Assembly: GCA_041389005.1 (NCBI GenBank)
Contig: JAWKSR010000004.1
Coordinates: 7,959-71,958, forward strand
Length of the DNA stretch: 64,000 nt
Direction: 5' to 3'
Source: Minisyncoccota bacterium
GTDB lineage: Bacteria; Patescibacteriota; Minisyncoccia; Phycocordibacterales; UBA918
The translations under genes were made by a program, and so were the position numbers. Below the pieces are notes generated by a model. The model saw nothing but the letters and a program-made list of their open reading frames with translations. It ran no database searches and had not been told where the DNA came from. The first letter of the stretch is position 1; every line of letters begins with the position of its first letter. Of this stretch, positions 1 to 64,000 are shown one piece after another.

Positions 1-1
1 C

Positions 2-610
2 GTAGTAAAACAACAATCAGATGATGGCGTACAGACAACACAGTGGAGTACTCCGTACCAAGATATTACCGTCTTTTGGGAAGCTGGCGGTCCGTATGTA
101 CTGAATAGACCAGCACCATATCTAAAAGGCACAGTATTTAAGAACGATACGCAACTTTTTCCCGCTGCCTTTAACCAGACTTTTGTGCCAGGTAACCAGA
201 CTGTGCTTGGGGTACGAACATTTTATGATCTCATTAAAAAAAGAATGGTGAGTGAGTTTGTATATGAAGATCAGTCCACCACTACCGCACCACACATTAT
301 GACGCCAGAAAAATGTGCCTTCGATGTGAAAGAAGGGGGGATGATCTGGTGTGGGTTTGATTTCCAAGATTCTGATAGTCGGTCTCGTGAGTACCTAAGT
401 GATTGGTATAAAGGAGTGGTGCAGGCACAGGACGCTATTTGGGTTACACCTGATAGCCAAACTGATGAAGCCTTACTGGTGGTTGACCCACTTATCACAA
501 CCGGACGACCGCTCGATATTATCGATATGACCATGAGTTTTGATGGAGAGTGGCTTTTGTTTAGAAACAAGATTGATGACACCCTCTGGTCACTCAAACC
601 AACATATTAA
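2..610 (+). CDS. hypothetical protein, C-terminal part (5' end lies outside the window)
   Basis: Frame 2 is open from nt 2 to the stop at 608-610. The ORF track lists only the Met-started part 185..610. No family recognised. Confidence 0.5.
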   Translation, partial: VVKQQSDDGVQTTQWSTPYQDITVFWEAGGPYVLNRPAPYLKGTVFKNDTQLFPAAFNQTFVPGNQTVLGVRTFYDLIKKRMVSEFVYEDQSTTTAPHIMTPEKCAFDVKEGGMIWCGFDFQDSDSRSREYLSDWYKGVVQAQDAIWVTPDSQTDEALLVVDPLITTGRPLDIIDMTMSFDGEWLLFRNKIDDTLWSLKPTY

Positions 611-634
611 CCACAAACATATAGTGTCTGTAGG

Positions 635-1363
635 TTATTTATGTTTACGCACGATAAACTCTTGGGCAATCTGCACTAAGTTGCTGACAGTGAAGTACAG
701 TGCGACTGCACCCGAAAATGAATACGCTACTACAAAGATAATTGCTGGCATGACATAACGCATCTGCGCCTGCATACTGCGAGTAAAATCAGCTTTAAAA
801 TCAGGCTCAGCATCTTTTGCGCGTGGTTCTGGCTTCGGAAAGGCTAACTGCGCATGGATGAATTGGGTAAAGCCGGCGGCAAAAGCAAGAGGAAGATTTT
901 TAGCAGCAATGTCTATGAGGCCAAGAAACATCATATTTACCGTCTCCGGTGCCGCCACAAAACTGTAGAGAATGTCTATATTAATATCCGGTAGTGGTAC
1001 TCCGCCGCCTCGATACACCGCAAAATAGAGCGCAATAATGAGTGGTATTTGAATAAGGAGGAGTAACACGCTCGCGAAGGGATTGAGCCCCGCTTCTTTA
1101 TAGACCTCCATCATGGCACGAGCCTGTTCTTCTCGTTTGTCTTTGTACTTTTCTTTAATCTCTTTTAACTTTGGTTCAATCTCGCGCATAACCTTTTGGG
1201 TACGCACCGCTTTGATCGAGAGAGGTAAGAGGAGGAACTTTACCACTACAGTGATGGCGATAATCGCCAATCCAACATCCGCGCCAGGAAGAACATCAAT
1301 AAAGAAAACCAATCCATTATAGATTGGGTCAAAAAAGAATGTGTGCCATATATACGAAAACAT
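635..1363 (-). CDS. yidC: membrane protein insertase YidC (short YidC/Oxa1 form)
   Basis: 242-aa ORF with multiple TM segments. The KEIKEKYKDKREEQARAMMEVYKEAGLNP loop is typical of YidC. Canonical rpmH-rnpA-yidC order. Confidence 0.9.
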   Translation of the reverse strand: MFSYIWHTFFFDPIYNGLVFFIDVLPGADVGLAIIAITVVVKFLLLPLSIKAVRTQKVMREIEPKLKEIKEKYKDKREEQARAMMEVYKEAGLNPFASVLLLLIQIPLIIALYFAVYRGGGVPLPDINIDILYSFVAAPETVNMMFLGLIDIAAKNLPLAFAAGFTQFIHAQLAFPKPEPRAKDAEPDFKADFTRSMQAQMRYVMPAIIFVVAYSFSGAVALYFTVSNLVQIAQEFIVRKHK

Positions 1364-1383
1364 ATCCCGCTATCTTACCGTAG

Positions 1384-1719
1384 CTACCCTTTTGACTCAA
1401 TCTTTGTTAATAAACCAGTTAATTCTGCTTGTAGTTGTTGTGCTAGCACAGACACCGCTGATGACTTAGTAAGTACTATAAACACCCCAGAACAGTCATG
1501 AAGCTTGCAAAAATAATAGAGATGGTTGTATAGACGGCGACGTAGGGTATTTCGGGTAACAGCTTTCTTTGACACCTTTTTACCAACCACCACCGCGCCG
1601 TGAAATGAGTGGTGTGGGGTATGTATAATTTGTAGTGATGGTGAATGATATCGTTTCCCAGACGCAAAAAAACGATTGAAATCCTCGGTATTCAATCGTT
1701 TTTTCTTTGGCAACATCAT
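1384..1719 (-). CDS. rnpA: ribonuclease P protein component
   Basis: ORF 1384..1815 trimmed to the internal Met (MMLPKKKRLN...), because its upstream part overlaps rpmH. Basic ~110-aa protein directly downstream of rpmH. Confidence 0.85.
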   Translation of the reverse strand: MMLPKKKRLNTEDFNRFFASGKRYHSPSLQIIHTPHHSFHGAVVVGKKVSKKAVTRNTLRRRLYNHLYYFCKLHDCSGVFIVLTKSSAVSVLAQQLQAELTGLLTKIESKG

Positions 1720-1750
1720 ATACTCCTTAAGTATACGACAGAATGAGTAG

Positions 1751-1900
1751 TTAACGGCTTTTTTTGACCGCCAATTGAGCTCGTCCCTTACGGCGGCGGG
1801 CTTTGAGGACACCACTACCGCTTTTAGAGTTGGAGCGGGCTAAAAAACCATGGGTAGTCATGCGCTTTTTCTGGCTTGGTTGATAGGTTCGCTTCGGCAT
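1751..1900 (-). CDS. rpmH: 50S ribosomal protein L34
   Basis: Manual translation of the minus strand gives [49 protein letters not shown] plus a stop. It is below the ORF-track size cutoff. Confidence 0.9.
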
Positions 1901-1988
1901 AAGAATAATTTGGTTATATAGTGTCGCACACTATACACCATAAAAAATTAAAATTCAATACTCAACACTACGATTGGCTGTACTAGAA

Positions 1989-2032
1989 TTCATACACAGT
2001 TTTATACAGACGTTCTACACAGGTTGTACACA
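1989..2032. promoter_or_regulatory. phased array of DnaA-box-like 9-mers (candidate oriC / dnaA autoregulatory region)
   Basis: ttcatacaca, tttatacaga, gttctacaca and gttgtacaca start at 1989, 2001, 2012 and 2023 (11-12 nt phasing). Each matches TTATCCACA at about 7/9, with a shared C5->A. Located between rpmH and dnaA. Confidence 0.4.
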
Positions 2033-2155
2033 CTTGACAGTTCGGCGCTTGAAACAAAACCATTTCCTCCAGATGTTTTGTAAAATTTTACAGCCTGAGT
2101 GAGAGGTATAATGCCTCTTACGTTTACTTGTTTTTGAATTGTTGTCACTACACCT

Positions 2156-3505
2156 ATGAGTTCCGTTTCTCAGTCAACCCACAATGGTATTCTTCATACT
2201 GAAAATGTCGATGTTAAAAGCTTTGGGACGATGCGTTGACCATCAGACTCTCCATCACCCCAGCCAACTTTGGCTTGGTTTCGTGACACGCACATTTGTG
2301 TCATAAGGATAACACCATCGCTTGGTGTACCGAGTGTCTTCGTGCGGGATTGGCTCTCAGACAAGTTCCAGTCGATGATATTAAAGATTCTTCAGGAACT
2401 GACGCCTCATGTACGCAGTATTGAATATAGTGTGGTGCAACGCCAGTGATACCGCCAAAGAGAGTAAGACACCAGACTGTTAACGCCGCACTACCGCCTT
2501 GAGGAATACTACATCAACAAAGCAGCAATGAACCCAAAATATGCGTTTGAAACATTTGTGGTCGGTCCGTTTAATGCTGCCACGCATTTTATACGAACCA
2601 TGGTGAAACCTGGTATTGCCTACAACCCACTCTTCATTTATGGAAAAACTGGTCGTAGTGAGAACACCTCATTCAAGCAGTGGGCAACCAAACTAAGCAG
2701 TCAGGAAAAAAGGTTTTTTATGTGACCAGTGAACGTTTTGTGGTTGATTACTTCAACGCCACAAAACGGTACTGCCAACAGTTTTAAAGACAAGTATAGT
2801 CAATACAAGTGTACTCATACATGGATGATGTGCAATTCTTAGCTTCAAAAGAAAAATCACAAGAAGGCTCCACATCGCGCTGCAATGCTTTGATAATAAT
2901 AAGCAGTTGTGTTCTCAAGTGATATTCATCGGCGTTACTCTCAGGTTTAGAAGAACGCCTACAGTCACAGTTTGCCCAAGGCATGATTGTGAATATTCCC
3001 GCTCCCTGACCTTGAGAGTCGGCTATCCTCAAAGCTAAAGCAGCTCAAAATAGCATCACACTTACTGAAGAGGTGGTTGATCACCTCGCAGAAACAATCG
3101 AAGGTAATATTCGCGAGCTGGAAGGTGCCCTCAACACCATCATGTGCCAATCACAACTACAAGGACGCCCTGTCACTTGATGAAGTGAAACAAATCATCA
3201 AAAACAGCACCCGACCACGTAAAACGCTGGCAGTGTCTGATGTGGTTGATAAAATTGGCACGATATTTTGACATCGACCCAGCGAGTATTTACGAAAAAC
3301 TCTACCGTAAAGAGGTGTGAAGCCACGACAGCTTATTATGTATATTTTACGGAAGTTTTGCTGTCTCATATCCAGCCATTGGACAGAAGTTAGGTGGTCG
3401 CGACCACACCGTCATTCACTCGTGTGAGAAGATAAAAAAATGAACTTAAAGACAACACCGAGTTGGAGGAGGAAGTTACCCCAGATCAGATTACTCCTTA
3501 AATAA
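2156..3505 (+). pseudogene. dnaA: chromosomal replication initiator DnaA, broken by many frame changes (possibly assembly indels)
   Basis: DnaA-like peptides appear in alternating frames: KLWDDALTIRLSITPANF; WFRDTH..VPSVFVRDWLSDKFQSMILKILQELTPHVRSIEYSVV; NPKYAFETFVVGP..AYNPLFIYGKTG; EHLIQAVGNQTKQSGKKVFYVTSERFV; LTEEVVDHLAETIEGNIRELEGALNTI; GGRDHTVIHSCEKIKK. Confidence 0.85.
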
Positions 3506-3821
3506 CACAAAACAAACCCATCTCTAAGTGAGAGGGTTTGTTTTTATGTTACAATTGAGGATAGTTTGGATACTACCTGGGAATAAGACTGTATAGCTAT
3601 TAGATAATGGTGGGGGTTAGGAAACTATTGTTGGGTATAAAAACTCCTTTATACAGTCTGCTAGGGGATGGGAGAAATCCCCAGGACTATCCTCACCTGA
3701 GCAGGTTATTATTCGGTAGTTGTTCTAAAACACACCCAGGAATATAAATGAAATGCGCCATAAAATAACGATATGCACAGTTCCACAGGATAATAATAAT
3801 ACGTATAATGGGGTGAAAAAT

Positions 3822-4907
3822 ATGTATATAACACTCAATACACAGCTACTACAAGAAAAGTGGATATCGTAAGTCGTGTTAGTACTAAGCACGTGACGTT
3901 GCCAGTACTGCAATGTGTTTTATTGGAAACAACCAAGGATAAACTTATCTTACGAGCAACAAACTTAGAGATTGGTATTGAGGCAGTTATAGAAAAGGTG
4001 AGATTACAGAAGAAGGAGTTGTTGCTGTGCCAGCAGCGGTACTTTTACAGACAGTTAATTTAAATAAACATAAAGACATTACCTTGCGGGCGGAAGAGGG
4101 GACGGTGATTGTCGAAGGGAGTGGCTCAGAAACCCAGATAAAATGTGTCCCTTATGAAGAGTTTCCGACAATACCTCACCTAAAAGAATCTGGTCAGACG
4201 CTTAACAAAGATCAGTTTGCGCTTGGTATTAAAACCGCGGCTTTTGCGGCTTCTGTCTCCTCAATAAAACCAGAGTTAGGTAGTGTGTGTATGTGTATCA
4301 AAAAAAAGAGCACACCCTTACCTTTGTTGCCACCGACTCATTTCAGTTGATGGAAAAACTGTCACTCAAAGAGTGGTGTTAGACACAGCGTTACTTATAC
4401 CCCAGAAAAACGCCTTAGAGATTGCTCGTCTTTGCGAGCGGGAATCTTCTGAGGTGATACTACGAGTAAACGAAAATCAATGTTCGTTGGAGTTCTCAGA
4501 TGGTGTATATATAACATCACGATTGACGACTGGTTCATTTCCAGATTACGTACAAATAATCCCGAAAGAGTACGAAACACACACTATTGTTTAAAGTGAC
4601 CTCATTCAATCTTTCAAAAAAACTAATATATTTCTTAATAAGTTTCTTCAAGTGTCACTCCATGTAACCGAGCAGTCACTCACGATCTCAGCAAACAGCG
4701 GCGAAGTAGGGACTACTACCGAATCCAATATACTCAATGACGGTGGTGAGCTAACATTGTTACGCCAACGGTACGTCTCAGAAGCCCTTAGTCACTTTAC
4801 TGATGACAACCCTGAAGCTCAATTTAGCTGGTTTGGGACGCCCAATGGTCATCACCGGCACGCATGATGCATCAATACGGTACCTCGTGATGCCGATGAA
4901 CAAATAA
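3822..4907 (+). pseudogene. dnaN: DNA polymerase III beta sliding clamp, broken by several frame changes (possibly assembly indels)
   Basis: Clamp-like pieces appear in different frames: MYITLNTQLLQEK; DIVSRVSTKHVTLPVLQCVLLETTKDKLILRATNLEIGIEA; ..ITLRAEEGTVIVEGSGSETQIKCVPYEEFPTIP..; C-terminal GRPMVITGTHDASIRYLVMPMNK plus stop. TATAAT at 3804-3809. Confidence 0.85.
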
Positions 4908-4909
4908 CA

Positions 4910-5203
4910 ATGGCAGACAAAAAAACAGCTCCACTTAAGCCACTTGGCGGGTTATTTGAAAAATACAAACAAACTTTAGTGGCGCCAGAAGCGACGGTTA
5001 TCAATGGGTTTGTTGAGGTGGTGAACGATGTGCTTGGCATTACACTCGATAAGAAGAGGCTTCAATATAATCCAAATACAAAAATAATTTCAATACTAGG
5101 ACAGGCGGTTATACGTTCTGAATTAAAGGCCAATCAAACTGAGATATTCACACACATGAAAGGTCGGTTTGGTGCCAAAAACACTCCCAAAACCATCATC
5201 TAA
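4910..5203 (+). CDS. small conserved protein, possibly DUF721/DciA-like
   Basis: 97-aa ORF starting 3 nt after dnaN. Its position and overall pattern (..ILGQAVIRSELKANQTEIFTHMKGRFG..) resemble DUF721 proteins. The assignment is tentative. Confidence 0.4.
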   Translation: MADKKTAPLKPLGGLFEKYKQTLVAPEATVINGFVEVVNDVLGITLDKKRLQYNPNTKIISILGQAVIRSELKANQTEIFTHMKGRFGAKNTPKTII

Positions 5204-5206
5204 ACA

Positions 5207-7458
5207 CTACTGACGTTCACCGACATCTGGAGAGGTTGGAGAGAGTGGGTTGGAGTCTTCATTTCCGTCCTGGGTGCTACTAGCAGTACGAGCATACTGT
5301 GCTCCTTTCCAGGCTACCACCCCATATTCCCACAATGAGTATTGTGGATCAGCAGCGGGGTTTTGTGGATACGGTCCTCGAGGGTCGTCTTTATTAACAA
5401 AATGTAGGATAGAGTGGGTGTTATTAAATAATGCCTCTGCAATAGCTTCAGCGGTGACATTGTCACTCTCGATCAAGTTTTGTGCGATGGCAGCAGCATC
5501 AATGGCGTAGCCATTAGAACGCAACACCGGTTTTATATCACTCGGGATGGCGGCTGGTTCTGGGAATGAGGCTGGCTCCATTTTTTCCATTGCCACATCC
5601 ATAAAATCTCGCCACATTGGGGTAATAATAAGACCAGAAATCTTTTTTGCCATGGAACGGTTATCATTGTTGCCTGCCCAGGCACCAACTACGATGTTTG
5701 GTGTGTATCCCAAAATCCACGCATCCCGGTAGTCATTGGTGGTACCGGTTTTGGCTGCTACATCACGCCCACCAAAGTACAGGAGCGAGTTAGCACCATA
5801 GAGTGGTGTGCGAGCTACGTTATCTGAAAGTACATCTGATATTTGTAGCGCCACCTCTCGGTCCATTACTTGTTGTCCTTCTGGTTGGTGTTCTTCCACT
5901 ATGTTTCCGTCTTTATCTTCGATACGTAGAATTCCGGTAAGGTCAACTTTTTCCCCTTCATTAGCGAATACTCCATAGGCACCCACCATATCCAAGAGAC
6001 GCACTTCACCACCACCAAGTACCAGCGTAAGTCCATAACGATCAGGGTCAGTGAGGGTGGTGATGCCAGTGTCGCGAGCCAGCTTAAGTGCTGATTTCAT
6101 GCCAGTTAAGTACAGGGTTTTTACTGCTGGTATGTTAAGTGATTGGGCGAGGGCGTTGCGCATTGAAACTGGGCCTCGAAAGCGGTTGTCGTAGTTGCCT
6201 GGTGAGTAGCAGTTATCTTCTGAAGTGAGATTGCTGGGCTCACAGCGGGCTGAGAATTGTGTTGCTACATCAAACAAAGTGGTGGCTGGTGTATACCCTT
6301 TTTCAAACGCGGCTGCATAGACAAAGGGTTTAAACGAAGAACCTGGTTGGCGTTCCGCCAGGGCGATATTAAAGTTCCCATCAATATCTTCGTCAAAGTA
6401 GTCACGCGATCCTACCATCACTAATATCTCACCGTTATTAGGATCAACAGCGACTAATGAGCCGTTTTCCGCATTAAACGCCTCTTCGTTATATAGAGCT
6501 TTCTCTTTCACGATTTCCTCAGCAGCAGCTTGAAGCTCATAATCAATGGTGGTAATGACCCGAAAGCCGCGCTCAGAAAGTGATTCCTCACCGTACTTGC
6601 GTGCTAGCTGTTCGCGTATGTACATCACAAAATGAGGCGCGCGAATACCTGTTTCTGCTTGGGGTAGAAAAGTAGCAGAATCAGTTTTTGCTTGGTCGAA
6701 CTCTTCTTGCGTAATAAAGTCGTGCTTAAGCATCTGTGCCAACACTTGGTCTTTACGTGCTTCCAGAAGGTCTCGATTGTTTCCAAACGGTGAGTAGCGG
6801 GTTGGTGCTTGTGGCAAAGCAGCTAAGTACGCTGCCTCGAGGAGGGTGACGTCAGCAGCTGATTTGCCAAAGAAGGCTTGACTTGCTTCCTCGACTCCAT
6901 AAATAGTTCCTCCGTACGGTGATTCATTAAGATAGTGTCCCAAAATCTCTTCTTTAGTGAGCACTTGTTCCAATCGTAGTGCCAAGATAGCCTCTTTGAT
7001 TTTTCGGGTGATGGTTTTTTCACGTACCAAGATAGAGTTTTTGATCACTTGTTGGGTGATAGTAGAACCACCTGACCGCCAAGCAAGTCACCTCCTTGCA
7101 GGTTTAGAAGGGCAGCTCGCACAATTGCCAACGGACGAACTCCCCAATGCTCAAAGAAAGTATCATCCTCAATAGCAACGGTGGCGTTTTTCACATGCCG
7201 TGAAATGTCCTCATACGGCACAATAGTGCGTTTCACATCTTGATGGAGGTCATACAGAAGAATCTCTCCAGTGCGGTCATAAATCTTGGTGGATTGTAAA
7301 ATGCGGCGCTCTTCAAACGTAGACAGGTCAGGTATCTCTAAGGTAGATATCCAAATAAACAGACCGCCTACAACCACCAAGCCAAGCACAAACACCGCAA
7401 TTGCCGCGTCAATAAGAAGCTCTTTAGTGTGTTCTTTTAAGTGCCAATGCTTAGCCAT
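5207..7458 (-). CDS. penicillin-binding protein 1A (bifunctional transglycosylase/transpeptidase), one frameshift near 7045-7080
   Basis: ORFs 7045..7458 (TM segment, EDDTFFEHWGV) and 5207..7048 (ITRKIKEAILALRLE.., SSFKPFVYAAA, KTGTTND). GGSTITQQVIKN is readable across the junction after a 1-nt shift. Confidence 0.85.
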
Positions 7459-7548
7459 ACGTCTGTCTTAAAACCGCTCAATATTGCCATAATAGCACGT
7501 AATGTCTACCTAGCTTGCCGGTTAGGGTGTGTTACATTATGTACTATC

Positions 7549-8793
7549 ATGACACTTTCAGAAGAGTTGCGTGCCCGTGGTTTCATCCACCAATGTTCGA
7601 GTGAATCACTCGAACTCGTTCTCGATAATGAAACCAGAACGGTATATCACGGCATCGATCCAACCGCTGATTCAGCGCATGCTGGTAATTTTGTAAACTG
7701 GGTACTTCTGCGGCATCTAGTTAACCACGGACATAAGGTTATCTTTTTAGTTGGCGGTGGCACTGGGCGTATTGGTGACCCGAAGCCAGATGCCGAGCGG
7801 GAACTTGTCTCCACTGAGGTTATCGATGAGCGAGTGACTAAACTCAAAGCTCAAGCCAAGCACTTACTCGGAACCACTGAGGTAGTGTTTGTGAACAACC
7901 AAGACTGGCTCGGGTCATTGAATTTGATTGATTTTTTACGTGATATTGGCAAACATTTCACCGTCAATGAGTTGATCAAAAAAGACGCAATTGCCAATCG
8001 ATTATCATCAGAAGTTGGTCTTTCATATACTGAGTTTGCCTACCCACTACTCCAAGCCTTTGATTACTTGCAGCTCTACCGTCAACACAACTGCACACTG
8101 CAAGTCGGAGGGTCTGACCAGTGGGGGAATATTGTGGCGGGAGTTGACTTGGTGCGCCGCTTAGAACAAACAGAAGTATTTGCCCTCACGCAACCGCTCG
8201 TGACCGATAAAGCAACTGGTAAAAAGTTTGGCAAGAGTGAAGGCAACGCGGTGTGGCTAGACGCAGAAAAGACGTCCCCATACACCTTCTATCAGTTTTG
8301 GCTCAACACTTCAGATGATTCAGTGATTGAATACTTGAAACGGTTCACCTTCATTTCTCTGGCTGAGATTGCAGAGATAGAAAAAGCTTTTTTAGAAAAT
8401 CCTGGCTCGCGGTCTGCTCAAAAACATTTGGCTGAAGCGGTAACCACATTTGTTCACGGAGAAACGGTTGCTAAATCAGTTATAGCAGCATCGGAGATCT
8501 TGTTTGGCGAGCGAAATATTACTGAATTGAGCGCTGATAGTGTCACTGTCTTGCTAGAGAATGCGCCAACACATGACATTGCTGGTGGTGAAAGTATCAT
8601 TGATGTTTTGGTAGCAAGTGGTTTGGCAACCAGTAAGCGGGAAGCGCGAACGTTTATTGAGAGTGGCGCTGTCACACTGGACGATAAAAAAATAACCGAT
8701 ACAGAAGCAGCCCTTACGTCTGATGTGTTAGCAAATCCGCACACACTCCTCCGGCGCGGTAAAAAACAGTACGTGATCTTAGTGCAAAAATAA
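7549..8793 (+). CDS. tyrS: tyrosine--tRNA ligase
   Basis: ORF 7441..8793 trimmed to MTLSEELRARGFIHQ. HIGH-like region (DPTADSAHAGNF), KFGKS (KMSKS-type) motif, and a C-terminal S4-like domain. Confidence 0.9.
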   Translation: MTLSEELRARGFIHQCSSESLELVLDNETRTVYHGIDPTADSAHAGNFVNWVLLRHLVNHGHKVIFLVGGGTGRIGDPKPDAERELVSTEVIDERVTKLKAQAKHLLGTTEVVFVNNQDWLGSLNLIDFLRDIGKHFTVNELIKKDAIANRLSSEVGLSYTEFAYPLLQAFDYLQLYRQHNCTLQVGGSDQWGNIVAGVDLVRRLEQTEVFALTQPLVTDKATGKKFGKSEGNAVWLDAEKTSPYTFYQFWLNTSDDSVIEYLKRFTFISLAEIAEIEKAFLENPGSRSAQKHLAEAVTTFVHGETVAKSVIAASEILFGERNITELSADSVTVLLENAPTHDIAGGESIIDVLVASGLATSKREARTFIESGAVTLDDKKITDTEAALTSDVLANPHTLLRRGKKQYVILVQK

Positions 8794-8827
8794 CCAAAAC
8801 CGCCTCACTATAGTGAGGCGGTTTTGG
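8794..8827. terminator. bidirectional intrinsic terminator between convergent tyrS and the acidic-protein gene
   Basis: Perfect hairpin ccaaaaccgcctcac-tat-agtgaggcggttttgg, with an A-run on one side and a T-run on the other. Confidence 0.8.
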
Positions 8828-9103
8828 TTACATCTCGTCCACATCGTCAAAGTTATCGTAGTCAACGTCTTCCGCATCTTCCTCTAACTCGTCATCGCTA
8901 TCGTCAGAATCATCGTCATCTTCTTCCTCTTCACCATCACTATCGTCTTCAACGTGACCAAACCCCTCAGTGTCATCCTCATCCCCATCATCATCGTCAC
9001 TAATCTCATCAAGAACAGCATCATCTAAATCCGCATCGGAATCATCGGTTTCCTCTTCCAATTCTTCCTCTTCATCAGCACCAAAAGTATCAAAGAAGAT
9101 CAT
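8828..9103 (-). CDS. hyper-acidic small protein (Asp/Glu-rich, 91 aa)
   Basis: ORF in the same direction as yebC-ruvC, 67 nt downstream of ruvC. The sequence is almost entirely D/E/S with a few aromatic residues. Confidence 0.6.
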   Translation of the reverse strand: MIFFDTFGADEEEELEEETDDSDADLDDAVLDEISDDDDGDEDDTEGFGHVEDDSDGEEEEDDDDSDDSDDELEEDAEDVDYDNFDDVDEM

Positions 9104-9170
9104 AATGTATGTGTTACGAACGTTAGGTTTATTAAAAGTGTGACGAAGTTACTATCACTTCCAGTGGATT

Positions 9171-9653
9171 TTACCGTATTGGCGTATGAGCGCAAGCCAA
9201 GGCAGTGATACCAACCGCAATAGCATCGTATTCATCATCAAGGGCGTCTGTGGGGGCGTCTGAAACCAATCGTTTGACCATGTCAATCACCGCCTGCTTA
9301 TCACTTTTACCATATCCAGTTACTGCTACTTTTATTTCTTGCGGACCAAACTCAGCGATACTGCAACCAGCCTGCTCAGCTAAAAACAAGATCACTCCGC
9401 GCGCTTGTGCAACCGCCACCGCAGTCTTTACATTCTTATTGAAAAAAAGCGTTTCAATAGCAAGTTGGTCAGGATGGTATTTGTGTAGTAGGGAATTAAG
9501 GGTTTCTCCGAGATAGTGGAGTCGCTCTGACAAGGTGTCGGTTTTACTGGTTTCTATACAGGTTGAGTGCAGTAACATCTCTTTACCAGCCTGTTTCTCA
9601 AGGACTGCCACACCAAGTCGGTCGTAGCCAGGATCAACTGCAAGCACTCTCAT
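9171..9653 (-). CDS. ruvC: crossover junction endodeoxyribonuclease RuvC
   Basis: MRVLAVDPGYDRLGVAVLE.. N-terminus and RNase-H-like RuvC pattern. 160 aa. Confidence 0.9.
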   Translation of the reverse strand: MRVLAVDPGYDRLGVAVLEKQAGKEMLLHSTCIETSKTDTLSERLHYLGETLNSLLHKYHPDQLAIETLFFNKNVKTAVAVAQARGVILFLAEQAGCSIAEFGPQEIKVAVTGYGKSDKQAVIDMVKRLVSDAPTDALDDEYDAIAVGITALACAHTPIR

Positions 9654-9664
9654 AGATATAATTA

Positions 9665-10204
9665 TTATTCTGGGGTGTCTGCAGCGGTAAACACATCCGT
9701 CACATCATCACTCTCCTCTAATTTCTCAATAAATTCAGCTAGTTTCTCGCCAGTGCTGTCATCAAGTTCCATAGGACTGGTCGGCACATATCCACCATCA
9801 GCTTTTGTAAATGCCCAGGCAGCAGAGCCAGGGGTGCCCATCTCTAATCCGCTTTTAGAGAAAATACTACGGATTTCTGCCGCAGTACGATTATTATTGT
9901 CAGTCACTGCTTGGATTAAAACCGCTACGCCGCCCGGACCATAGCCTTCATACATAACTTCCTGAATCGCCGCTCCGCCAGTACCAGAACCTTTCGCCAC
10001 CGCACGTTCGATATTTTCCTTCGGCATGGAGTCTTTCTTGGCGCGCTCAATCGCTGCAGCTAAGCCGGGTGAGTTTACATCACCGCCGGCTTTACGTGAT
10101 TCCACTGCAATCAGTGCCGCGTGTTTGCTAAACACCTTGCTCTTTTGCGCATCACTAGCGGCTTTTTTGTGTTTTATTTTTGACCACTTATTATGTCCTG
10201 ACAT
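9665..10204 (-). CDS. yebC: YebC/PmpR family DNA-binding regulator (short form, 179 aa)
   Basis: MSGHNKWSKIKHKKAASDAQKSKVF.. and YEGYGPGGVAVLI motifs. About 65 aa shorter than E. coli YebC as I recall it. Confidence 0.85.
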   Translation of the reverse strand: MSGHNKWSKIKHKKAASDAQKSKVFSKHAALIAVESRKAGGDVNSPGLAAAIERAKKDSMPKENIERAVAKGSGTGGAAIQEVMYEGYGPGGVAVLIQAVTDNNNRTAAEIRSIFSKSGLEMGTPGSAAWAFTKADGGYVPTSPMELDDSTGEKLAEFIEKLEESDDVTDVFTAADTPE

Positions 10205-10207
10205 AAT

Positions 10208-10897
10208 TTACTCTTTAAAATTAGCATACGTCCTCTCCTTGTAATTGTAGATACCAGACCCAAAGGGGTTTTTGCTGTTCCCTGGTAGTATATTTTGTTT
10301 GGTTACATATCGGTCAGTTTCTATCGCTACACCAGGGTACACTATCAGTCTCCAATCGTCATTTTTTACTAGTGTTCGTGGAAAGGGAACTAAATGTTGC
10401 CTAATAATATGACTCACAACAACTTCTTCCAAAATAAAATTTTCTTGCGCTTCGGAGTATCCACGTTTAGTGACGTCTTCTCTAAGTGTTTTTTGCAATA
10501 CAACATCTTCACCCACTCGTTTTTTAAGTGAGGCAAATAAATCTTGGTAATTACTATTTAAAATTACGTAATCAATAGGGAGGAAATGAATAGCATTTGG
10601 AATCATTTCCCGTTTTTTTTCTATTAAATTACGTAATTCTCGGGCATGTTGTACCGTCTTACGATTGAGTTCCAATCGTTTTTCATAGGCAATGTCTTGC
10701 GTATTGAGGTACAGACCAGTGGTGTACAAAAGCACCACATCACTTGAATGAGATTCAAGTTTTTTTCCAAAGTAGCTAAGGAGTTCGTAACATTGAGCAG
10801 GGTCCTGATCAAAGCCATTTCCTAGCTTACTCATTGATAGCGGAACTACTATGTAACCGTCCCCGCTAATTCTATTAATATCAAAACCATCTTTCAT
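10208..10897 (-). CDS. hypothetical protein; candidate cyclodipeptide synthase (CDPS)-like enzyme (tentative)
   Basis: 229-aa ORF. Its start overlaps the ruvB stop (ATGA) and its stop lies 3 nt before the yebC start. By-eye resemblance to AlbC/YvmC blocks: VVPLS21, DVVLLYT, basic helix ELNRKTVQHARELRNLIEKK, IHF..NYQDL, F154ILEE158, IVY187P. Confidence 0.3.
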   Translation of the reverse strand: MKDGFDINRISGDGYIVVPLSMSKLGNGFDQDPAQCYELLSYFGKKLESHSSDVVLLYTTGLYLNTQDIAYEKRLELNRKTVQHARELRNLIEKKREMIPNAIHFLPIDYVILNSNYQDLFASLKKRVGEDVVLQKTLREDVTKRGYSEAQENFILEEVVVSHIIRQHLVPFPRTLVKNDDWRLIVYPGVAIETDRYVTKQNILPGNSKNPFGSGIYNYKERTYANFKE

Positions 10898-11879
10898 ATA
10901 TTTTGTATATGACTATACGCAGCAGCGCTGGCAACCCGACCACGCGGGGTGCGCTCTAGGAGTCCTTGGCGGATGAGGTATGGTTCAATCACATCTTCGA
11001 TGGTGGATTGCTCTTCACCGGTAGCGGCAGCGATGGTGTTAAGTCCTACCGGACCGCCGTTGAATTTCTCCACGATTGTCGTGAGGACTGCTCGATCGGG
11101 GGCATTAAGACCGCGCTCATCAATCTCTAAGAGCTCAAAGGTGCGCGACACAATCTCTGAAGAAAGTGACTCACCCTCTAATTGAGCTAAGTCCCGACAA
11201 CGTTTCAGTAGGTAGTTGGCGGTGCGCGGTGTGGCGCGACATCGCTTAGCGATGTCGCCAAGTACATTGGAGGTGGTTGCTACTTCGGTAAATTCGCTGA
11301 ACGTTCCAAAATCTGAGCAATCTCTCCTTCAGTATAGAATTCCAATCGAAATGTGCCGCCGGAAAAACGAGAACGCAGTGGTGAAGAGAGTAGGGAAATA
11401 CGAGTAGTGGCAGCAACGAGTGTAAACGGCGGTAGTTCTAGTTGTACCGTGCGGGCAGATGGACCTTTGCCAATAATGATGTCGAGCACTCCCGACTCCA
11501 TTGCTGGGTAGAGGACTTCTTCGATACTCTTAGAGAGACGATGAATTTCATCAATAAACAAAACATCACCAGGCGAGAGGTTGGTGAGTATGGCGGCTAA
11601 ATCACCAACGCGCTCAATAGCCGGACCAGACGTCGTGCGCATATTGGTGCCAAGGGTTTTAGCGATGAGATGGGCGAGGGTGGTCTTCCCGAGTCCTGGT
11701 GGACCATATAAAAGGACGTGTTCAGCCGCATGCCCGCGCTCGCGCGCGGCGGTAAGGAGAATACGAAGGTTTTCCTTGGTCTTACTCTGCCCGATGTATT
11801 CTTCCCAGGTGTGGGGACGGAGGGTCTGATCGAGGTTGCTGGCGTGATCCTTCTGTATCGGGGTGTTCGTGTCTGACAT
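10894..11879 (-). CDS. ruvB: Holliday junction branch migration helicase RuvB, frame-disrupted between about 11150 and 11290
   Basis: ORF 11280..11939 trimmed to MSDTNT.. (Walker [16 protein letters not shown]). ORF 10894..11151 holds the C-terminal winged helix (..[17 protein letters not shown]). The middle piece reads in another frame. Confidence 0.9.
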
Positions 11880-11968
11880 AGGTACATTATATAGATAAAA
11901 CAGCCCAACCGCCAAAAGGGAGTAAAACCCTTGACCCAACCCTTCTTCTCAAACAGTATAATAGGTAC

Positions 11969-12217
11969 ATGTACTATTTCTACGTTTTGGAGAGTAATCT
12001 TGGAGAACTATATTTTGGAAGCACCAATGACCTAAAACGCCGGCTTAAAGAGCATCAGACCAGGAAAGTACGTACTACAAAGAACTCAAATTTGACACTA
12101 GTCTATTATGAGGCATATCTCTCGGAGGCTGATGCTCGAGATAGAGAGCATAACGTAAAACACAACGGTGGTTCAAAAAGGGCTCTCAAACAAAGGATTT
12201 TTAGAAGCCGGCAGTAG
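11969..12217 (+). CDS. GIY-YIG nuclease superfamily protein (stand-alone 82 aa)
   Basis: YYFYVLES..GELYFGSTNDLKRRLKEH and ..E..K motifs of the GIY-YIG (UPF0213-like) domain. Confidence 0.8.
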   Translation: MYYFYVLESNLGELYFGSTNDLKRRLKEHQTRKVRTTKNSNLTLVYYEAYLSEADARDREHNVKHNGGSKRALKQRIFRSRQ

Positions 12218-12327
12218 GAGAAGTAGGGTAGGGTTGACAAATAATTCATCTGTGCTAGTATATCGGTCATAACGTAGTTCCTGTGCCGCGTAAGGGCGCT
12301 GATCTCCACAATATTTTTAGCGTAAAA

Positions 12328-12364
12328 ACACAAAAACACTCAGTGTGAGTGCGTATTTTTGTGT
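12328..12364 (+). terminator. intrinsic-terminator-like hairpin inside the ORF-free 12218-12653 region
   Basis: acacaaaaa-cactc-agtgt-gagtg-cgta-tttttgtgt. A GC core stem flanked by complementary A and T runs. Confidence 0.5.
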
Positions 12365-12609
12365 GTGATTATGAAATTTTCTTTCAAGATCGTACGTCTC
12401 TAAGCAACCTGAGTAATGTGGCGAGGGTAACCTGGTACTCACCCTCGAGTGAGAACACTGAGTTATTCCTTAGCGCATTATTCACTTTCTATGCGGAAAG
12501 CTTGCTTAGAGAATTACGCTCTGGAAAGGTGCTATCTCCACTTCGATTTCGAATATAGCACAGACTGTGTCGGGTACATATTGACCCCGCACTAAGTTTG
12601 TCTTCAAAC

Positions 12610-12640
12610 AAAAAACCACATCGTAACGATGTGGTTTTTT
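12610..12640. terminator. bidirectional intrinsic terminator downstream of pilB
   Basis: aaaaaaccacatcg-taa-cgatgtggtttttt. Perfect stem with flanking A and T runs. Confidence 0.8.
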
Positions 12641-12653
12641 GTAGTGTCGGATT

Positions 12654-14383
12654 CTAGACAACGTGTTCTGCGAAGCTGTCGTCAAAGTCTTTTTCATCTG
12701 GTTGTGGTGCCTCGCCGCGCAAGCGGGTGAGATCAACAACTCGTTGTAGCTCTTTCAATGAGGTGACGCCGCTGAGTACCTTTTCCATCCCATCCTCTGG
12801 CATGGTGGGGATACCTTGCTCACGCGCGGCTTCTAAGATGACATGTTCGCGCGGGTCTCGTAAAACTGCCTCTTCAACTTTTTTATCAATTCTAATCGCT
12901 TCAAAGACTGCTCGGCGTCCCTTAAAGCCAGTGTGCCGGCAGTGCTCACAACCAGCTGGTTCATACACGGTGATTGGTTCTGTAATTGGTGGTGGGGCAG
13001 GATGACCAGCGATAACTTTTTTAATCAACGTTACTTCTTCGGGAGTTGCCTGCCGCCCTTCTTTACAATGCTCACACAACATCCGCACCAGTCGCTGACC
13101 GAGAATGATATTTACTGAACTTCCAATCACTCGGTCATCTACACCGAGGTCAATGAGACGAGGGAACGCACCAACAGCACTATTAGTGTGAAGAGTCGAG
13201 AAGACAAGGTGTCCAGTCTGAGCGGCATGCACGGCTGTCTCTGCTACTTCACGATCGCGAATCTCACCAACCATGATGATATCGGGGTCTTGGCGCAGCA
13301 CTGCGCGCAAACCAGAGGCGAAGGTATAGTCTTCGCTCACTTGGGTCTGTACGATGTTATCGACTTTATACTCAACCGGGTCTTCAATGGTAATGATTTT
13401 TACTTCGGGCTTATGAGCTCGTCGCAAAACGCGTACAGCGCGGTGGTCTTACCAGAACCAGTTGGACCGGTGGTTATGATCATACCGTTTGGTCGTTTCA
13501 GTTCTTCCTCCATCACCCGGTACATGATGTCGTTGATACCGAGTTCATCCATGTTAAAACTCGCGACTGTTGGATCGAGTAAACGCATCACCACTGACTC
13601 ACCAATAGCACCGGGAATGACTGACGTACGGACTTCGATCTCTTTTTCAATCACATCAAAAGTGAAGCGTCCGTCTTGTGCCTCATCACGAACATTTAGC
13701 TTCACTCCCGCCAATAGTTTGATACGTGATACCAGGCGCTCGTATACTTTTTGTTCAAGTTCGATAACGTCATGCAACACACCATCAAGTCGGTAGCGGA
13801 TACGCACAGCAGTTTCTTCCGGTTCGATATGAATATCGGACGCTCCCAATGCCATCGCTCCGGCAAACAACACTTCCAGAGTGGCAGAAATACGGCGGGC
13901 GGTGTTGAGGGTACGGATGTTAACGAGTTGTTCTTTGATCTTTTCGCGATCAGTGAGGACTCCACGCAAACGCACAATTTCTTCTGGGTCAATATCAAGT
14001 ACCCCCTTTTTTACCGCCGTGGTCTGTTTCTGGTCAGCGTAGCGTTTATAGGCGTGTTCAAGGCTTTGGTTTGAACACATATAAATAGTCAGGTCCCATT
14101 CTTTAGCAAGCGTATCAAGGAGAGATTTGGTAGCAGGGTTGTTGGGGTTTCGGATAGCGACTGAAAGTTTTTTGTTCAGGGTCTCAAATGCCACCACACG
14201 GGCTTCACGGGCAACGGTCTCATCAATCACCAACAAAGCCTCTGGATTTATGGTTACACCATGGAGATTGATGTAGCGATGTCCATACTGGTTGGCAAGA
14301 GATTTCAGCAAGCTCTCCTCCTCGTTTTGGCGTAAGGCAGTTAAGCGTTTGTCTTCAAAAAAACGATCATCAAACTTCGGCAT
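12654..14383 (-). CDS. pilB: type IV pilus / type II secretion ATPase (PilB/GspE family), one frameshift at about 13400-13430
   Basis: ORF 13400..14482 trimmed to MPKFDDRFF.. (Walker A GPTGSGKTT). ORF 12654..13427 carries EDPVEY, the DPDIIMVGEIRD Asp box, the TGHLVFSTLHTN His box and a CxxC..CxxC cluster. The halves join if the run cgttttgcg gains one T. Confidence 0.85.
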
Positions 14384-14484
14384 GATAGGTTTATTGTAGC
14401 AAGGCAGTTGGCAGAATATGGACAGTTGCTCGCATAAATGGGCATGTACATTCGGCGCTGTATTCGGTGGTACAATGACCACAC

Positions 14485-14925
14485 ATGAGTGAATGGCAGG
14501 TTAATGATCTGACGCACATGCCCGCTGTGGTTGATGCTGTTCTGACTGGTCTTAATGAGATTAAGACCGATGGCGCTACCGTGCTCGCTCTTCATGGTGA
14601 TCTGGGGGCCGGAAAGACTACCTTTGTCCAATTACTCGCTCGGCAGTTGGGTGTTGAGGAGACGGTTACCAGTCCGACCTTTGTGGTGATGAAACAGTAT
14701 GAAACTACTCATGATTTTTCGAATCTCATTCATATTGACGCCTATCGGATAGAAACGGAAGAAGAGATGCGGGTGTTGGGGTTTGAGGGGTTACTTCAGT
14801 CACCGCAGACACTTATCTGTATCGAATGGGCAGAGCGGATAAAAAATTTGTTACCGACCCACACACACCACCTTACGTTTACTCCAGACGGTGAAACACG
14901 CACTGTCACCTTACGTCATGGCTAA
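14485..14925 (+). CDS. tsaE: tRNA t6A37 biosynthesis ATPase TsaE
   Basis: LHGDLGAGKTTFVQ..VTSPTFVVM motifs of the TsaE/YjeE family. Confidence 0.85.
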   Translation: MSEWQVNDLTHMPAVVDAVLTGLNEIKTDGATVLALHGDLGAGKTTFVQLLARQLGVEETVTSPTFVVMKQYETTHDFSNLIHIDAYRIETEEEMRVLGFEGLLQSPQTLICIEWAERIKNLLPTHTHHLTFTPDGETRTVTLRHG

Positions 14926-17302
14926 AAAAGAAACTAAAACTCTCGTACTTCTGGATGCTCACGCGATTTTGCACCGCGCGTATCACGCCTTGCCGGATTT
15001 TTCTTCACCCAGTGGTGAACCGACAGGTGCACTTTACGGCGTAGTGTCGATGCTTTTAAAGATCATTGAGGATTTAAAGCCAGATTACCTCGCTGCTTGT
15101 TACGATCTCCCAGAACCTACCTATCGGCACCACGCTTTCTCTGAGTACAAAGCTGGTCGCGCTAAAACCGATGAGAGTTTAGTGGCGCAGATAGAACGTT
15201 CACGCGATATTATGGCTGCTTTTGGCATACCGATATATGAGTACGCCGGCTTTGAAGCAGATGATATGCTCGGCACGATTGTGGAGCAAGTGAAAGACGA
15301 TAAAAATCTCACCACGATTATCGCTTCCGGTGATATGGACACCTTCCAGCTCATCAAAAAGAAGCAAGTACAGGTATACATGCAACGTAAAGGTTCTGAA
15401 GTGGTGCTGTACGACGAAGCGGCGATAAAAAAGAAGTTTGGTTTTGGACCGTTACTTACTATCGACTACAAAGGTATCCGTGGTGATGCTTCAGACAACA
15501 TCCCCGGTGTGCCAGGTGTGGGGGAGACGAGCGCTCTTAAACTTGTGAATACGTTTGGCACCATCGAAAAGATCTATACTGCTATCAAAAAATCTGACGT
15601 GGAAACGGTGGCAGAGAAAGCTGGTATCCAAAAACGGTTTGTGCAGTTGGTGGCTGACCATGAAGAAGAAGCACTTTTCTCCAAAGACCTCGCAACTATC
15701 CGCCGCGATGCCCCCATTAATTTTTCTCTTCCTAAAGATACGTGGCGCGAGCGTGTGGTGGTCGAGGACACCCTTAACCTATTTTCTGAACTCGGGTTTC
15801 GGACTTTAGCTACGCGAGTTAAACAGGTATTTGATATCGCTCCTGATGCGGAGATGGGTACTGCCACAGATTCGGTTGATGAGTATAAACTAAAACAAGC
15901 GGCAGTTATGTTGTGGTTGTTAGAATCAGACCGCACTAACCCCACTCTGACCGATGTATTAGAGTATGGCAGAGCGTATTTCAAAACCGAAACCTTTGCT
16001 GATACCTATGCTGCTTTAGAAAAAGCACTCGAAACACAAGAACTCACCGCCGTATTTAAAGACATCGAGACACCACTGATTGTGGTCATAGATGAGATTA
16101 ATGCTACTGGTATTAAACTCGATACGGTTTATCTCAAAGACCTCTCAAAAACACTCCATGCTGAGATCACTAAACTAGAGAAACGTATCTACACCCAGGT
16201 CGGTGAAGAGTTCAATCTCAATTCACCTAAGCAACTCGGGGTGGCACTCTTTGATACTCTTGGACTTAAACCAAAAAATCAAAAAAAGACTGCCACTGGT
16301 CAGCGCTCTACCCGGGAATCCGAACTAGAGAAAATGCGTGATGAGCATCCGATTATCGTTGATATATTACGCTATCGTGAGTTAGCCAAACTTACCTCAA
16401 CCTACGTTGATAGCTTGCCGCAGCAAATAGGAAAAGATGGGCGCATTCATACTACTTTGCTGCAAACTGGCACCACCACCGGACGCATGGCGAGTAAAGA
16501 TCCTAATCTCCAAAATATTCCCATTCGCACCAAGGAAGGGAAAGATGTGCGACGGGCGTTTGTCGCTACCCGCGGATACACGCTGGTGTCTATGGACTAC
16601 TCGCAGATTGAACTCCGCATTGCCGCTATCTTATCGGAGGACGAGAAGATGCTTGATATCTTTCGCTCTGGTCAAGATGTTCACCAAGGGGTTGCCAGTC
16701 AAGTCTTTGGTGTTGCTCCCACAGAAGTTACTAGTGAAATGCGTCGCCGGGCAAAGGTCATCAACTTCGGTATTCTCTATGGCATGGGAGTCAATGCCCT
16801 GCGACAAAATCTTGGAGCAGACACCAGTCGTGAAGAAGCCCAACAGTTCCTCGAAGCCTATTTCAATACCTTCACTCGTTTAGCCGAGTATTTAGAAGAA
16901 ACCAAAGCCTATGCCCGCCAACACGGCTACACACTAACGCTCTTTGGCAGGCGCCGACATTTCCCCGGTATTCAATCTGGCGCTCCATTCATTCGTGCCG
17001 CCGCTGAACGCATGGCTATAAATGCTCCTGTCCAAGGCACTGCTGCAGATGTGATGCGGATTGCTATGAATGATGTAGCCGCTCATATAAAAACCACCAA
17101 AGCCGAAAAAGAGGTTCGAATACTGCTACAAGTCCATGATGAATTATTATTTGAGGTAAAAACCACTGCCCTCAAAACCCAAATTCCAAAACTGCAGGAG
17201 ATTATGGAGTCGGCTTTGGCAGAAAAAGACACTCACGGGGTGCCGATCTTGGTCGATGTAGCTACCGGTAACAACTGGCGTGATCTAAAAGACTGGAAAT
17301 AG
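14918..17302 (+). CDS. polA: DNA polymerase I
   Basis: ORF 14891..17302 trimmed to MAKKETKTLVLLDAHAILHRAYHA (5'-3' exonuclease domain). Family A polymerase motifs: DYSQIELRIAA, RRRAKVINFGILYGM, QVHDELLFE. Confidence 0.9.
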   Translation: MAKKETKTLVLLDAHAILHRAYHALPDFSSPSGEPTGALYGVVSMLLKIIEDLKPDYLAACYDLPEPTYRHHAFSEYKAGRAKTDESLVAQIERSRDIMAAFGIPIYEYAGFEADDMLGTIVEQVKDDKNLTTIIASGDMDTFQLIKKKQVQVYMQRKGSEVVLYDEAAIKKKFGFGPLLTIDYKGIRGDASDNIPGVPGVGETSALKLVNTFGTIEKIYTAIKKSDVETVAEKAGIQKRFVQLVADHEEEALFSKDLATIRRDAPINFSLPKDTWRERVVVEDTLNLFSELGFRTLATRVKQVFDIAPDAEMGTATDSVDEYKLKQAAVMLWLLESDRTNPTLTDVLEYGRAYFKTETFADTYAALEKALETQELTAVFKDIETPLIVVIDEINATGIKLDTVYLKDLSKTLHAEITKLEKRIYTQVGEEFNLNSPKQLGVALFDTLGLKPKNQKKTATGQRSTRESELEKMRDEHPIIVDILRYRELAKLTSTYVDSLPQQIGKDGRIHTTLLQTGTTTGRMASKDPNLQNIPIRTKEGKDVRRAFVATRGYTLVSMDYSQIELRIAAILSEDEKMLDIFRSGQDVHQGVASQVFGVAPTEVTSEMRRRAKVINFGILYGMGVNALRQNLGADTSREEAQQFLEAYFNTFTRLAEYLEETKAYARQHGYTLTLFGRRRHFPGIQSGAPFIRAAAERMAINAPVQGTAADVMRIAMNDVAAHIKTTKAEKEVRILLQVHDELLFEVKTTALKTQIPKLQEIMESALAEKDTHGVPILVDVATGNNWRDLKDWK

Positions 17303-17303
17303 T

Positions 17304-18002
17304 ATGCTTCATCTTTTTTATGGTAACGATACAACAGCAGTGCGCGAAGCAGCGCACAAAAAGTAGACACGTTTACTGCTGATGGACACGAGATTAATTT
17401 AATTGATACGGATAATTTTGCGCCCGGGATTTTGACTGAACAAGCAACCGCCGAGTCTTTGTTTGGTAATAAAGTAGTCACCGTTCTTGATACTCCTTCG
17501 GCTAAAGCGGAGTACAGCACAGCAGTACATGAGTCTGTAGAAATGTTGGCAACTTCTGAACATCCTTTTGTGGTAATCGAGACTACACTGCTTGCAGCCG
17601 CTCTTAAGCCGTATAAAAAGTACGCCACTTCACTAGAGGAATACAAGACCGGTCCAGTTGGACGGTTTGATTTTTTTGCACTCACTGATGCACTGGCACG
17701 TAAAGATAAAAAGCAACTCTGGGTCTTGTTGCAAAACAGCCGCTTGGAGGGTATTCCAATTGAGGGTAGTTGGTATGTTGTGGTGGCAACTTAAAACCTT
17801 ACGGTTAGCACAGCAGACTAATTCAGCGTCTGAAGCTGGGATGAAAGAATTTCCTTACCAAAAAGCCACACGAGCGCTGACTAATTTTACAGACGGAGAG
17901 CTGACTCAGCTTTCTCATAGTCTTTTAACACTGCAACACGAGAGCCGGCTCGGGAATACCGATCTTGACCAAGCCCTCGAGCGCTGGGTACTGACAGTGT
18001 AG
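17304..18002 (+). pseudogene. holA: DNA polymerase III delta subunit-like (HolA), at least 2 frame changes (possibly assembly indels)
   Basis: MLHLFYGNDTTAVREAAHKK then a stop. It continues in ORFs 17432..17794 and 17658..18002 (..LWWQLKTLRLAQ..ELTQLSHSLLTLQHESRLG). ATG lies 2 nt after the polA stop. Confidence 0.55.
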
Positions 18003-18011
18003 TTATACATT

Positions 18012-18033
18012 TGTCCGCCCACCAGGACTCGAA
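18012..18033. repeat. 22-bp perfect direct copy of the tRNA-Lys 3' end (second copy at 18149-18170)
   Basis: tgtccgcccaccaggactcgaa occurs at both positions. The sequence between them cannot fold into a tRNA. Confidence 0.85.
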
Positions 18034-18150
18034 ACATACCGTTTCAGTAGAGGTTGTCGACATTTTCTTTAAATGTCTGGCAACCTTTTCGAGTCACGCA
18101 ACGGTTTTTTCAAAACCTGCTCTGGTGCGCATCCATTCACTTCGTTTCTG

Positions 18151-18223
18151 TCCGCCCACCAGGACTCGAACCTGGGACCCTCGGCTTAAAAGGCCGCTGC
18201 TCTACCAGCTGAGCTATGGGCGG
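18151..18223 (-). tRNA. tRNA-Lys (anticodon TTT)
   Basis: Manual cloverleaf: acceptor CCGCCCA/TGGGCGG, D arm GCTC-AGCTGGTA-GAGC, anticodon loop CTTTTAA, T arm CCAGG-TTCGAGT-CCTGG. CCA is not encoded. Confidence 0.85.
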
Positions 18224-18290
18224 AGTTAATGTGCCCGAAACTATACCATTTTGATTTTGTAAATCAAACAGAAGTGATAGTCTACTCACC

Positions 18291-18785
18291 ATGAGTCCAC
18301 AAAGAGTTGTCATGCTTGATAACATCCGTAGTGCCCATAATGTAGGGTCTATTTTCCGTACCTGCGATGGTGCTGGAGTAGAAAAGTTATATCTTATTGG
18401 TACTACCCCAACTCCGGTTGATCGATTTGGACGAGTGCAACCAGAAATAGCCAAGACATCTCTTGGCGCGACCGAAAGTGTTGCTTGGGAACAGATCGGG
18501 TCTGCAGAGAGTCTCTCCACCCAAACAGCAGTTGCAGAAATCGAATCTCTAAAACAAGCTGGGTACGCCATAGTGGCGGTGGAACAGACACCCCAGTCTG
18601 TGTCGCTGACGAGTTGGCAACAGCCGCAAAAAGTTTGCTTCATTTTTGGCACCGAACGCGGGGGACTGCAACCTGAACTGCTACAAATCGCCGACCACAT
18701 CATAGACATCCCTATGCACGGACAGAAAGATTCACTCAATGTATCTGTTTCAGTGGGTGTTGTTTTATATCAGTCTCTTAGATAG
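18291..18785 (+). CDS. SpoU/TrmH family RNA 2'-O-methyltransferase
   Basis: 164 aa. NIRSAHNVGSIFRTCDGAGV.. and the C-terminal ..IPMHGQKDSLNVSVSVGVVLY knot motif of SPOUT methyltransferases. Confidence 0.85.
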   Translation: MSPQRVVMLDNIRSAHNVGSIFRTCDGAGVEKLYLIGTTPTPVDRFGRVQPEIAKTSLGATESVAWEQIGSAESLSTQTAVAEIESLKQAGYAIVAVEQTPQSVSLTSWQQPQKVCFIFGTERGGLQPELLQIADHIIDIPMHGQKDSLNVSVSVGVVLYQSLR

Positions 18786-18910
18786 TTAAATAGCTTAATT
18801 TTATCCAGGTAGACAATCCACAAGTTGTGTGGTCGACTTGATTTTTCTGTACTAGTGTGGTATTTTGTAGAGGATATTCCCCGCGTAATCAAAAAGAAAG
18901 GAGTGGGACG

Positions 18911-19537
18911 ATGAGTATCAAAGTACTTTTGACATCAGCAATATTCCTGCTCCTGGTGGGAGTGGGACAGGCACAGGAGTCGAATGCTCCGGCAGCGCAG
19001 AAAACATTTTGCGCATCTGGTCCAGAAGCCGCTGAGATCTGCAAACCGGCTGAACACCGGGATGATTCAGCCGCCCTCCTTCGGGAGGTGCTTGCGGAGA
19101 TTGACACGGCTGTCAATCAGAGCATGGTTTATGCGACTGACATGCAGGTGCATGGCGTAGCCGAGCACTGGTCCTTTGGCAGCATCGCTGCTGACGGCAA
19201 GCGGTACGGTGATTGTGAGGATTACGCGCTTACCAAGATGTACAATCTCTTGGAACGCGGCGTAGATCGCGCACACCTGATTCTGGCATACGCGCTTACT
19301 CCAGGCACCGACCTGGACGGCGTTGCCAATGTCGCCTTCAATGGAGAAAATCGTGTTGGTCATTTCGTACTGATGGTTGACCACGTTGACGGACTGCTGG
19401 TACTAGACAACTTCTTCGGAGTTGGCAGTATCAAATCGTTCCGTAATCGGGGTTACCATTTCCAGGCGTTTCAGGATCCAACCAATCCTGATCTCTGGTA
19501 CGACTTTGACCAGGCAGTCCTTGAAGCGATGTCCTGA
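18911..19537 (+). CDS. secreted transglutaminase-like cysteine protease, BTLCP / LapG-like (Peptidase C93 type)
   Basis: ORF 18857..19537 trimmed to MSIKVLL.. with RBS aaaggag. Signal peptide. Cys motif YGDCEDYALTK, His in RVGHFVLMV, Asp in LVLDNFF. G/C-ending codons visibly enriched relative to neighbours. Confidence 0.7.
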   Translation: MSIKVLLTSAIFLLLVGVGQAQESNAPAAQKTFCASGPEAAEICKPAEHRDDSAALLREVLAEIDTAVNQSMVYATDMQVHGVAEHWSFGSIAADGKRYGDCEDYALTKMYNLLERGVDRAHLILAYALTPGTDLDGVANVAFNGENRVGHFVLMVDHVDGLLVLDNFFGVGSIKSFRNRGYHFQAFQDPTNPDLWYDFDQAVLEAMS

Positions 19538-19560
19538 GCCTTGCTGATAGAAAGAAAGGG

Positions 19561-19590
19561 AACCCGGCAACAGCGTTTGCCGGGTTTTTT
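19561..19590 (+). terminator. intrinsic terminator of the BTLCP gene
   Basis: aacccggcaa-cagcg-tttgccgggtt followed by tttttt. Confidence 0.8.
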
Positions 19591-19677
19591 GCTGTCTGTT
19601 AACTATTTACTACGAGTAACAATTTGCGGTGTATACTTAAGTAATAGCTTTTTTAAAAGTGATGATTAGATAGTTTT

Positions 19678-21301
19678 ATGAACACCGCCCCTCTCTCATT
19701 AGTAACCTTAGTGCTACATTCGCAACTCATGCCGGTAGTGGCTTTTGCGAAGCGCCACGTACATCGTTCTGGAGTTTTCTTTGGTGACTTCGGTATCGTT
19801 ATCAACGCTTTCGGTGGTGTTTGTGTTAGGCGGGGGAGGAGATACGGGAGGAAGTGGAACAAGTAATACTACTATGGGACCCGATCAGGCACGTGCCGTT
19901 ACCGGACATCAGGCTTCCATCTGGTGACACGTGGTCAAATTCAGGCACAGGAGACAGTATCAGCGTAGAAAACACCTCCACCCCTTCCTCCTCACCTGGA
20001 ACGGAGGGAAGTTTGAACACGAGAACGATTTGTTTGCTAAACCCAACAGTGCCTTCGAAGAATACAAACAAGGACTCGAATCCTATCAGAAAGGTATCAC
20101 TGGCGATATCTATCTACTCAAAAATAATTTAGTACCACTGAAAATGGTGAACTGAAACTCAGATCCGAGAACTGGAACCAGAAGAATCATTCATTGACAC
20201 CTTCACCCTCAACGCCCTTGATCTTAAACCAACAGAGCATTTCATTGCTGACGGCAGCACCGACAGTCATATATCTTTGATACCAAGTGATCCATACTAT
20301 GACAGTGAAGTCACCCACCATTCTCACCGATTTTGCTCAACCACGGATACTGCATAACCAAGCAACCTAACCAAAAGAACAACTAAAGATACTACCCCTG
20401 CACACCAGTGATGAGCTCGTGCTCACCATCACACCAGCCAAGATTGAAACCGACAAAGACCTGTTCCTTTTGGTTGACTCTCACTACCGGGACTGGTCAC
20501 TCGGTGACAGGTGCCATTTTCTACGTGGGAGCGGATGCAGATAACTGGAAAACACTTGCCAATAACACCACCCTAGCTGCCGGTCTCATCCTTGCCCTCG
20601 GAGCGCTCCTCAGTGGCAATAATCCACTGGTAAACCATAAAAAAACTTTCTCAGTCCCGCACACCTATGCTGATGTGCCGGCTTCGCCCGCAACATCGCC
20701 AGAAACGTGCCTTCGGGAGAATTCTAAAGGTGAAATAAACGTCAGCACCAACTGCTTGATAATGGAAGCAGTGGTGGAAGTGGAGGTAGATTCGGGAAAT
20801 CTCGTCATCTCCGCTGGTTCAATGACCGCACAAACCTATCTCCAAACGCTGTTTCCTCGCTACGTACAAACGGCGCAGGAAGTGGTCCGCATTCCCGTGC
20901 ACTCATCCAATCAACGGTGACACAGACTTAGTCGTTCGCATCAAAGCCACCAAAAACACAAAGTGTGTGGAGCCACCCTCTTCTCTGGTGGTAAAACACC
21001 TGTGAGTTAATTACCATTAAAAATCACTAAAGCTACTCACGAACGTACTGGTACCGATCACAGCACCAATTTAACTAAGAAGAATGAGCAATTCTTGACA
21101 CCATCCCCGGTGATGTGGTTGATGTATCAGTACAAGATACCGTTCATCTGACACCAGACGTCACTGCACATTACTCACCACTCATGGTTTCTATACCAAG
21201 CTGTCTCAACCAGCTGCCTATCAGATCGGACCGCGCTGGCTCTCTCGATTGCACAAAGAAGATCGGAAATTGCTTAAGACGTTGCGGTTAGGGGTTTAAT
21301 C
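19678..21301 (+). pseudogene. large secreted/anchored protein gene, copy 1 of a duplicated pair, heavily frame-disrupted
   Basis: Nt 19720-21301 align with 22465-24113 at high identity. The differences are mostly 1-nt length changes in mononucleotide runs. Only short ORFs remain (e.g. 20408..20920). Confidence 0.6.
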
Positions 21302-21316
21302 TATAAATATTTGTTT

Positions 21317-22404
21317 ATGATTTCAAATAAAAATAAGAAAAATTTTGGTAAAGCAACTACGCTCATAATAGGCTTGGTTAGTGTAGTGTTGCTCGGATAT
21401 GTGATCTGGGTGTTAGCTGATAGGTTCATGCCAACTTCCCCTAATAATTCCAATACTGGCACACCAAATCACTACCGAAACAATTAAACCGACTGGAATG
21501 TTGGCTCTAAGTGGTGTTGAAGCAAGTGCCTCAAGCACGTGGCAAATTTATGCCATTGCTGCTGATGGTTCTGAGAACACTTTCCTAACTTATCTCTGCT
21601 CAGTATGACGTGTTTTCCAATGCTTCAGTACATGCATAGACAAAACACAGCCAGAACACTTCTTTTTTAAAGCGCTTTGGGCACCAGATCAAGAAGCAGA
21701 TCCGGCGACTAAATTGTTTGAATATACATACGGCGAGTGGAAATCGTACCGGTTAATCTAGGTGTGGTTCACGGTGATTATCGAATTATTCTCCGTATAC
21801 CGAACAGATAGCCTTCACTCGTTATACGGGAGACGCTACCTCCAGTACAACCAACTTGGTGACTGGGAGATTGTAATCGCCAATCGAGGCGGAACGAAAT
21901 AGGTCTTGTTGCCGATGCTTGGAATCCAGTGTGGTATGAACAAGGAAGTTCACTATTGTATCTCAAAACTGATGGTGTCTACCGATATGATACTGCCACT
22001 AATGAGGAAGACACGGTACTGCGTTTCAACATTACGACAACCAATTCACTGTTGATACTGCTGCTGGTTTTGCTGTCAGTAACGGCGAACGATCCTTGGT
22101 ACTGACACTCGGTAATATTTATTCGTACACCCTTAATGAGTCTGGAGTTTTTGAACAAGTTGTGCGTATACCTGGGACACAAGCAGTGCACTTCAACCCA
22201 GTCTTTGATCCAACCAGCACACTATATGCCACTATAGCAGTGTCTCGCGACAGCCCGGTGCCTGCTATTGAAATACGCGCTATTGAGGGAGTAGAACCAC
22301 TTGTGACCATTCCCCTCACTGATTTCACACCGGGACAGATGAGTCTCGATGATTGGGCGACACACACCCCAACGTGCGTAACAGGAAAGAAACAGTGTTT
22401 GTAA
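21317..22404 (+). pseudogene. TolB/PD40-like beta-propeller secreted protein, frame-disrupted
   Basis: N-terminal anchor MISNKNKKNFGKATTLIIGLVSVVLLGYVIWVL. Later pieces such as WNPVWYEQGSSLLYLKTDGVYRYDTATNEEDTVL read in other frames. Lies between the two paralog copies. Confidence 0.45.
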
Positions 22405-22415
22405 GCTAACGTATA

Positions 22416-24113
22416 TTGACCATACCGTATGAATCTAACTCTATTAACAAACACCATATTAAACTCGCAACTCATGCTAGTAGCAGCTTTTGCAAGCGCC
22501 ACGTGTGCATCGTTGGAGTTTTCTTTGGTGACTTCGGTATGTTATCAACGCTTTCGGTGGTGTTTGTGTTAGGCGGGAGGAGAACTTGGGAGAATCAAGT
22601 TCAGGTCTTCGCACTTCAGTTAGCGTAACCGCAGCGCGGCAGGCGCAAGATCTCAGGGAAGTCACTGGCACAGAAGCCTATGATGAACTCAAAGTGGTTA
22701 CAGTACTGGAGTCGTAGGTACCAGTGGTCTAGGTATCGGGTATGACACCGTTGGAGTAAATGTAGAAAGTGATTCAAACTCCACCCCCACTTCCTCCTCA
22801 CCTGGAATGGAAAACAGTTTACACACGAGAACGATTTCTTGTTTGCTAAACCCAACAGCGCCTTCGAAGAATACAAACAAAGGACTCGAGTCCTATCAGA
22901 AAGGTATCACTGGCGATATCTATCTACTCAAAAATAATTTAGTACCACACGAAAATGGTGAACTGAAACTCAGATCAAGAACTGGAACCAGAAGAATCAT
23001 TCATTGACACCTTCACCCTCAACGCCCTTGATCTTAAACCAACAGAGCAATTTCATTGCTGACGGCAACCTCAAACAGTCATATATCTTTGATACCAGAG
23101 CAGTCACATACTATGACAGTGAAGTCACCCACCATTCTCACCGATTTGCTCAACCACGGACACTGCATAACCAAAGCAAGCCTAACCAAAAAGAGTACCA
23201 ACTAAAGATACTACCCTGCACGCAGTGAGCTCGTGCTCACCATCACACCAGCCAAGATTGAAACCGACAAAGACCTGTTCCTTTTGGTTGACTCTCACTA
23301 CCGGGACTGGTCACTCGGTGAGCAGGTGCCATTTCTACGTGGGAGCGGATGCAGATAACTGGAAAAACACTTGCCAATAACACCACCACCCCTAGCTGCC
23401 GGTCTCATCCTTGCCTCAGGACGCTCCTCAGTGGCGGCAATCCACTGAAACGCCATAAAAAGCTTTTCTCAGTCCGCACACCTATGCTGATGTGCCGGCT
23501 GCGCCGCCAACATCGCCAGGAAACGTGCCTTCGGGAGAATTCTAAAGGTGAAATAAACGTCAGCACTAATTGCGATAATAACAACAGAGGCGGCGGTCGT
23601 TCGTTGGTCATCTCCGCTGGTTCAATGACCGCACAAACCTATCTCCAAACGCTGTTTCCTCGCTACGTACAAACGGCGCAGGAAGTGGTCCGCATTCCCC
23701 GTGCACTCATCCAATCGCTTGGTGACACAGACTTAGTCGTTCGCATCAAAGCCACCAAAAAAACACAAAGGTGTGGAGCCACCCTCTCTTCTCTGGTGAA
23801 AGTCAAAACACCTGAGTTAGTACCATTAAAAATCACTAAAGCTACTCACGAACGTACTGGTACCGATCACAGCACCAATTTAACTAAGAAGAATGAGCAA
23901 TTCTTGCACACCATCCCCGAAGTGATGTGGTTGATGTATCAATTTAAAGATGCACCTCGTTCAGCTGACACCAGACGTCACTACGTACTCACCACCAACG
24001 GCTTCTATACCAAACTGTCTCAACCAGCTGCCTATCAGATCGGACCGCGCTGGCTCTCTCGATTGCACAAGAAGATCGGAAATTGCTTAAGACGTTGCGG
24101 TTAGGGTTTAATC
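22416..24113 (+). pseudogene. large secreted/anchored protein gene, copy 2 of the duplicated pair, frame-disrupted
   Basis: Aligns with copy 1 at an offset of about 2745 nt. The longest surviving ORF is 23349..24104. Confidence 0.6.
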
Positions 24114-24144
24114 AACTTCTAAATTTTTTTGAGAAATTACGATA

Positions 24145-24178
24145 AAAAGAGCCCAGCTAGTATCCAGCTGGGATTTTT
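24145..24178. terminator. intrinsic terminator between paralog copy 2 and convergent murE
   Basis: aaaagagcccagctag-tat-ccagctgggattttt. Confidence 0.7.
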
Positions 24179-24183
24179 CTCAT

Positions 24184-25466
24184 TTACAGTTGTTGTAATG
24201 CTTCCTGCATCACTTCAGCATCCTCCAGGGTTCTTTAGTGTTGTTTGGACCTTGATATAGGGGTCGGTGCCTTTGCCGGAAACGATGACATAATCACCGT
24301 CCTTCGCTTTAGCGGACGGCTGCAGCAATAGCTTCTCGCCGATCCATAATGATGTCGAGTTTGTTTTGATTTTTTATTCCCTTGACCATATCTTCAACGA
24401 TCTGACGAGGATTTTCATCATACGGATCTTCGTTAGTAAGGATGATGTGATCACAATATTGCTCAGCAATTCGTCCCATTTCCGGGCGTTTCCAGGTGTC
24501 TCTACCGCCACCGGTATTGCCAAGCACACACACTTTTGGCACCTCTTTAAAGGCAAGATAGAGCTTTTCGAGTGAGTCAGGGGTATGAGCATAATCAACA
24601 ATGGCTGTGACGTGTTTGGTAGCCTCTTTAGGGGAGTAGAAGTGTTCAACTCGTACATGAATGGGTGGGAGATCTTGCAGGGCAGTGGTAATAGTATGTA
24701 GTGAAACACCAAGTGCACGAGTAAGGGTGATGGCAGCGAGGGTGTTGTAGACATTAAAAAGCCCAACCAATGGCACTCGTACTGTCACTTCCTCGGTTCC
24801 GTCTTGGAAAATGAGTCCAATGCCGTCGCGGTGCAAGGTGTGGAGCTTAAGATCCTGCAGTCTATACGGTAACTTTTCTTCTACCGAAACATCTAAAAAG
24901 TCCTTTCCATGTTCATCATCCATATTAGCCACTATGTACCGAGGCTGCTTACCTGACTCTAACAACTGTTCAGCAATCGCTAACTTTGCTGCTTTATATT
25001 TTTCAAAAGAGCCGTGTGATTCAATATGCTCAGGAGATAAGTTAGTGAATACTAAAGCATCGAAATCGATAAACTTATGACGGAATTGCTTTGCTCCCTC
25101 CGAAGTCATTTCCAGAACGACATGGGTACAACCAGCGGTTACCGCTTGTCGTAGGAATCGCTGCACGAACAGACGACCAGGTGTGGTCATCTTATACCGG
25201 TTTGGTGTGTCGGTATCACCGATAGTAAAGTGAATGGTTGAGAGAGAAGCGACTTTATGACCGTTGGCGCGCAAAATCGCGCTAATAAGTTCCACGACGG
25301 TAGACTTTCCTTTAGTGCCGGTCACCGCGATAACAACCAATTCTTTTGCTGGATGCTGATACACTGTTGCTCCGAGCCAGGCTAAGAAAAAATGATACGG
25401 TGGACGAATGAAGCCAAGTAGTATTTTTGGGGTAACCCGTTTTATCCAATACAGCAGCATTTCCAT
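24184..25466 (-). CDS. murE: Mur ligase, MurE-like; C-terminal ~40 codons frame-disrupted
   Basis: ORF 24309..25466 has VTGTKGKSTV (P-loop), KMTTPG and TSEGAKQFRH. After the apparent stop the sequence continues in other frames as ..KDGDYVIVSGKGTDPYIKV.. and ..WEDAEVMQEALQQL plus a stop at 24184. Confidence 0.75.
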
Positions 25467-25510
25467 AGCATTAGTATAAGTGAAGAGGCTAAAGAGCGCA
25501 CATTTTGTGT

Positions 25511-26104
25511 TTATGAATTTAAGGTTTGTAGGGCAACGCGCACAACTTCAGCGGATGAGACCAATTCCGGATGATTTTTTTGAGCGTTCTGAACAGCTTT
25601 ACGAGCTTCACTGTGAGGATAGCCAAGCGCTGCCAAGGCATCAATGGCGTCAGTTGTTGATTGGGTCGCGGGCGTCTCGCTGTCGGTTGATTGTGATGTA
25701 AGTGTAGATGAATCTAACTTATCTTTTAGTCCGATAATTATTTTTTCAGCACTCTTTTTACCGATACCGGACATCTTTGAAAGGTAAGAAGCGTCCTCGT
25801 TTGCCACTGCCTGGCGTAACAATTCAGGGTCAGCTTGGCGAAGAAATTGCAGCGCAGTTTTAGGACCAACTTTTGGAATGGTAAGCAATAATTCAAATAT
25901 CTCACGTTCATCTCGTGTAGCAAATCCATAGAGATCTTGTCCATTGTCGCGAATCGCATGATAAATAAAAAAATGAACATCTTGATCCAGCGAATAGGAT
26001 TCGGGTGCTGCGGTGGTGCATACCAGATATCCTACACCGTTATTTTCCACCGTTACCCCTTGAGTCTCAATATCACTAATCGCTCCGCGCAACTGTCGTA
26101 TCAT
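25511..26104 (-). CDS. ruvA: Holliday junction DNA helicase subunit RuvA
   Basis: ORF 25511..26119 trimmed to MIRQLRGAISD... OB domain, HhH motifs (LLTIPKVGPKTA, MSGIGKKSAEKI) and a C-terminal domain III. Confidence 0.9.
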   Translation of the reverse strand: MIRQLRGAISDIETQGVTVENNGVGYLVCTTAAPESYSLDQDVHFFIYHAIRDNGQDLYGFATRDEREIFELLLTIPKVGPKTALQFLRQADPELLRQAVANEDASYLSKMSGIGKKSAEKIIIGLKDKLDSSTLTSQSTDSETPATQSTTDAIDALAALGYPHSEARKAVQNAQKNHPELVSSAEVVRVALQTLNS

Positions 26105-26127
26105 AAGGATAGTATACAATACAGCGT

Positions 26128-26938
26128 ATGTTGACTAATGTATCAAAACTTTTTGCCTCGCTTGTCAATTGGTGGATTGGGGCGTTCCTTATAATTGGAA
26201 TGATATGCGGTCTTTGGGCGCTTACACAAACGCCGTACCGAGATTACCTCACTCTTGAGTGGTGGCACGGTGACTACTTTGCCCTTGGACAGTACTACTT
26301 CAATCATGGTGACCATGCTAACGGCACCTACTGATATTGAGCGAGCAGAACATTATTATGAGCGCGCGGTGGCACAAGATCCCGATCAAAATCCGCTGTT
26401 GTGGCACCAGCTCGGACAGATTCATTTTTTAAATGGGAAATTCGATGAAGCCATTACTACCTTTGGGGAACGGATTGGCACGCCACAGCGGCGCTATCCC
26501 AAATGTGTATTACATGTTGGCATTGACCTATGGGTATAAAGCTCGTGCACAAACTGATGTAACAGCCTGGCAAAGAGCGAGAAGAGTTTTATTACGTATC
26601 TTACCTATGATCCCTTGACCCTTGGGCACGGGTAGATCTTGCGTGGGTATACTTTGCGCAGGGGAAATACGAAGAGATGTTGCCAGTACTGGAGGTCGGA
26701 CTCACACACCATTCGGATAATCCCTGGTTACTCAAATATGTATGGTTTGGCACTGTTAAATACTGACGAACAAGAGCGAGCGCAACAATACTTTATATGG
26801 GCTTCGGCTGAGGCTCAACAACTCACCGTAAATGACTGGGGAAGTCATATCCGGGCAATAATCCAGCCGAGTGGGAGCGTGGTCTGGCAGAATTTCAAGA
26901 AGCAATTAAAGAAGAATTTAGAATTAGTGAGTAATTAA
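26128..26938 (+). pseudogene. membrane-anchored TPR-repeat protein, several frame changes
   Basis: ORFs 26128, 26255, 26433 and 26639 are successive pieces: AEHYYERAVAQDPDQNPLLWHQLGQIHFLNGKFDEAI; NVYYMLALTYGYKA; AWVYFAQGKYEEMLPVLE. Confidence 0.55.
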
Positions 26939-26988
26939 CCACAGGGGTCACGCACCCAAAAGTTCATAACTATTGCATAATAAAGGTA

Positions 26989-28253
26989 ATGAGATATGCG
27001 ATATCGGTGGCAACTTTATCAGTTGTACTTTTGGGCGCGGTAGCAGCACTTGGCTTTTACTACCTTGATGCACTGACTCCACGCGCGGTTGCTTCGGTGG
27101 AACTTGGTATTACAGAATTATCTCCACGTGGCGAAGCGGGTGGTTGAGCAATGCCACATGATGGGTGCTTCGGTAGAATTGTCTTATCGTCAGCAAGGAG
27201 AAAGTACGTGGCAAACTGCCAGTCCAGGCATTTGCCAGATGATGACCCCATTGATCTGCAGTGGGAATCAGTCTCGGGTACCTCTGACATGAACTGAGTG
27301 TGTCTTCACCAGTGGGTATCGGGTACCAACTGGTGCAGCAGCTTCATTTCTGACACCTCACTTGGTAGTTCAGTCAGCCGTATACTTTCAGAAGGTAGGC
27401 AACGCCTCAGCCTTCACCGTTAGTTGTACTGATGATCATGAAGAATCAGGACATAATGGTATTCCATACAGTGATCAAGACACGGTTTATTTGATGTTGT
27501 CTGGACAATGTAATGACGGGGTTGATAACGATGGTGATGGTCTTACTGATGAAGATGATCCTGGTTGTCATACTGATGGTGATCCAAATGATGGCGATGA
27601 CACCTATGATCCACTCAGTGATGACGAAGATGACACCTCGCCAAGTATGACGTTACAGGCGTGTGATGATGATGGTGTCTGTGCTGACACTGGTGAAACC
27701 TTGATTATTGAGCTTGATGAGGTAGAAGTAATCTGGACCTCACAAAATACTGATTTCTGTGATTCAGTAGGAACCTTCAATATGACCGGCAGTCCAACGG
27801 TGGTTCCGATGATGTGTCACGAACCAGACGCAGGCGAGACTGTAGATTTCATTGTCGCGTGCGGTAATGGTGGTGTTCCTCAAGTGGCTCGCTCAGTGGC
27901 TGTACGCTTGCCAGCTATTCGATTGATTCCATGCGAATCCACCAATTGTACCGTCAACCGGTATGCCGGCTGGGGATCCAGCGACAGTCGAACCACAATA
28001 CGAGGGTTATATACCTGCACTGTGTACCCTCACCGGTAAAGGAGTAGGCGGCGGTTCTAGTAGTGGCACCCGAACGATCCAAGAGTTGATCGATGATGGC
28101 GATCTTACTGATGGTATGAAGTTGATCTCAATACTCAAGGAGAAACCACATATATACTTGAATGTCAGGCTGATTCTGATGGTGATGGAGTGGGAGATGG
28201 TGATCCAGTACAAGACACAGCCACCTTCAGGATCTTACCGGTTATCGAAACTA
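26989..28253 (+). pseudogene. secreted Asp-rich repeat protein (DGVDNDGDGLTDEDDPGC-type motif), frame-disrupted
   Basis: ATG at 26989 gives MRYAISVATLSVVLLGAVAALGF (anchor) and then a stop. ORF 27362..28039 contains CNDGVDNDGDGLTDEDDPGCHTDGDPNDGDDTYDP. Terminator hairpin aaaagcccgttg-cac-aacgggctttt at about 28268-28294. Confidence 0.5.
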
Positions 28254-28330
28254 AAAACAAACCCATAAAAGCCCGTTGCACAACGGGCTTTTATATTACA
28301 TTTTGTAATGACTACGGTATAGTTTCGCCC

Positions 28331-28600
28331 ATGCCAATTACTAAAGGAGCGCAAAAAGCCCATCGAGCATCGCTACGCAAGCGCGTTTTTAACGTGCGAT
28401 GTCGCAAAGCAGCGGTGAATGATATCGGTAAAGAAAAATCCGAAAGCTGGTTGCAGCTGGCAATACTGAAGAAGCAACGAAGACTGCTTACCAAAGCATA
28501 CAAAGCAATCGACAAGGCGGCTAAGCGTGGAGTTATAAAAACTAATACTGCCGCCCGCAAAAAGTCACGGTTGGTAGCTGCCATTAAGCGATCACAATAA
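28331..28600 (+). CDS. rpsT: 30S ribosomal protein S20
   Basis: ORF 28190..28600 trimmed to MPITKGAQKAHRASLRKR... Ends with ..AIDKAAKRGVIKTNTAARKKSRL, typical of S20. Confidence 0.8.
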   Translation: MPITKGAQKAHRASLRKRVFNVRCRKAAVNDIGKEKSESWLQLAILKKQRRLLTKAYKAIDKAAKRGVIKTNTAARKKSRLVAAIKRSQ

Positions 28601-28669
28601 ATATCCCCAACGGGGATATTTTTATATATGGCAACTGGCATGAAATAGGCGTGCTACAATTAACGCATC

Positions 28670-29139
28670 ATGGACGAGGTAGCCCACGCTGTTTTCTGGG
28701 AAGCGCCTGAACACCATCACTTTGAGAAAGGAAGTGACTGGTTTTGGGCGCTTGGAATCATTGCACTGTGTGGCGCAGTGGCAGCGTTCTTTTTGGGTAA
28801 TTTTTTGTTATCACTCCTCATCATCATCGCGGCGTGTGCGATGGCGCTCGTTGCCGCTCGTGATCCACGGGTGGTTGACTTTGCAGTTACTACTCGTGGT
28901 GTGACATTTGAAGAAATGCACTGTATATCCGTACAATACCCTCGAATCGTATGCTATAGATGAGACAGACCCACAAGGACCACCAGCTGATCATAAAATC
29001 AAAAACTTTTATGCCCCTTTTGATTATGCCTATTCCGGAAGAATATATTGATGAGATTGATGATATTTTGTCATCAAGCTAGAAAATGAAGAACTCGAAG
29101 AGCCTTAGCACACAAGTTTTAGAAACACTAGGCTTCTGA
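28670..29139 (+). CDS. small membrane protein, C-terminal third frame-disrupted
   Basis: ORF 28670..28963 (two TM segments). It continues in other frames as ..YNTLESYAIDETDPQGPP.. and ..IPEEYIDEIDDIL..FLETLGF plus a stop at 29137-29139. Confidence 0.45.
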
Positions 29140-30135
29140 CGTCCTTTTGTAGACAACACCACACCCAATCACATACGCTAAAATCAACTGAAAAATAATG
29201 GCATACCAAAGAAACATAATGTTTTGATACTGCAATAGATGTATCTGTATATGATGACCAACAATCATATGAACCACATAAATGTAGAATAGACCAACTG
29301 ATAGAGTGTGTATGAGACCATAGGCGTAGAGCCTTATTTTTCTCTGCGCGATAAGATGGACACTTCCAAAAGTGATAAGACAGACTCCAAGACTACCTAC
29401 TACCTGCAGGGTTGGGGGCTGAAAGAACAATACCCCATAAATTTTGAAAATCAAACGCATAGAGTAGTTGGTTTGCTATAGCAGACCAAAACACAAACAG
29501 GACTCCAACGCCAATAACCTGCAATGAGCGTAAGGCACCCACTCTTATACAGTGTATGGGCAAGTAGATATCCTATAGCTACCATCGAAAACCAAGGGAA
29601 GAGCGGCCAAAAGTGGATACTGTATGGTTCTCCAATAAGAGCTGCAACAAAATATAAACCACTGTGTTGTTCAAACATAATTCTCAATACGGGTGCGAGT
29701 ATAAGACTCAGTCCACCAAATAACAAAATTCCCCATGTACCTACAACTCGTAACCAGAGATACGCAATGACCATACTCAGCGCGAAAAATTGCAATACAT
29801 TCCACTGAAAGAAATAAGCCCCACCGAATGCTAATAGATTCATACCAAACCCGACAATACACAGTATGGATGCTCGCCTCAAAATATAAGCAATTGGAGG
29901 CAATGCCTTTTGTTGGTGTTGGTAAGAAAAACAGAAAAAAGTGCCGCCCTGCGGGCGGCTGGAAACATCATGACAAAAAAGGCAACGACACGAGGAATGT
30001 TAAACCAACCTTCTAATGCCGTTGATTGTGCGAATGGATGATACGACAGCCACCAGATAGTGTTATGTACAAAAATCATGGCCACCAAACAGAGAGCCTT
30101 AATAACATCCAGTGTGACCCATCTCGTTGTTCCAT
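29128..30135 (-). pseudogene. polytopic membrane acyltransferase-like protein (DUF1624 / acyltransferase-3-like), frame-disrupted
   Basis: ORFs 29128..29460, 29451..29903 and 29879..30088 are consecutive hydrophobic pieces. The N-terminus ..RWVTLDVIKALCLVAMIFVHN fits the DUF1624 pattern (R..LD..R/K..A...M...H). Confidence 0.45.
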
Positions 30136-30159
30136 AGCGAGTGTATGAGGCATTATAGT

Positions 30160-30891
30160 ATGATAGTGCTGAAAATGTTAAAGCCTTACCCTAGATTGCC
30201 TGTACAGACAATCATATCAAGAAGCGCCATGTGGTTTTTGGGGACTCGTATTTTTTCCACTCAGAATACTTGGTTTTGTTACACTTCAATCTCATTACAA
30301 TGAATTTGAAAGAAAGAATAGTCCATTACATTGTGCTTCAAATCACCGCCTCCAGCTGACCCACTAATAATTGGAATCGCTTTATTTCCTTTTTTAACGT
30401 ACTGTTTTACGCCACTGTCACCGTATGCCGCACCGTTACACCGTTTGGTAAAGCCCGGACAACGCTTGGCACGTAAACTTGGCTTTTTTCAGGTAGTTTA
30501 TTTCATCTTCAATGTGGTACGCATACCAGACAATACATCTTTTGAAGAAAAACTCGCCCCTTTGGTAAGTGTCGTAAAAAAAGGACACACAGTGTTAATT
30601 TTTCCGGAAGGTAAAAGTGTACGCGAAGATCATGTACAGCCTTTTAAACGCGGAATCGCCGAACTATATCGTCAGACTCGTGTGCCGGTTGTGCCATGTA
30701 CTGTCCATTATAAGAAGGGGTGGGCACTTCCTCGCGCCGTAGTAACGTTTGGTGCTCCACTCCATGTACCAAACATTATTCTTGAAAAGGGCGATTTAGA
30801 AGAAATAGCGGAGTATCTCAGGCGTGTAGTTGATGATCAGTACCAAAAAAGTACAATGAGCGATATAATCACCCGCTATGATACTCGCTGA
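30160..30891 (+). CDS. lysophospholipid (1-acyl-glycerol-3-phosphate) acyltransferase, PlsC/AGPAT family; N-terminal part frame-disrupted
   Basis: ORF 30331..30891 has FPEGKS (motif III) and VPVVPCTV (motif IV). The NH(x4)D motif is readable just upstream (ASNHRLQL / DPLIIGIAL) only by changing frame. Confidence 0.7.
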
Positions 30892-33311
30892 CTTTATTTT
30901 TCTAGCTTTGTGTATTGTTGGATCCCTGATACTGGCAACACAGCGCACTTTTTTATGGGTTTGGGCGTTCTTTTTCGGCAGTCTAGGAATACTTTGGCAA
31001 GTGACCGCTGGCACAACAACTCATTCAATTGTTGCCACGTTATTTTTTGTGTTAATGGCGGGTAGCCTTCTTTTTTCATTTGCACCGATACGACAGAGGC
31101 TTTTTAGCGCACCAATTTTCCGTCGCGCCCGCCACTATAAAGCCCATATATCAAACTTAGAAAAACAAGCCTTAGCAGCGGGCAGTGCTGGTTTCGAGAC
31201 AGGATTTTTTGAAGGGAAGCCGCGCTGGGATCAACTTCGTTCATATGAAATAAAACCATTTACGCCGAACGAACAGAAGTTTCTCAACGGACCAATAAAA
31301 AAATTTTGTGAACTTACACATGATTGGAAAATACGCCAATCGCGAGTGATTCCAGATTCTCTTTGGGAATACGCTAAACAAGAAGGTTTTTCTGGGCTTA
31401 GAGTACATAAAGAGTGGGGTGGAAAACAATATTCGTTTCAGGCTCAATCAATAATGTTGAGTAAAGTAGCAACTAGGGCTGTCGATAGTGCAATCTTTAT
31501 TGAGTTACCAACCTCGCTCTATCCTGATGAAATTATTAATGAGTATGGAACCGATGAGCAAAAAAAATATTATCTGCCACGTCTTGCCAAAGGCGAGGAA
31601 GTAGTCTCTTTTGCAGTTACCGGTGCACAGGGCTCTGATGTGGGGGGTATGACTGATGAAGGAGTGGTGACGTATGGTGAACATGAGGGTCAGCAGACAC
31701 TGGGCGTCAGAATAAACTGCAATAAACGCTACATTACCTTTGCCCCGAAAGCATCTTTGTTTGTATTGGCATTTTCTTTAAAAGACCCAGAAGGTCATTT
31801 AGGTTTAGGAGCGAACCTGGCATTACCCTCGCCCGTTGATACCAGCAACTCATGAGGCGTCACCGCCGAGAAGGCATTTTCCAATGGGACTTGCGTTTCC
31901 ACATGGTCCCATTGAAGCAACTGACATGTTCATACCGTTGGCGTGGATTATCGGTGAGCGCACAGGAGTCGGTCTGGGCTGGAAGATGATTATGCAATGC
32001 CTTTTCATGGGTCGGGCGTTAGCTCTCCCTTCTATTTCGGTGGGAAGCATTAAATTGGCACTTCTTACGACTTCTGCTTATGCCCGCGTGCGCAGACAAT
32101 TCGGTCTTTCTATCGACACCTATGAGGGTATTAAGGAATCGCTGGCTGAGCTTGTTGAACTGACGTATGTTTCTGAAGCTGCCCGATCTTTAACGGCGGC
32201 ATTGGTCGACAGTGGATCGCGCCCGCTTGCAGTGTCTTCACTGATGAAATATCGTATTACCGAAAATGCTCGTTCTGCCATTAACCATGCGCTCGATGTA
32301 CACGCTGGAAAAGGCGCTTGTGATGGCCCAGCAAACTACCTGCTCTCAGCATATAATGCTGTTCCGATTGGCGTTACGGTAGAAGGGGCAAACATTGTCT
32401 CGCGCTCAGTTATTACGTTTGCGCAAGGAGTGTTACAAAGTCATCCGTTTGTGCGTCCTGCCCTTGAAAGTTGCGAAAGTAAAAATTACAAACAAGATCT
32501 TGATGATTTTGACAGCGCCATTTCAGGACACATACAACTATTGCAGGCAAATGCAGCTCGTTCATTTTTACATGCAATATCAGGTGGCGTATTTGCGTCG
32601 TGCCCCCGCGATGTACCAAAAGATATACGTAACTGGTATCGCGCACTTTCTCGGTATACCAGTTCGTTTGCGTATCTCAGCGATGTGACAGTGATCACGA
32701 TGGGTCATGAACTAAAGAAAAAACAAAAATTAGGTGGTCGTTTAGCCGATGTTCTCGCGGAATTGTATATATTGTCAGCGGTGTTAAAACAGTACGAAGA
32801 GGATGGTTTCCCCGCCGAGGATTATCCTATTATTGAGCAGAGTTTAACCAACGGTTTGTATCGTATAGAAAAAAATCTTTTAGCGGTGATACGTAATTTC
32901 CCGCAACGCTTATTGCGCCCACTGCTATTTAGTATTGTATTTCCAGTCGGTGCGTGGCGACAACCTGCCAAGGACGCGCTTACAACAACCGTGGCAGATA
33001 GCGTCAGCGAAGCAACGCCCACACGTGCCCGGCTGACACGCCATGTGTTTATTTCAGATTCCTCCAATGATTCAGTACGACAGCTTGAAAACGCATTTGT
33101 AGCAGCTAACCATGCAGCGTCAGTTTACAAAAAAATACGCGCAGCGACCCGTGCCGGTCTCTTAAAGAAAGACCACACACAACTGCAAGTAGCTGAATCA
33201 AAAGGGATTATTACAAGCGAAGAGGCACACCTCTTACAAGAAGCGGAAAAAACCGCCAAAGTAGCTATTGCCGTAGATACATTTGAACAGGATGTGTACA
33301 GACCAGCCTAG
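30878..33311 (+). CDS. fadE: FadE-type acyl-CoA dehydrogenase (N-terminal TM segments, ACAD core, long C-terminal extension), frame-disrupted near 31800-31860
   Basis: ORFs 30878..31855 and 31836..33311. YGTDEQKKYYLPRLAKGEEVVSFAVTGAQGSDVGG, NKRYITFAP, RRHFPMG..PHGP, TVEGANIVSRS. Architecture and motifs match E. coli FadE as I recall it. Confidence 0.8.
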
Positions 33312-33564
33312 TTGTGTTTGTTGAATGCGTGTGCGAAAGGACTGCCAATAGTGGTAGTCCTTACCAAGGAACCTTCGTGTTCCTGTCGTGTGCTCCCGCA
33401 GGAAGTCTTTCATTACATGAACGGTACAGGTTGTCGGTATTTTTACTTCCTCCGCTCACAAAATACCAGACAACCTCTTCGACTCCTGGACGCAAGCAAA
33501 GCAGTTTGCTTGCTTGGCAGCACGAACAAAAATGGCACGCAAAGCGTGTTCATTTTTGTACTCG

Positions 33565-33636
33565 TGCTCCCGCCAGGAGTCGAACCTGGAGCGTCGGTAC
33601 CGCAAACCGATATTTTATCCATTAAACTACGGGAGC
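33565..33636 (-). tRNA. tRNA-Arg (anticodon GCG as read)
   Basis: Manual fold: acceptor GCTCCCG/CGGGAGC, anticodon stem TCGGT/ACCGA, loop TTGCGGT, T arm CCAGG-TTCGACT-CCTGG. Confidence 0.8.
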
Positions 33637-33641
33637 AGGTG

Positions 33642-33728
33642 CGGAGGGAGAGGGATTCGAACCCTCGATACGCGTAAACGTATGGCGGTTTTCAAGACCG
33701 CTGCCTTCAACCACTCAGCCATCCCTCC
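33642..33728 (-). tRNA. tRNA-Ser (anticodon TGA)
   Basis: Acceptor GGAGGGA/TCCCTCC, anticodon loop CTTGAAA, long variable arm, T arm GAGGG-TTCGAAT-CCCTC. Confidence 0.9.
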
Positions 33729-33854
33729 AATATTTGATTGTATGCAAGTGGTTGAAGATTTCATCCACCTCGGGCTAGTTCGCTGTCGCTCACATTGCCC
33801 GTCTGCGCTTTAAAATCGCAGAACAGATGAGAAGTGAAGCAGTTCACTTCTCAT

Positions 33855-33874
33855 CCACTCAGCCATCCCTCCAA
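33855..33874. repeat. 20-bp perfect direct copy of the tRNA-Ser 5' end (other copy at 33711-33730)
   Basis: ccactcagccatccctccaa occurs at both positions, 144 nt apart. Confidence 0.85.
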
Positions 33875-33949
33875 ACAATATTAAATTGTGTAGACAGGAT
33901 AGTAGCAAATAACCACGCGGATTCCAAGCAGTATGATATTCTTAGGTTC

Positions 33950-34330
33950 ATGCGATTTATGGGTATTGATTACGGCAGCAAGCGGGTTGGCATAGCCCTT
34001 TCAGATGAGTCTGGGAACATGGCGTTTCCTGAGACTGTACTGATAAATGACGATAAGCTCGCAAAAGCTATTGCGGATATTATTGAGACAAAACAGGTTA
34101 CTGAGATAGTGATTGGGCATTCGTTGCATACTGATGGAAGCGAAAATCCTCTACATACACGCGTTAAAGAGTTTATAACGGAGCTTACATTAGCAGTTGG
34201 TCTTCCAATCCATCTTGAGCCGGAACAGTACTCAACCCAAGAAGCCATTAGATTTCAAGGTCGCACTGATAAGACTGACGCTTCCGCTGCAGCGATTATA
34301 CTTAATAGTTTTCTGAATAAACGAACATGA
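33950..34330 (+). CDS. ruvX: YqgF/RuvX family putative pre-16S rRNA nuclease / Holliday junction resolvase-like protein
   Basis: ORF 33827..34330 trimmed to MRFMGIDYGSKRVGIALSD (typical YqgF N-terminus). Confidence 0.85.
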   Translation: MRFMGIDYGSKRVGIALSDESGNMAFPETVLINDDKLAKAIADIIETKQVTEIVIGHSLHTDGSENPLHTRVKEFITELTLAVGLPIHLEPEQYSTQEAIRFQGRTDKTDASAAAIILNSFLNKRT

Positions 34331-34653
34331 TTACCTACGAAGATTTTGCCAAATTAGAATTTACCATTGGAACCATCCAGTCAGTGGAAGTGGTTGAGGG
34401 TGCTGATAAGCTACTGCGTTTATTGGTAGATGTAGGCGAAGATAAACCGCGACAGATTGTTTCTGGCATCCGCGAATATTTTGAAGATCCGCGGTGGTTG
34501 GTTGGTAAACAGTGCCCGTTTGTGACTAATTTAAGGCCACGAGTGATTCGTGGTTTGGAGAGCCAGGGAATGATATTGGCTGCCAGTGCCAATGATGTCT
34601 TTGCCTTATTGATTCCGCATAATGAATTACCAGTTGGGACGAAAGTTTGTTAA
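34327..34653 (+). CDS. tRNA-binding domain protein (CsaA / Trbp111 / EMAP-II-like)
   Basis: 108 aa. F.K.D.RVG-type pattern: FAKLEFTIGTIQSVEVVEGADKLLRLLVDVGE..RQIVSGI. Confidence 0.8.
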   Translation: MITYEDFAKLEFTIGTIQSVEVVEGADKLLRLLVDVGEDKPRQIVSGIREYFEDPRWLVGKQCPFVTNLRPRVIRGLESQGMILAASANDVFALLIPHNELPVGTKVC

Positions 34654-35255
34654 ATATGGATACTCCAGTTGAACAACGATATATCGATGAAGTTGGTAAA
34701 CATGGCGCGCGGTGGTTGCGCTCACGGTGCGCTGGTTGGATATTGGCAGCCATTTCTTTTGCTGAGTCTGTTTTCGCACCGATTCTTATTGATCCATTTT
34801 TAATCGCACTTATACTAGCTCGCCGTGAACGCTGGCTCTACTACACTATTATTGCCATTGTATTCTCTGTGATTGGAGGAGTGGTAGCGTATTTCCTCGG
34901 CGCGTTGTTTTTTGATTTTATTGGGACTTGGGTAATTGGTTTTTATGGTTTAGAAGATGAGTTTGCAGCGATTCACAAACGCCTTGATTCGAATGGATTT
35001 GTGTTTGTACTCATTGGCGCTTTGACACCAATTCCGTACAAACTAGTAGCGCTTGCCAGCGGTCTTGCTCAGATTAATTTCATGACGTTCTTTTTTGCCT
35101 CAGTAGTGGGACGAATACTGCGACTTGGTTTAGTTGGTGGCGCTACCTACATTGTTGGACCACATGCGCTACCACTCATTCGTAAGCACCTACTCCAACT
35201 GGCGTACGTCATTGGGATTATTCTTATTGTTTATTTCATTGTCCGACTGCTGTAA
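34647..35255 (+). CDS. DedA/YqaA-like (VTT domain) membrane protein
   Basis: Multi-TM ORF. ..SFAESVFAPILIDPFLIALIL.. pattern of the YqaA/DedA family. Confidence 0.65.
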   Translation: MLNMDTPVEQRYIDEVGKHGARWLRSRCAGWILAAISFAESVFAPILIDPFLIALILARRERWLYYTIIAIVFSVIGGVVAYFLGALFFDFIGTWVIGFYGLEDEFAAIHKRLDSNGFVFVLIGALTPIPYKLVALASGLAQINFMTFFFASVVGRILRLGLVGGATYIVGPHALPLIRKHLLQLAYVIGIILIVYFIVRLL

Positions 35256-35307
35256 CCTGTTGGTTAATTACAAACCGGATTGTAGATGAGTATCGTATAA
35301 TGAAGAC

Positions 35308-36402
35308 ATGATGGTCTTTGATCAGCTGGCTTCGCTTTTGCCGCCACCGCGATACTTGCTGCTCCCACACGCTGGAGTGGATATTTCTGATACTTCGCTG
35401 AAATATATCCAATTTGAACGAGACAAAAGAAGCGGACAAAGCCTACGGCTAAAAAATTGGGGGGATATTGATATCCCTGAAGGAGCGCTTGCCCGCGGTA
35501 GTGTTGAGGATGGCGCAAAGCTCGCTGAGGCACTCAAAGAGGTGCGCACTCGTACTGGTCTCCAATACGTACGAGTTTCTCTACCAGAAGAACGTGCCTA
35601 TCTATTTGAAACCGAAATAAAAAAAGGTACTCCATATAAAGAAATTCGCGGTCAACTTGAATTTCGCCTCGAAGAAAATGTCCCTCTTTCGCCGCGCGAT
35701 GCTTATTTCGATTATCATATTTTTGAGGATGGACTTAATAAAGATCAAATGACTGTATCAGTGACTGTATATGCAAAAGAAACCATCAACAGTTATTACG
35801 ATGCCTGTCGAGTAGCCGGAGTCACACCGCTGTCTTTTGAAGTAGAAGCTCAAGGCATTGCTCGCGCTTCAATTCCTCGAGATGATCATGGGACTCACCT
35901 AATTGTTGATTTTGGTAAGACCAGAACAGGGATTGGGATTGTTCACCGCGGCATCTTGATGTACACCTCCACAATCGATATCGGTGGAAAAGAACTCTCA
36001 GTTGCACTGCGCCGTCAGTTGGGGGATAAAGAGGAGTCAGAACTTACAGACATAAAAAATACCCAAGGTCTGATACAAAACAACGCTGACCCAGCTGTCT
36101 ATGAGGCATTGGTTTCTACCATGTCTGCAATTAAAGATGAGATTGCGCTCCGCATTCAGTATTGGAATAACAAAAATGCTGGAAATGACGATCGTTTTGT
36201 CGAGCACATTATTCTTTGTGGCGGGAGTTCAAATCTTAAAGGTTTGCCAGAGTATTTACACGAAAGTCTTGGTATCGAGACCAGTCGAGCCGCAGTATGG
36301 CACAATGCTTTTGATCTTAATGATGGTGTGCCGCCGATTGATCTACGTCACTCGTACGGTTATGCCACTGCCATTGGCTTGGCACTCACTGCGTTTTCAT
36401 AA
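35308..36402 (+). CDS. pilM: type IV pilus assembly protein PilM (actin-like ATPase fold)
   Basis: 364 aa. GVDISDTSLKYI.. N-terminus, DFGKTRTGIGI and LCGGSSNLKGL motifs. First gene of a pilMNO-like operon. Confidence 0.8.
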   Translation: MMVFDQLASLLPPPRYLLLPHAGVDISDTSLKYIQFERDKRSGQSLRLKNWGDIDIPEGALARGSVEDGAKLAEALKEVRTRTGLQYVRVSLPEERAYLFETEIKKGTPYKEIRGQLEFRLEENVPLSPRDAYFDYHIFEDGLNKDQMTVSVTVYAKETINSYYDACRVAGVTPLSFEVEAQGIARASIPRDDHGTHLIVDFGKTRTGIGIVHRGILMYTSTIDIGGKELSVALRRQLGDKEESELTDIKNTQGLIQNNADPAVYEALVSTMSAIKDEIALRIQYWNNKNAGNDDRFVEHIILCGGSSNLKGLPEYLHESLGIETSRAAVWHNAFDLNDGVPPIDLRHSYGYATAIGLALTAFS

Positions 36403-36405
36403 TCT

Positions 36406-36942
36406 ATGATAAATCTTATTCCACCATCAGCTCGCAAGCTAATCGTCCGCGAATACTGGATACGGGTAATAACGGTGTGGTTTTTGCTTATAACATTTGC
36501 TCTGTGGATCTTTCTTGCCCTCCAGGTACCGACTTATATCCTCATTGATTCCTTGCATGATGCATTAGTAACCCAGTTTGATCGGGCACAGGCTGAACAT
36601 ACCGAGTTTTCAGAATTAGAAGCAGAGGTAAAGAAAATAAATACGCTCGTGAGTCATCTTGGCGCCCATGAAGACGATGTGTATTTTTCGGAACTCATTG
36701 CTGAATTAGACCAGCGCGCGGTAGCTGGAGTGACCCTTACTCAGTTTGCGATGAAACGTGAAGAAGGTGCACTCAAGGAAATTGATCTCGTTGGAGTAGC
36801 ACCCACTCGGACAAGCTTGTCTAATTTTCGTGACGCTTTGGAAGCACATGAACGTTTTTCCAAGGCAGAACTACCGATCTCTAACCTCGCAAAAGAACGA
36901 GATATTACCTTTTCTATGAAAGTAACCATGGCATCAGATTAA
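36406..36942 (+). CDS. pilN: PilN-like pilus assembly protein
   Basis: MINLIPPS N-terminus (INLLP-type motif), a single TM segment and a coiled coil. Starts 4 nt after pilM. Confidence 0.65.
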   Translation: MINLIPPSARKLIVREYWIRVITVWFLLITFALWIFLALQVPTYILIDSLHDALVTQFDRAQAEHTEFSELEAEVKKINTLVSHLGAHEDDVYFSELIAELDQRAVAGVTLTQFAMKREEGALKEIDLVGVAPTRTSLSNFRDALEAHERFSKAELPISNLAKERDITFSMKVTMASD

Positions 36943-36951
36943 TAACTCAGT

Positions 36952-37491
36952 ATGCGCATATCTAGAACCACAACTACATGTATTATTTCTCTCGTACTGC
37001 TTTTCGGTACGCTGTGCGCCTGCGGATTTCTTTGGTGGTATGTGGGCGTCACGGGAACTGCACTTAAAGACGATATGCAAACAGTACAAGACCGAGAAAT
37101 CCTCGATCGAGAACGCTTTATTCTTGAAGGCATGCTTGAAGAGACTGCTAAAGAACGAGCAGAATTAACCAGCCATGTCTTGCAAGGTGATGACGGCGCG
37201 GTAGAGCTACTTTCATTGGTTGATGAGGCGGCAGCAGATCTGGGAGTTGTTTTAAGTACTCGCAAACTTGAAGTGATACAAGAAAAAGATGAACGTTTCA
37301 ATACACTTGAGGTCTCGTTCAAGACGGTTGGGGAAGAGTCACGAGTGCAGAAGATGTTGCAATTGTTTGAATCTTTACCGTACCGTAGTCAGGTGATTGA
37401 TTTGCAGGTTATCCGTTCGACTGATAAAGAAACCGGTCAACCGCTTATGGATAGTACCGCGGTCTTACACGTTAGTCTGATCAGTGAATAA
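36952..37491 (+). CDS. pilO: PilO-like pilus assembly protein
   Basis: N-terminal TM segment, coiled coil and a ferredoxin-like C-terminal pattern. Position after pilN. Confidence 0.5.
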   Translation: MRISRTTTTCIISLVLLFGTLCACGFLWWYVGVTGTALKDDMQTVQDREILDRERFILEGMLEETAKERAELTSHVLQGDDGAVELLSLVDEAAADLGVVLSTRKLEVIQEKDERFNTLEVSFKTVGEESRVQKMLQLFESLPYRSQVIDLQVIRSTDKETGQPLMDSTAVLHVSLISE

Positions 37492-37493
37492 AC

Positions 37494-37949
37494 ATGATTG
37501 AAAAAAAAGACATCTTGAGAATGATTAAACACGTTGCTCGGCGTAGTCGCAACGTGCCTGATCGCCGGCTCATGCATCCCAAACGAGAATGGCTGATTGG
37601 CCTCGGCTTATTTACGCTTGTGTTAGTAGTCAGCGGTATAGTGAGCGCGCAGCGTTTTGCGTACTTCAGTCACATTGAAACGCATTTGGAAGCCACTGAG
37701 TTGAATGTAGTTACCTACAAGACCGGAGCTATGAACGATGTCATTCGTCAGTACGATGAGCGCACAGTCCGTTTTCAGCAACTGCGCAACGGTATCGCTC
37801 CTCGCACCCCTGATCCAATTGTAATTGAGAACCAGGGAGCTGATGACACGGCAACATCGAGTGATGCTGTAGCTACCACCAGCACTGAAACAATCGAATC
37901 AGAGGAGACAACTGAAGATCCTGAATCAGGAGGACTTGATGTTGAGTGA
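37494..37949 (+). CDS. membrane-anchored hypothetical protein, last gene of the pil operon
   Basis: 151-aa ORF starting 3 nt after the PilO-like gene. One TM segment and an acidic C-terminal tail. Confidence 0.5.
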   Translation: MIEKKDILRMIKHVARRSRNVPDRRLMHPKREWLIGLGLFTLVLVVSGIVSAQRFAYFSHIETHLEATELNVVTYKTGAMNDVIRQYDERTVRFQQLRNGIAPRTPDPIVIENQGADDTATSSDAVATTSTETIESEETTEDPESGGLDVE

Positions 37950-38183
37950 TCCGGTCTTGCTTTCTCCTAGATTCAAACTCAATCGGTTCGATAATTACTC
38001 TTTCAGCAGGTCTTAATCGCAGGTGGTCACGAGTTACTACCCAAAATAAGTACTTCGCATTTATTTTGCTAAGTACTCTCGACCCCGCCTCGACCATTTT
38101 TATTTCTAAGATTTGAAATAAAAATATGTCTGCGGCTGACACAGCTAAAAAACAAAAAGCAGTTTTTGTTTTTCTTAACGCTG

Positions 38184-38255
38184 TGTCCCCACCAGGACTC
38201 GAACCTGGATCAAAGGGATAGAAGCCCTTCGTTTTATCCATTAAACTATGGGGAC
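38184..38255 (-). tRNA. tRNA-Arg (anticodon TCT)
   Basis: Acceptor GTCCCCA/TGGGGAC, anticodon stem AAGGG/CCCTT, loop CTTCTAT, T arm CCAGG-TTCGAGT-CCTGG. Confidence 0.9.
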
Positions 38256-38428
38256 AAACTGACCTTTAGTCACTTTGGTAACGCTAGGGTAGCAGATTTA
38301 TTTTTACTTGGAAACACAAAACCACAATTCCCGGAGGGAATTGTGGTTTTGTGTTTCGTAGAGCGAAAGAAAGTGCCGGTTTAGGAAGGTGTAAACCGGC
38401 ACTGATGAGGTTCCCGTTAGCCGCGCTT

Positions 38429-38569
38429 CTAGATGAGCGCGAGCCGATTGAAGTTTGAGCCAGCATCACGCTTTTCACGTGCGATTTGCCGTACGCGCAA
38501 CAGCGACAACAAACCGAGCGGCCCCAGTTGAGCGGTCAAGTCCGCCAGCAACTTCCGAGGGGTACCCAT
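38429..38569 (-). CDS. candidate small protein (46 aa) in a GC-rich ~220-bp patch
   Basis: Strong SD aaaggtggag 3 nt before the ATG. Translation: MGTPRKLLADLTAQLGPLGLLSLLRVRQIARERDAGSNFNRLALI. Followed by the 12-bp hairpin agtgccggttta/taaaccggcact. Below the ORF-track cutoff. Confidence 0.3.
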   Translation of the reverse strand: MGTPRKLLADLTAQLGPLGLLSLLRVRQIAREKRDAGSNFNRLALI

Positions 38570-38750
38570 GGTCTCCACCTTTCCAGCAGCTCTACGTTGA
38601 ATTAGATGTGCTGCTTACTATCCACCCTACGCCTGCAATAAAAATCTGTAAAGTCAAGTTATACACAGGAAGTAGAAACTAGAGTCCATCATGTGGGACA
38701 ACGTTAGAACACTAATGGCTAAGTAATCTCTACTGTGGTAGATTCAACAT

Positions 38751-39104
38751 ATGGACGAGAGACTGAGATATGTAGCTGCTGCAATTGCGTTGGCTCATTC
38801 AAATGAGAGGAATATTAGGTCAGTGTACTCGTATACTGACAGTAAATATTACTCTGTTGACGTCAAAATAGATGATGATCGTGTGAAAGGCTTTGATTAT
38901 ACTGAAAATCATCATTTCGATGGTCGCATGCCGAATCTTTATCACTACGGTATGAGCAACCATTTTCAATTTAAAAACAAAGGTGATGGCAGATACTCAG
39001 GATTCGATTACTCAAAAAACTGTCATTTTGGCGTAACCGTAAGAAGTAAAAGCGCAGACTTGTACGACTATGGAGTGGGAAGCTATTTTTCATTCTCACT
39101 TTAG
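38751..39104 (+). CDS. hypothetical aromatic-repeat protein (5 copies of a [GL][FY]xY-x4-[HY]F-like unit)
   Basis: 117-aa ORF. Repeat units: VYSYTDSKYYS, GFDYTENHHFD, LYHYGMSNHFQ, GFDYSKNCHFG, LYDYGVGSYFS. 39 nt upstream of the DUF3800 gene. Confidence 0.6.
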   Translation: MDERLRYVAAAIALAHSNERNIRSVYSYTDSKYYSVDVKIDDDRVKGFDYTENHHFDGRMPNLYHYGMSNHFQFKNKGDGRYSGFDYSKNCHFGVTVRSKSADLYDYGVGSYFSFSL

Positions 39105-39143
39105 TAAACTGGCACCACCGAGCAATTTATGTATTATTAGCCG

Positions 39144-39956
39144 ATGTCTCCTGATAGATATACTCTATACATCGATGAATCTGGAATACGATATCCTCAA
39201 CACAAAGTAATGCCACGAGAAGATGGCATGGATTGGTTCAGCTGGGGAGGAGTTTTGGTGCGAAAGCAAGATGAGCAAGAAATTGTAGATAAGTACAAAA
39301 AATTCTGTGAGAAATGGGAAATTACATACCCACTTCATTCTAGTGAAATCAGAGGGAAGAGAGATAAATTTGGATGGTTAAGAGATGATGAAACGAAAAC
39401 TGCCGAATTCTTTAACGATCTCAACGATTTTCTAACTGGGATCAGTGTAATTGGATTTGGTGTAGTAGTTTCTAGACCCGGCTACAATAAGAAGTTTCGT
39501 GAAAAATATGGGAATCAACGATGGGAGCTATGTAAGACTACGCATCCTATTTTGATGGAGAGGGTGGTAAGGTATTTGATCGCAAATTCTGATAATCCCA
39601 AGCTGAAGGTTGTTTTTGAAGGAGCAAGTGGTTCTGATAATAAAAAAGTGGTCAATTACGGTATGGCTCTCAAAGATTCTGGACATCCTTTTGATAAAAA
39701 TAACGCTGAAAAATATTCTCCTTTACCATGCGAAATCTTTCAAGAGCTAGTAGTTGGGAGACCTGAACCTGGAACTAAAAGTAATATTTTCTTACAAATT
39801 GCTGATCTGTATGTTTATCCAATGTCGAAGTTCATTTATGACCCAAACTATTTAGCATGGCATGAACTGTATAAAGCAGGCAGGCTGATTGATTCAGTTT
39901 TAGAACCTGAAGAAATTTACTTGAAAGGAGTAAAATATTATTGTTTTAACACTTAA
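39144..39956 (+). CDS. DUF3800 domain protein
   Basis: 270 aa. The N-terminal YTLYIDESG motif and the late FLQIADLYVYP motif are characteristic of DUF3800. AT-rich codon usage. Confidence 0.75.
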   Translation: MSPDRYTLYIDESGIRYPQHKVMPREDGMDWFSWGGVLVRKQDEQEIVDKYKKFCEKWEITYPLHSSEIRGKRDKFGWLRDDETKTAEFFNDLNDFLTGISVIGFGVVVSRPGYNKKFREKYGNQRWELCKTTHPILMERVVRYLIANSDNPKLKVVFEGASGSDNKKVVNYGMALKDSGHPFDKNNAEKYSPLPCEIFQELVVGRPEPGTKSNIFLQIADLYVYPMSKFIYDPNYLAWHELYKAGRLIDSVLEPEEIYLKGVKYYCFNT

Positions 39957-39960
39957 AAAC

Positions 39961-49294: not shown

Positions 49295-49406
49295 TGAGTT
49301 ACATATCTAAAGAAAAATAAACGCCACATTTGTGACGTTTATTTTTCTTTTAGGCCTACCTTGCTATGCTTGCAAACTGATTGATTCACGTTAGTATGTT
49401 TGCATT

Positions 49407-51191
49407 ATGAATCGTGGTGGGATTCTTACGCTTTTTGTTTTCATAGTATTCATTTCTCCAGTGAACGCTTGGGCGTATACTGTTGTGTACGAAACTACAT
49501 TTGATACTGACCCAGGCTGGGTAGTTGATCAGCCAGAATATTATCATTGGGTTGCTACTAGTAGTACTTATTCTGTCACTGCTTATAACCGCCCACCACA
49601 ACCGCGACGTTTCCCTGATCGGTACGCTACGATCGAACTAAGCGATTTCGATCCTAATCAAGCGTGGGAACTGAGCTGGGACATCCTACCAACCGAACAG
49701 GCTTATTATGGTGCGTACATGTTTGGTCTGTATTCACCCGATCATATTTTTAGTAACCGCACGAATTCGAGTAATGCCCTCTTGATTAGTAGCAGTACGG
49801 TGAATTTTTACTTTAGTACCAATCGATTTTCCAACAATGGTTACCGTTTGAATATTGTTGATGGGGATGGAGACAATCTGGGGCAGGGTGGAACTGGTGC
49901 AGAGTTTTTTGAACCAGATACGTGGTATCACTTGACCATGCATTACGCCACCGACACACCGTCAATCTCTATTGTTATGCAGGAGCGGGATTCAGGCGAT
50001 GTGGTGTACTCGTTTAGCAAAATTTTGCCGGCTGATACTCTTTTTTCTCCAACTATGCAGCACTTGGGAGTGAGTCTCTACCCATCTGGCACCAATGGTT
50101 CCATATTTACCGGACGGGGTATTGATTCGTATTCGAAATACCACATAGACAACGTCACCCTTACCCAGTTAGGCAATACAACCGAACCGGAGTCAGAGCC
50201 CGAACCGCTGTCTGATTTATTGTTGCAGTACGAGCCAGTTTTGTATTTTCATGAGGATGAAGACTACTTCCCGATGAATGTGGAAGCATTTGTTGAAGGG
50301 AGTGGTCTCTGGGATAGTCGGGGTGTGCTCCCCGATGTCGAGCTCATCTCAAGAGGTGAAGGAAACGCTCTCATACTTGATACTCTTGCTACCACCACCG
50401 ATACAAGCGATTGGTACCTGGCATTTAGTAGTGATGAAGCTGGTGAGTATGATGTAGATGCTGCAAAAGCTCGCTACCAAGCATTACGAGCCAGTGGGAA
50501 AGCCACCAGTACCTACTACGCCATTGAGACCAGAGACTCATACATAGACTCACTGGGTGAGACCCATGAGTTTATTGTCTTGCAATACTGGTACTTCTAC
50601 GCCATGAATAATTGGCGAGAGAAAGGGGGTTTCAATAATCATGAGGGCGACTGGGAATCGGTCTTCGTATTCTTGGATGTTGAAACCGAAGAACCACTGT
50701 ATGTTGCTTTCTCAGCTCACCACAATGATGGTTCAGATACAGTAGTTAGTGAGTCCGTTCGAAGAAAATGGAATAATGAAGATTTGAATTATAAAAAAAC
50801 CAACGTTGAAACTTACGTATCCTTAGGTTCTCATGCTGTTTATAACCAAATGGGTGTGCATCCTACGCTTACAAGCGATGATCAAGCACTTGGCAATGGG
50901 CAGTTTTTCTCTTCTACAACATGGAGAAAAAGATATGTCCTTTCAACTTCCAGTGTGGGCTGGTCCAACTTATTTGAAGGGAAATTTGGTACCGATAGAT
51001 CCTTCGATTTATTAAATGGAGAAAGTGGACCCCAAGGACCCTATTACTCAAATATTAGTGGCATTAGGCGTTTTCATGAACCAGTAAAATGGGCAGGTAT
51101 TGATCAGATACTCGACTACGAAATAGAGACACCGACCAGCCTACTTTCATTCCCCAAGCCAAAGTCACCATGCGTTTTGCTGAGGCTTTAG
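49407..51191 (+). CDS. secreted protein: N-terminal beta-sandwich region plus a Vps62/DUF946-like domain
   Basis: Signal peptide. YEPVLYFHEDEDYFPMNVEAF and LQYWYFYAMNNW..NNHEGDWESVFVFLD resemble the Vps62 (DUF946) family signatures. Confidence 0.6.
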   Translation: MNRGGILTLFVFIVFISPVNAWAYTVVYETTFDTDPGWVVDQPEYYHWVATSSTYSVTAYNRPPQPRRFPDRYATIELSDFDPNQAWELSWDILPTEQAYYGAYMFGLYSPDHIFSNRTNSSNALLISSSTVNFYFSTNRFSNNGYRLNIVDGDGDNLGQGGTGAEFFEPDTWYHLTMHYATDTPSISIVMQERDSGDVVYSFSKILPADTLFSPTMQHLGVSLYPSGTNGSIFTGRGIDSYSKYHIDNVTLTQLGNTTEPESEPEPLSDLLLQYEPVLYFHEDEDYFPMNVEAFVEGSGLWDSRGVLPDVELISRGEGNALILDTLATTTDTSDWYLAFSSDEAGEYDVDAAKARYQALRASGKATSTYYAIETRDSYIDSLGETHEFIVLQYWYFYAMNNWREKGGFNNHEGDWESVFVFLDVETEEPLYVAFSAHHNDGSDTVVSESVRRKWNNEDLNYKKTNVETYVSLGSHAVYNQMGVHPTLTSDDQALGNGQFFSSTTWRKRYVLSTSSVGWSNLFEGKFGTDRSFDLLNGESGPQGPYYSNISGIRRFHEPVKWAGIDQILDYEIETPTSLLSFPKPKSPCVLLRL

Positions 51192-52000
51192 AAGCCGGGG
51201 ACATTGTGACCGTAAATCCACACGAGGAATTCATCTCCTTTGGACTCAATCTTGATGAGGTGGATCTCTTACCACATTTTTATGACTTCACTACCAATCT
51301 GCCAAATGGAGATTTCACGGTAGATGTAACCCTAACCTACACCGATGAAGAATTAGCAGAGCTTGGTCTTTTTGAGTCGGAGCTCACCATTTGGCACTAC
51401 AACGAACTCACTGATGAGTGGGAGCTGGTAGACAGTATTGTTGATACTGACGCGAACACCATTTCGTTCACCACCAGTCATTTCTCAATTTATGCCATCG
51501 GTACCAATCCAATAGAGCCAGAGATTGTTGATCTTGAAACTAAGTATCGGTGGGGTAAATACAATAGTGAGGAAGAGATACGCACTGCCGCAGTATCGTT
51601 TGCTAACAACAGTGGTGAGATTCTTACGGAGCCAGTGACGCTGTTTGTCTCTGACATTAATCCGACGGATGCCACCCTCTCTGAGTATGACGAACGTGAT
51701 TCGTTTGGCTATTACATCACGATAAAACCAGAAGAATACGGACACTGCTTCTTTGACGTTGCAAAAAATCAGTTGCCGATAGGCATGCGGATGTCAGACC
51801 GCAGGCGTATTTTAGAACATCGTCCATATAGTTGTGAGCGTATGCTGGAGAAATATCCTGCGCTTAAAATATACGAAGTCTATGGACTAGGATTAGGAAA
51901 GTACTCAAATCCAACCCCTTTAATTTTCGGTGCTCCGAAAGAAAGCAGGCGTTTCAGATTCGAAGCAAACTTAATTCAGCCCGAAGAGAACTTTGAATAA
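51170..52000 (+). CDS. hypothetical protein, possibly the C-terminal continuation of 49407..51191 after a frame change
   Basis: Overlaps the previous ORF by 22 nt in another frame. No separate RBS is evident. No family recognised. Confidence 0.45.
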   Translation: MRFAEALEAGDIVTVNPHEEFISFGLNLDEVDLLPHFYDFTTNLPNGDFTVDVTLTYTDEELAELGLFESELTIWHYNELTDEWELVDSIVDTDANTISFTTSHFSIYAIGTNPIEPEIVDLETKYRWGKYNSEEEIRTAAVSFANNSGEILTEPVTLFVSDINPTDATLSEYDERDSFGYYITIKPEEYGHCFFDVAKNQLPIGMRMSDRRRILEHRPYSCERMLEKYPALKIYEVYGLGLGKYSNPTPLIFGAPKESRRFRFEANLIQPEENFE

Positions 52001-52324
52001 AACAGCCAAGCCACTTAGATATAAAATAAAAAATAATACTGGGAAAATAAAATTCACTCTCTGTGCTGTGAATGTTTTAAAAATTAAGAATCCTACCAGT
52101 ACGAGATAAAGAATTGAGAAAATAGTTTTTCCAAAGCTGCCAAATAACTTTAATCCCACAGCAGAAAAAAGACCTGACCCATAAGCCAAAGCGAATGAAT
52201 TTATTGTGTCCGGCGCCCGAACAAAAGTTGTCATATACAGCAATGTGCTAAGAAAAAAACATAGCCCAACAAAAATTCCCCAAAACCAACGGGTGCGATA
52301 AAAGGGGAGAGAAGAGTTGTTCAT
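51971..52324 (-). CDS. small polytopic membrane protein
   Basis: ORF 51971..52417 trimmed to MNNSSLPFYRTRWFWGIFVGL. Three or four hydrophobic segments. Confidence 0.5.
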   Translation of the reverse strand: MNNSSLPFYRTRWFWGIFVGLCFFLSTLLYMTTFVRAPDTINSFALAYGSGLFSAVGLKLFGSFGKTIFSILYLVLVGFLIFKTFTAQRVNFIFPVLFFILYLSGLAVLFKVLFGLN

Positions 52325-52627
52325 ACAGAAGATTGTAGCATAGTGCATGCGTAAGGTCGGTAAAATAAATAAAGAGCCGCGTTTTACGCGACCCTGATAT
52401 TCTTTTCCGGCAAACATTTAAGGCGTTCTGCCGGCACCCCATTCTCGATCGTTTTCGGAACGACCAGGGTATTCGTCAGGTGACTTTTTGCGAAGGACCT
52501 TTCCCAAAAGACCAAACGGTAGGAGCAAAAAATTAACCCAGCTTTTCACGTTTTCCTCCTTTCTCGAACTCCAGTTGTTTGTTCGATTAATTCATCTTAC
52601 TCCCACTTCGCATCGTTTGGCAAATCC

Positions 52628-53137
52628 TTACAACTTTCGACTATCGTATGCCCATTGGAGGTGGGCTTGGCGCGGGCGGGGGCGACAGGTGTAGTCGCGC
52701 GGTCGGCAGTTGTGGGCGACTTGGGCGAGGTGGCGCGCGAAAGCGCGCCACCGTTTTATCTGTCGTTCATCTTCACCATCAGAAAGGCGTCGTCCCATGT
52801 AGTACCGACAATACCACTGAAACCAACCGCGGGGGTCGTCTTTATATATCCAACCTTTCCGCTGCCACTCAGAGAGCGGCTGACTAGCGTGAATACCAAA
52901 AAAGTTTAGTTCTGGGTCTGAAGCATCTTTCGCTAGTTTGGCTTTCGCGAACCAGCTTTTCGGAAATTCTTTCGTGCAGTCACGCATATAAACACCATCA
53001 AATACACCAAGCGCCAGCATTTCCGGTGGGGTTAGTTGCGGTTTGAACTCGGGATGAAAATTTTCTCCCATCGGTTGAGTGCGTTCATAACGATACCCGC
53101 GCTGCATTGTGTCATTAACTGTCACTGTCCTACTCAT
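52628..53137 (-). CDS. conserved hypothetical protein (GWFQWYCRYYMGRR motif), family not confidently recognised
   Basis: 169-aa intact ORF, GC-rich especially in its 3' third. Its start overlaps the stop of the upstream gene (ATGA). Confidence 0.55.
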   Translation of the reverse strand: MSRTVTVNDTMQRGYRYERTQPMGENFHPEFKPQLTPPEMLALGVFDGVYMRDCTKEFPKSWFAKAKLAKDASDPELNFFGIHASQPLSEWQRKGWIYKDDPRGWFQWYCRYYMGRRLSDGEDERQIKRWRAFARHLAQVAHNCRPRDYTCRPRPRQAHLQWAYDSRKL

Positions 53138-53529
53138 ACAACAAGATTGGTCTCGAGAAAGGCACCACCGGGACTAATATCAAATACTTTGGTTGGCGTT
53201 AGTACGATAAGACCTTTTACTACACGCTCTGGGTTTTGTTCTTTTACCCACGCTACCGCATCAACAAAGTCGTCGCCTGAGGTGTGGTAGGTTGCAGTAG
53301 CTTTAATCTGAATACCTTGCATGCCGGTCCAGGCAGTGAGGGCGACTAGTTCATTTTTGTGTAGGTTAGTAGTGGTTTTGTCCATGAAAAAATCAAACAG
53401 CCAGATTGTATTGTCATTTACTCGTACCATTGAAACTGGTACTACATTTACACCATCAGAACCGCAGGTTGCGACCGCTTTCGCGACAGCTGTCTCAATA
53501 ATATTTTTTACAGTAGCAGAAATTGCCAT
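53134..53529 (-). CDS. pyridoxamine 5'-phosphate oxidase-like FMN-binding split-barrel protein
   Basis: 131 aa. Pattern ..VATCGSDGVNVVPVSMVRV.DNTIWLFDFFM.KT..NL typical of PNPOx-related proteins. Confidence 0.6.
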   Translation of the reverse strand: MAISATVKNIIETAVAKAVATCGSDGVNVVPVSMVRVNDNTIWLFDFFMDKTTTNLHKNELVALTAWTGMQGIQIKATATYHTSGDDFVDAVAWVKEQNPERVVKGLIVLTPTKVFDISPGGAFLETNLVV

Positions 53530-53696
53530 ACCAGGTCTGTTTATTACACATAGTATACCCCTTACCCAGCGTAGTGTCGGAATATGGTATCAGTTGGCGT
53601 GATACGTGAGGATGTGCCTTAGTATTGCATCTATAGGTAATTGGTGATAGACATGATGCAGTTTGTGTTTATAAAACTAGCTAATATTTCCACTAT

Positions 53697-55928
53697 ATGA
53701 TGATTCAGCGCGCTTTTAAGGCTCGTGCCATTATTTTGGCACTAGTAATTTTTACTTATACAACATTCGGTTTGCCCCTACAGGCACATGCCATCTCAGA
53801 TTCAGTAGCTCATTGGTCTTTTGACGAGGCAGCTGGTTCTGTAGCAGCAGATAGTACCGGTAATGGCTTAACAGCTGCACTTAGCAGTTCATTGTGGGGA
53901 ACTGGGCAATTCTCTGGCGGCTTAGACTTTAGTGGCTCTGGCGGCGTTGCGTCAATCTCTAGCAATGACACTATAGACTTTGGTGCTAATGAAGATCTCT
54001 CTATCTCTTTTTGGTTTTGGGATAACACCAAGTCAAGCAAAGGCAGTAATGGTGCAGAAATTGTTGAAAAACAACAAAGCAATGCGTTTTATCAAGTTCG
54101 ATCACCGAACAAGTCCGGTGAACTGCGCTTCCAGATAGATGACGGTTCAAACCAGGACAGTTTTTACTCAACAACTGCTGACTTAGCAGATGGAGCGTGG
54201 CATCACGTTGTCTTTATTCGTGATTACGACAGTGGCATTTTCGCGTACGTGGATGGTGTAGCGGCTGGCTCAGATACCTCAGTGAGTGTTGGCAGTATTG
54301 CCAACAGTGCTGATCTGCAGTTCGGTGGTGGCAACGCCGGTTTGTTTGATGGCGGTCTAGATGAGGTGCGTATATACAACCGGGTTCTCAGTGAGGCTGA
54401 AGTAACCCAGCTTTTTGGTGGTGTAACTGACGAAACAGCACCAACAACTCCAACCAATCTTGCACTCACACAAACTGATCAGGCGGTAACTTTACACTGG
54501 AATGGAGCTAGCGACGCTGAAACTGGCATTAATGGCTATCGTATCTACAGAGCGTCATCTGCAGGTGGTGTGGCGGTACGTATTGGCGAAGTATCTGGCA
54601 GTCAGACTACGTATACCGATAGTGAGACAGCTCCTGGGGCGACTTACTGGTACCAAGTAGCGGCGGTTAATGGTGCAGACATTGAAGGAAGCGTGTCAAA
54701 CCAAGCTAGCGTGACTATCACTGACGGTCCACCAGAAGCCCCGCAGAATCTAGTTGCTTCTGCTGGTAATCAAAGTATTCAACTGAATTGGGCTGGTAAC
54801 GCGGAACTGGATTTGGCAGGCTACAGCGTCTATGTAGCCAGTACTGTCTCTGGACCGTATGCTTTTGTTGCCAACGTTACTCAGAATACTTTCACACACA
54901 CCAGTTTGATCAATGGACAGACGTATTATTATGTCGTCACAGCAGAAGACTTAGGAGGCAATGAATCAGGTCATTCTCTAGAAGTGAGTGCGACACCAAA
55001 TGATATTGATCCAAGTGTCGTTGGTTGGTGGAAATTTGATGAGAGTAATGGCGTGGTAGCACTTGATAGTTCTGAAAATAACAACCACGGGACTCTTATT
55101 AATAGCCCACAAAGAGTTTCTGGGGTGTCTGGCAATGGATTGCAATACAATGCCTCACAAGAACAGAGCGTTCACGTAGCTCATGACCCGTCACTCAACT
55201 TCGGTAGTTCAGAATTCTCCATTTCGCTCTGGGTTAAATACACAGATTCAGTTGATACTGACATCTTACGAAAGGGCAGTACCGATACTGCGAGTGATTG
55301 GTACAAAATAGAAGTCTATTCTTCATCGCAACGCATTGAGTTTAATGTGAACACAAGTCAACAGGCAAAAGTCACTGCCTCAGCACCGTTCTCTTCAAAT
55401 GATGGAGAGTGGCATCATGTTGCTGCGATACGTGATAACGATGCGGCTGCCATCATTCTCTACATTGACGGAGTAGAAGCAGATCGTAGTTCAATTAATC
55501 CAGCCGGTACCATTACCAACTCAGCTGACTTGGCAATTGGAAGTAAAGACACGCTCAATGATGATTTTCTCAACGGCACCCTTGATGAAGTCATTATCTT
55601 CAACCGCAAGCTATCACTGACTGAGATTCAAGCACTCGCGCAGACTCTCACAGAAGAACCACCAACTGAATTAAATCCACCAACCGGTATTACAGGAGTG
55701 GTTAGTGCAGTGACGCTAAACTGGTTGCCGTCAGTTCAGACTGTTGATCACTATATAATCAAACGAGATGGTGTAGAGATAGCTCAAGTTAGTGGTCTTA
55801 CCTATACAGATACAATTGTGCAGCCAGGCACCACCCACAGTTACACCATCACTGCCGTATCTGCGGCTGGAGTAGTCTCAGCACCAAGCGATCCGCTTAT
55901 CTTCGCAGTCCCAATGTTGGTAGAGTAA
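53697..55928 (+). CDS. large secreted protein with two LamG-like (concanavalin-type) domains and fibronectin type III repeats
   Basis: 743-aa intact ORF with a signal peptide. Two copies of the GxLDEVRIYNRVLS / GTLDEVIIFNRKLS signature after W.HV..(I/V)RD. FN3-like segments (..YRIYRA..Y.D....G.TYWYQV.AVN). Confidence 0.75.
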   Translation: MMIQRAFKARAIILALVIFTYTTFGLPLQAHAISDSVAHWSFDEAAGSVAADSTGNGLTAALSSSLWGTGQFSGGLDFSGSGGVASISSNDTIDFGANEDLSISFWFWDNTKSSKGSNGAEIVEKQQSNAFYQVRSPNKSGELRFQIDDGSNQDSFYSTTADLADGAWHHVVFIRDYDSGIFAYVDGVAAGSDTSVSVGSIANSADLQFGGGNAGLFDGGLDEVRIYNRVLSEAEVTQLFGGVTDETAPTTPTNLALTQTDQAVTLHWNGASDAETGINGYRIYRASSAGGVAVRIGEVSGSQTTYTDSETAPGATYWYQVAAVNGADIEGSVSNQASVTITDGPPEAPQNLVASAGNQSIQLNWAGNAELDLAGYSVYVASTVSGPYAFVANVTQNTFTHTSLINGQTYYYVVTAEDLGGNESGHSLEVSATPNDIDPSVVGWWKFDESNGVVALDSSENNNHGTLINSPQRVSGVSGNGLQYNASQEQSVHVAHDPSLNFGSSEFSISLWVKYTDSVDTDILRKGSTDTASDWYKIEVYSSSQRIEFNVNTSQQAKVTASAPFSSNDGEWHHVAAIRDNDAAAIILYIDGVEADRSSINPAGTITNSADLAIGSKDTLNDDFLNGTLDEVIIFNRKLSLTEIQALAQTLTEEPPTELNPPTGITGVVSAVTLNWLPSVQTVDHYIIKRDGVEIAQVSGLTYTDTIVQPGTTHSYTITAVSAAGVVSAPSDPLIFAVPMLVE

Positions 55929-55938
55929 GTGTGCTATA

Positions 55939-56394
55939 TTGCGGTATATGGCTATGAATCTAAAAAATGTACTCATTTTACTCGTTGTGTTAATAGTAAT
56001 TGTCGTGCTTGCACAGCAGTTTAGGAACAAATCGGCTGATACCAGTATGGTAGATGAGACATCGAGTCAGCAAGATGCAGGAGAGATCGGGTTGTTTGAT
56101 GCGTTTCAAGATCAGAGAAGTGAAATCAGCTTCGCGCATGTGGTACCGGTGGAATATAGCGAAGTCTACTTCTTGGTTCGTGGCGGAACACCAGGAGAAA
56201 CCAAATTAGTAACCTTAGAGGGTCCAGGAATTATAAGTGACAAAGATCAAATTGCTACATTCGATGCTCAAGGCGAAGCTCGGTACACCTGGCGCATCAA
56301 TCGGTATGGCACCTACAGTGTGTACGAAGATTTTTATGACGACACCACTCAGCAGGATGTACCGATGCTCATGAAGTCAGTGGAAGTAAATTAG
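55939..56394 (+). CDS. small membrane-anchored hypothetical protein
   Basis: 151-aa ORF with an N-terminal TM segment (VLILLVVLIVIVVLA). Confidence 0.5.
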   Translation: MRYMAMNLKNVLILLVVLIVIVVLAQQFRNKSADTSMVDETSSQQDAGEIGLFDAFQDQRSEISFAHVVPVEYSEVYFLVRGGTPGETKLVTLEGPGIISDKDQIATFDAQGEARYTWRINRYGTYSVYEDFYDDTTQQDVPMLMKSVEVN

Positions 56395-56606
56395 TCGCTC
56401 AATTTTCTACCAGTACACCTCTTTATTTGCCAAGGGCAACTTACGTGTGTCTAAACATAAAATCTACAGAATTAGGTGATGTCGTAGAGGAAGTTAGAAC
56501 TGTGTTTGAGGAGTTGCGGGATGAAACTATCCATATCCCAGCACTTTCTTTTGTACATTGAAAAAGCCCCACATGAAGCAGGGCTTCTTCGTGGAGCGTG
56601 AATGGT

Positions 56607-57212
56607 TCAGGTGGTACGGACTCTGGTTGCACCAGTCCATTCATCACCTTCAGCCTTGGGATAGTTATACCATCCGCGGGCACACCAGTTGTCGACCTTG
56701 TGGGCGAAAGCGGCCAGCTCGTTCATCACGCGCCGTTTGCTAGTATAATCGTGAATCTCACCTTCGACGTAGGTGAAGCCGTTGAATTGGTTGTCGTCGA
56801 GAATGAGACCATACGCTGCCAGCTTGTCTTCACGAAACTGCTTGAACTCCGCCTTGGTGGCGAGTCCATCACGGTTGGAAGCCTGTCCTTGTTGGTTGAC
56901 CAGAATCCGCCACGGCTTTTCAAGGTCGTGCAGGAAGAAAACCAACAGTGCATCCGAAAGTGAGAACGGCAGTGGTCTTCCAAACGCTTTGTCGAAGTTG
57001 TAGAGGTGACGAGCATAGTTCATGCCGTCAGTTACGTGGTCGATGTAGCCACCGTCCCAAGTCTGGTGGTTGTGGGTTGAGCCACGTGCCTGCTCGAAGA
57101 GTGAGCGGTTATCAGTAAGGATAGTGTGACAGATTGACCGATTCGGCTCCTCAATCAAGTCGATAAGCTGTTCAATCGGCAGGTAGTCGAGAATCAGAGA
57201 AACGGTTCTCAT
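56607..57212 (-). CDS. HD-domain-like phosphohydrolase (tentative)
   Basis: 201-aa intact ORF. His (..STHNHQ..) and a downstream FFLHDLEKP, as in H...HD metal sites. G/C-ending codons enriched. Terminator aagccctgcttcatgtggggctttttc on its strand. Confidence 0.5.
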   Translation of the reverse strand: MRTVSLILDYLPIEQLIDLIEEPNRSICHTILTDNRSLFEQARGSTHNHQTWDGGYIDHVTDGMNYARHLYNFDKAFGRPLPFSLSDALLVFFLHDLEKPWRILVNQQGQASNRDGLATKAEFKQFREDKLAAYGLILDDNQFNGFTYVEGEIHDYTSKRRVMNELAAFAHKVDNWCARGWYNYPKAEGDEWTGATRVRTT

Positions 57213-57520
57213 AGCAAGGTCCTTTCAAAGAGCTGGTAGTAAATATGCAGTATATAAATAAAAAACACAACACCAGTTCGAACGTCTCGCTAGGGTATCT
57301 GAGAGAAGGCTACAAATAAGCTTCAAAACGCTGGGCAGCTACCGGGGTAATCTCTCGTTACACGAGCAGTATACCTTTTGGGTATTTTGTTTCGCTTCAC
57401 TCACAAAATTCCTCAAAAGCTTTTCGATTCGCGTTACGCTTTACATCCGCAAAGCTACGCCTGGTAGCCGCCCTTCCTAAACGCAAAACACTCCCGAGGG
57501 GAGTGTTTGCATTTACTCAG

Positions 57521-57593
57521 GGCGGCTACCGGGAATCGAACCCGGATTTTCGGTACCACAAACCGACGTAATAACCATTATACAATAGCCGCC
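57521..57593 (-). tRNA. tRNA-His (anticodon GTG) with encoded G-1
   Basis: Acceptor GCGGCTA/TAGCCGC with an extra 5' G opposite C73. Anticodon stem TCGGT/ACCGA, loop TTGTGGT, T arm CCGGG-TTCGATT-CCCGG. Confidence 0.9.
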
Positions 57594-57783
57594 ATAGTGG
57601 CTGTACGCCCGCAGGGCAGACAGCAACGTGACGCAAACTATACCGATTTTCGGGTTAAAAGTAAATGAAGTGATCCGTGGTATTATCTGGGTATTGTATG
57701 AATACTGTATCTAAGTAGTTGATGTTTGTGGTGGTACTACACCTCGGTGCTGGAATGGGTTTTTATCTAGCGCGCTTTATTTT

Positions 57784-58038
57784 CTAAATCACTTCAAGTG
57801 TGCCTACAGGTTCTTCCGACTGATTGCGGGCAGCTTCAGTTTCTTGTTGGCTGGCTTTTTTCTTTGCTTCCCAGCTTGTTTCAATAGTATTTGTGTGATC
57901 TGCAGTTTGTATGCGGGTGTGGGCACGGTACTCATCCTCGGTCCAGTCTCCTGGCTGGTGGGCATTCCACCACCACAGGCCAATACCACAAAGCACACAA
58001 AGACCAAAAGCTACAGTCAGCAAAAGACGATGCATCAT
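57784..58038 (-). CDS. small membrane-anchored protein
   Basis: 84-aa ORF. N-terminal TM segment (LLLTVAFGLCVLCGIGLWWW). Divergent from the yibE/F-like gene. Confidence 0.45.
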   Translation of the reverse strand: MMHRLLLTVAFGLCVLCGIGLWWWNAHQPGDWTEDEYRAHTRIQTADHTNTIETSWEAKKKASQQETEAARNQSEEPVGTLEVI

Positions 58039-58062
58039 TAATTCTAGTGTATACTCACGAGC

Positions 58063-59178
58063 ATGAAATGGCTAGTTGTATTGATGCTGACACTGGCAAG
58101 TACATTGCCCGCAGCTGCTCAAGAAGTACACCAAGAGGTGCAATCTATTGTCCGTGGGGAAGTGGTATCGGTAGATGCAACGCGTGAAGAGCGCATTATG
58201 GGCACGAGTGCTTCAACCACCGTGCAAACACTCACGGTACGTTTGTTGGGAGATGAGTATCACGATCGGGAAGTAACATTCGAAAATGATCTCATCCCGC
58301 TCGAGCCGGGTGATGATATCTATGTCACGCACATCACCACTATTAATGGTGATGAGTACTTCTACTTACAGGATGTCGTGCGGCATAACTACCTGGTAGT
58401 CCTTGGTGTGTTGTTAGTTGGTTTATTGTTGTGGTTTGCACGCTGGCAAGGTGCGCGGGCACTGCTAAGCCTGGCGCTTAGTGTTGCGGCGATTCTTGGC
58501 ATCCTCGTCCCAGCGATGCTGGCTGGGTACAATCCGGTCTCGGTGAGTCTTATTGTGGCGGGTATCATACTGGCGCTCGTGCTCTTTGGCACTCATGGCG
58601 TCAACGCCCAATCAACGATTGCCTTTGGCGGTACCTTTGGAGCGGTTTGTGTTACGAGTATTTTAGCCGGCGTGTTCGTGGAAGGGATGCGCCTGACCGG
58701 CTTTGGTGCGGATGCTTCAGTAGCACTTAATTTTGCCACTGAGGGACAACTTGATTTTGCTGGGCTACTCCTCGGTTCAATTATTATTGGTATGCTCGGA
58801 GTTTTGGATGATGTAGCAATTACGCAGTCGTCAGTGGTATTGCAACTTAAAGCGGCAAATCAAGCGCTCGGCAGTACCGAACTCTATCGCCGGGCAATTA
58901 TTGTAGGTCGTGATCATGTTAGTTCGCTCGTGAACACGTTGGCGTTTGCATACGTGGGTGCAGCGCTCCCGATGGTGTTGCTGTTCTCAGTGAGTGAAGC
59001 ATCTGTATTAGTGACCCTTAACCGCGAGATTATCGCGGCCGAATTGGTACGTATCTTGGTGGGAAGTATCGGTCTTATTATGGCGGTGCCATTGACTACC
59101 GCCTTGGCGGCGTGGTGGTTTGCAGGGCACACAGTTGACGAACAACCACTTTCATCGTGCGGACACCATCATCACTAG
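58063..59178 (+). CDS. YibE/F family membrane protein, C-terminus ..SSCGHHHH
   Basis: 371 aa. Signal peptide plus an N-terminal soluble domain, then multiple TM segments. GVLDDVAITQSS and RDHVSSLVNTL motifs of the YibE/F family. Confidence 0.75.
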   Translation: MKWLVVLMLTLASTLPAAAQEVHQEVQSIVRGEVVSVDATREERIMGTSASTTVQTLTVRLLGDEYHDREVTFENDLIPLEPGDDIYVTHITTINGDEYFYLQDVVRHNYLVVLGVLLVGLLLWFARWQGARALLSLALSVAAILGILVPAMLAGYNPVSVSLIVAGIILALVLFGTHGVNAQSTIAFGGTFGAVCVTSILAGVFVEGMRLTGFGADASVALNFATEGQLDFAGLLLGSIIIGMLGVLDDVAITQSSVVLQLKAANQALGSTELYRRAIIVGRDHVSSLVNTLAFAYVGAALPMVLLFSVSEASVLVTLNREIIAAELVRILVGSIGLIMAVPLTTALAAWWFAGHTVDEQPLSSCGHHHH

Positions 59179-59182
59179 GAGC
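59133..59182. repeat. 50-bp perfect direct repeat, left copy (covers the last 15 codons and the stop of the yibE/F-like gene)
   Basis: agttgacgaacaaccactttcatcgtgcggacaccatcatcactaggagc is identical to 60079-60128. Confidence 0.95.

Positions 59183-64000: not shown

Follow-up and report, generated by a model that had tools for sequence, protein, structure and literature searches.

In the 64,000-nt stretch of DNA analysed here (the window), we identified a forward-strand gene that encodes an intact BTLCP-family cysteine protease, predicted to be secreted. Judged by gene order, it is a resident of a Paceibacterota (CPR) genome, where it opens a small module of envelope genes. With moderate confidence, we propose that this resident, Sec-exported BTLCP most likely targets proteins encoded in the same module, and that it is neither LapG nor part of a Lap-type system.

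The protease gene and its product

The BTLCP coding sequence (18911..19537, + strand) runs from an ATG at 18911 to a stop codon at 19535-19537 and encodes 208 amino acids. The product matched PF06035 (Peptidase_C93/BTLCP, MEROPS C93) with 83.2 bits against a cut-off of 27, over positions 3-159 of the 162-position profile, and the identical protein at NCBI is named 'transglutaminase-like cysteine peptidase [Candidatus Paceibacterota bacterium]'. Its N-terminus, MSIKVLLTSAIFLLLVGVGQA followed by QE, has the features of a Sec-type signal peptide (residues 1-21; 18911-18973, + strand, within the CDS) with putative cleavage between GQA and QE, a call made by reading hydrophobicity and the cleavage site and not with a dedicated signal-peptide predictor. 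Residues 1-19 are the sole 19-residue segment with a Kyte-Doolittle value above 1.6.

The catalytic segments are the Cys motif YGDCEDYALTK (residues 98-108; Cys102 at 19214-19216), the His motif GHFVLMV (His151 at 19361-19363) and the Asp motif LVLDN (Asp166 at 19406-19408). All three residues were invariant in a 32-sequence family alignment (A2) and again in alignment A3, and the triad was aligned in 122 of 125 family sequences. The sequence-only reading had recognised both the signal peptide and these motifs, and our searches bear it out. Around the catalytic Cys the protein reads Asp101-Cys102-Glu103-Asp104 (DCED; the first three residues at 19211-19219, + strand), which may form a Ca2+ site. 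A group profile aligned with the LapG structures 4U65 and 4FGO (E = 3.5e-20 and 1.3e-12, respectively) through the Cys, His and Asp segments, and homology to the solved LapG structures was significant at the sequence level too. A single-sequence AF2 model had a pLDDT of 39.6 and gave no usable fold.

The Cys-to-His spacing is 50 aa compared with the canonical 35, which is found in 92 of the 125 family members, and a 15-aa insertion lies between the two segments. The window protein and its positional counterparts from two related loci, L106 and L107, have spacings of 50-63 aa, which rank with the longest in this set. Near the N-terminus, the Cys pair C34 and C44 is reminiscent of the FCxxxPxxC motif that the ~200-aa family homologues have in common (alignment A2). 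Against the NCBIfam LapG equivalog NF045674, only residues 57-127 matched, with 31.4 bits versus a cut-off of 320; the protein is not a LapG orthologue.

The gene has its own expression signals, as the sequence-only reading had described. A Shine-Dalgarno sequence, AAGGAG (18898..18903, + strand; read from the sequence), lies 7 nt 5' of the ATG, and a terminator scan placed a GC-rich intrinsic terminator 3' of the gene (19557..19590, + strand; stem at 19561-19586, then a T-run). A consensus scan also found a terminator-like hairpin with a T-run after trmH, between trmH and the BTLCP unit (18821..18840, + strand). The codons had been described as GC-richer than those of trmH, and a GC3 check agreed: the gene has a GC content of 0.533 and a GC3 of 0.560, compared with a GC3 of 0.400 for trmH and a mean of 0.43 +/- 0.065 for the ORFs of the window (z ~2; rank 3 of 59 ORFs). 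This GC3 excess is genuine yet moderate.

The trmH-murE locus and its membrane-protein genes

The BTLCP gene opens an island of ~5.5 kb between two anchors. Upstream is a gene for a trmH/SpoU-family RNA methyltransferase (18291..18785, + strand; Pfam SpoU_methylase, 117.8 bits) that is syntenic in at least 23 related contigs. Downstream is a murE-like Mur ligase gene (24309..25466, - strand; Pfam Mur_ligase_M and Mur_ligase_C), whose product is 58-75% identical to those of the syntenic relatives carrying murE. The core of the island is a ~520-aa gene followed by a ~385-aa gene, a pair that was found again at this locus in at least seven other Paceibacteria contigs.

Two frame-broken paralogues had been noted just 3' of the protease, and both are members of the ~520-aa family. 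Copy 1 (19678..21293, + strand; start also put at about 19700) carries ~15 frameshifts by frameshift-aware alignment to P0290, P0294 and P0289, and the family HMM matched its fragments in all three frames. Copy 2 (22416..24106, + strand), delimited by repeat detection, alignment of the copies and frameshift-aware alignment, carries ~16-18 frameshifts. Between the two copies, three-frame reading and a family HMM located a gene whose ~385-aa product is TM-anchored and beta-propeller-like (PD40) (21311..22404, + strand). This gene is broken into at least three frames (HMM matches at 21417-21605, 21863-22102 and 22006-22401), and its L107 homologue matches Pfam PD40. Pfam searches with the ORF fragments of the paralogues and the middle gene gave nothing above threshold.

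After repair, the two copies share ~75% amino acid identity over residues 81-514 (BLASTP); they match intact homologues at 45-47% identity, keep the conserved motifs and have 0-3 in-frame stops. Members of the family have a signal peptide, a Gly-rich linker and two beta-sandwich domains, with a hydrophobic helix at the centre. Its 51 homologues are ~500-590 aa long, all CPR where named, and lack a Pfam domain. The earlier term 'large surface protein' is not supported for neighbours of ~520 aa. In the loci examined, the 385-aa gene always follows the 520-aa gene. A frameshift-aware alignment showed that the family reads FLHTIPGDVVDV where an off-frame reading of the paralogue gives FLHTIPEVMW. 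Among the single-base indels between the copies, 11 of 15 fall in homopolymers, and the frameshifts, being mostly at such positions, are probably assembly errors. Were they real, the presumed substrates would be pseudogenes in this genome.

Two related loci carry a BTLCP gene at the same position. L106 reads trmH - PF06035 (41.7 bits) - 539 aa - 384 aa - 118 aa (opposite strand) - 521 aa - 392 aa - 121 aa - murE - ruvA, and L107 reads trmH - PF06035 (32.6 bits) - 522 aa - 387 aa - murE - ruvA. All three BTLCPs have signal peptides, and each gene has a strong terminator directly 3' (7873-7896 in L106; 1276-1301 in L107) and is the GC- and GC3-richest of its neighbourhood. In the contigs examined, these three long-insertion, CPR-context BTLCPs all lie immediately 5' of a 520-aa gene. 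Given that L106 and L107 share this gene order, the BTLCP is, on conserved synteny alone, probably tied functionally to the downstream genes. To that extent the tie proposed by the sequence-only reading stands, whereas the LapG-style cleavage that it envisaged does not.

The association is not obligatory. A BTLCP is present in three of the eight module-bearing genomes, the other five having the 520/385 pair without it, and in the Kaiserbacteria loci L108 and L109 a PG_binding_1/DUF4189 protein fills the BTLCP slot; the protease therefore appears dispensable for the pair. The interval between trmH and murE varies: L083, L085, L097 and L101 have 120-190 bp there, and in L087-L093, L098 and L099 it is filled by 1.2-2.6 kb of unrelated sequence.

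Origin of the gene and alternative explanations

The unit had been described as 'Proteobacterial-type'. In an exhaustive search, the best of 1094 matches among 1.84 billion representatives was 40% identical, and the best matches (30-40%) were spread across a diderm contig, a second Paceibacterota MAG, Agrobacterium and phage contigs. The best-scoring homologue, P0004, adjoins a ShlB/POTRA outer-membrane gene, and its contig was taken as diderm for that reason. Matches in GTDB genomes were 27-39% identical among the at least 600 pattern matches listed, of which the best 80 were all Alphaproteobacteria; these 80 are no unbiased census and were left out as evidence of origin. BTLCPs on viral contigs (IMG/VR) were 25-42% identical, and tblastn of the GenBank phage collection with the window protein gave no match. 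A word-indexed search with the single protein returned itself and one weak match. Identity was 30-40% to proteobacterial BTLCPs and 26-28% to the positional counterparts in L106 and L107. In neighbour-joining (NJ) trees of the BTLCP, no grouping with the window protein exceeded 29% bootstrap (20-29% for the window with L106), and NJ trees of MurE, PolA and TrmH did not show the BTLCP-bearing genomes to form a clade. No integrase or transposase was found in the trmH-murE island of the window. The comparison turned up no relative close enough to reveal an empty site for the BTLCP by itself; the relatives either lacked the whole island or carried a BTLCP at the same place.

A recent proteobacterial import is thus not supported by these comparisons, since identity to any other sequence is at most ~40% and the L106 and L107 proteins at the same position share its peculiarities. 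The higher GC would then be a property of the gene lineage and not a scar of recent transfer. The sequence-only reading had named, as an outcome that would count against it, closest homologues drawn solely from related small-genome lineages of the same composition. Positional homologues in related CPR genomes do share the GC offset, which comes close to this.

That reading can be stated in full as a LapG-like cassette that came recently from Proteobacteria, left a 10-bp target-site duplication and releases its neighbours at TLAAG as LapG releases LapA. We give it hardly any credence. The GC3 contrast with trmH, the self-contained RBS and terminator, the diderm setting of P0004 and the alphaproteobacterial best 80 of at least 600 listed matches would all suit it, and the gene is indeed flanked by a direct repeat, TTAGATAGTT. 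An exact pattern search placed copy 1 over the trmH stop codon (18778..18787, + strand), as reported, and copy 2 just 5' of the first ATG of paralogue copy 1 (19666..19675, + strand), and not at 19663 as had been given. The window contains the 10-mer at these two sites and nowhere else. Two 170-nt flanks of the same geometry have a match of at least 10 nt in common in ~3% of random placements or shuffles, and the window-wide search for the repeat reduces its weight further, leaving it suggestive only. Against the cassette stand the low identities, the lack of mobility genes in the island, the equivalog score and the L106 and L107 genes with the same GC offset, terminator and insertion; this synteny already largely refutes it.

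The proposed cleavage site fares no better. L-A-A-G does occur in both paralogues, but the earlier claim of TLAAG in each was slightly overstated: copy 1 has T-L-A-A-G (20570-20584), and the equivalent in copy 2, in another frame, reads P-L-A-A-G (23389-23403). LapG-type sites are defined by [T/A/P]AAG (PMC13090378, PMC6890996), whereas P2 of TLAAG is Leu. The motif opens the conserved hydrophobic helix, ~290 residues into the 520-aa protein, and its second Ala is not conserved, most family members having LAG, LTG or IAG. More generally, [TAP]AA[GV] is absent or non-conserved in the ~520-aa neighbours. On these three counts (Leu at P2, the helix start and the non-conserved di-alanine), TLAAG is not supported as a LapG-style site.

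The remaining parts of a Lap-type system were also missing from the loci searched. A crude motif test of the six-frame window translation detected no GGDEF or EAL signatures, and no LapD/DvhD-type receptor was present among the trmH, 520-aa, 385-aa and murE neighbours or on Pfam record in L106 and L107. Neither a T1SS nor a retention-module adhesin was found at the window, L106 and L107 loci, the syntenic loci showed neither a TolC nor a T1SS gene, and the repaired paralogues contain no LapA-like retention module. Because a retention module, T1SS and LapD are all lacking, a LapG-style mechanism at this locus is unsupported, and so, with the equivalog result, is the label 'LapG-like'.

There are two further explanations. 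One is that the BTLCP is aimed elsewhere, at the cell's own wall or capsule or at the surface of the episymbiont's host cell, its adjacency to the pair reflecting a shared hot spot for envelope genes. The variable trmH-murE interval, the five genomes with the pair but no BTLCP and the peptidoglycan-binding protein in the L108/L109 slot are all compatible with this, as are terminators predicted to insulate the gene transcriptionally. HvyA-type BTLCPs act on envelope features and not on adhesins (PMC4241560), and the family is frequent among phage auxiliary genes and freely exchanged (PMC11283719). We nevertheless consider a target elsewhere rather unlikely, given the invariable position of the long-insertion BTLCPs 5' of a 520-aa gene in the contigs examined, and no polysaccharide or capsule export genes were found within the locus (window, L106 and L107). 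The other explanation, that the whole island is decaying and the BTLCP is an undegraded, functionless remnant among pseudogenes, draws on the 15-18 frameshifts in each 520-aa copy and the broken 385-aa gene. We regard it as very improbable: the BTLCP ORF is intact over nearly the whole Pfam profile with all catalytic residues, the repaired neighbours remain close to intact homologues with few stops, and the indels cluster in homopolymers. Elsewhere in the window, holA and a fadE-like gene are also split. Neutral decay accounts for this pattern less well than indel-type assembly error does.

Predicted action and comparison with known systems

Under the preferred explanation of a resident protease acting on its own module, the BTLCP would be exported via Sec, lose its signal peptide and act outside the cytoplasmic membrane. 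There it may cleave extracytoplasmic protein as a Ca2+-dependent thiol protease, or perhaps modify it as a transamidase, with the co-encoded 520-aa and/or 385-aa membrane proteins as its most likely targets. The host lineage (Paceibacterota, now Minisyncoccota) is generally considered to have no outer membrane, and the earlier description of the enzyme as 'periplasmic' is inapplicable for this reason. One could go further and see the BTLCP, the 520-aa protein and the beta-propeller protein as a CPR-specific, protease-controlled surface system, a monoderm analogue of Lap/Dvh release that dispenses with c-di-GMP and type I secretion and controls the display or shedding of attachment proteins in an ultra-small episymbiont. 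This extension is speculative and we think it improbable.

To our knowledge, all characterised BTLCPs come from Proteobacteria and Desulfovibrio: LapG and DvhG in adhesin release, and HvyA in capsule control. We know of very little on the CPR envelope and host attachment. Here, a divergent, insertion-bearing BTLCP is fixed beside an uncharacterised envelope pair in at least three Paceibacteria genomes, which makes the locus a testable candidate for cell-surface protein processing in CPR bacteria. It also carries a methodological warning, as a GC3 excess and neat flanking signals mimicked fresh horizontal transfer; composition alone misleads in this case because positional homologues elsewhere share the excess.

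The activity of LapG and DvhG requires the C-H-D triad and the Ca site flanking the Cys (PMC13090378). The substrate in Lap and Dvh systems is a giant adhesin exported by a T1SS, with an N-terminal retention domain and then DP...[T/A/P]AAG (motif as defined in PMC13090378 and PMC6890996). The window protein shares BTLCP family membership, a signal peptide and the Cys-His-Asp triad with the LapG proteins of P. fluorescens and L. pneumophila (PDB 4U65, 4FGO) and of V. cholerae, and it keeps the Asp and Glu beside the catalytic Cys that form the Ca2+ site in LapG (PMC6890996, PMC13090378). Unlike LapG, it has the 15-aa Cys-His insertion and the C34/C44 pair and scores 31 bits where 320 are required, and its locus has no LapD or T1SS, nor any adhesin that combines a retention module with a [T/A/P]AAG site. 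LapA is anchored in the outer membrane, which the window's host lineage is taken to lack.

DvhG of Desulfovibrio vulgaris illustrates how far the family can diverge: its catalytic core shares 33% identity with that of LapG, its protease activity is retained along with the triad and the Ca site, and it acts on proteins encoded in its own locus (PMC13090378). Its partners are a T1SS, large adhesins and DvhD, a receptor of the HD-GYP/dCache type, whereas the window locus has none of these. Phage auxiliary BTLCPs fall in the same 25-42% identity range, and the family moves horizontally (PMC11283719; IMG/VR), whereas the window gene has no phage genes nearby and sits in a conserved chromosomal locus. 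BTLCPs generally target extracytoplasmic proteins encoded nearby, and HvyA controls capsulation in Caulobacter (PMC4241560). HvyA and other alphaproteobacterial BTLCPs of ~200-270 aa are the nearest sequence type (27-40% identity), alike in length and in architecture, with a signal peptide ahead of one BTLCP domain; their envelope targets are not RTX adhesins (PMC4241560). HvyA belongs to a capsule export locus in a diderm, whereas the window protein has a lineage-specific insertion and is encoded beside a CPR-specific membrane-protein pair.

The BTLCP gene and its product

The 208-aa BTLCP ORF runs from an ATG at 18911 to a TGA at 19535–19537, and a ribosome-binding AAGGAG (18898–18903) lies 7 nt before the start. 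Since hairpins with T-runs are found on both sides, one after trmH (18821–18840) and a strong GC-rich one after the BTLCP ORF (19557–19590), the gene appears to be transcribed as a unit of its own. The sole strongly hydrophobic 19-residue window of the protein is the N-terminus, MSIKVLLTSAIFLLLVGVGQA, followed by QE. The 10-bp repeat TTAGATAGTT occurs in the window at 18778 and 19666 only; two 170-nt flanks placed in this way share a 10-mer or longer by chance in ∼3% of cases. On the strand opposite to trmH, and directly upstream of it, is a tRNA-Lys(UUU) gene (18150–18223, minus strand), which does not directly adjoin the island. The GC content of the BTLCP gene is 0.533 and its GC3 is 0.560, with trmH at GC3 0.400; against the mean of the window ORFs (0.43 ± 0.065, n = 59) this is the third highest value (z ∼2). 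Two ORFs with no Pfam domain, at 42991–44064 (plus strand; GC3 0.57) and 56607–57212 (minus strand; GC3 0.62), are further compositional outliers that equal or exceed it. The sequence-only reading was thus accurate in its description of the ORF, signal peptide, RBS, terminator, GC3 excess and 10-bp repeat.

The product matches Pfam Peptidase_C93 (BTLCP) at 83.2 bits (cut-off, 27 bits) over nearly the full model. An alignment of 32 sequences shows no variation at Cys102 (GDCEDY), His151 (GHF) or Asp166 (LDN), and the Cys-His-Asp residues are aligned in 122 of 125 family members. The Ca2+ site needed for LapG and DvhG activity consists of the Asp and Glu flanking the catalytic Cys (PMC13090378), both of which are present. 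A profile of the group also matched LapG crystal-structure sequences (4U65, E = 3.5e-20; 4FGO, E = 1.3e-12). However, the NCBIfam LapG equivalog, whose cut-off is 320 bits, scored the protein at no more than 31.4, and we therefore class it, from these sequence matches, as a BTLCP but not as a LapG orthologue. An identical protein in NCBI is named ‘transglutaminase-like cysteine peptidase [Candidatus Paceibacterota bacterium]’, the phylum now being called Minisyncoccota; the protein is already a recognisable, automatically annotated member of a known family.

The trmH–murE interval and its gene pair

A TrmH-based scan of metagenome contigs gave 23 related loci, which were then searched by tblastn. 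The backbone was kept: a T2SS-E-like gene, TsaE, PolA, HolA and TrmH, then convergent MurE and RuvA. The trmH–murE gap is 120–190 bp in L083, L085, L097 and L101, and 5.5 kb in the window (18786–24308). In the window the interval contains, besides the BTLCP gene, a gene for a ∼520-aa protein in two copies (19678–21293 and 22416–24106) and one for a ∼385-aa protein. This pair, with or without a BTLCP, occupies the interval in L106–L109; L110 and L113 place it there judging by the murE side, and in L111/L112 it follows trmH, with no murE found on the locus. Other loci (L087–L093, L098 and L099) have 1.2–2.6 kb of unrelated content. Across the related genomes L083–L113, the trmH–murE interval is a hot spot of variation. 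The pair was just upstream of murE in five of seven contigs and downstream of trmH in four of the seven.

The closest backbone to that of the window is L106 (PolA 69% identical). Both L106 and L107 have a PF06035 gene exactly at the window's slot, between trmH and the 520-aa gene (41.7 and 32.6 bits; cut-off 27). The pair is duplicated in L106, and in the window the 520-aa gene is duplicated.

When the downstream paralog, with its frame repaired, served as query, 51 homologues of about 500–590 aa were recovered, none with a Pfam domain; all named sources are CPR (Kaiserbacteria, Nomurabacteria and ‘Patescibacteria group’). On their contigs the ∼385-aa gene invariably comes next after the 520-aa gene; its product combines a TM anchor at the N-terminus with a PD40-like propeller. 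An AlphaFold model of one homologue, P0290, built with 47 homologues (pLDDT 75, pTM 0.70; model m8c7964e147c9), has a disordered N-terminal stretch of 84 residues (signal peptide and Gly-rich linker), a beta-sandwich (∼85–260), a long helix (272–303) and a second beta-rich domain (∼355–520). The Foldseek matches, which were jelly-roll, CBM and Eph-LBD-like, were all weak, and no convincing structural homologue of the 520-aa family (P0289–P0336) emerged. This conserved family is characterised by a signal peptide, a Gly-rich linker, two beta-sandwich domains and a hydrophobic central helix.

Frameshift-aware alignment to intact homologues recovered a full-length reading of both window copies, 45–47% identical to P0290 and with the motifs STPFLLTWNG..ENDFLF, IRELEPEESFID, DSHYRDWSLG, TYLQTLFPRYVQ and EDRKLLKTLR intact. 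Copy 1 required 15–16 frame changes and copy 2 16–18, with just 0–3 in-frame stops. The shifts in 19678–24106 are of ±1 and ±2, ∼1 per 100 nt; of the 15 single-base indels that distinguish the two copies, 11 lie in homopolymers. The 385-aa gene is likewise split over three frames; BTLCP, trmH, murE and polA have intact frames. Elsewhere, a holA-like gene (DNA polymerase III delta subunit, 17432–18002) is read as two overlapping ORFs in different frames, its halves being contiguous in one frame in L083, L086, L106, L108 and others; this split is probably another indel error. A FadE-type acyl-CoA dehydrogenase (30878–33311; Acyl-CoA_dh_N, then Acyl-CoA_dh_1 and ACDH_C), a metabolic enzyme that we would not expect in a Paceibacterota genome, is in two ORFs with a 20-nt overlap, likely through a frameshift. 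Because in-frame stops are few, most indels fall in homopolymers and other genes are split, the state of the island looks like the result of indel-type errors in assembly or polishing, clustered in a repeat-containing region, rather than of decay.

Composition and origin of the BTLCP gene

The BTLCPs at this position in the window, L106 and L107 all have a signal peptide and a strong intrinsic terminator directly 3′ of the gene. Their Cys-His spacing (50, 63 and 59 residues, respectively) reflects a long insertion; the spacing is 35 in 92 of 125 family members. In all three neighbourhoods the BTLCP is the GC- and GC3-richest gene, tracking its own genome: 0.533/0.560 in the window (neighbours, ∼0.46/0.43), 0.537/0.586 in L106 (∼0.50/0.54) and 0.466/0.443 in L107 (∼0.40/0.34). 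The excess is therefore a property of the BTLCP gene lineage, and no evidence of fresh transfer.

The sequence-only reading had described a protease of proteobacterial type in a self-contained, GC-richer unit. Exhaustive searching of 1.84 billion representatives with HMMER yielded 1094 matches, none of which, the protein's own fragment excepted, exceeded 40% identity or 68 bits. The best were of mixed source: P0004 adjoins a ShlB/POTRA outer-membrane gene, marking a diderm organism, P0007 adjoins DUF932, P0009 is from another Paceibacterota MAG and P0011 is from Agrobacterium/Rhizobium. GTDB genomes gave 27–39% identity among the matches listed. BTLCPs were very common in IMG/VR viral contigs (L117–L196): the first 600 pattern matches contained at least 199 confirmed ones, each 25–42% identical to the window protein. 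This abundance agrees with a report that BTLCP is the most frequent, horizontally exchanged auxiliary gene of river viruses (PMC11283719). These searches do not allow a donor to be named. A recent proteobacterial import is not supported, given identities of no more than about 40% and the GC offset shared by the L106 and L107 genes. The result comes near to what the sequence-only reading had named as evidence against itself, closest homologues all from related small-genome lineages of the same composition.

The three proteins are only 26–28% identical to one another, and NJ bootstrapping was uninformative, window plus L106 being the commonest sister pairing at just 20–29%. Housekeeping trees gave no sign that BTLCP carriers form a clade; the distribution may reflect patchy loss, or the module may have moved between related CPR genomes. 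The longest Cys-His insertion (67 aa) is in P0115 (L116, 2275–2970), which forms a loose group with the proteins of the window and of L106 and is flanked by a phage-type integrase and several transposase genes, surroundings that hint at mobility of the insertion-bearing subtype. The ultimate source of the CPR clade may be diderm bacteria or phages.

Proposed role and comparison with LapG

The window thus contains an intact, predicted secreted BTLCP with catalytic and Ca-site residues, to all appearance separately transcribed, which heads a conserved CPR envelope module. The divergent, insertion-bearing sub-lineage in CPR bacteria and its constant association with two uncharacterised genes specific to CPR are new; no paper on this protease family in Patescibacteria turned up in our literature search. 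The bolder claims, those of a fresh transfer between phyla and of adhesin release as by LapG, were not borne out.

We propose that the protein acts extracytoplasmically on envelope proteins. It would be a cysteine protease that depends on Ca2+, or perhaps a transamidase, and its likeliest targets would be the 520-aa and 385-aa proteins, in their ectodomains or Gly-rich linkers. There is an appreciable probability that the target lies elsewhere, for example in the cell wall or on a host surface. Five genomes have the module core without the protease, and in Candidatus Kaiserbacteria RIFOXYB1_FULL_46_14 (L108/L109, 6294–7004) a signal-anchored PG_binding_1 and DUF4189 protein occupies its slot. 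The BTLCP is therefore an accessory component of the module, perhaps a regulatory one.

The protease had also been tentatively linked to its neighbours through a LapG-like site, T-L-A-A-G, in both paralogs. Conserved gene order in three divergent genomes supports a functional link of some kind between the BTLCP and the two genes of the pair, but cleavage in the manner of LapG is unsupported. Neither the window nor the L106 and L107 loci showed a retention domain, a DP motif, a T1SS or a receptor for c-di-GMP. T-L-A-A-G (20570–20584) aligns with the opening residues of a conserved central hydrophobic segment, where homologues mostly have T-x-L-A-G, L-T-G or I-A-G; the di-alanine is therefore not conserved. 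Finally, LapG sites have T, A or P at P2 (PMC13090378, PMC6890996), whereas TLAAG of window copy 1 has Leu.

What the first reader, a model, noticed from the sequence alone, without database searches (positions are those of the whole stretch)
29128..33311. Three consecutive acyl-handling genes, including an E. coli FadE-type acyl-CoA dehydrogenase, in a genome that looks otherwise minimal
Three genes lie side by side:
- A DUF1624/acyltransferase-3-like membrane protein (29128-30135, minus strand).
- A PlsC/AGPAT lysophospholipid acyltransferase (30160-30891).
- An ~810-aa FadE-type dehydrogenase (30878-33311). It has N-terminal TM segments, the ACAD core (YGTDEQKKYYLPRLAKGEE, TVEGANI) and the long FadE-specific C-terminal extension. 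It overlaps the plsC stop.

FadE normally feeds beta-oxidation and needs an electron-transfer flavoprotein. No other beta-oxidation gene is visible here, and CPR-type organisms are generally thought to scavenge lipids. A coupled acyltransferase/dehydrogenase pair could therefore be a lipid-remodelling or desaturation module rather than a catabolic one. The function is inferred only from family membership.
Basis: partly seen in the sequence, partly recalled or inferred. Interest (0 to 1): 0.55.

Follow-up and report, generated by a model that had tools for sequence, protein, structure and literature searches.

The report
CPR acyltransferase–FadE lipid gene block
Three neighbouring lipid-handling genes in a tiny-genome (CPR) bacterium form a gene block conserved among its relatives, in which a fatty-acid-breakdown enzyme taken from Alphaproteobacteria now sits beside a lipid-building acyltransferase instead of the other breakdown genes; the broken reading frames here look like sequencing errors.

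Summary
At 29128-33311 lie three genes: a DUF1624/HGSNAT-like membrane acyltransferase (-), a PlsC/AGPAT-family acyltransferase (+) and an 810-aa FadE-type acyl-CoA dehydrogenase (+) that overlaps the plsC stop.

All three are interrupted by small indels, 2 to 5 per gene, with no nonsense codons. In the same window dnaA, dnaN, PBP1A, ruvB and pilB are broken the same way. The disruptions are therefore most likely assembly errors, not decay of this module.

The source is an NCBI MAG of Candidatus Paceibacterota. In relatives the block is intact and conserved. Every CPR-type FadE locus with upstream sequence has a PlsC-like gene upstream, and none has fadB or fadA. All 131 assessable non-CPR loci, mostly Hyphomicrobiaceae/Devosia, have fadE-fadB(-fadA).

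In an NJ tree the CPR clade is monophyletic and nested within Hyphomicrobiales FadE (99/100). This suggests one old horizontal acquisition followed by a change of context.

A second CPR architecture adds an acyl-thioester reductase, of two unrelated families at the same position, and a 7TM histidine kinase.

Best reading: a non-catabolic, membrane-bound acyl-CoA tailoring module. Its chemistry beyond family level is inferred only. Moderately interesting; a new variant of known kinds.

The parts
29128..30135 (-). DUF1624/HGSNAT_cat-like multi-pass membrane acyltransferase, transcribed divergently from plsC-fadE. It is split over three frames by 3-5 small indels.
   Evidence: PF07786 1.8e-09 on fragment 29454-29903. 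tblastn with the intact 340-aa orthologue of L002 gives three HSPs in frames -1, -3 and -2. Frameshift-aware alignment gives 47% identity and no in-frame stops. About 10 hydrophobic segments. The same divergent position is seen in L002-4/L093 and L163.
30160..30891 (+). PlsC/AGPAT-family (PF01553) acyltransferase, about 243 aa after repair. It has two 1-nt indels at about 30236 and 30352. The second splits the catalytic HX4D motif (NHRLQL|D).
   Evidence: PF01553 3e-10 on the 186-aa C-terminal ORF. 48% identity to the intact L002 orthologue over the full length, with no stops. The IFPEG motif is present. It scores below the TIGR00530 cut-off (35.9 < 102.95). It lies upstream of FadE in all CPR loci with enough upstream sequence.
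30878..33311 (+). FadE-type long-chain acyl-CoA dehydrogenase, 810 aa after repair. It has N-terminal membrane helices, an ACAD core with the catalytic Glu (VEGANI) and an ACDH_C extension. In the deposited sequence it is split into ORFs 30878-31855 and 31836-33311.
   Evidence: Pfam. NCBIfam on the repaired protein: PRK09463 780 bits (cut-off 600) and PRK13026 771 bits (cut-off 608). End-to-end alignment with E. coli FadE. 63% identity to L001. 144 of 153 family-invariant residues are kept.
31813..31880 (+). Indel cluster inside fadE. The frame goes 0 -> +2 ('GITLA', 31819-31833) -> +1 (from 31836). A further compensated shift is possible around 31855-31880.
   Evidence: Direct reading of the sequence. 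Orthologues read CGITLALIPANHPGV and RGITLALVPSNHPGVEIGKRHFPMG. The window reads THEASPPRRHFP, while an alternative frame gives GVTAE. Invariant G327 is replaced by A exactly here.
33564..33728 (-). tRNA-Arg(GCG) and tRNA-Ser(TGA). They mark the downstream boundary of the block. This lineage has no reductase or kinase after fadE.
   Evidence: ARAGORN and Rfam. tblastn with reductase and kinase queries is negative on the window.

Best explanation
This is a real gene block, conserved in Paceibacteria (CPR).

SHOWN:
- The large protein belongs by sequence to the FadE subfamily of long-chain acyl-CoA dehydrogenases. It has membrane-anchoring N-terminal helices, a VLCAD-like fold and the catalytic Glu.
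- Its clade branches within Hyphomicrobiales FadE. This fits a single ancient horizontal acquisition.
- In CPR the gene lost its fadB-fadA partners. It is instead tightly linked, often with overlapping or nearly abutting stop and start codons, to an AGPAT-family acyltransferase.
- Two architectures exist. In the window's subclade a DUF1624/HGSNAT-like membrane acyltransferase is transcribed divergently. In other subclades an acyl-thioester reductase and a 7TM histidine kinase follow fadE.

INFERRED mechanism:
- Scavenged long-chain fatty acids, once activated to acyl-CoA, are handled at the membrane.
- FadE oxidises part of the pool to trans-2-enoyl-CoA. It passes electrons to O2 or to an unidentified acceptor, because no ETF or respiratory partner is evident.
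- The adjacent acyltransferase(s) use the acyl-CoA or enoyl-CoA pool to (re)acylate lysolipids or envelope acceptors.
- The function is therefore lipid tailoring or salvage rather than energy-yielding beta-oxidation.

The frameshifts in this MAG are most likely indel errors of the assembly, not gene decay.
For: Identity:
- Pfam and NCBIfam and full-length alignment with E. coli FadE.
- The catalytic Glu aligns with the FEGTNEI motif of ACAD9.
- An AF2 model of the 62%-identical homologue has pLDDT 84.7. Its best PDB matches are VLCAD and ACAD9, with target TM-score about 0.8.

Conserved context:
- HGSNAT(-)/PlsC/FadE is intact in L002-4, L093 and L163.
- PlsC-FadE-Red-HK occurs in L005-10, L013, L014, L095 and L121. 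L096 shows FadE-Red-HK, with its upstream side cut by the contig end.
- 131 of 131 non-CPR loci have FadB downstream and 0 of 152 have PlsC. 0 of 20 CPR loci have FadB or FadA.

Phylogeny: CPR monophyly 99/100, and CPR plus Hyphomicrobiaceae excluding Devosia 99/100.

Selection: 27 distinct CPR sequences below 90% identity retain about 150 invariant residues.

Reductase position: two unrelated reductase families occupy the same slot and are interleaved on the FadE tree. This argues for a pathway, not an accident.

Artefact reading:
- dnaA and dnaN are split over three frames.
- PBP1A, ruvB, pilB and a further gene are split.
- There are 8 or more indels and no nonsense codon in the block, mostly at short homopolymers.
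- The 1.3-kb duplicate differs by 28 gaps, 15 of them 1 nt long.

Literature:
- CPR generally lack beta-oxidation and fatty-acid synthesis and are enriched in lysolipids (PMC10811913, PMC11809585, PMC7242380).
- The electron acceptor of FadE is unknown even in E. coli.
Against: - No biochemical data exist for any member of the CPR clade.
- Only 64 kb of this genome could be read, and only up to about 10 kb either side of fadE in relatives. fadA/B/D, etfAB or quinone genes elsewhere cannot be excluded.
- The acyl-CoA source (an acyl-CoA synthetase) was not found in the window.
- The PlsC-like protein may simply be the housekeeping PlsC, which would make the linkage less specific.
- trans-2-Enoyl chains are not a commonly reported membrane constituent.
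- The tree is NJ with one outgroup, and the sampling is biased towards sequences similar to the query.
- Without reads, the indels cannot be proven to be artefacts.
Confidence: 0.5

Rival explanations
1. Ordinary fatty-acid catabolism. FadE feeds a normal beta-oxidation cycle whose other genes (fadD, fadB, fadA, etfAB) lie elsewhere in the genome. The adjacency to plsC would have no pathway meaning.
For: The protein is a full-length FadE-subfamily member, 40-46% identical to enzymes that sit in fadE-fadB-fadA operons. One Parcubacterium with a complete beta-oxidation and ETF set has been described, although with short GDH/SBCAD-type ACADs (PMC5220378). Only part of each genome was visible here.
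Against: - None of the 20 CPR loci (fadE flanked by up to about 10 kb each side, less where a contig ends) has fadB or fadA, whereas the non-CPR loci have it in 131 of 131 cases.
- The window's 64 kb has no ECH, 3HCDH, thiolase, ETF or AMP-binding gene.
- The PlsC linkage persists across lineages only 46-62% identical, often with overlapping or abutting genes.
- CPR surveys report no beta-oxidation.
Confidence: 0.15
2. Genuine pseudogenes. In this organism the acyl module, along with many other genes, is decaying, and the frameshifts are real mutations.
For: All three genes carry multiple frameshifts. Indels cluster in the first 32 kb of the window, while 33-64 kb looks intact. NCBI deposited the FadE halves as two separate proteins. 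One indel is a +2 event not typical of simple homopolymer error.
Against: - Essential single-copy genes (dnaA, dnaN, PBP1A, ruvB) are broken at equal or higher density. That is incompatible with a population abundant enough to assemble.
- There are no nonsense codons among 8 or more lesions.
- FadE keeps 144 of 153 invariant residues, within the range of intact homologues (0-10 losses).
- Many lesions sit at short homopolymers.
Confidence: 0.15
3. The module makes aldehyde- or alcohol-derived lipids, such as ether, vinyl-ether or wax-type lipids, or a 2-alkenal-derived product. FadE and a thioester reductase act in series on acyl-CoA. The AGPAT-type enzyme acylates the glycerol backbone. The window's lineage would then be a reduced version, or would use a reductase encoded elsewhere.
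For: In architecture B an acyl-thioester reductase always follows fadE. It comes from two unrelated families: NAD_binding_4/TIGR01746, and AAR/PigE-N-like. FAR plus AGPAT/GNPAT combinations are the hallmark of myxobacterial ether-lipid genes, ElbD and MXAN_1675 (PMC9131029). The 7TM kinase is translationally coupled to the reductase.
Against: No reductase or kinase is found in the window or in architecture-A loci. No AGPS, PlsAR or CarF homologue was seen. ACAD chemistry does not itself form ether bonds. No lipid data link Paceibacteria to ether lipids; the Probst lipidomics reports lysolipids and unsaturated acyl lipids.
Confidence: 0.15
4. Adjacency without functional coupling. The PlsC-like gene is the housekeeping lysophosphatidate acyltransferase, and FadE merely inserted next to it after transfer and hitch-hiked.
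For: CPR such as Nealsonbacteria carry plsC and plsY as their core lipid genes. I did not test whether a second plsC exists in these genomes.
Against: The pair stays together while the flanks differ completely between lineages. The PlsC-like proteins score far below the PlsC equivalog-type cut-off. Intergenic distances run from -14 to +29 nt. Extra lipid-related genes (reductase, HGSNAT-like) are recruited to the same block.
Confidence: 0.05

Closest known systems
E. coli FadE and the NCBIfam acyl-CoA dehydrogenase subfamilies PRK09463 / PRK13026 (Pfam ACDH_C, PF09317)
   Same: Collinear over about 800 aa: N-terminal hydrophobic helices, ACAD core, catalytic Glu in xVEGANI, and the about 280-aa ACDH_C extension. 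The repaired protein passes both subfamily cut-offs.
   Different: It scores below the E. coli-specific model (711 < 1300). It is not in a fad regulon or fadBA context. The host is a CPR bacterium without visible beta-oxidation or respiratory partners. CPR-specific motif changes occur, for example LPTSLYPDE against VPNSLGPGE.
Hyphomicrobiaceae/Devosia fadE-fadB-fadA(-CMAS) operons
   Same: These are the closest non-CPR sequences (40-46% identity). The CPR clade branches inside this group.
   Different: There FadE is followed by the multifunctional FadB and the thiolase in 131 of 131 loci and never by or after a PlsC-like gene. In CPR the reverse holds.
Mitochondrial VLCAD / ACAD9
   Same: Best structural matches to the model. 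Both are long-chain ACADs with an extra C-terminal helical domain and membrane association.
   Different: About 20% identity. VLCAD has no N-terminal transmembrane helices and a shorter C-terminal domain, and it uses ETF. ACAD9 moonlights in complex I assembly.
PlsC/AGPAT acyltransferases (PF01553), including the acyltransferase domain of Aas
   Same: HX4D and FPEG motifs and a Pfam family-level hit.
   Different: It fails the TIGR00530 cut-off. The acceptor and the acyl donor are unknown. It is always paired with FadE in this clade.
Myxobacterial ether-lipid genes (ElbD; MXAN_1675 FAR-GNPAT fusion with AGPS MXAN_1676)
   Same: They combine an acyl-thioester reductase, an AGPAT/GNPAT-type acyltransferase and a flavoenzyme in one locus. 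This resembles CPR architecture B.
   Different: The flavoenzyme here is an ACAD, not AGPS. There are no ACP or CoA-ligase domains. The window's own lineage lacks the reductase. This is an analogy only, with no homology of the whole system.
HGSNAT / DUF1624 (PF07786) transmembrane acyl-CoA-dependent acyltransferases
   Same: Pfam hit, multi-pass topology and the conserved N-terminal R-W-x-x-L-D motif region.
   Different: Bacterial members are uncharacterised. Here the gene is linked to plsC-fadE in only one CPR subclade.

Membership tests
FadE-type acyl-CoA dehydrogenase (PRK09463/PRK13026; PF09317) | Domain order: Acyl-CoA_dh_N, middle beta domain, Acyl-CoA_dh_1, ACDH_C | tested here: met
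   Pfam finds N (7.4e-16), dh_1 (2e-12) and ACDH_C (4.7e-80). The middle domain was not called in the window pieces because the indel cluster lies in it. It is weak or present in relatives.
FadE-type acyl-CoA dehydrogenase (PRK09463/PRK13026; PF09317) | Whole-protein score above NCBIfam's curated cut-off | tested here: met
   Repaired 810-aa sequence: 780.3 (cut-off 600) and 771.2 (cut-off 608). Neither ORF alone passes (254.9/266.3 and 494.2/475.3).
FadE-type acyl-CoA dehydrogenase (PRK09463/PRK13026; PF09317) | Catalytic glutamate base in the xEGxNxI motif | tested here: met
   E502 in TVEGANIV is invariant in 22 and 28 aligned sequences. It aligns with FEGTNEI of ACAD9. That this Glu is the catalytic base is established knowledge of the ACAD family.
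FadE-type acyl-CoA dehydrogenase (PRK09463/PRK13026; PF09317) | Uninterrupted reading frame | tested here: not met
   Two frameshifts at about 31813-31836 in the deposited sequence. They are judged to be probable assembly errors.
E. coli FadE proper (NF038187) | Score at or above 1300 on the E. coli-type model | tested here: not met
   711.5 bits.
Beta-oxidation (fad) system | Co-occurrence with enoyl-CoA hydratase/3-hydroxyacyl-CoA dehydrogenase and thiolase | tested here: not met
   None in the 64-kb window or in the 20 CPR loci. Present in 131 of 131 non-CPR loci. Whole genomes were not searchable.
Beta-oxidation (fad) system | Electron acceptor (ETF/ETF-QO or quinone pool) | not testable with these tools
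   No ETF in the window. The acceptor is unknown even for E. coli FadE.
PlsC / AGPAT (PF01553; TIGR00530) | Pfam family hit above the gathering score | tested here: met
   40.5 bits against 23.
PlsC / AGPAT (PF01553; TIGR00530) | Catalytic HX4D motif and FPEG motif | tested here: met
   NHRLQL|D is restored by adding one G at about 30352. IFPEGKS is intact. In the raw sequence the HX4D motif is split by the frameshift.
PlsC / AGPAT (PF01553; TIGR00530) | Score above the TIGR00530 1-acylglycerol-3-phosphate acyltransferase cut-off | tested here: not met
   35.9 < 102.95 for the repaired protein. Orthologues score 38 and 62.
HGSNAT_cat / DUF1624 (PF07786) | Pfam hit above the gathering score and a multi-pass membrane topology | tested here: met
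   37.9 bits against 22 on the middle fragment. The intact orthologue scores 42.1. About 10 hydrophobic segments.
Ether-lipid type module (FAR + AGPAT/GNPAT + flavoenzyme) | Acyl-thioester reductase encoded in the block | tested here: not met
   Absent from the window and from architecture-A loci. Present in architecture-B relatives.
Ether-lipid type module (FAR + AGPAT/GNPAT + flavoenzyme) | AGPS, PlsAR or CarF homologue | not tested
   None of these was used as a query. No FAD_binding_4-type protein appeared in the Pfam scans of the window.

The most novel reading that the evidence does not exclude
Paceibacteria (CPR) took a FadE from Alphaproteobacteria and repurposed it, together with a dedicated AGPAT-type acyltransferase, into a previously undescribed pathway. 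Many lineages add an acyl-thioester reductase and a membrane 7TM kinase. The pathway would chemically tailor scavenged host fatty acids into 2-enoyl-, aldehyde- or ether-type membrane lipids, using O2 or a non-ETF acceptor. It would be a lipid-modification capacity in organisms thought only to recycle host lipids.
Probability: 0.25. Interest if true: 0.7.

Novelty: new variant of a known kind. Interest (0 to 1): 0.45.

Why it matters
CPR/Patescibacteria lack fatty-acid synthesis, and how they build and adjust their membranes is an open question. Lysolipids are enriched in them (PMC7242380).

A FadE-type dehydrogenase that was horizontally acquired, kept under selection, stripped of its beta-oxidation partners and wired to acyltransferases would be a concrete, testable candidate for active lipid tailoring in these symbionts. 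In sister lineages the same block also carries thioester reductases and a membrane sensor kinase.

The block also offers a natural experiment on the long-standing question of what FadE's electron acceptor is, because these hosts have no obvious ETF or respiratory chain.

For this particular window the practical message is more mundane. The MAG contains many indel errors in its first 32 kb, and its gene calls there, including two 'proteins' made from one fadE, should not be taken at face value.

Tried and rejected
- Exact-sequence look-ups to find the source contig or an independent assembly covering the frameshift sites found nothing on record (P0002 and the 108-aa ORF 34327-34653). The only near-identical fragments elsewhere are short PilM pieces. 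The indels could therefore not be checked against another assembly.
I solved this by masking stops with X.
I modelled the 62%-identical intact homologue P0001 instead.
- The genome-contig scan was flooded by Hyphomicrobiales and returned only 2 CPR genomes.
- Literature searches for a described CPR FadE or a plsC-fadE pairing found none. The Parcubacterium beta-oxidation paper concerns short GDH/SBCAD-type ACADs with ETF. One search was uninformative.
- I considered that the low-ORF regions of the window might be rRNA or an alternative genetic code. Rfam finds only tRNAs, and the breaks are frameshifts, not in-frame stops.
- I considered ACAD9-like loss of catalysis and rejected it, because the catalytic Glu and about 150 residues are invariant.
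- I considered FadE acting as an AGPS analogue or as a plasmanyl desaturase. I rejected this on chemical grounds as an inference; no test was possible.

Full report
**1. What is in the sequence**

The ORF map of 27-36 kb and Pfam confirm three adjacent genes.

- Minus strand, 29128-30135: fragments of a DUF1624/HGSNAT_cat membrane protein (PF07786, 1.8e-09).
- Plus strand, 30160-30891: an AGPAT/PlsC-family acyltransferase (PF01553, 3e-10).
- Plus strand, 30878-33311: a FadE-type acyl-CoA dehydrogenase. Acyl-CoA_dh_N (7.4e-16) lies in ORF 30878-31855. Acyl-CoA_dh_1 (2e-12) and ACDH_C (4.7e-80) lie in ORF 31836-33311.
- The fadE ATG overlaps the plsC stop by 14 nt.

None of the three is an intact ORF.

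- Direct reading shows the fadE frame going 0 -> +2 (peptide GITLA, 31819-31833) -> +1 (from 31836).
- A frameshift-aware protein-to-DNA alignment against intact orthologues finds 2 indels in fadE, 2 in plsC and 3-4 in the DUF1624 gene.
- In plsC the indel at about 30352 splits the HX4D motif. Adding one G restores NHRLQLD.
- Read directly from the sequence, the DUF1624 gene probably also lost a G right after its ATG.
- After repair there is no in-frame stop in any of the three genes.

**2. Where the window comes from, and whether the frameshifts are real**

- The C-terminal FadE ORF is 100% identical to an NCBI protein of a 'Candidatus Paceibacterota bacterium' MAG, on an 81,407-nt contig.
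- NCBI lists the two halves as separate proteins, MEZ4200502.1 and MEZ4200503.1.

The frame breaks are not special to the acyl genes.

- With stops masked, Pfam finds Bac_DnaA in two frames, Bac_DnaA_C in the third, and the three DnaN domains spread over two frames at 2.3-5.2 kb.
- PBP1A is split inside its transglycosylase domain at about 7048. ruvB keeps only its N-domain ORF. The PilB/T2SSE ATPase is split at about 13.4 kb. A further gene at 17.3-18.0 kb is split.
- ORF coverage is poor at 2-5.2, 20-23.3 and 26-30.3 kb. The ORFs scanned from 33 kb onwards show no split genes.
- Most lesions sit at short homopolymers.
- A 1.3-kb segment duplicated 2.8 kb downstream differs from its copy by 95 substitutions and 28 gaps. 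Fifteen of the gaps are single bases, typically in A, C, G or T runs.
- The window FadE retains 144 of the 153 residues that are invariant in 21 other CPR homologues. That is within the 0-10 losses shown by intact members. One of its deviations (G327A) lies in the indel cluster.

Essential replication genes could not be multiply frameshifted in an organism abundant enough to assemble. I therefore judge the disruptions to be indel errors of the assembly (about 0.8). Without reads this stays an inference. Attempts to find an independent assembly failed.

**3. The protein**

- The repaired 810-aa protein aligns end to end with E. coli FadE, including the N-terminal hydrophobic segments and the C-terminal extension.
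- It passes NCBIfam's curated cut-offs for the two FadE-type subfamilies: 780 bits against 600, and 771 against 608. It does not pass the E. coli-specific model (711 < 1300).
- Glu502 in TVEGANIV is invariant. It aligns with the catalytic Glu motif FEGTNEI of ACAD9.
- No FadE-type structure is solved.
- An AlphaFold2 model of the 62%-identical intact homologue P0001 has pLDDT 84.7 and pTM 0.87. It has four N-terminal helices (2-85). It matches VLCAD and ACAD9 best, over about 620 columns with target TM-score about 0.8.
- By sequence and fold this is a membrane-anchored long-chain ACAD.

**4. Comparative context: the main result**

Homologues fall into two groups.

- Sequences 46-62% identical, which where named come from Patescibacteria: Azambacteria, Parcubacteria and Paceibacterota.
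- Sequences 40-46% identical, which where named come mostly from Hyphomicrobium and Devosia.

I fetched 172 loci and classified their neighbours with phmmer.

| Locus group | FadB downstream | PlsC-like gene |
|---|---|---|
| Non-CPR loci | 131 of 131 with at least 1.5 kb downstream, usually followed by the thiolase | 0 of 152 |
| CPR-type loci (about 10 distinct organisms including the window) | FadB/FadA in 0 of 20 | Upstream on the same strand in all with upstream sequence |

- Gaps between the CPR PlsC-like gene and fadE run from -14 to +29 nt. The exception is L014, where two 7TM genes intervene.
- Architecture A: DUF1624/HGSNAT(-) | PlsC FadE. It is seen in the window, L002-4/L093 and L163; L094 is cut.
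- Architecture B: PlsC-FadE-reductase-HisKA_7TM kinase. It is seen in L005-7/L013 (Azambacteria), L008/9, L010, L014 (Parcubacteria Gr01-1014_33), L095 and L121. L096 shows FadE-reductase-kinase, but its upstream side is cut by the contig end.
- The kinase start overlaps the reductase stop.

The 'reductase' belongs to two unrelated families.

- NAD_binding_4/thioester-reductase type: PF07993 1.6e-47, TIGR01746 4e-38. Found in L008, L014, L095 and L096.
- An AAR/PigE-N-terminal-like type: NF053554 6e-37, TIGR04058 2e-17. Found in L005, L010 and L121.
- The two types are interleaved on the FadE tree.
- This non-orthologous displacement at a fixed position argues that an acyl-thioester-to-aldehyde step belongs to the pathway in those lineages.
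- The window has no reductase, kinase, FadB or FadA homologue. It has no ETF, ECH, 3HCDH, thiolase or AMP-binding protein among 50 further ORFs scanned.

**5. Origin**

- I built an NJ tree rooted on E. coli FadE, from 137 sequences and 831 columns.
- A bootstrapped subset of 59 sequences with 100 replicates gives three results.
  - CPR monophyly: 99.
  - CPR plus Hyphomicrobiaceae-type, excluding Devosia-type: 99.
  - Alphaproteobacteria monophyletic to the exclusion of CPR: 1.
- This fits one old transfer from a Hyphomicrobiales-like donor into Paceibacteria. Diversification (27 sequences below 90% identity) and loss of the fadBA context followed.
- Caveats: a distance method, a single outgroup, and sampling biased towards the query.

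**6. Mechanism**

Shown: family membership, membrane anchoring, a retained catalytic residue, conserved operonic linkage to an AGPAT-type acyltransferase, and absence of beta-oxidation partners nearby.

From the literature:

- CPR generally lack fatty-acid synthesis and beta-oxidation and are enriched in lysolipids (PMC7242380, PMC10811913, PMC11809585).
- No ETF partner of E. coli FadE is known. A direct membrane route or leakage to O2 giving H2O2 has been proposed (PMC9329746, PMC11495604).

Inferred:

- Scavenged long-chain acyl-CoA is dehydrogenated to trans-2-enoyl-CoA at the membrane.
- The acyl/enoyl-CoA pool is used by the neighbouring acyltransferase(s) on lysolipid or envelope acceptors.
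- In architecture B part of the flux is reduced to aldehyde.
- The class I ribonucleotide reductase in the window suggests exposure to oxygen, which makes O2 a conceivable acceptor.

The resemblance of architecture B to the FAR plus AGPAT/GNPAT plus flavoenzyme sets of myxobacterial ether-lipid synthesis (PMC9131029) is an analogy, not homology of the system.

**7. Verdict**

- The non-catabolic interpretation is supported by synteny and phylogeny but not by biochemistry.
- The frame disruptions are probably artefacts.
- I found no description of this CPR plsC-fadE block in the searchable literature. That is a limit of the library, not proof of novelty.
- It is a new variant (context and host) of known enzyme kinds, of moderate interest.

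Noticed in passing
window 2300-5200 (+): dnaA and dnaN are each spread over two or three reading frames, with many small indels. Bac_DnaA lies in frames 0 and 1, Bac_DnaA_C in frame 2, and the DnaN domains in frames 0 and 1.
   Followed up: yes
window 5210-7458 (-), 10897-11939 (-), 12657-14482 (-), 17327-17999 (+): PBP1A is split inside the transglycosylase domain at about 7048. ruvB, the PilB/T2SSE ATPase (junction about 13.4 kb) and a 240-aa conserved protein are each split by a frameshift.
   Followed up: partly
window 19970-21256 and 22776-24070: A roughly 1.3-kb segment is directly duplicated 2.8 kb downstream. The copies differ by 95 substitutions and 28 gaps, 15 of them single bases and mostly in homopolymers. 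The downstream copy carries an intact 251-aa ORF (23349-24104) of unknown function, and the upstream copy is fragmented.
   Followed up: partly
window 61464-62774 (+) and 62814-64000 (+): Class I ribonucleotide reductase. The small (radical-generating) subunit carries an N-terminal ATP-cone (PF03477 plus PF00268), an uncommon arrangement. An O2-dependent RNR suggests this CPR organism sees oxygen.
   Followed up: no
L005/L010/L121 versus L008/L014/L095/L096, the gene directly after fadE: Two unrelated acyl-thioester reductase families (AAR/PigE-N-like and NAD_binding_4/FAR-like) occupy the same operon position. They are interleaved on the FadE tree, which indicates non-orthologous displacement.
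   Followed up: partly
L014 2904-4531: Two tandem paralogous multi-pass membrane proteins of about 270 aa sit between the PlsC-like gene and fadE in Parcubacteria Gr01-1014_33. They look like stand-alone 7TM sensor modules. They were not scanned against Pfam.
   Followed up: no
window 12657-17302; L005, L008, L094: In several relatives the plsC-fadE module lies next to tsaE-polA (and T2SSE). In the window T2SSE (ends 14482) abuts tsaE-polA (starts 14485) with no module there, and the module sits about 13.6 kb downstream of polA. The block has moved.
   Followed up: partly
window 31855-31880: The window reads THEASPPRRHFP where all relatives, including E. coli, read (N/T)(H/T)PGVxxxxRHFP. An alternative frame gives GVTAE, which suggests a further compensated pair of indels inside fadE.
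   Followed up: partly
window 53697-55928 (+): A 743-aa protein with an fn3 domain and two Laminin_G_3/ConA-like lectin domains, probably a cell-surface adhesin. It is preceded by five ORFs (48.5-53.1 kb) with no Pfam match.
   Followed up: no
window 41505-42230 (+): Ribosomal protein L19 is called as 241 aa. The L19 domain covers only residues 41-132, so there is a long C-terminal extension or an ORF-calling artefact.
   Followed up: no
L008/L009, gene directly upstream of the PlsC-like gene: A 158-aa DoxX-like membrane protein (weak PF07681 hit) precedes plsC-fadE in one lineage. DoxX-family proteins are linked to membrane redox complexes, so it might be relevant to the missing electron acceptor.
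   Followed up: no
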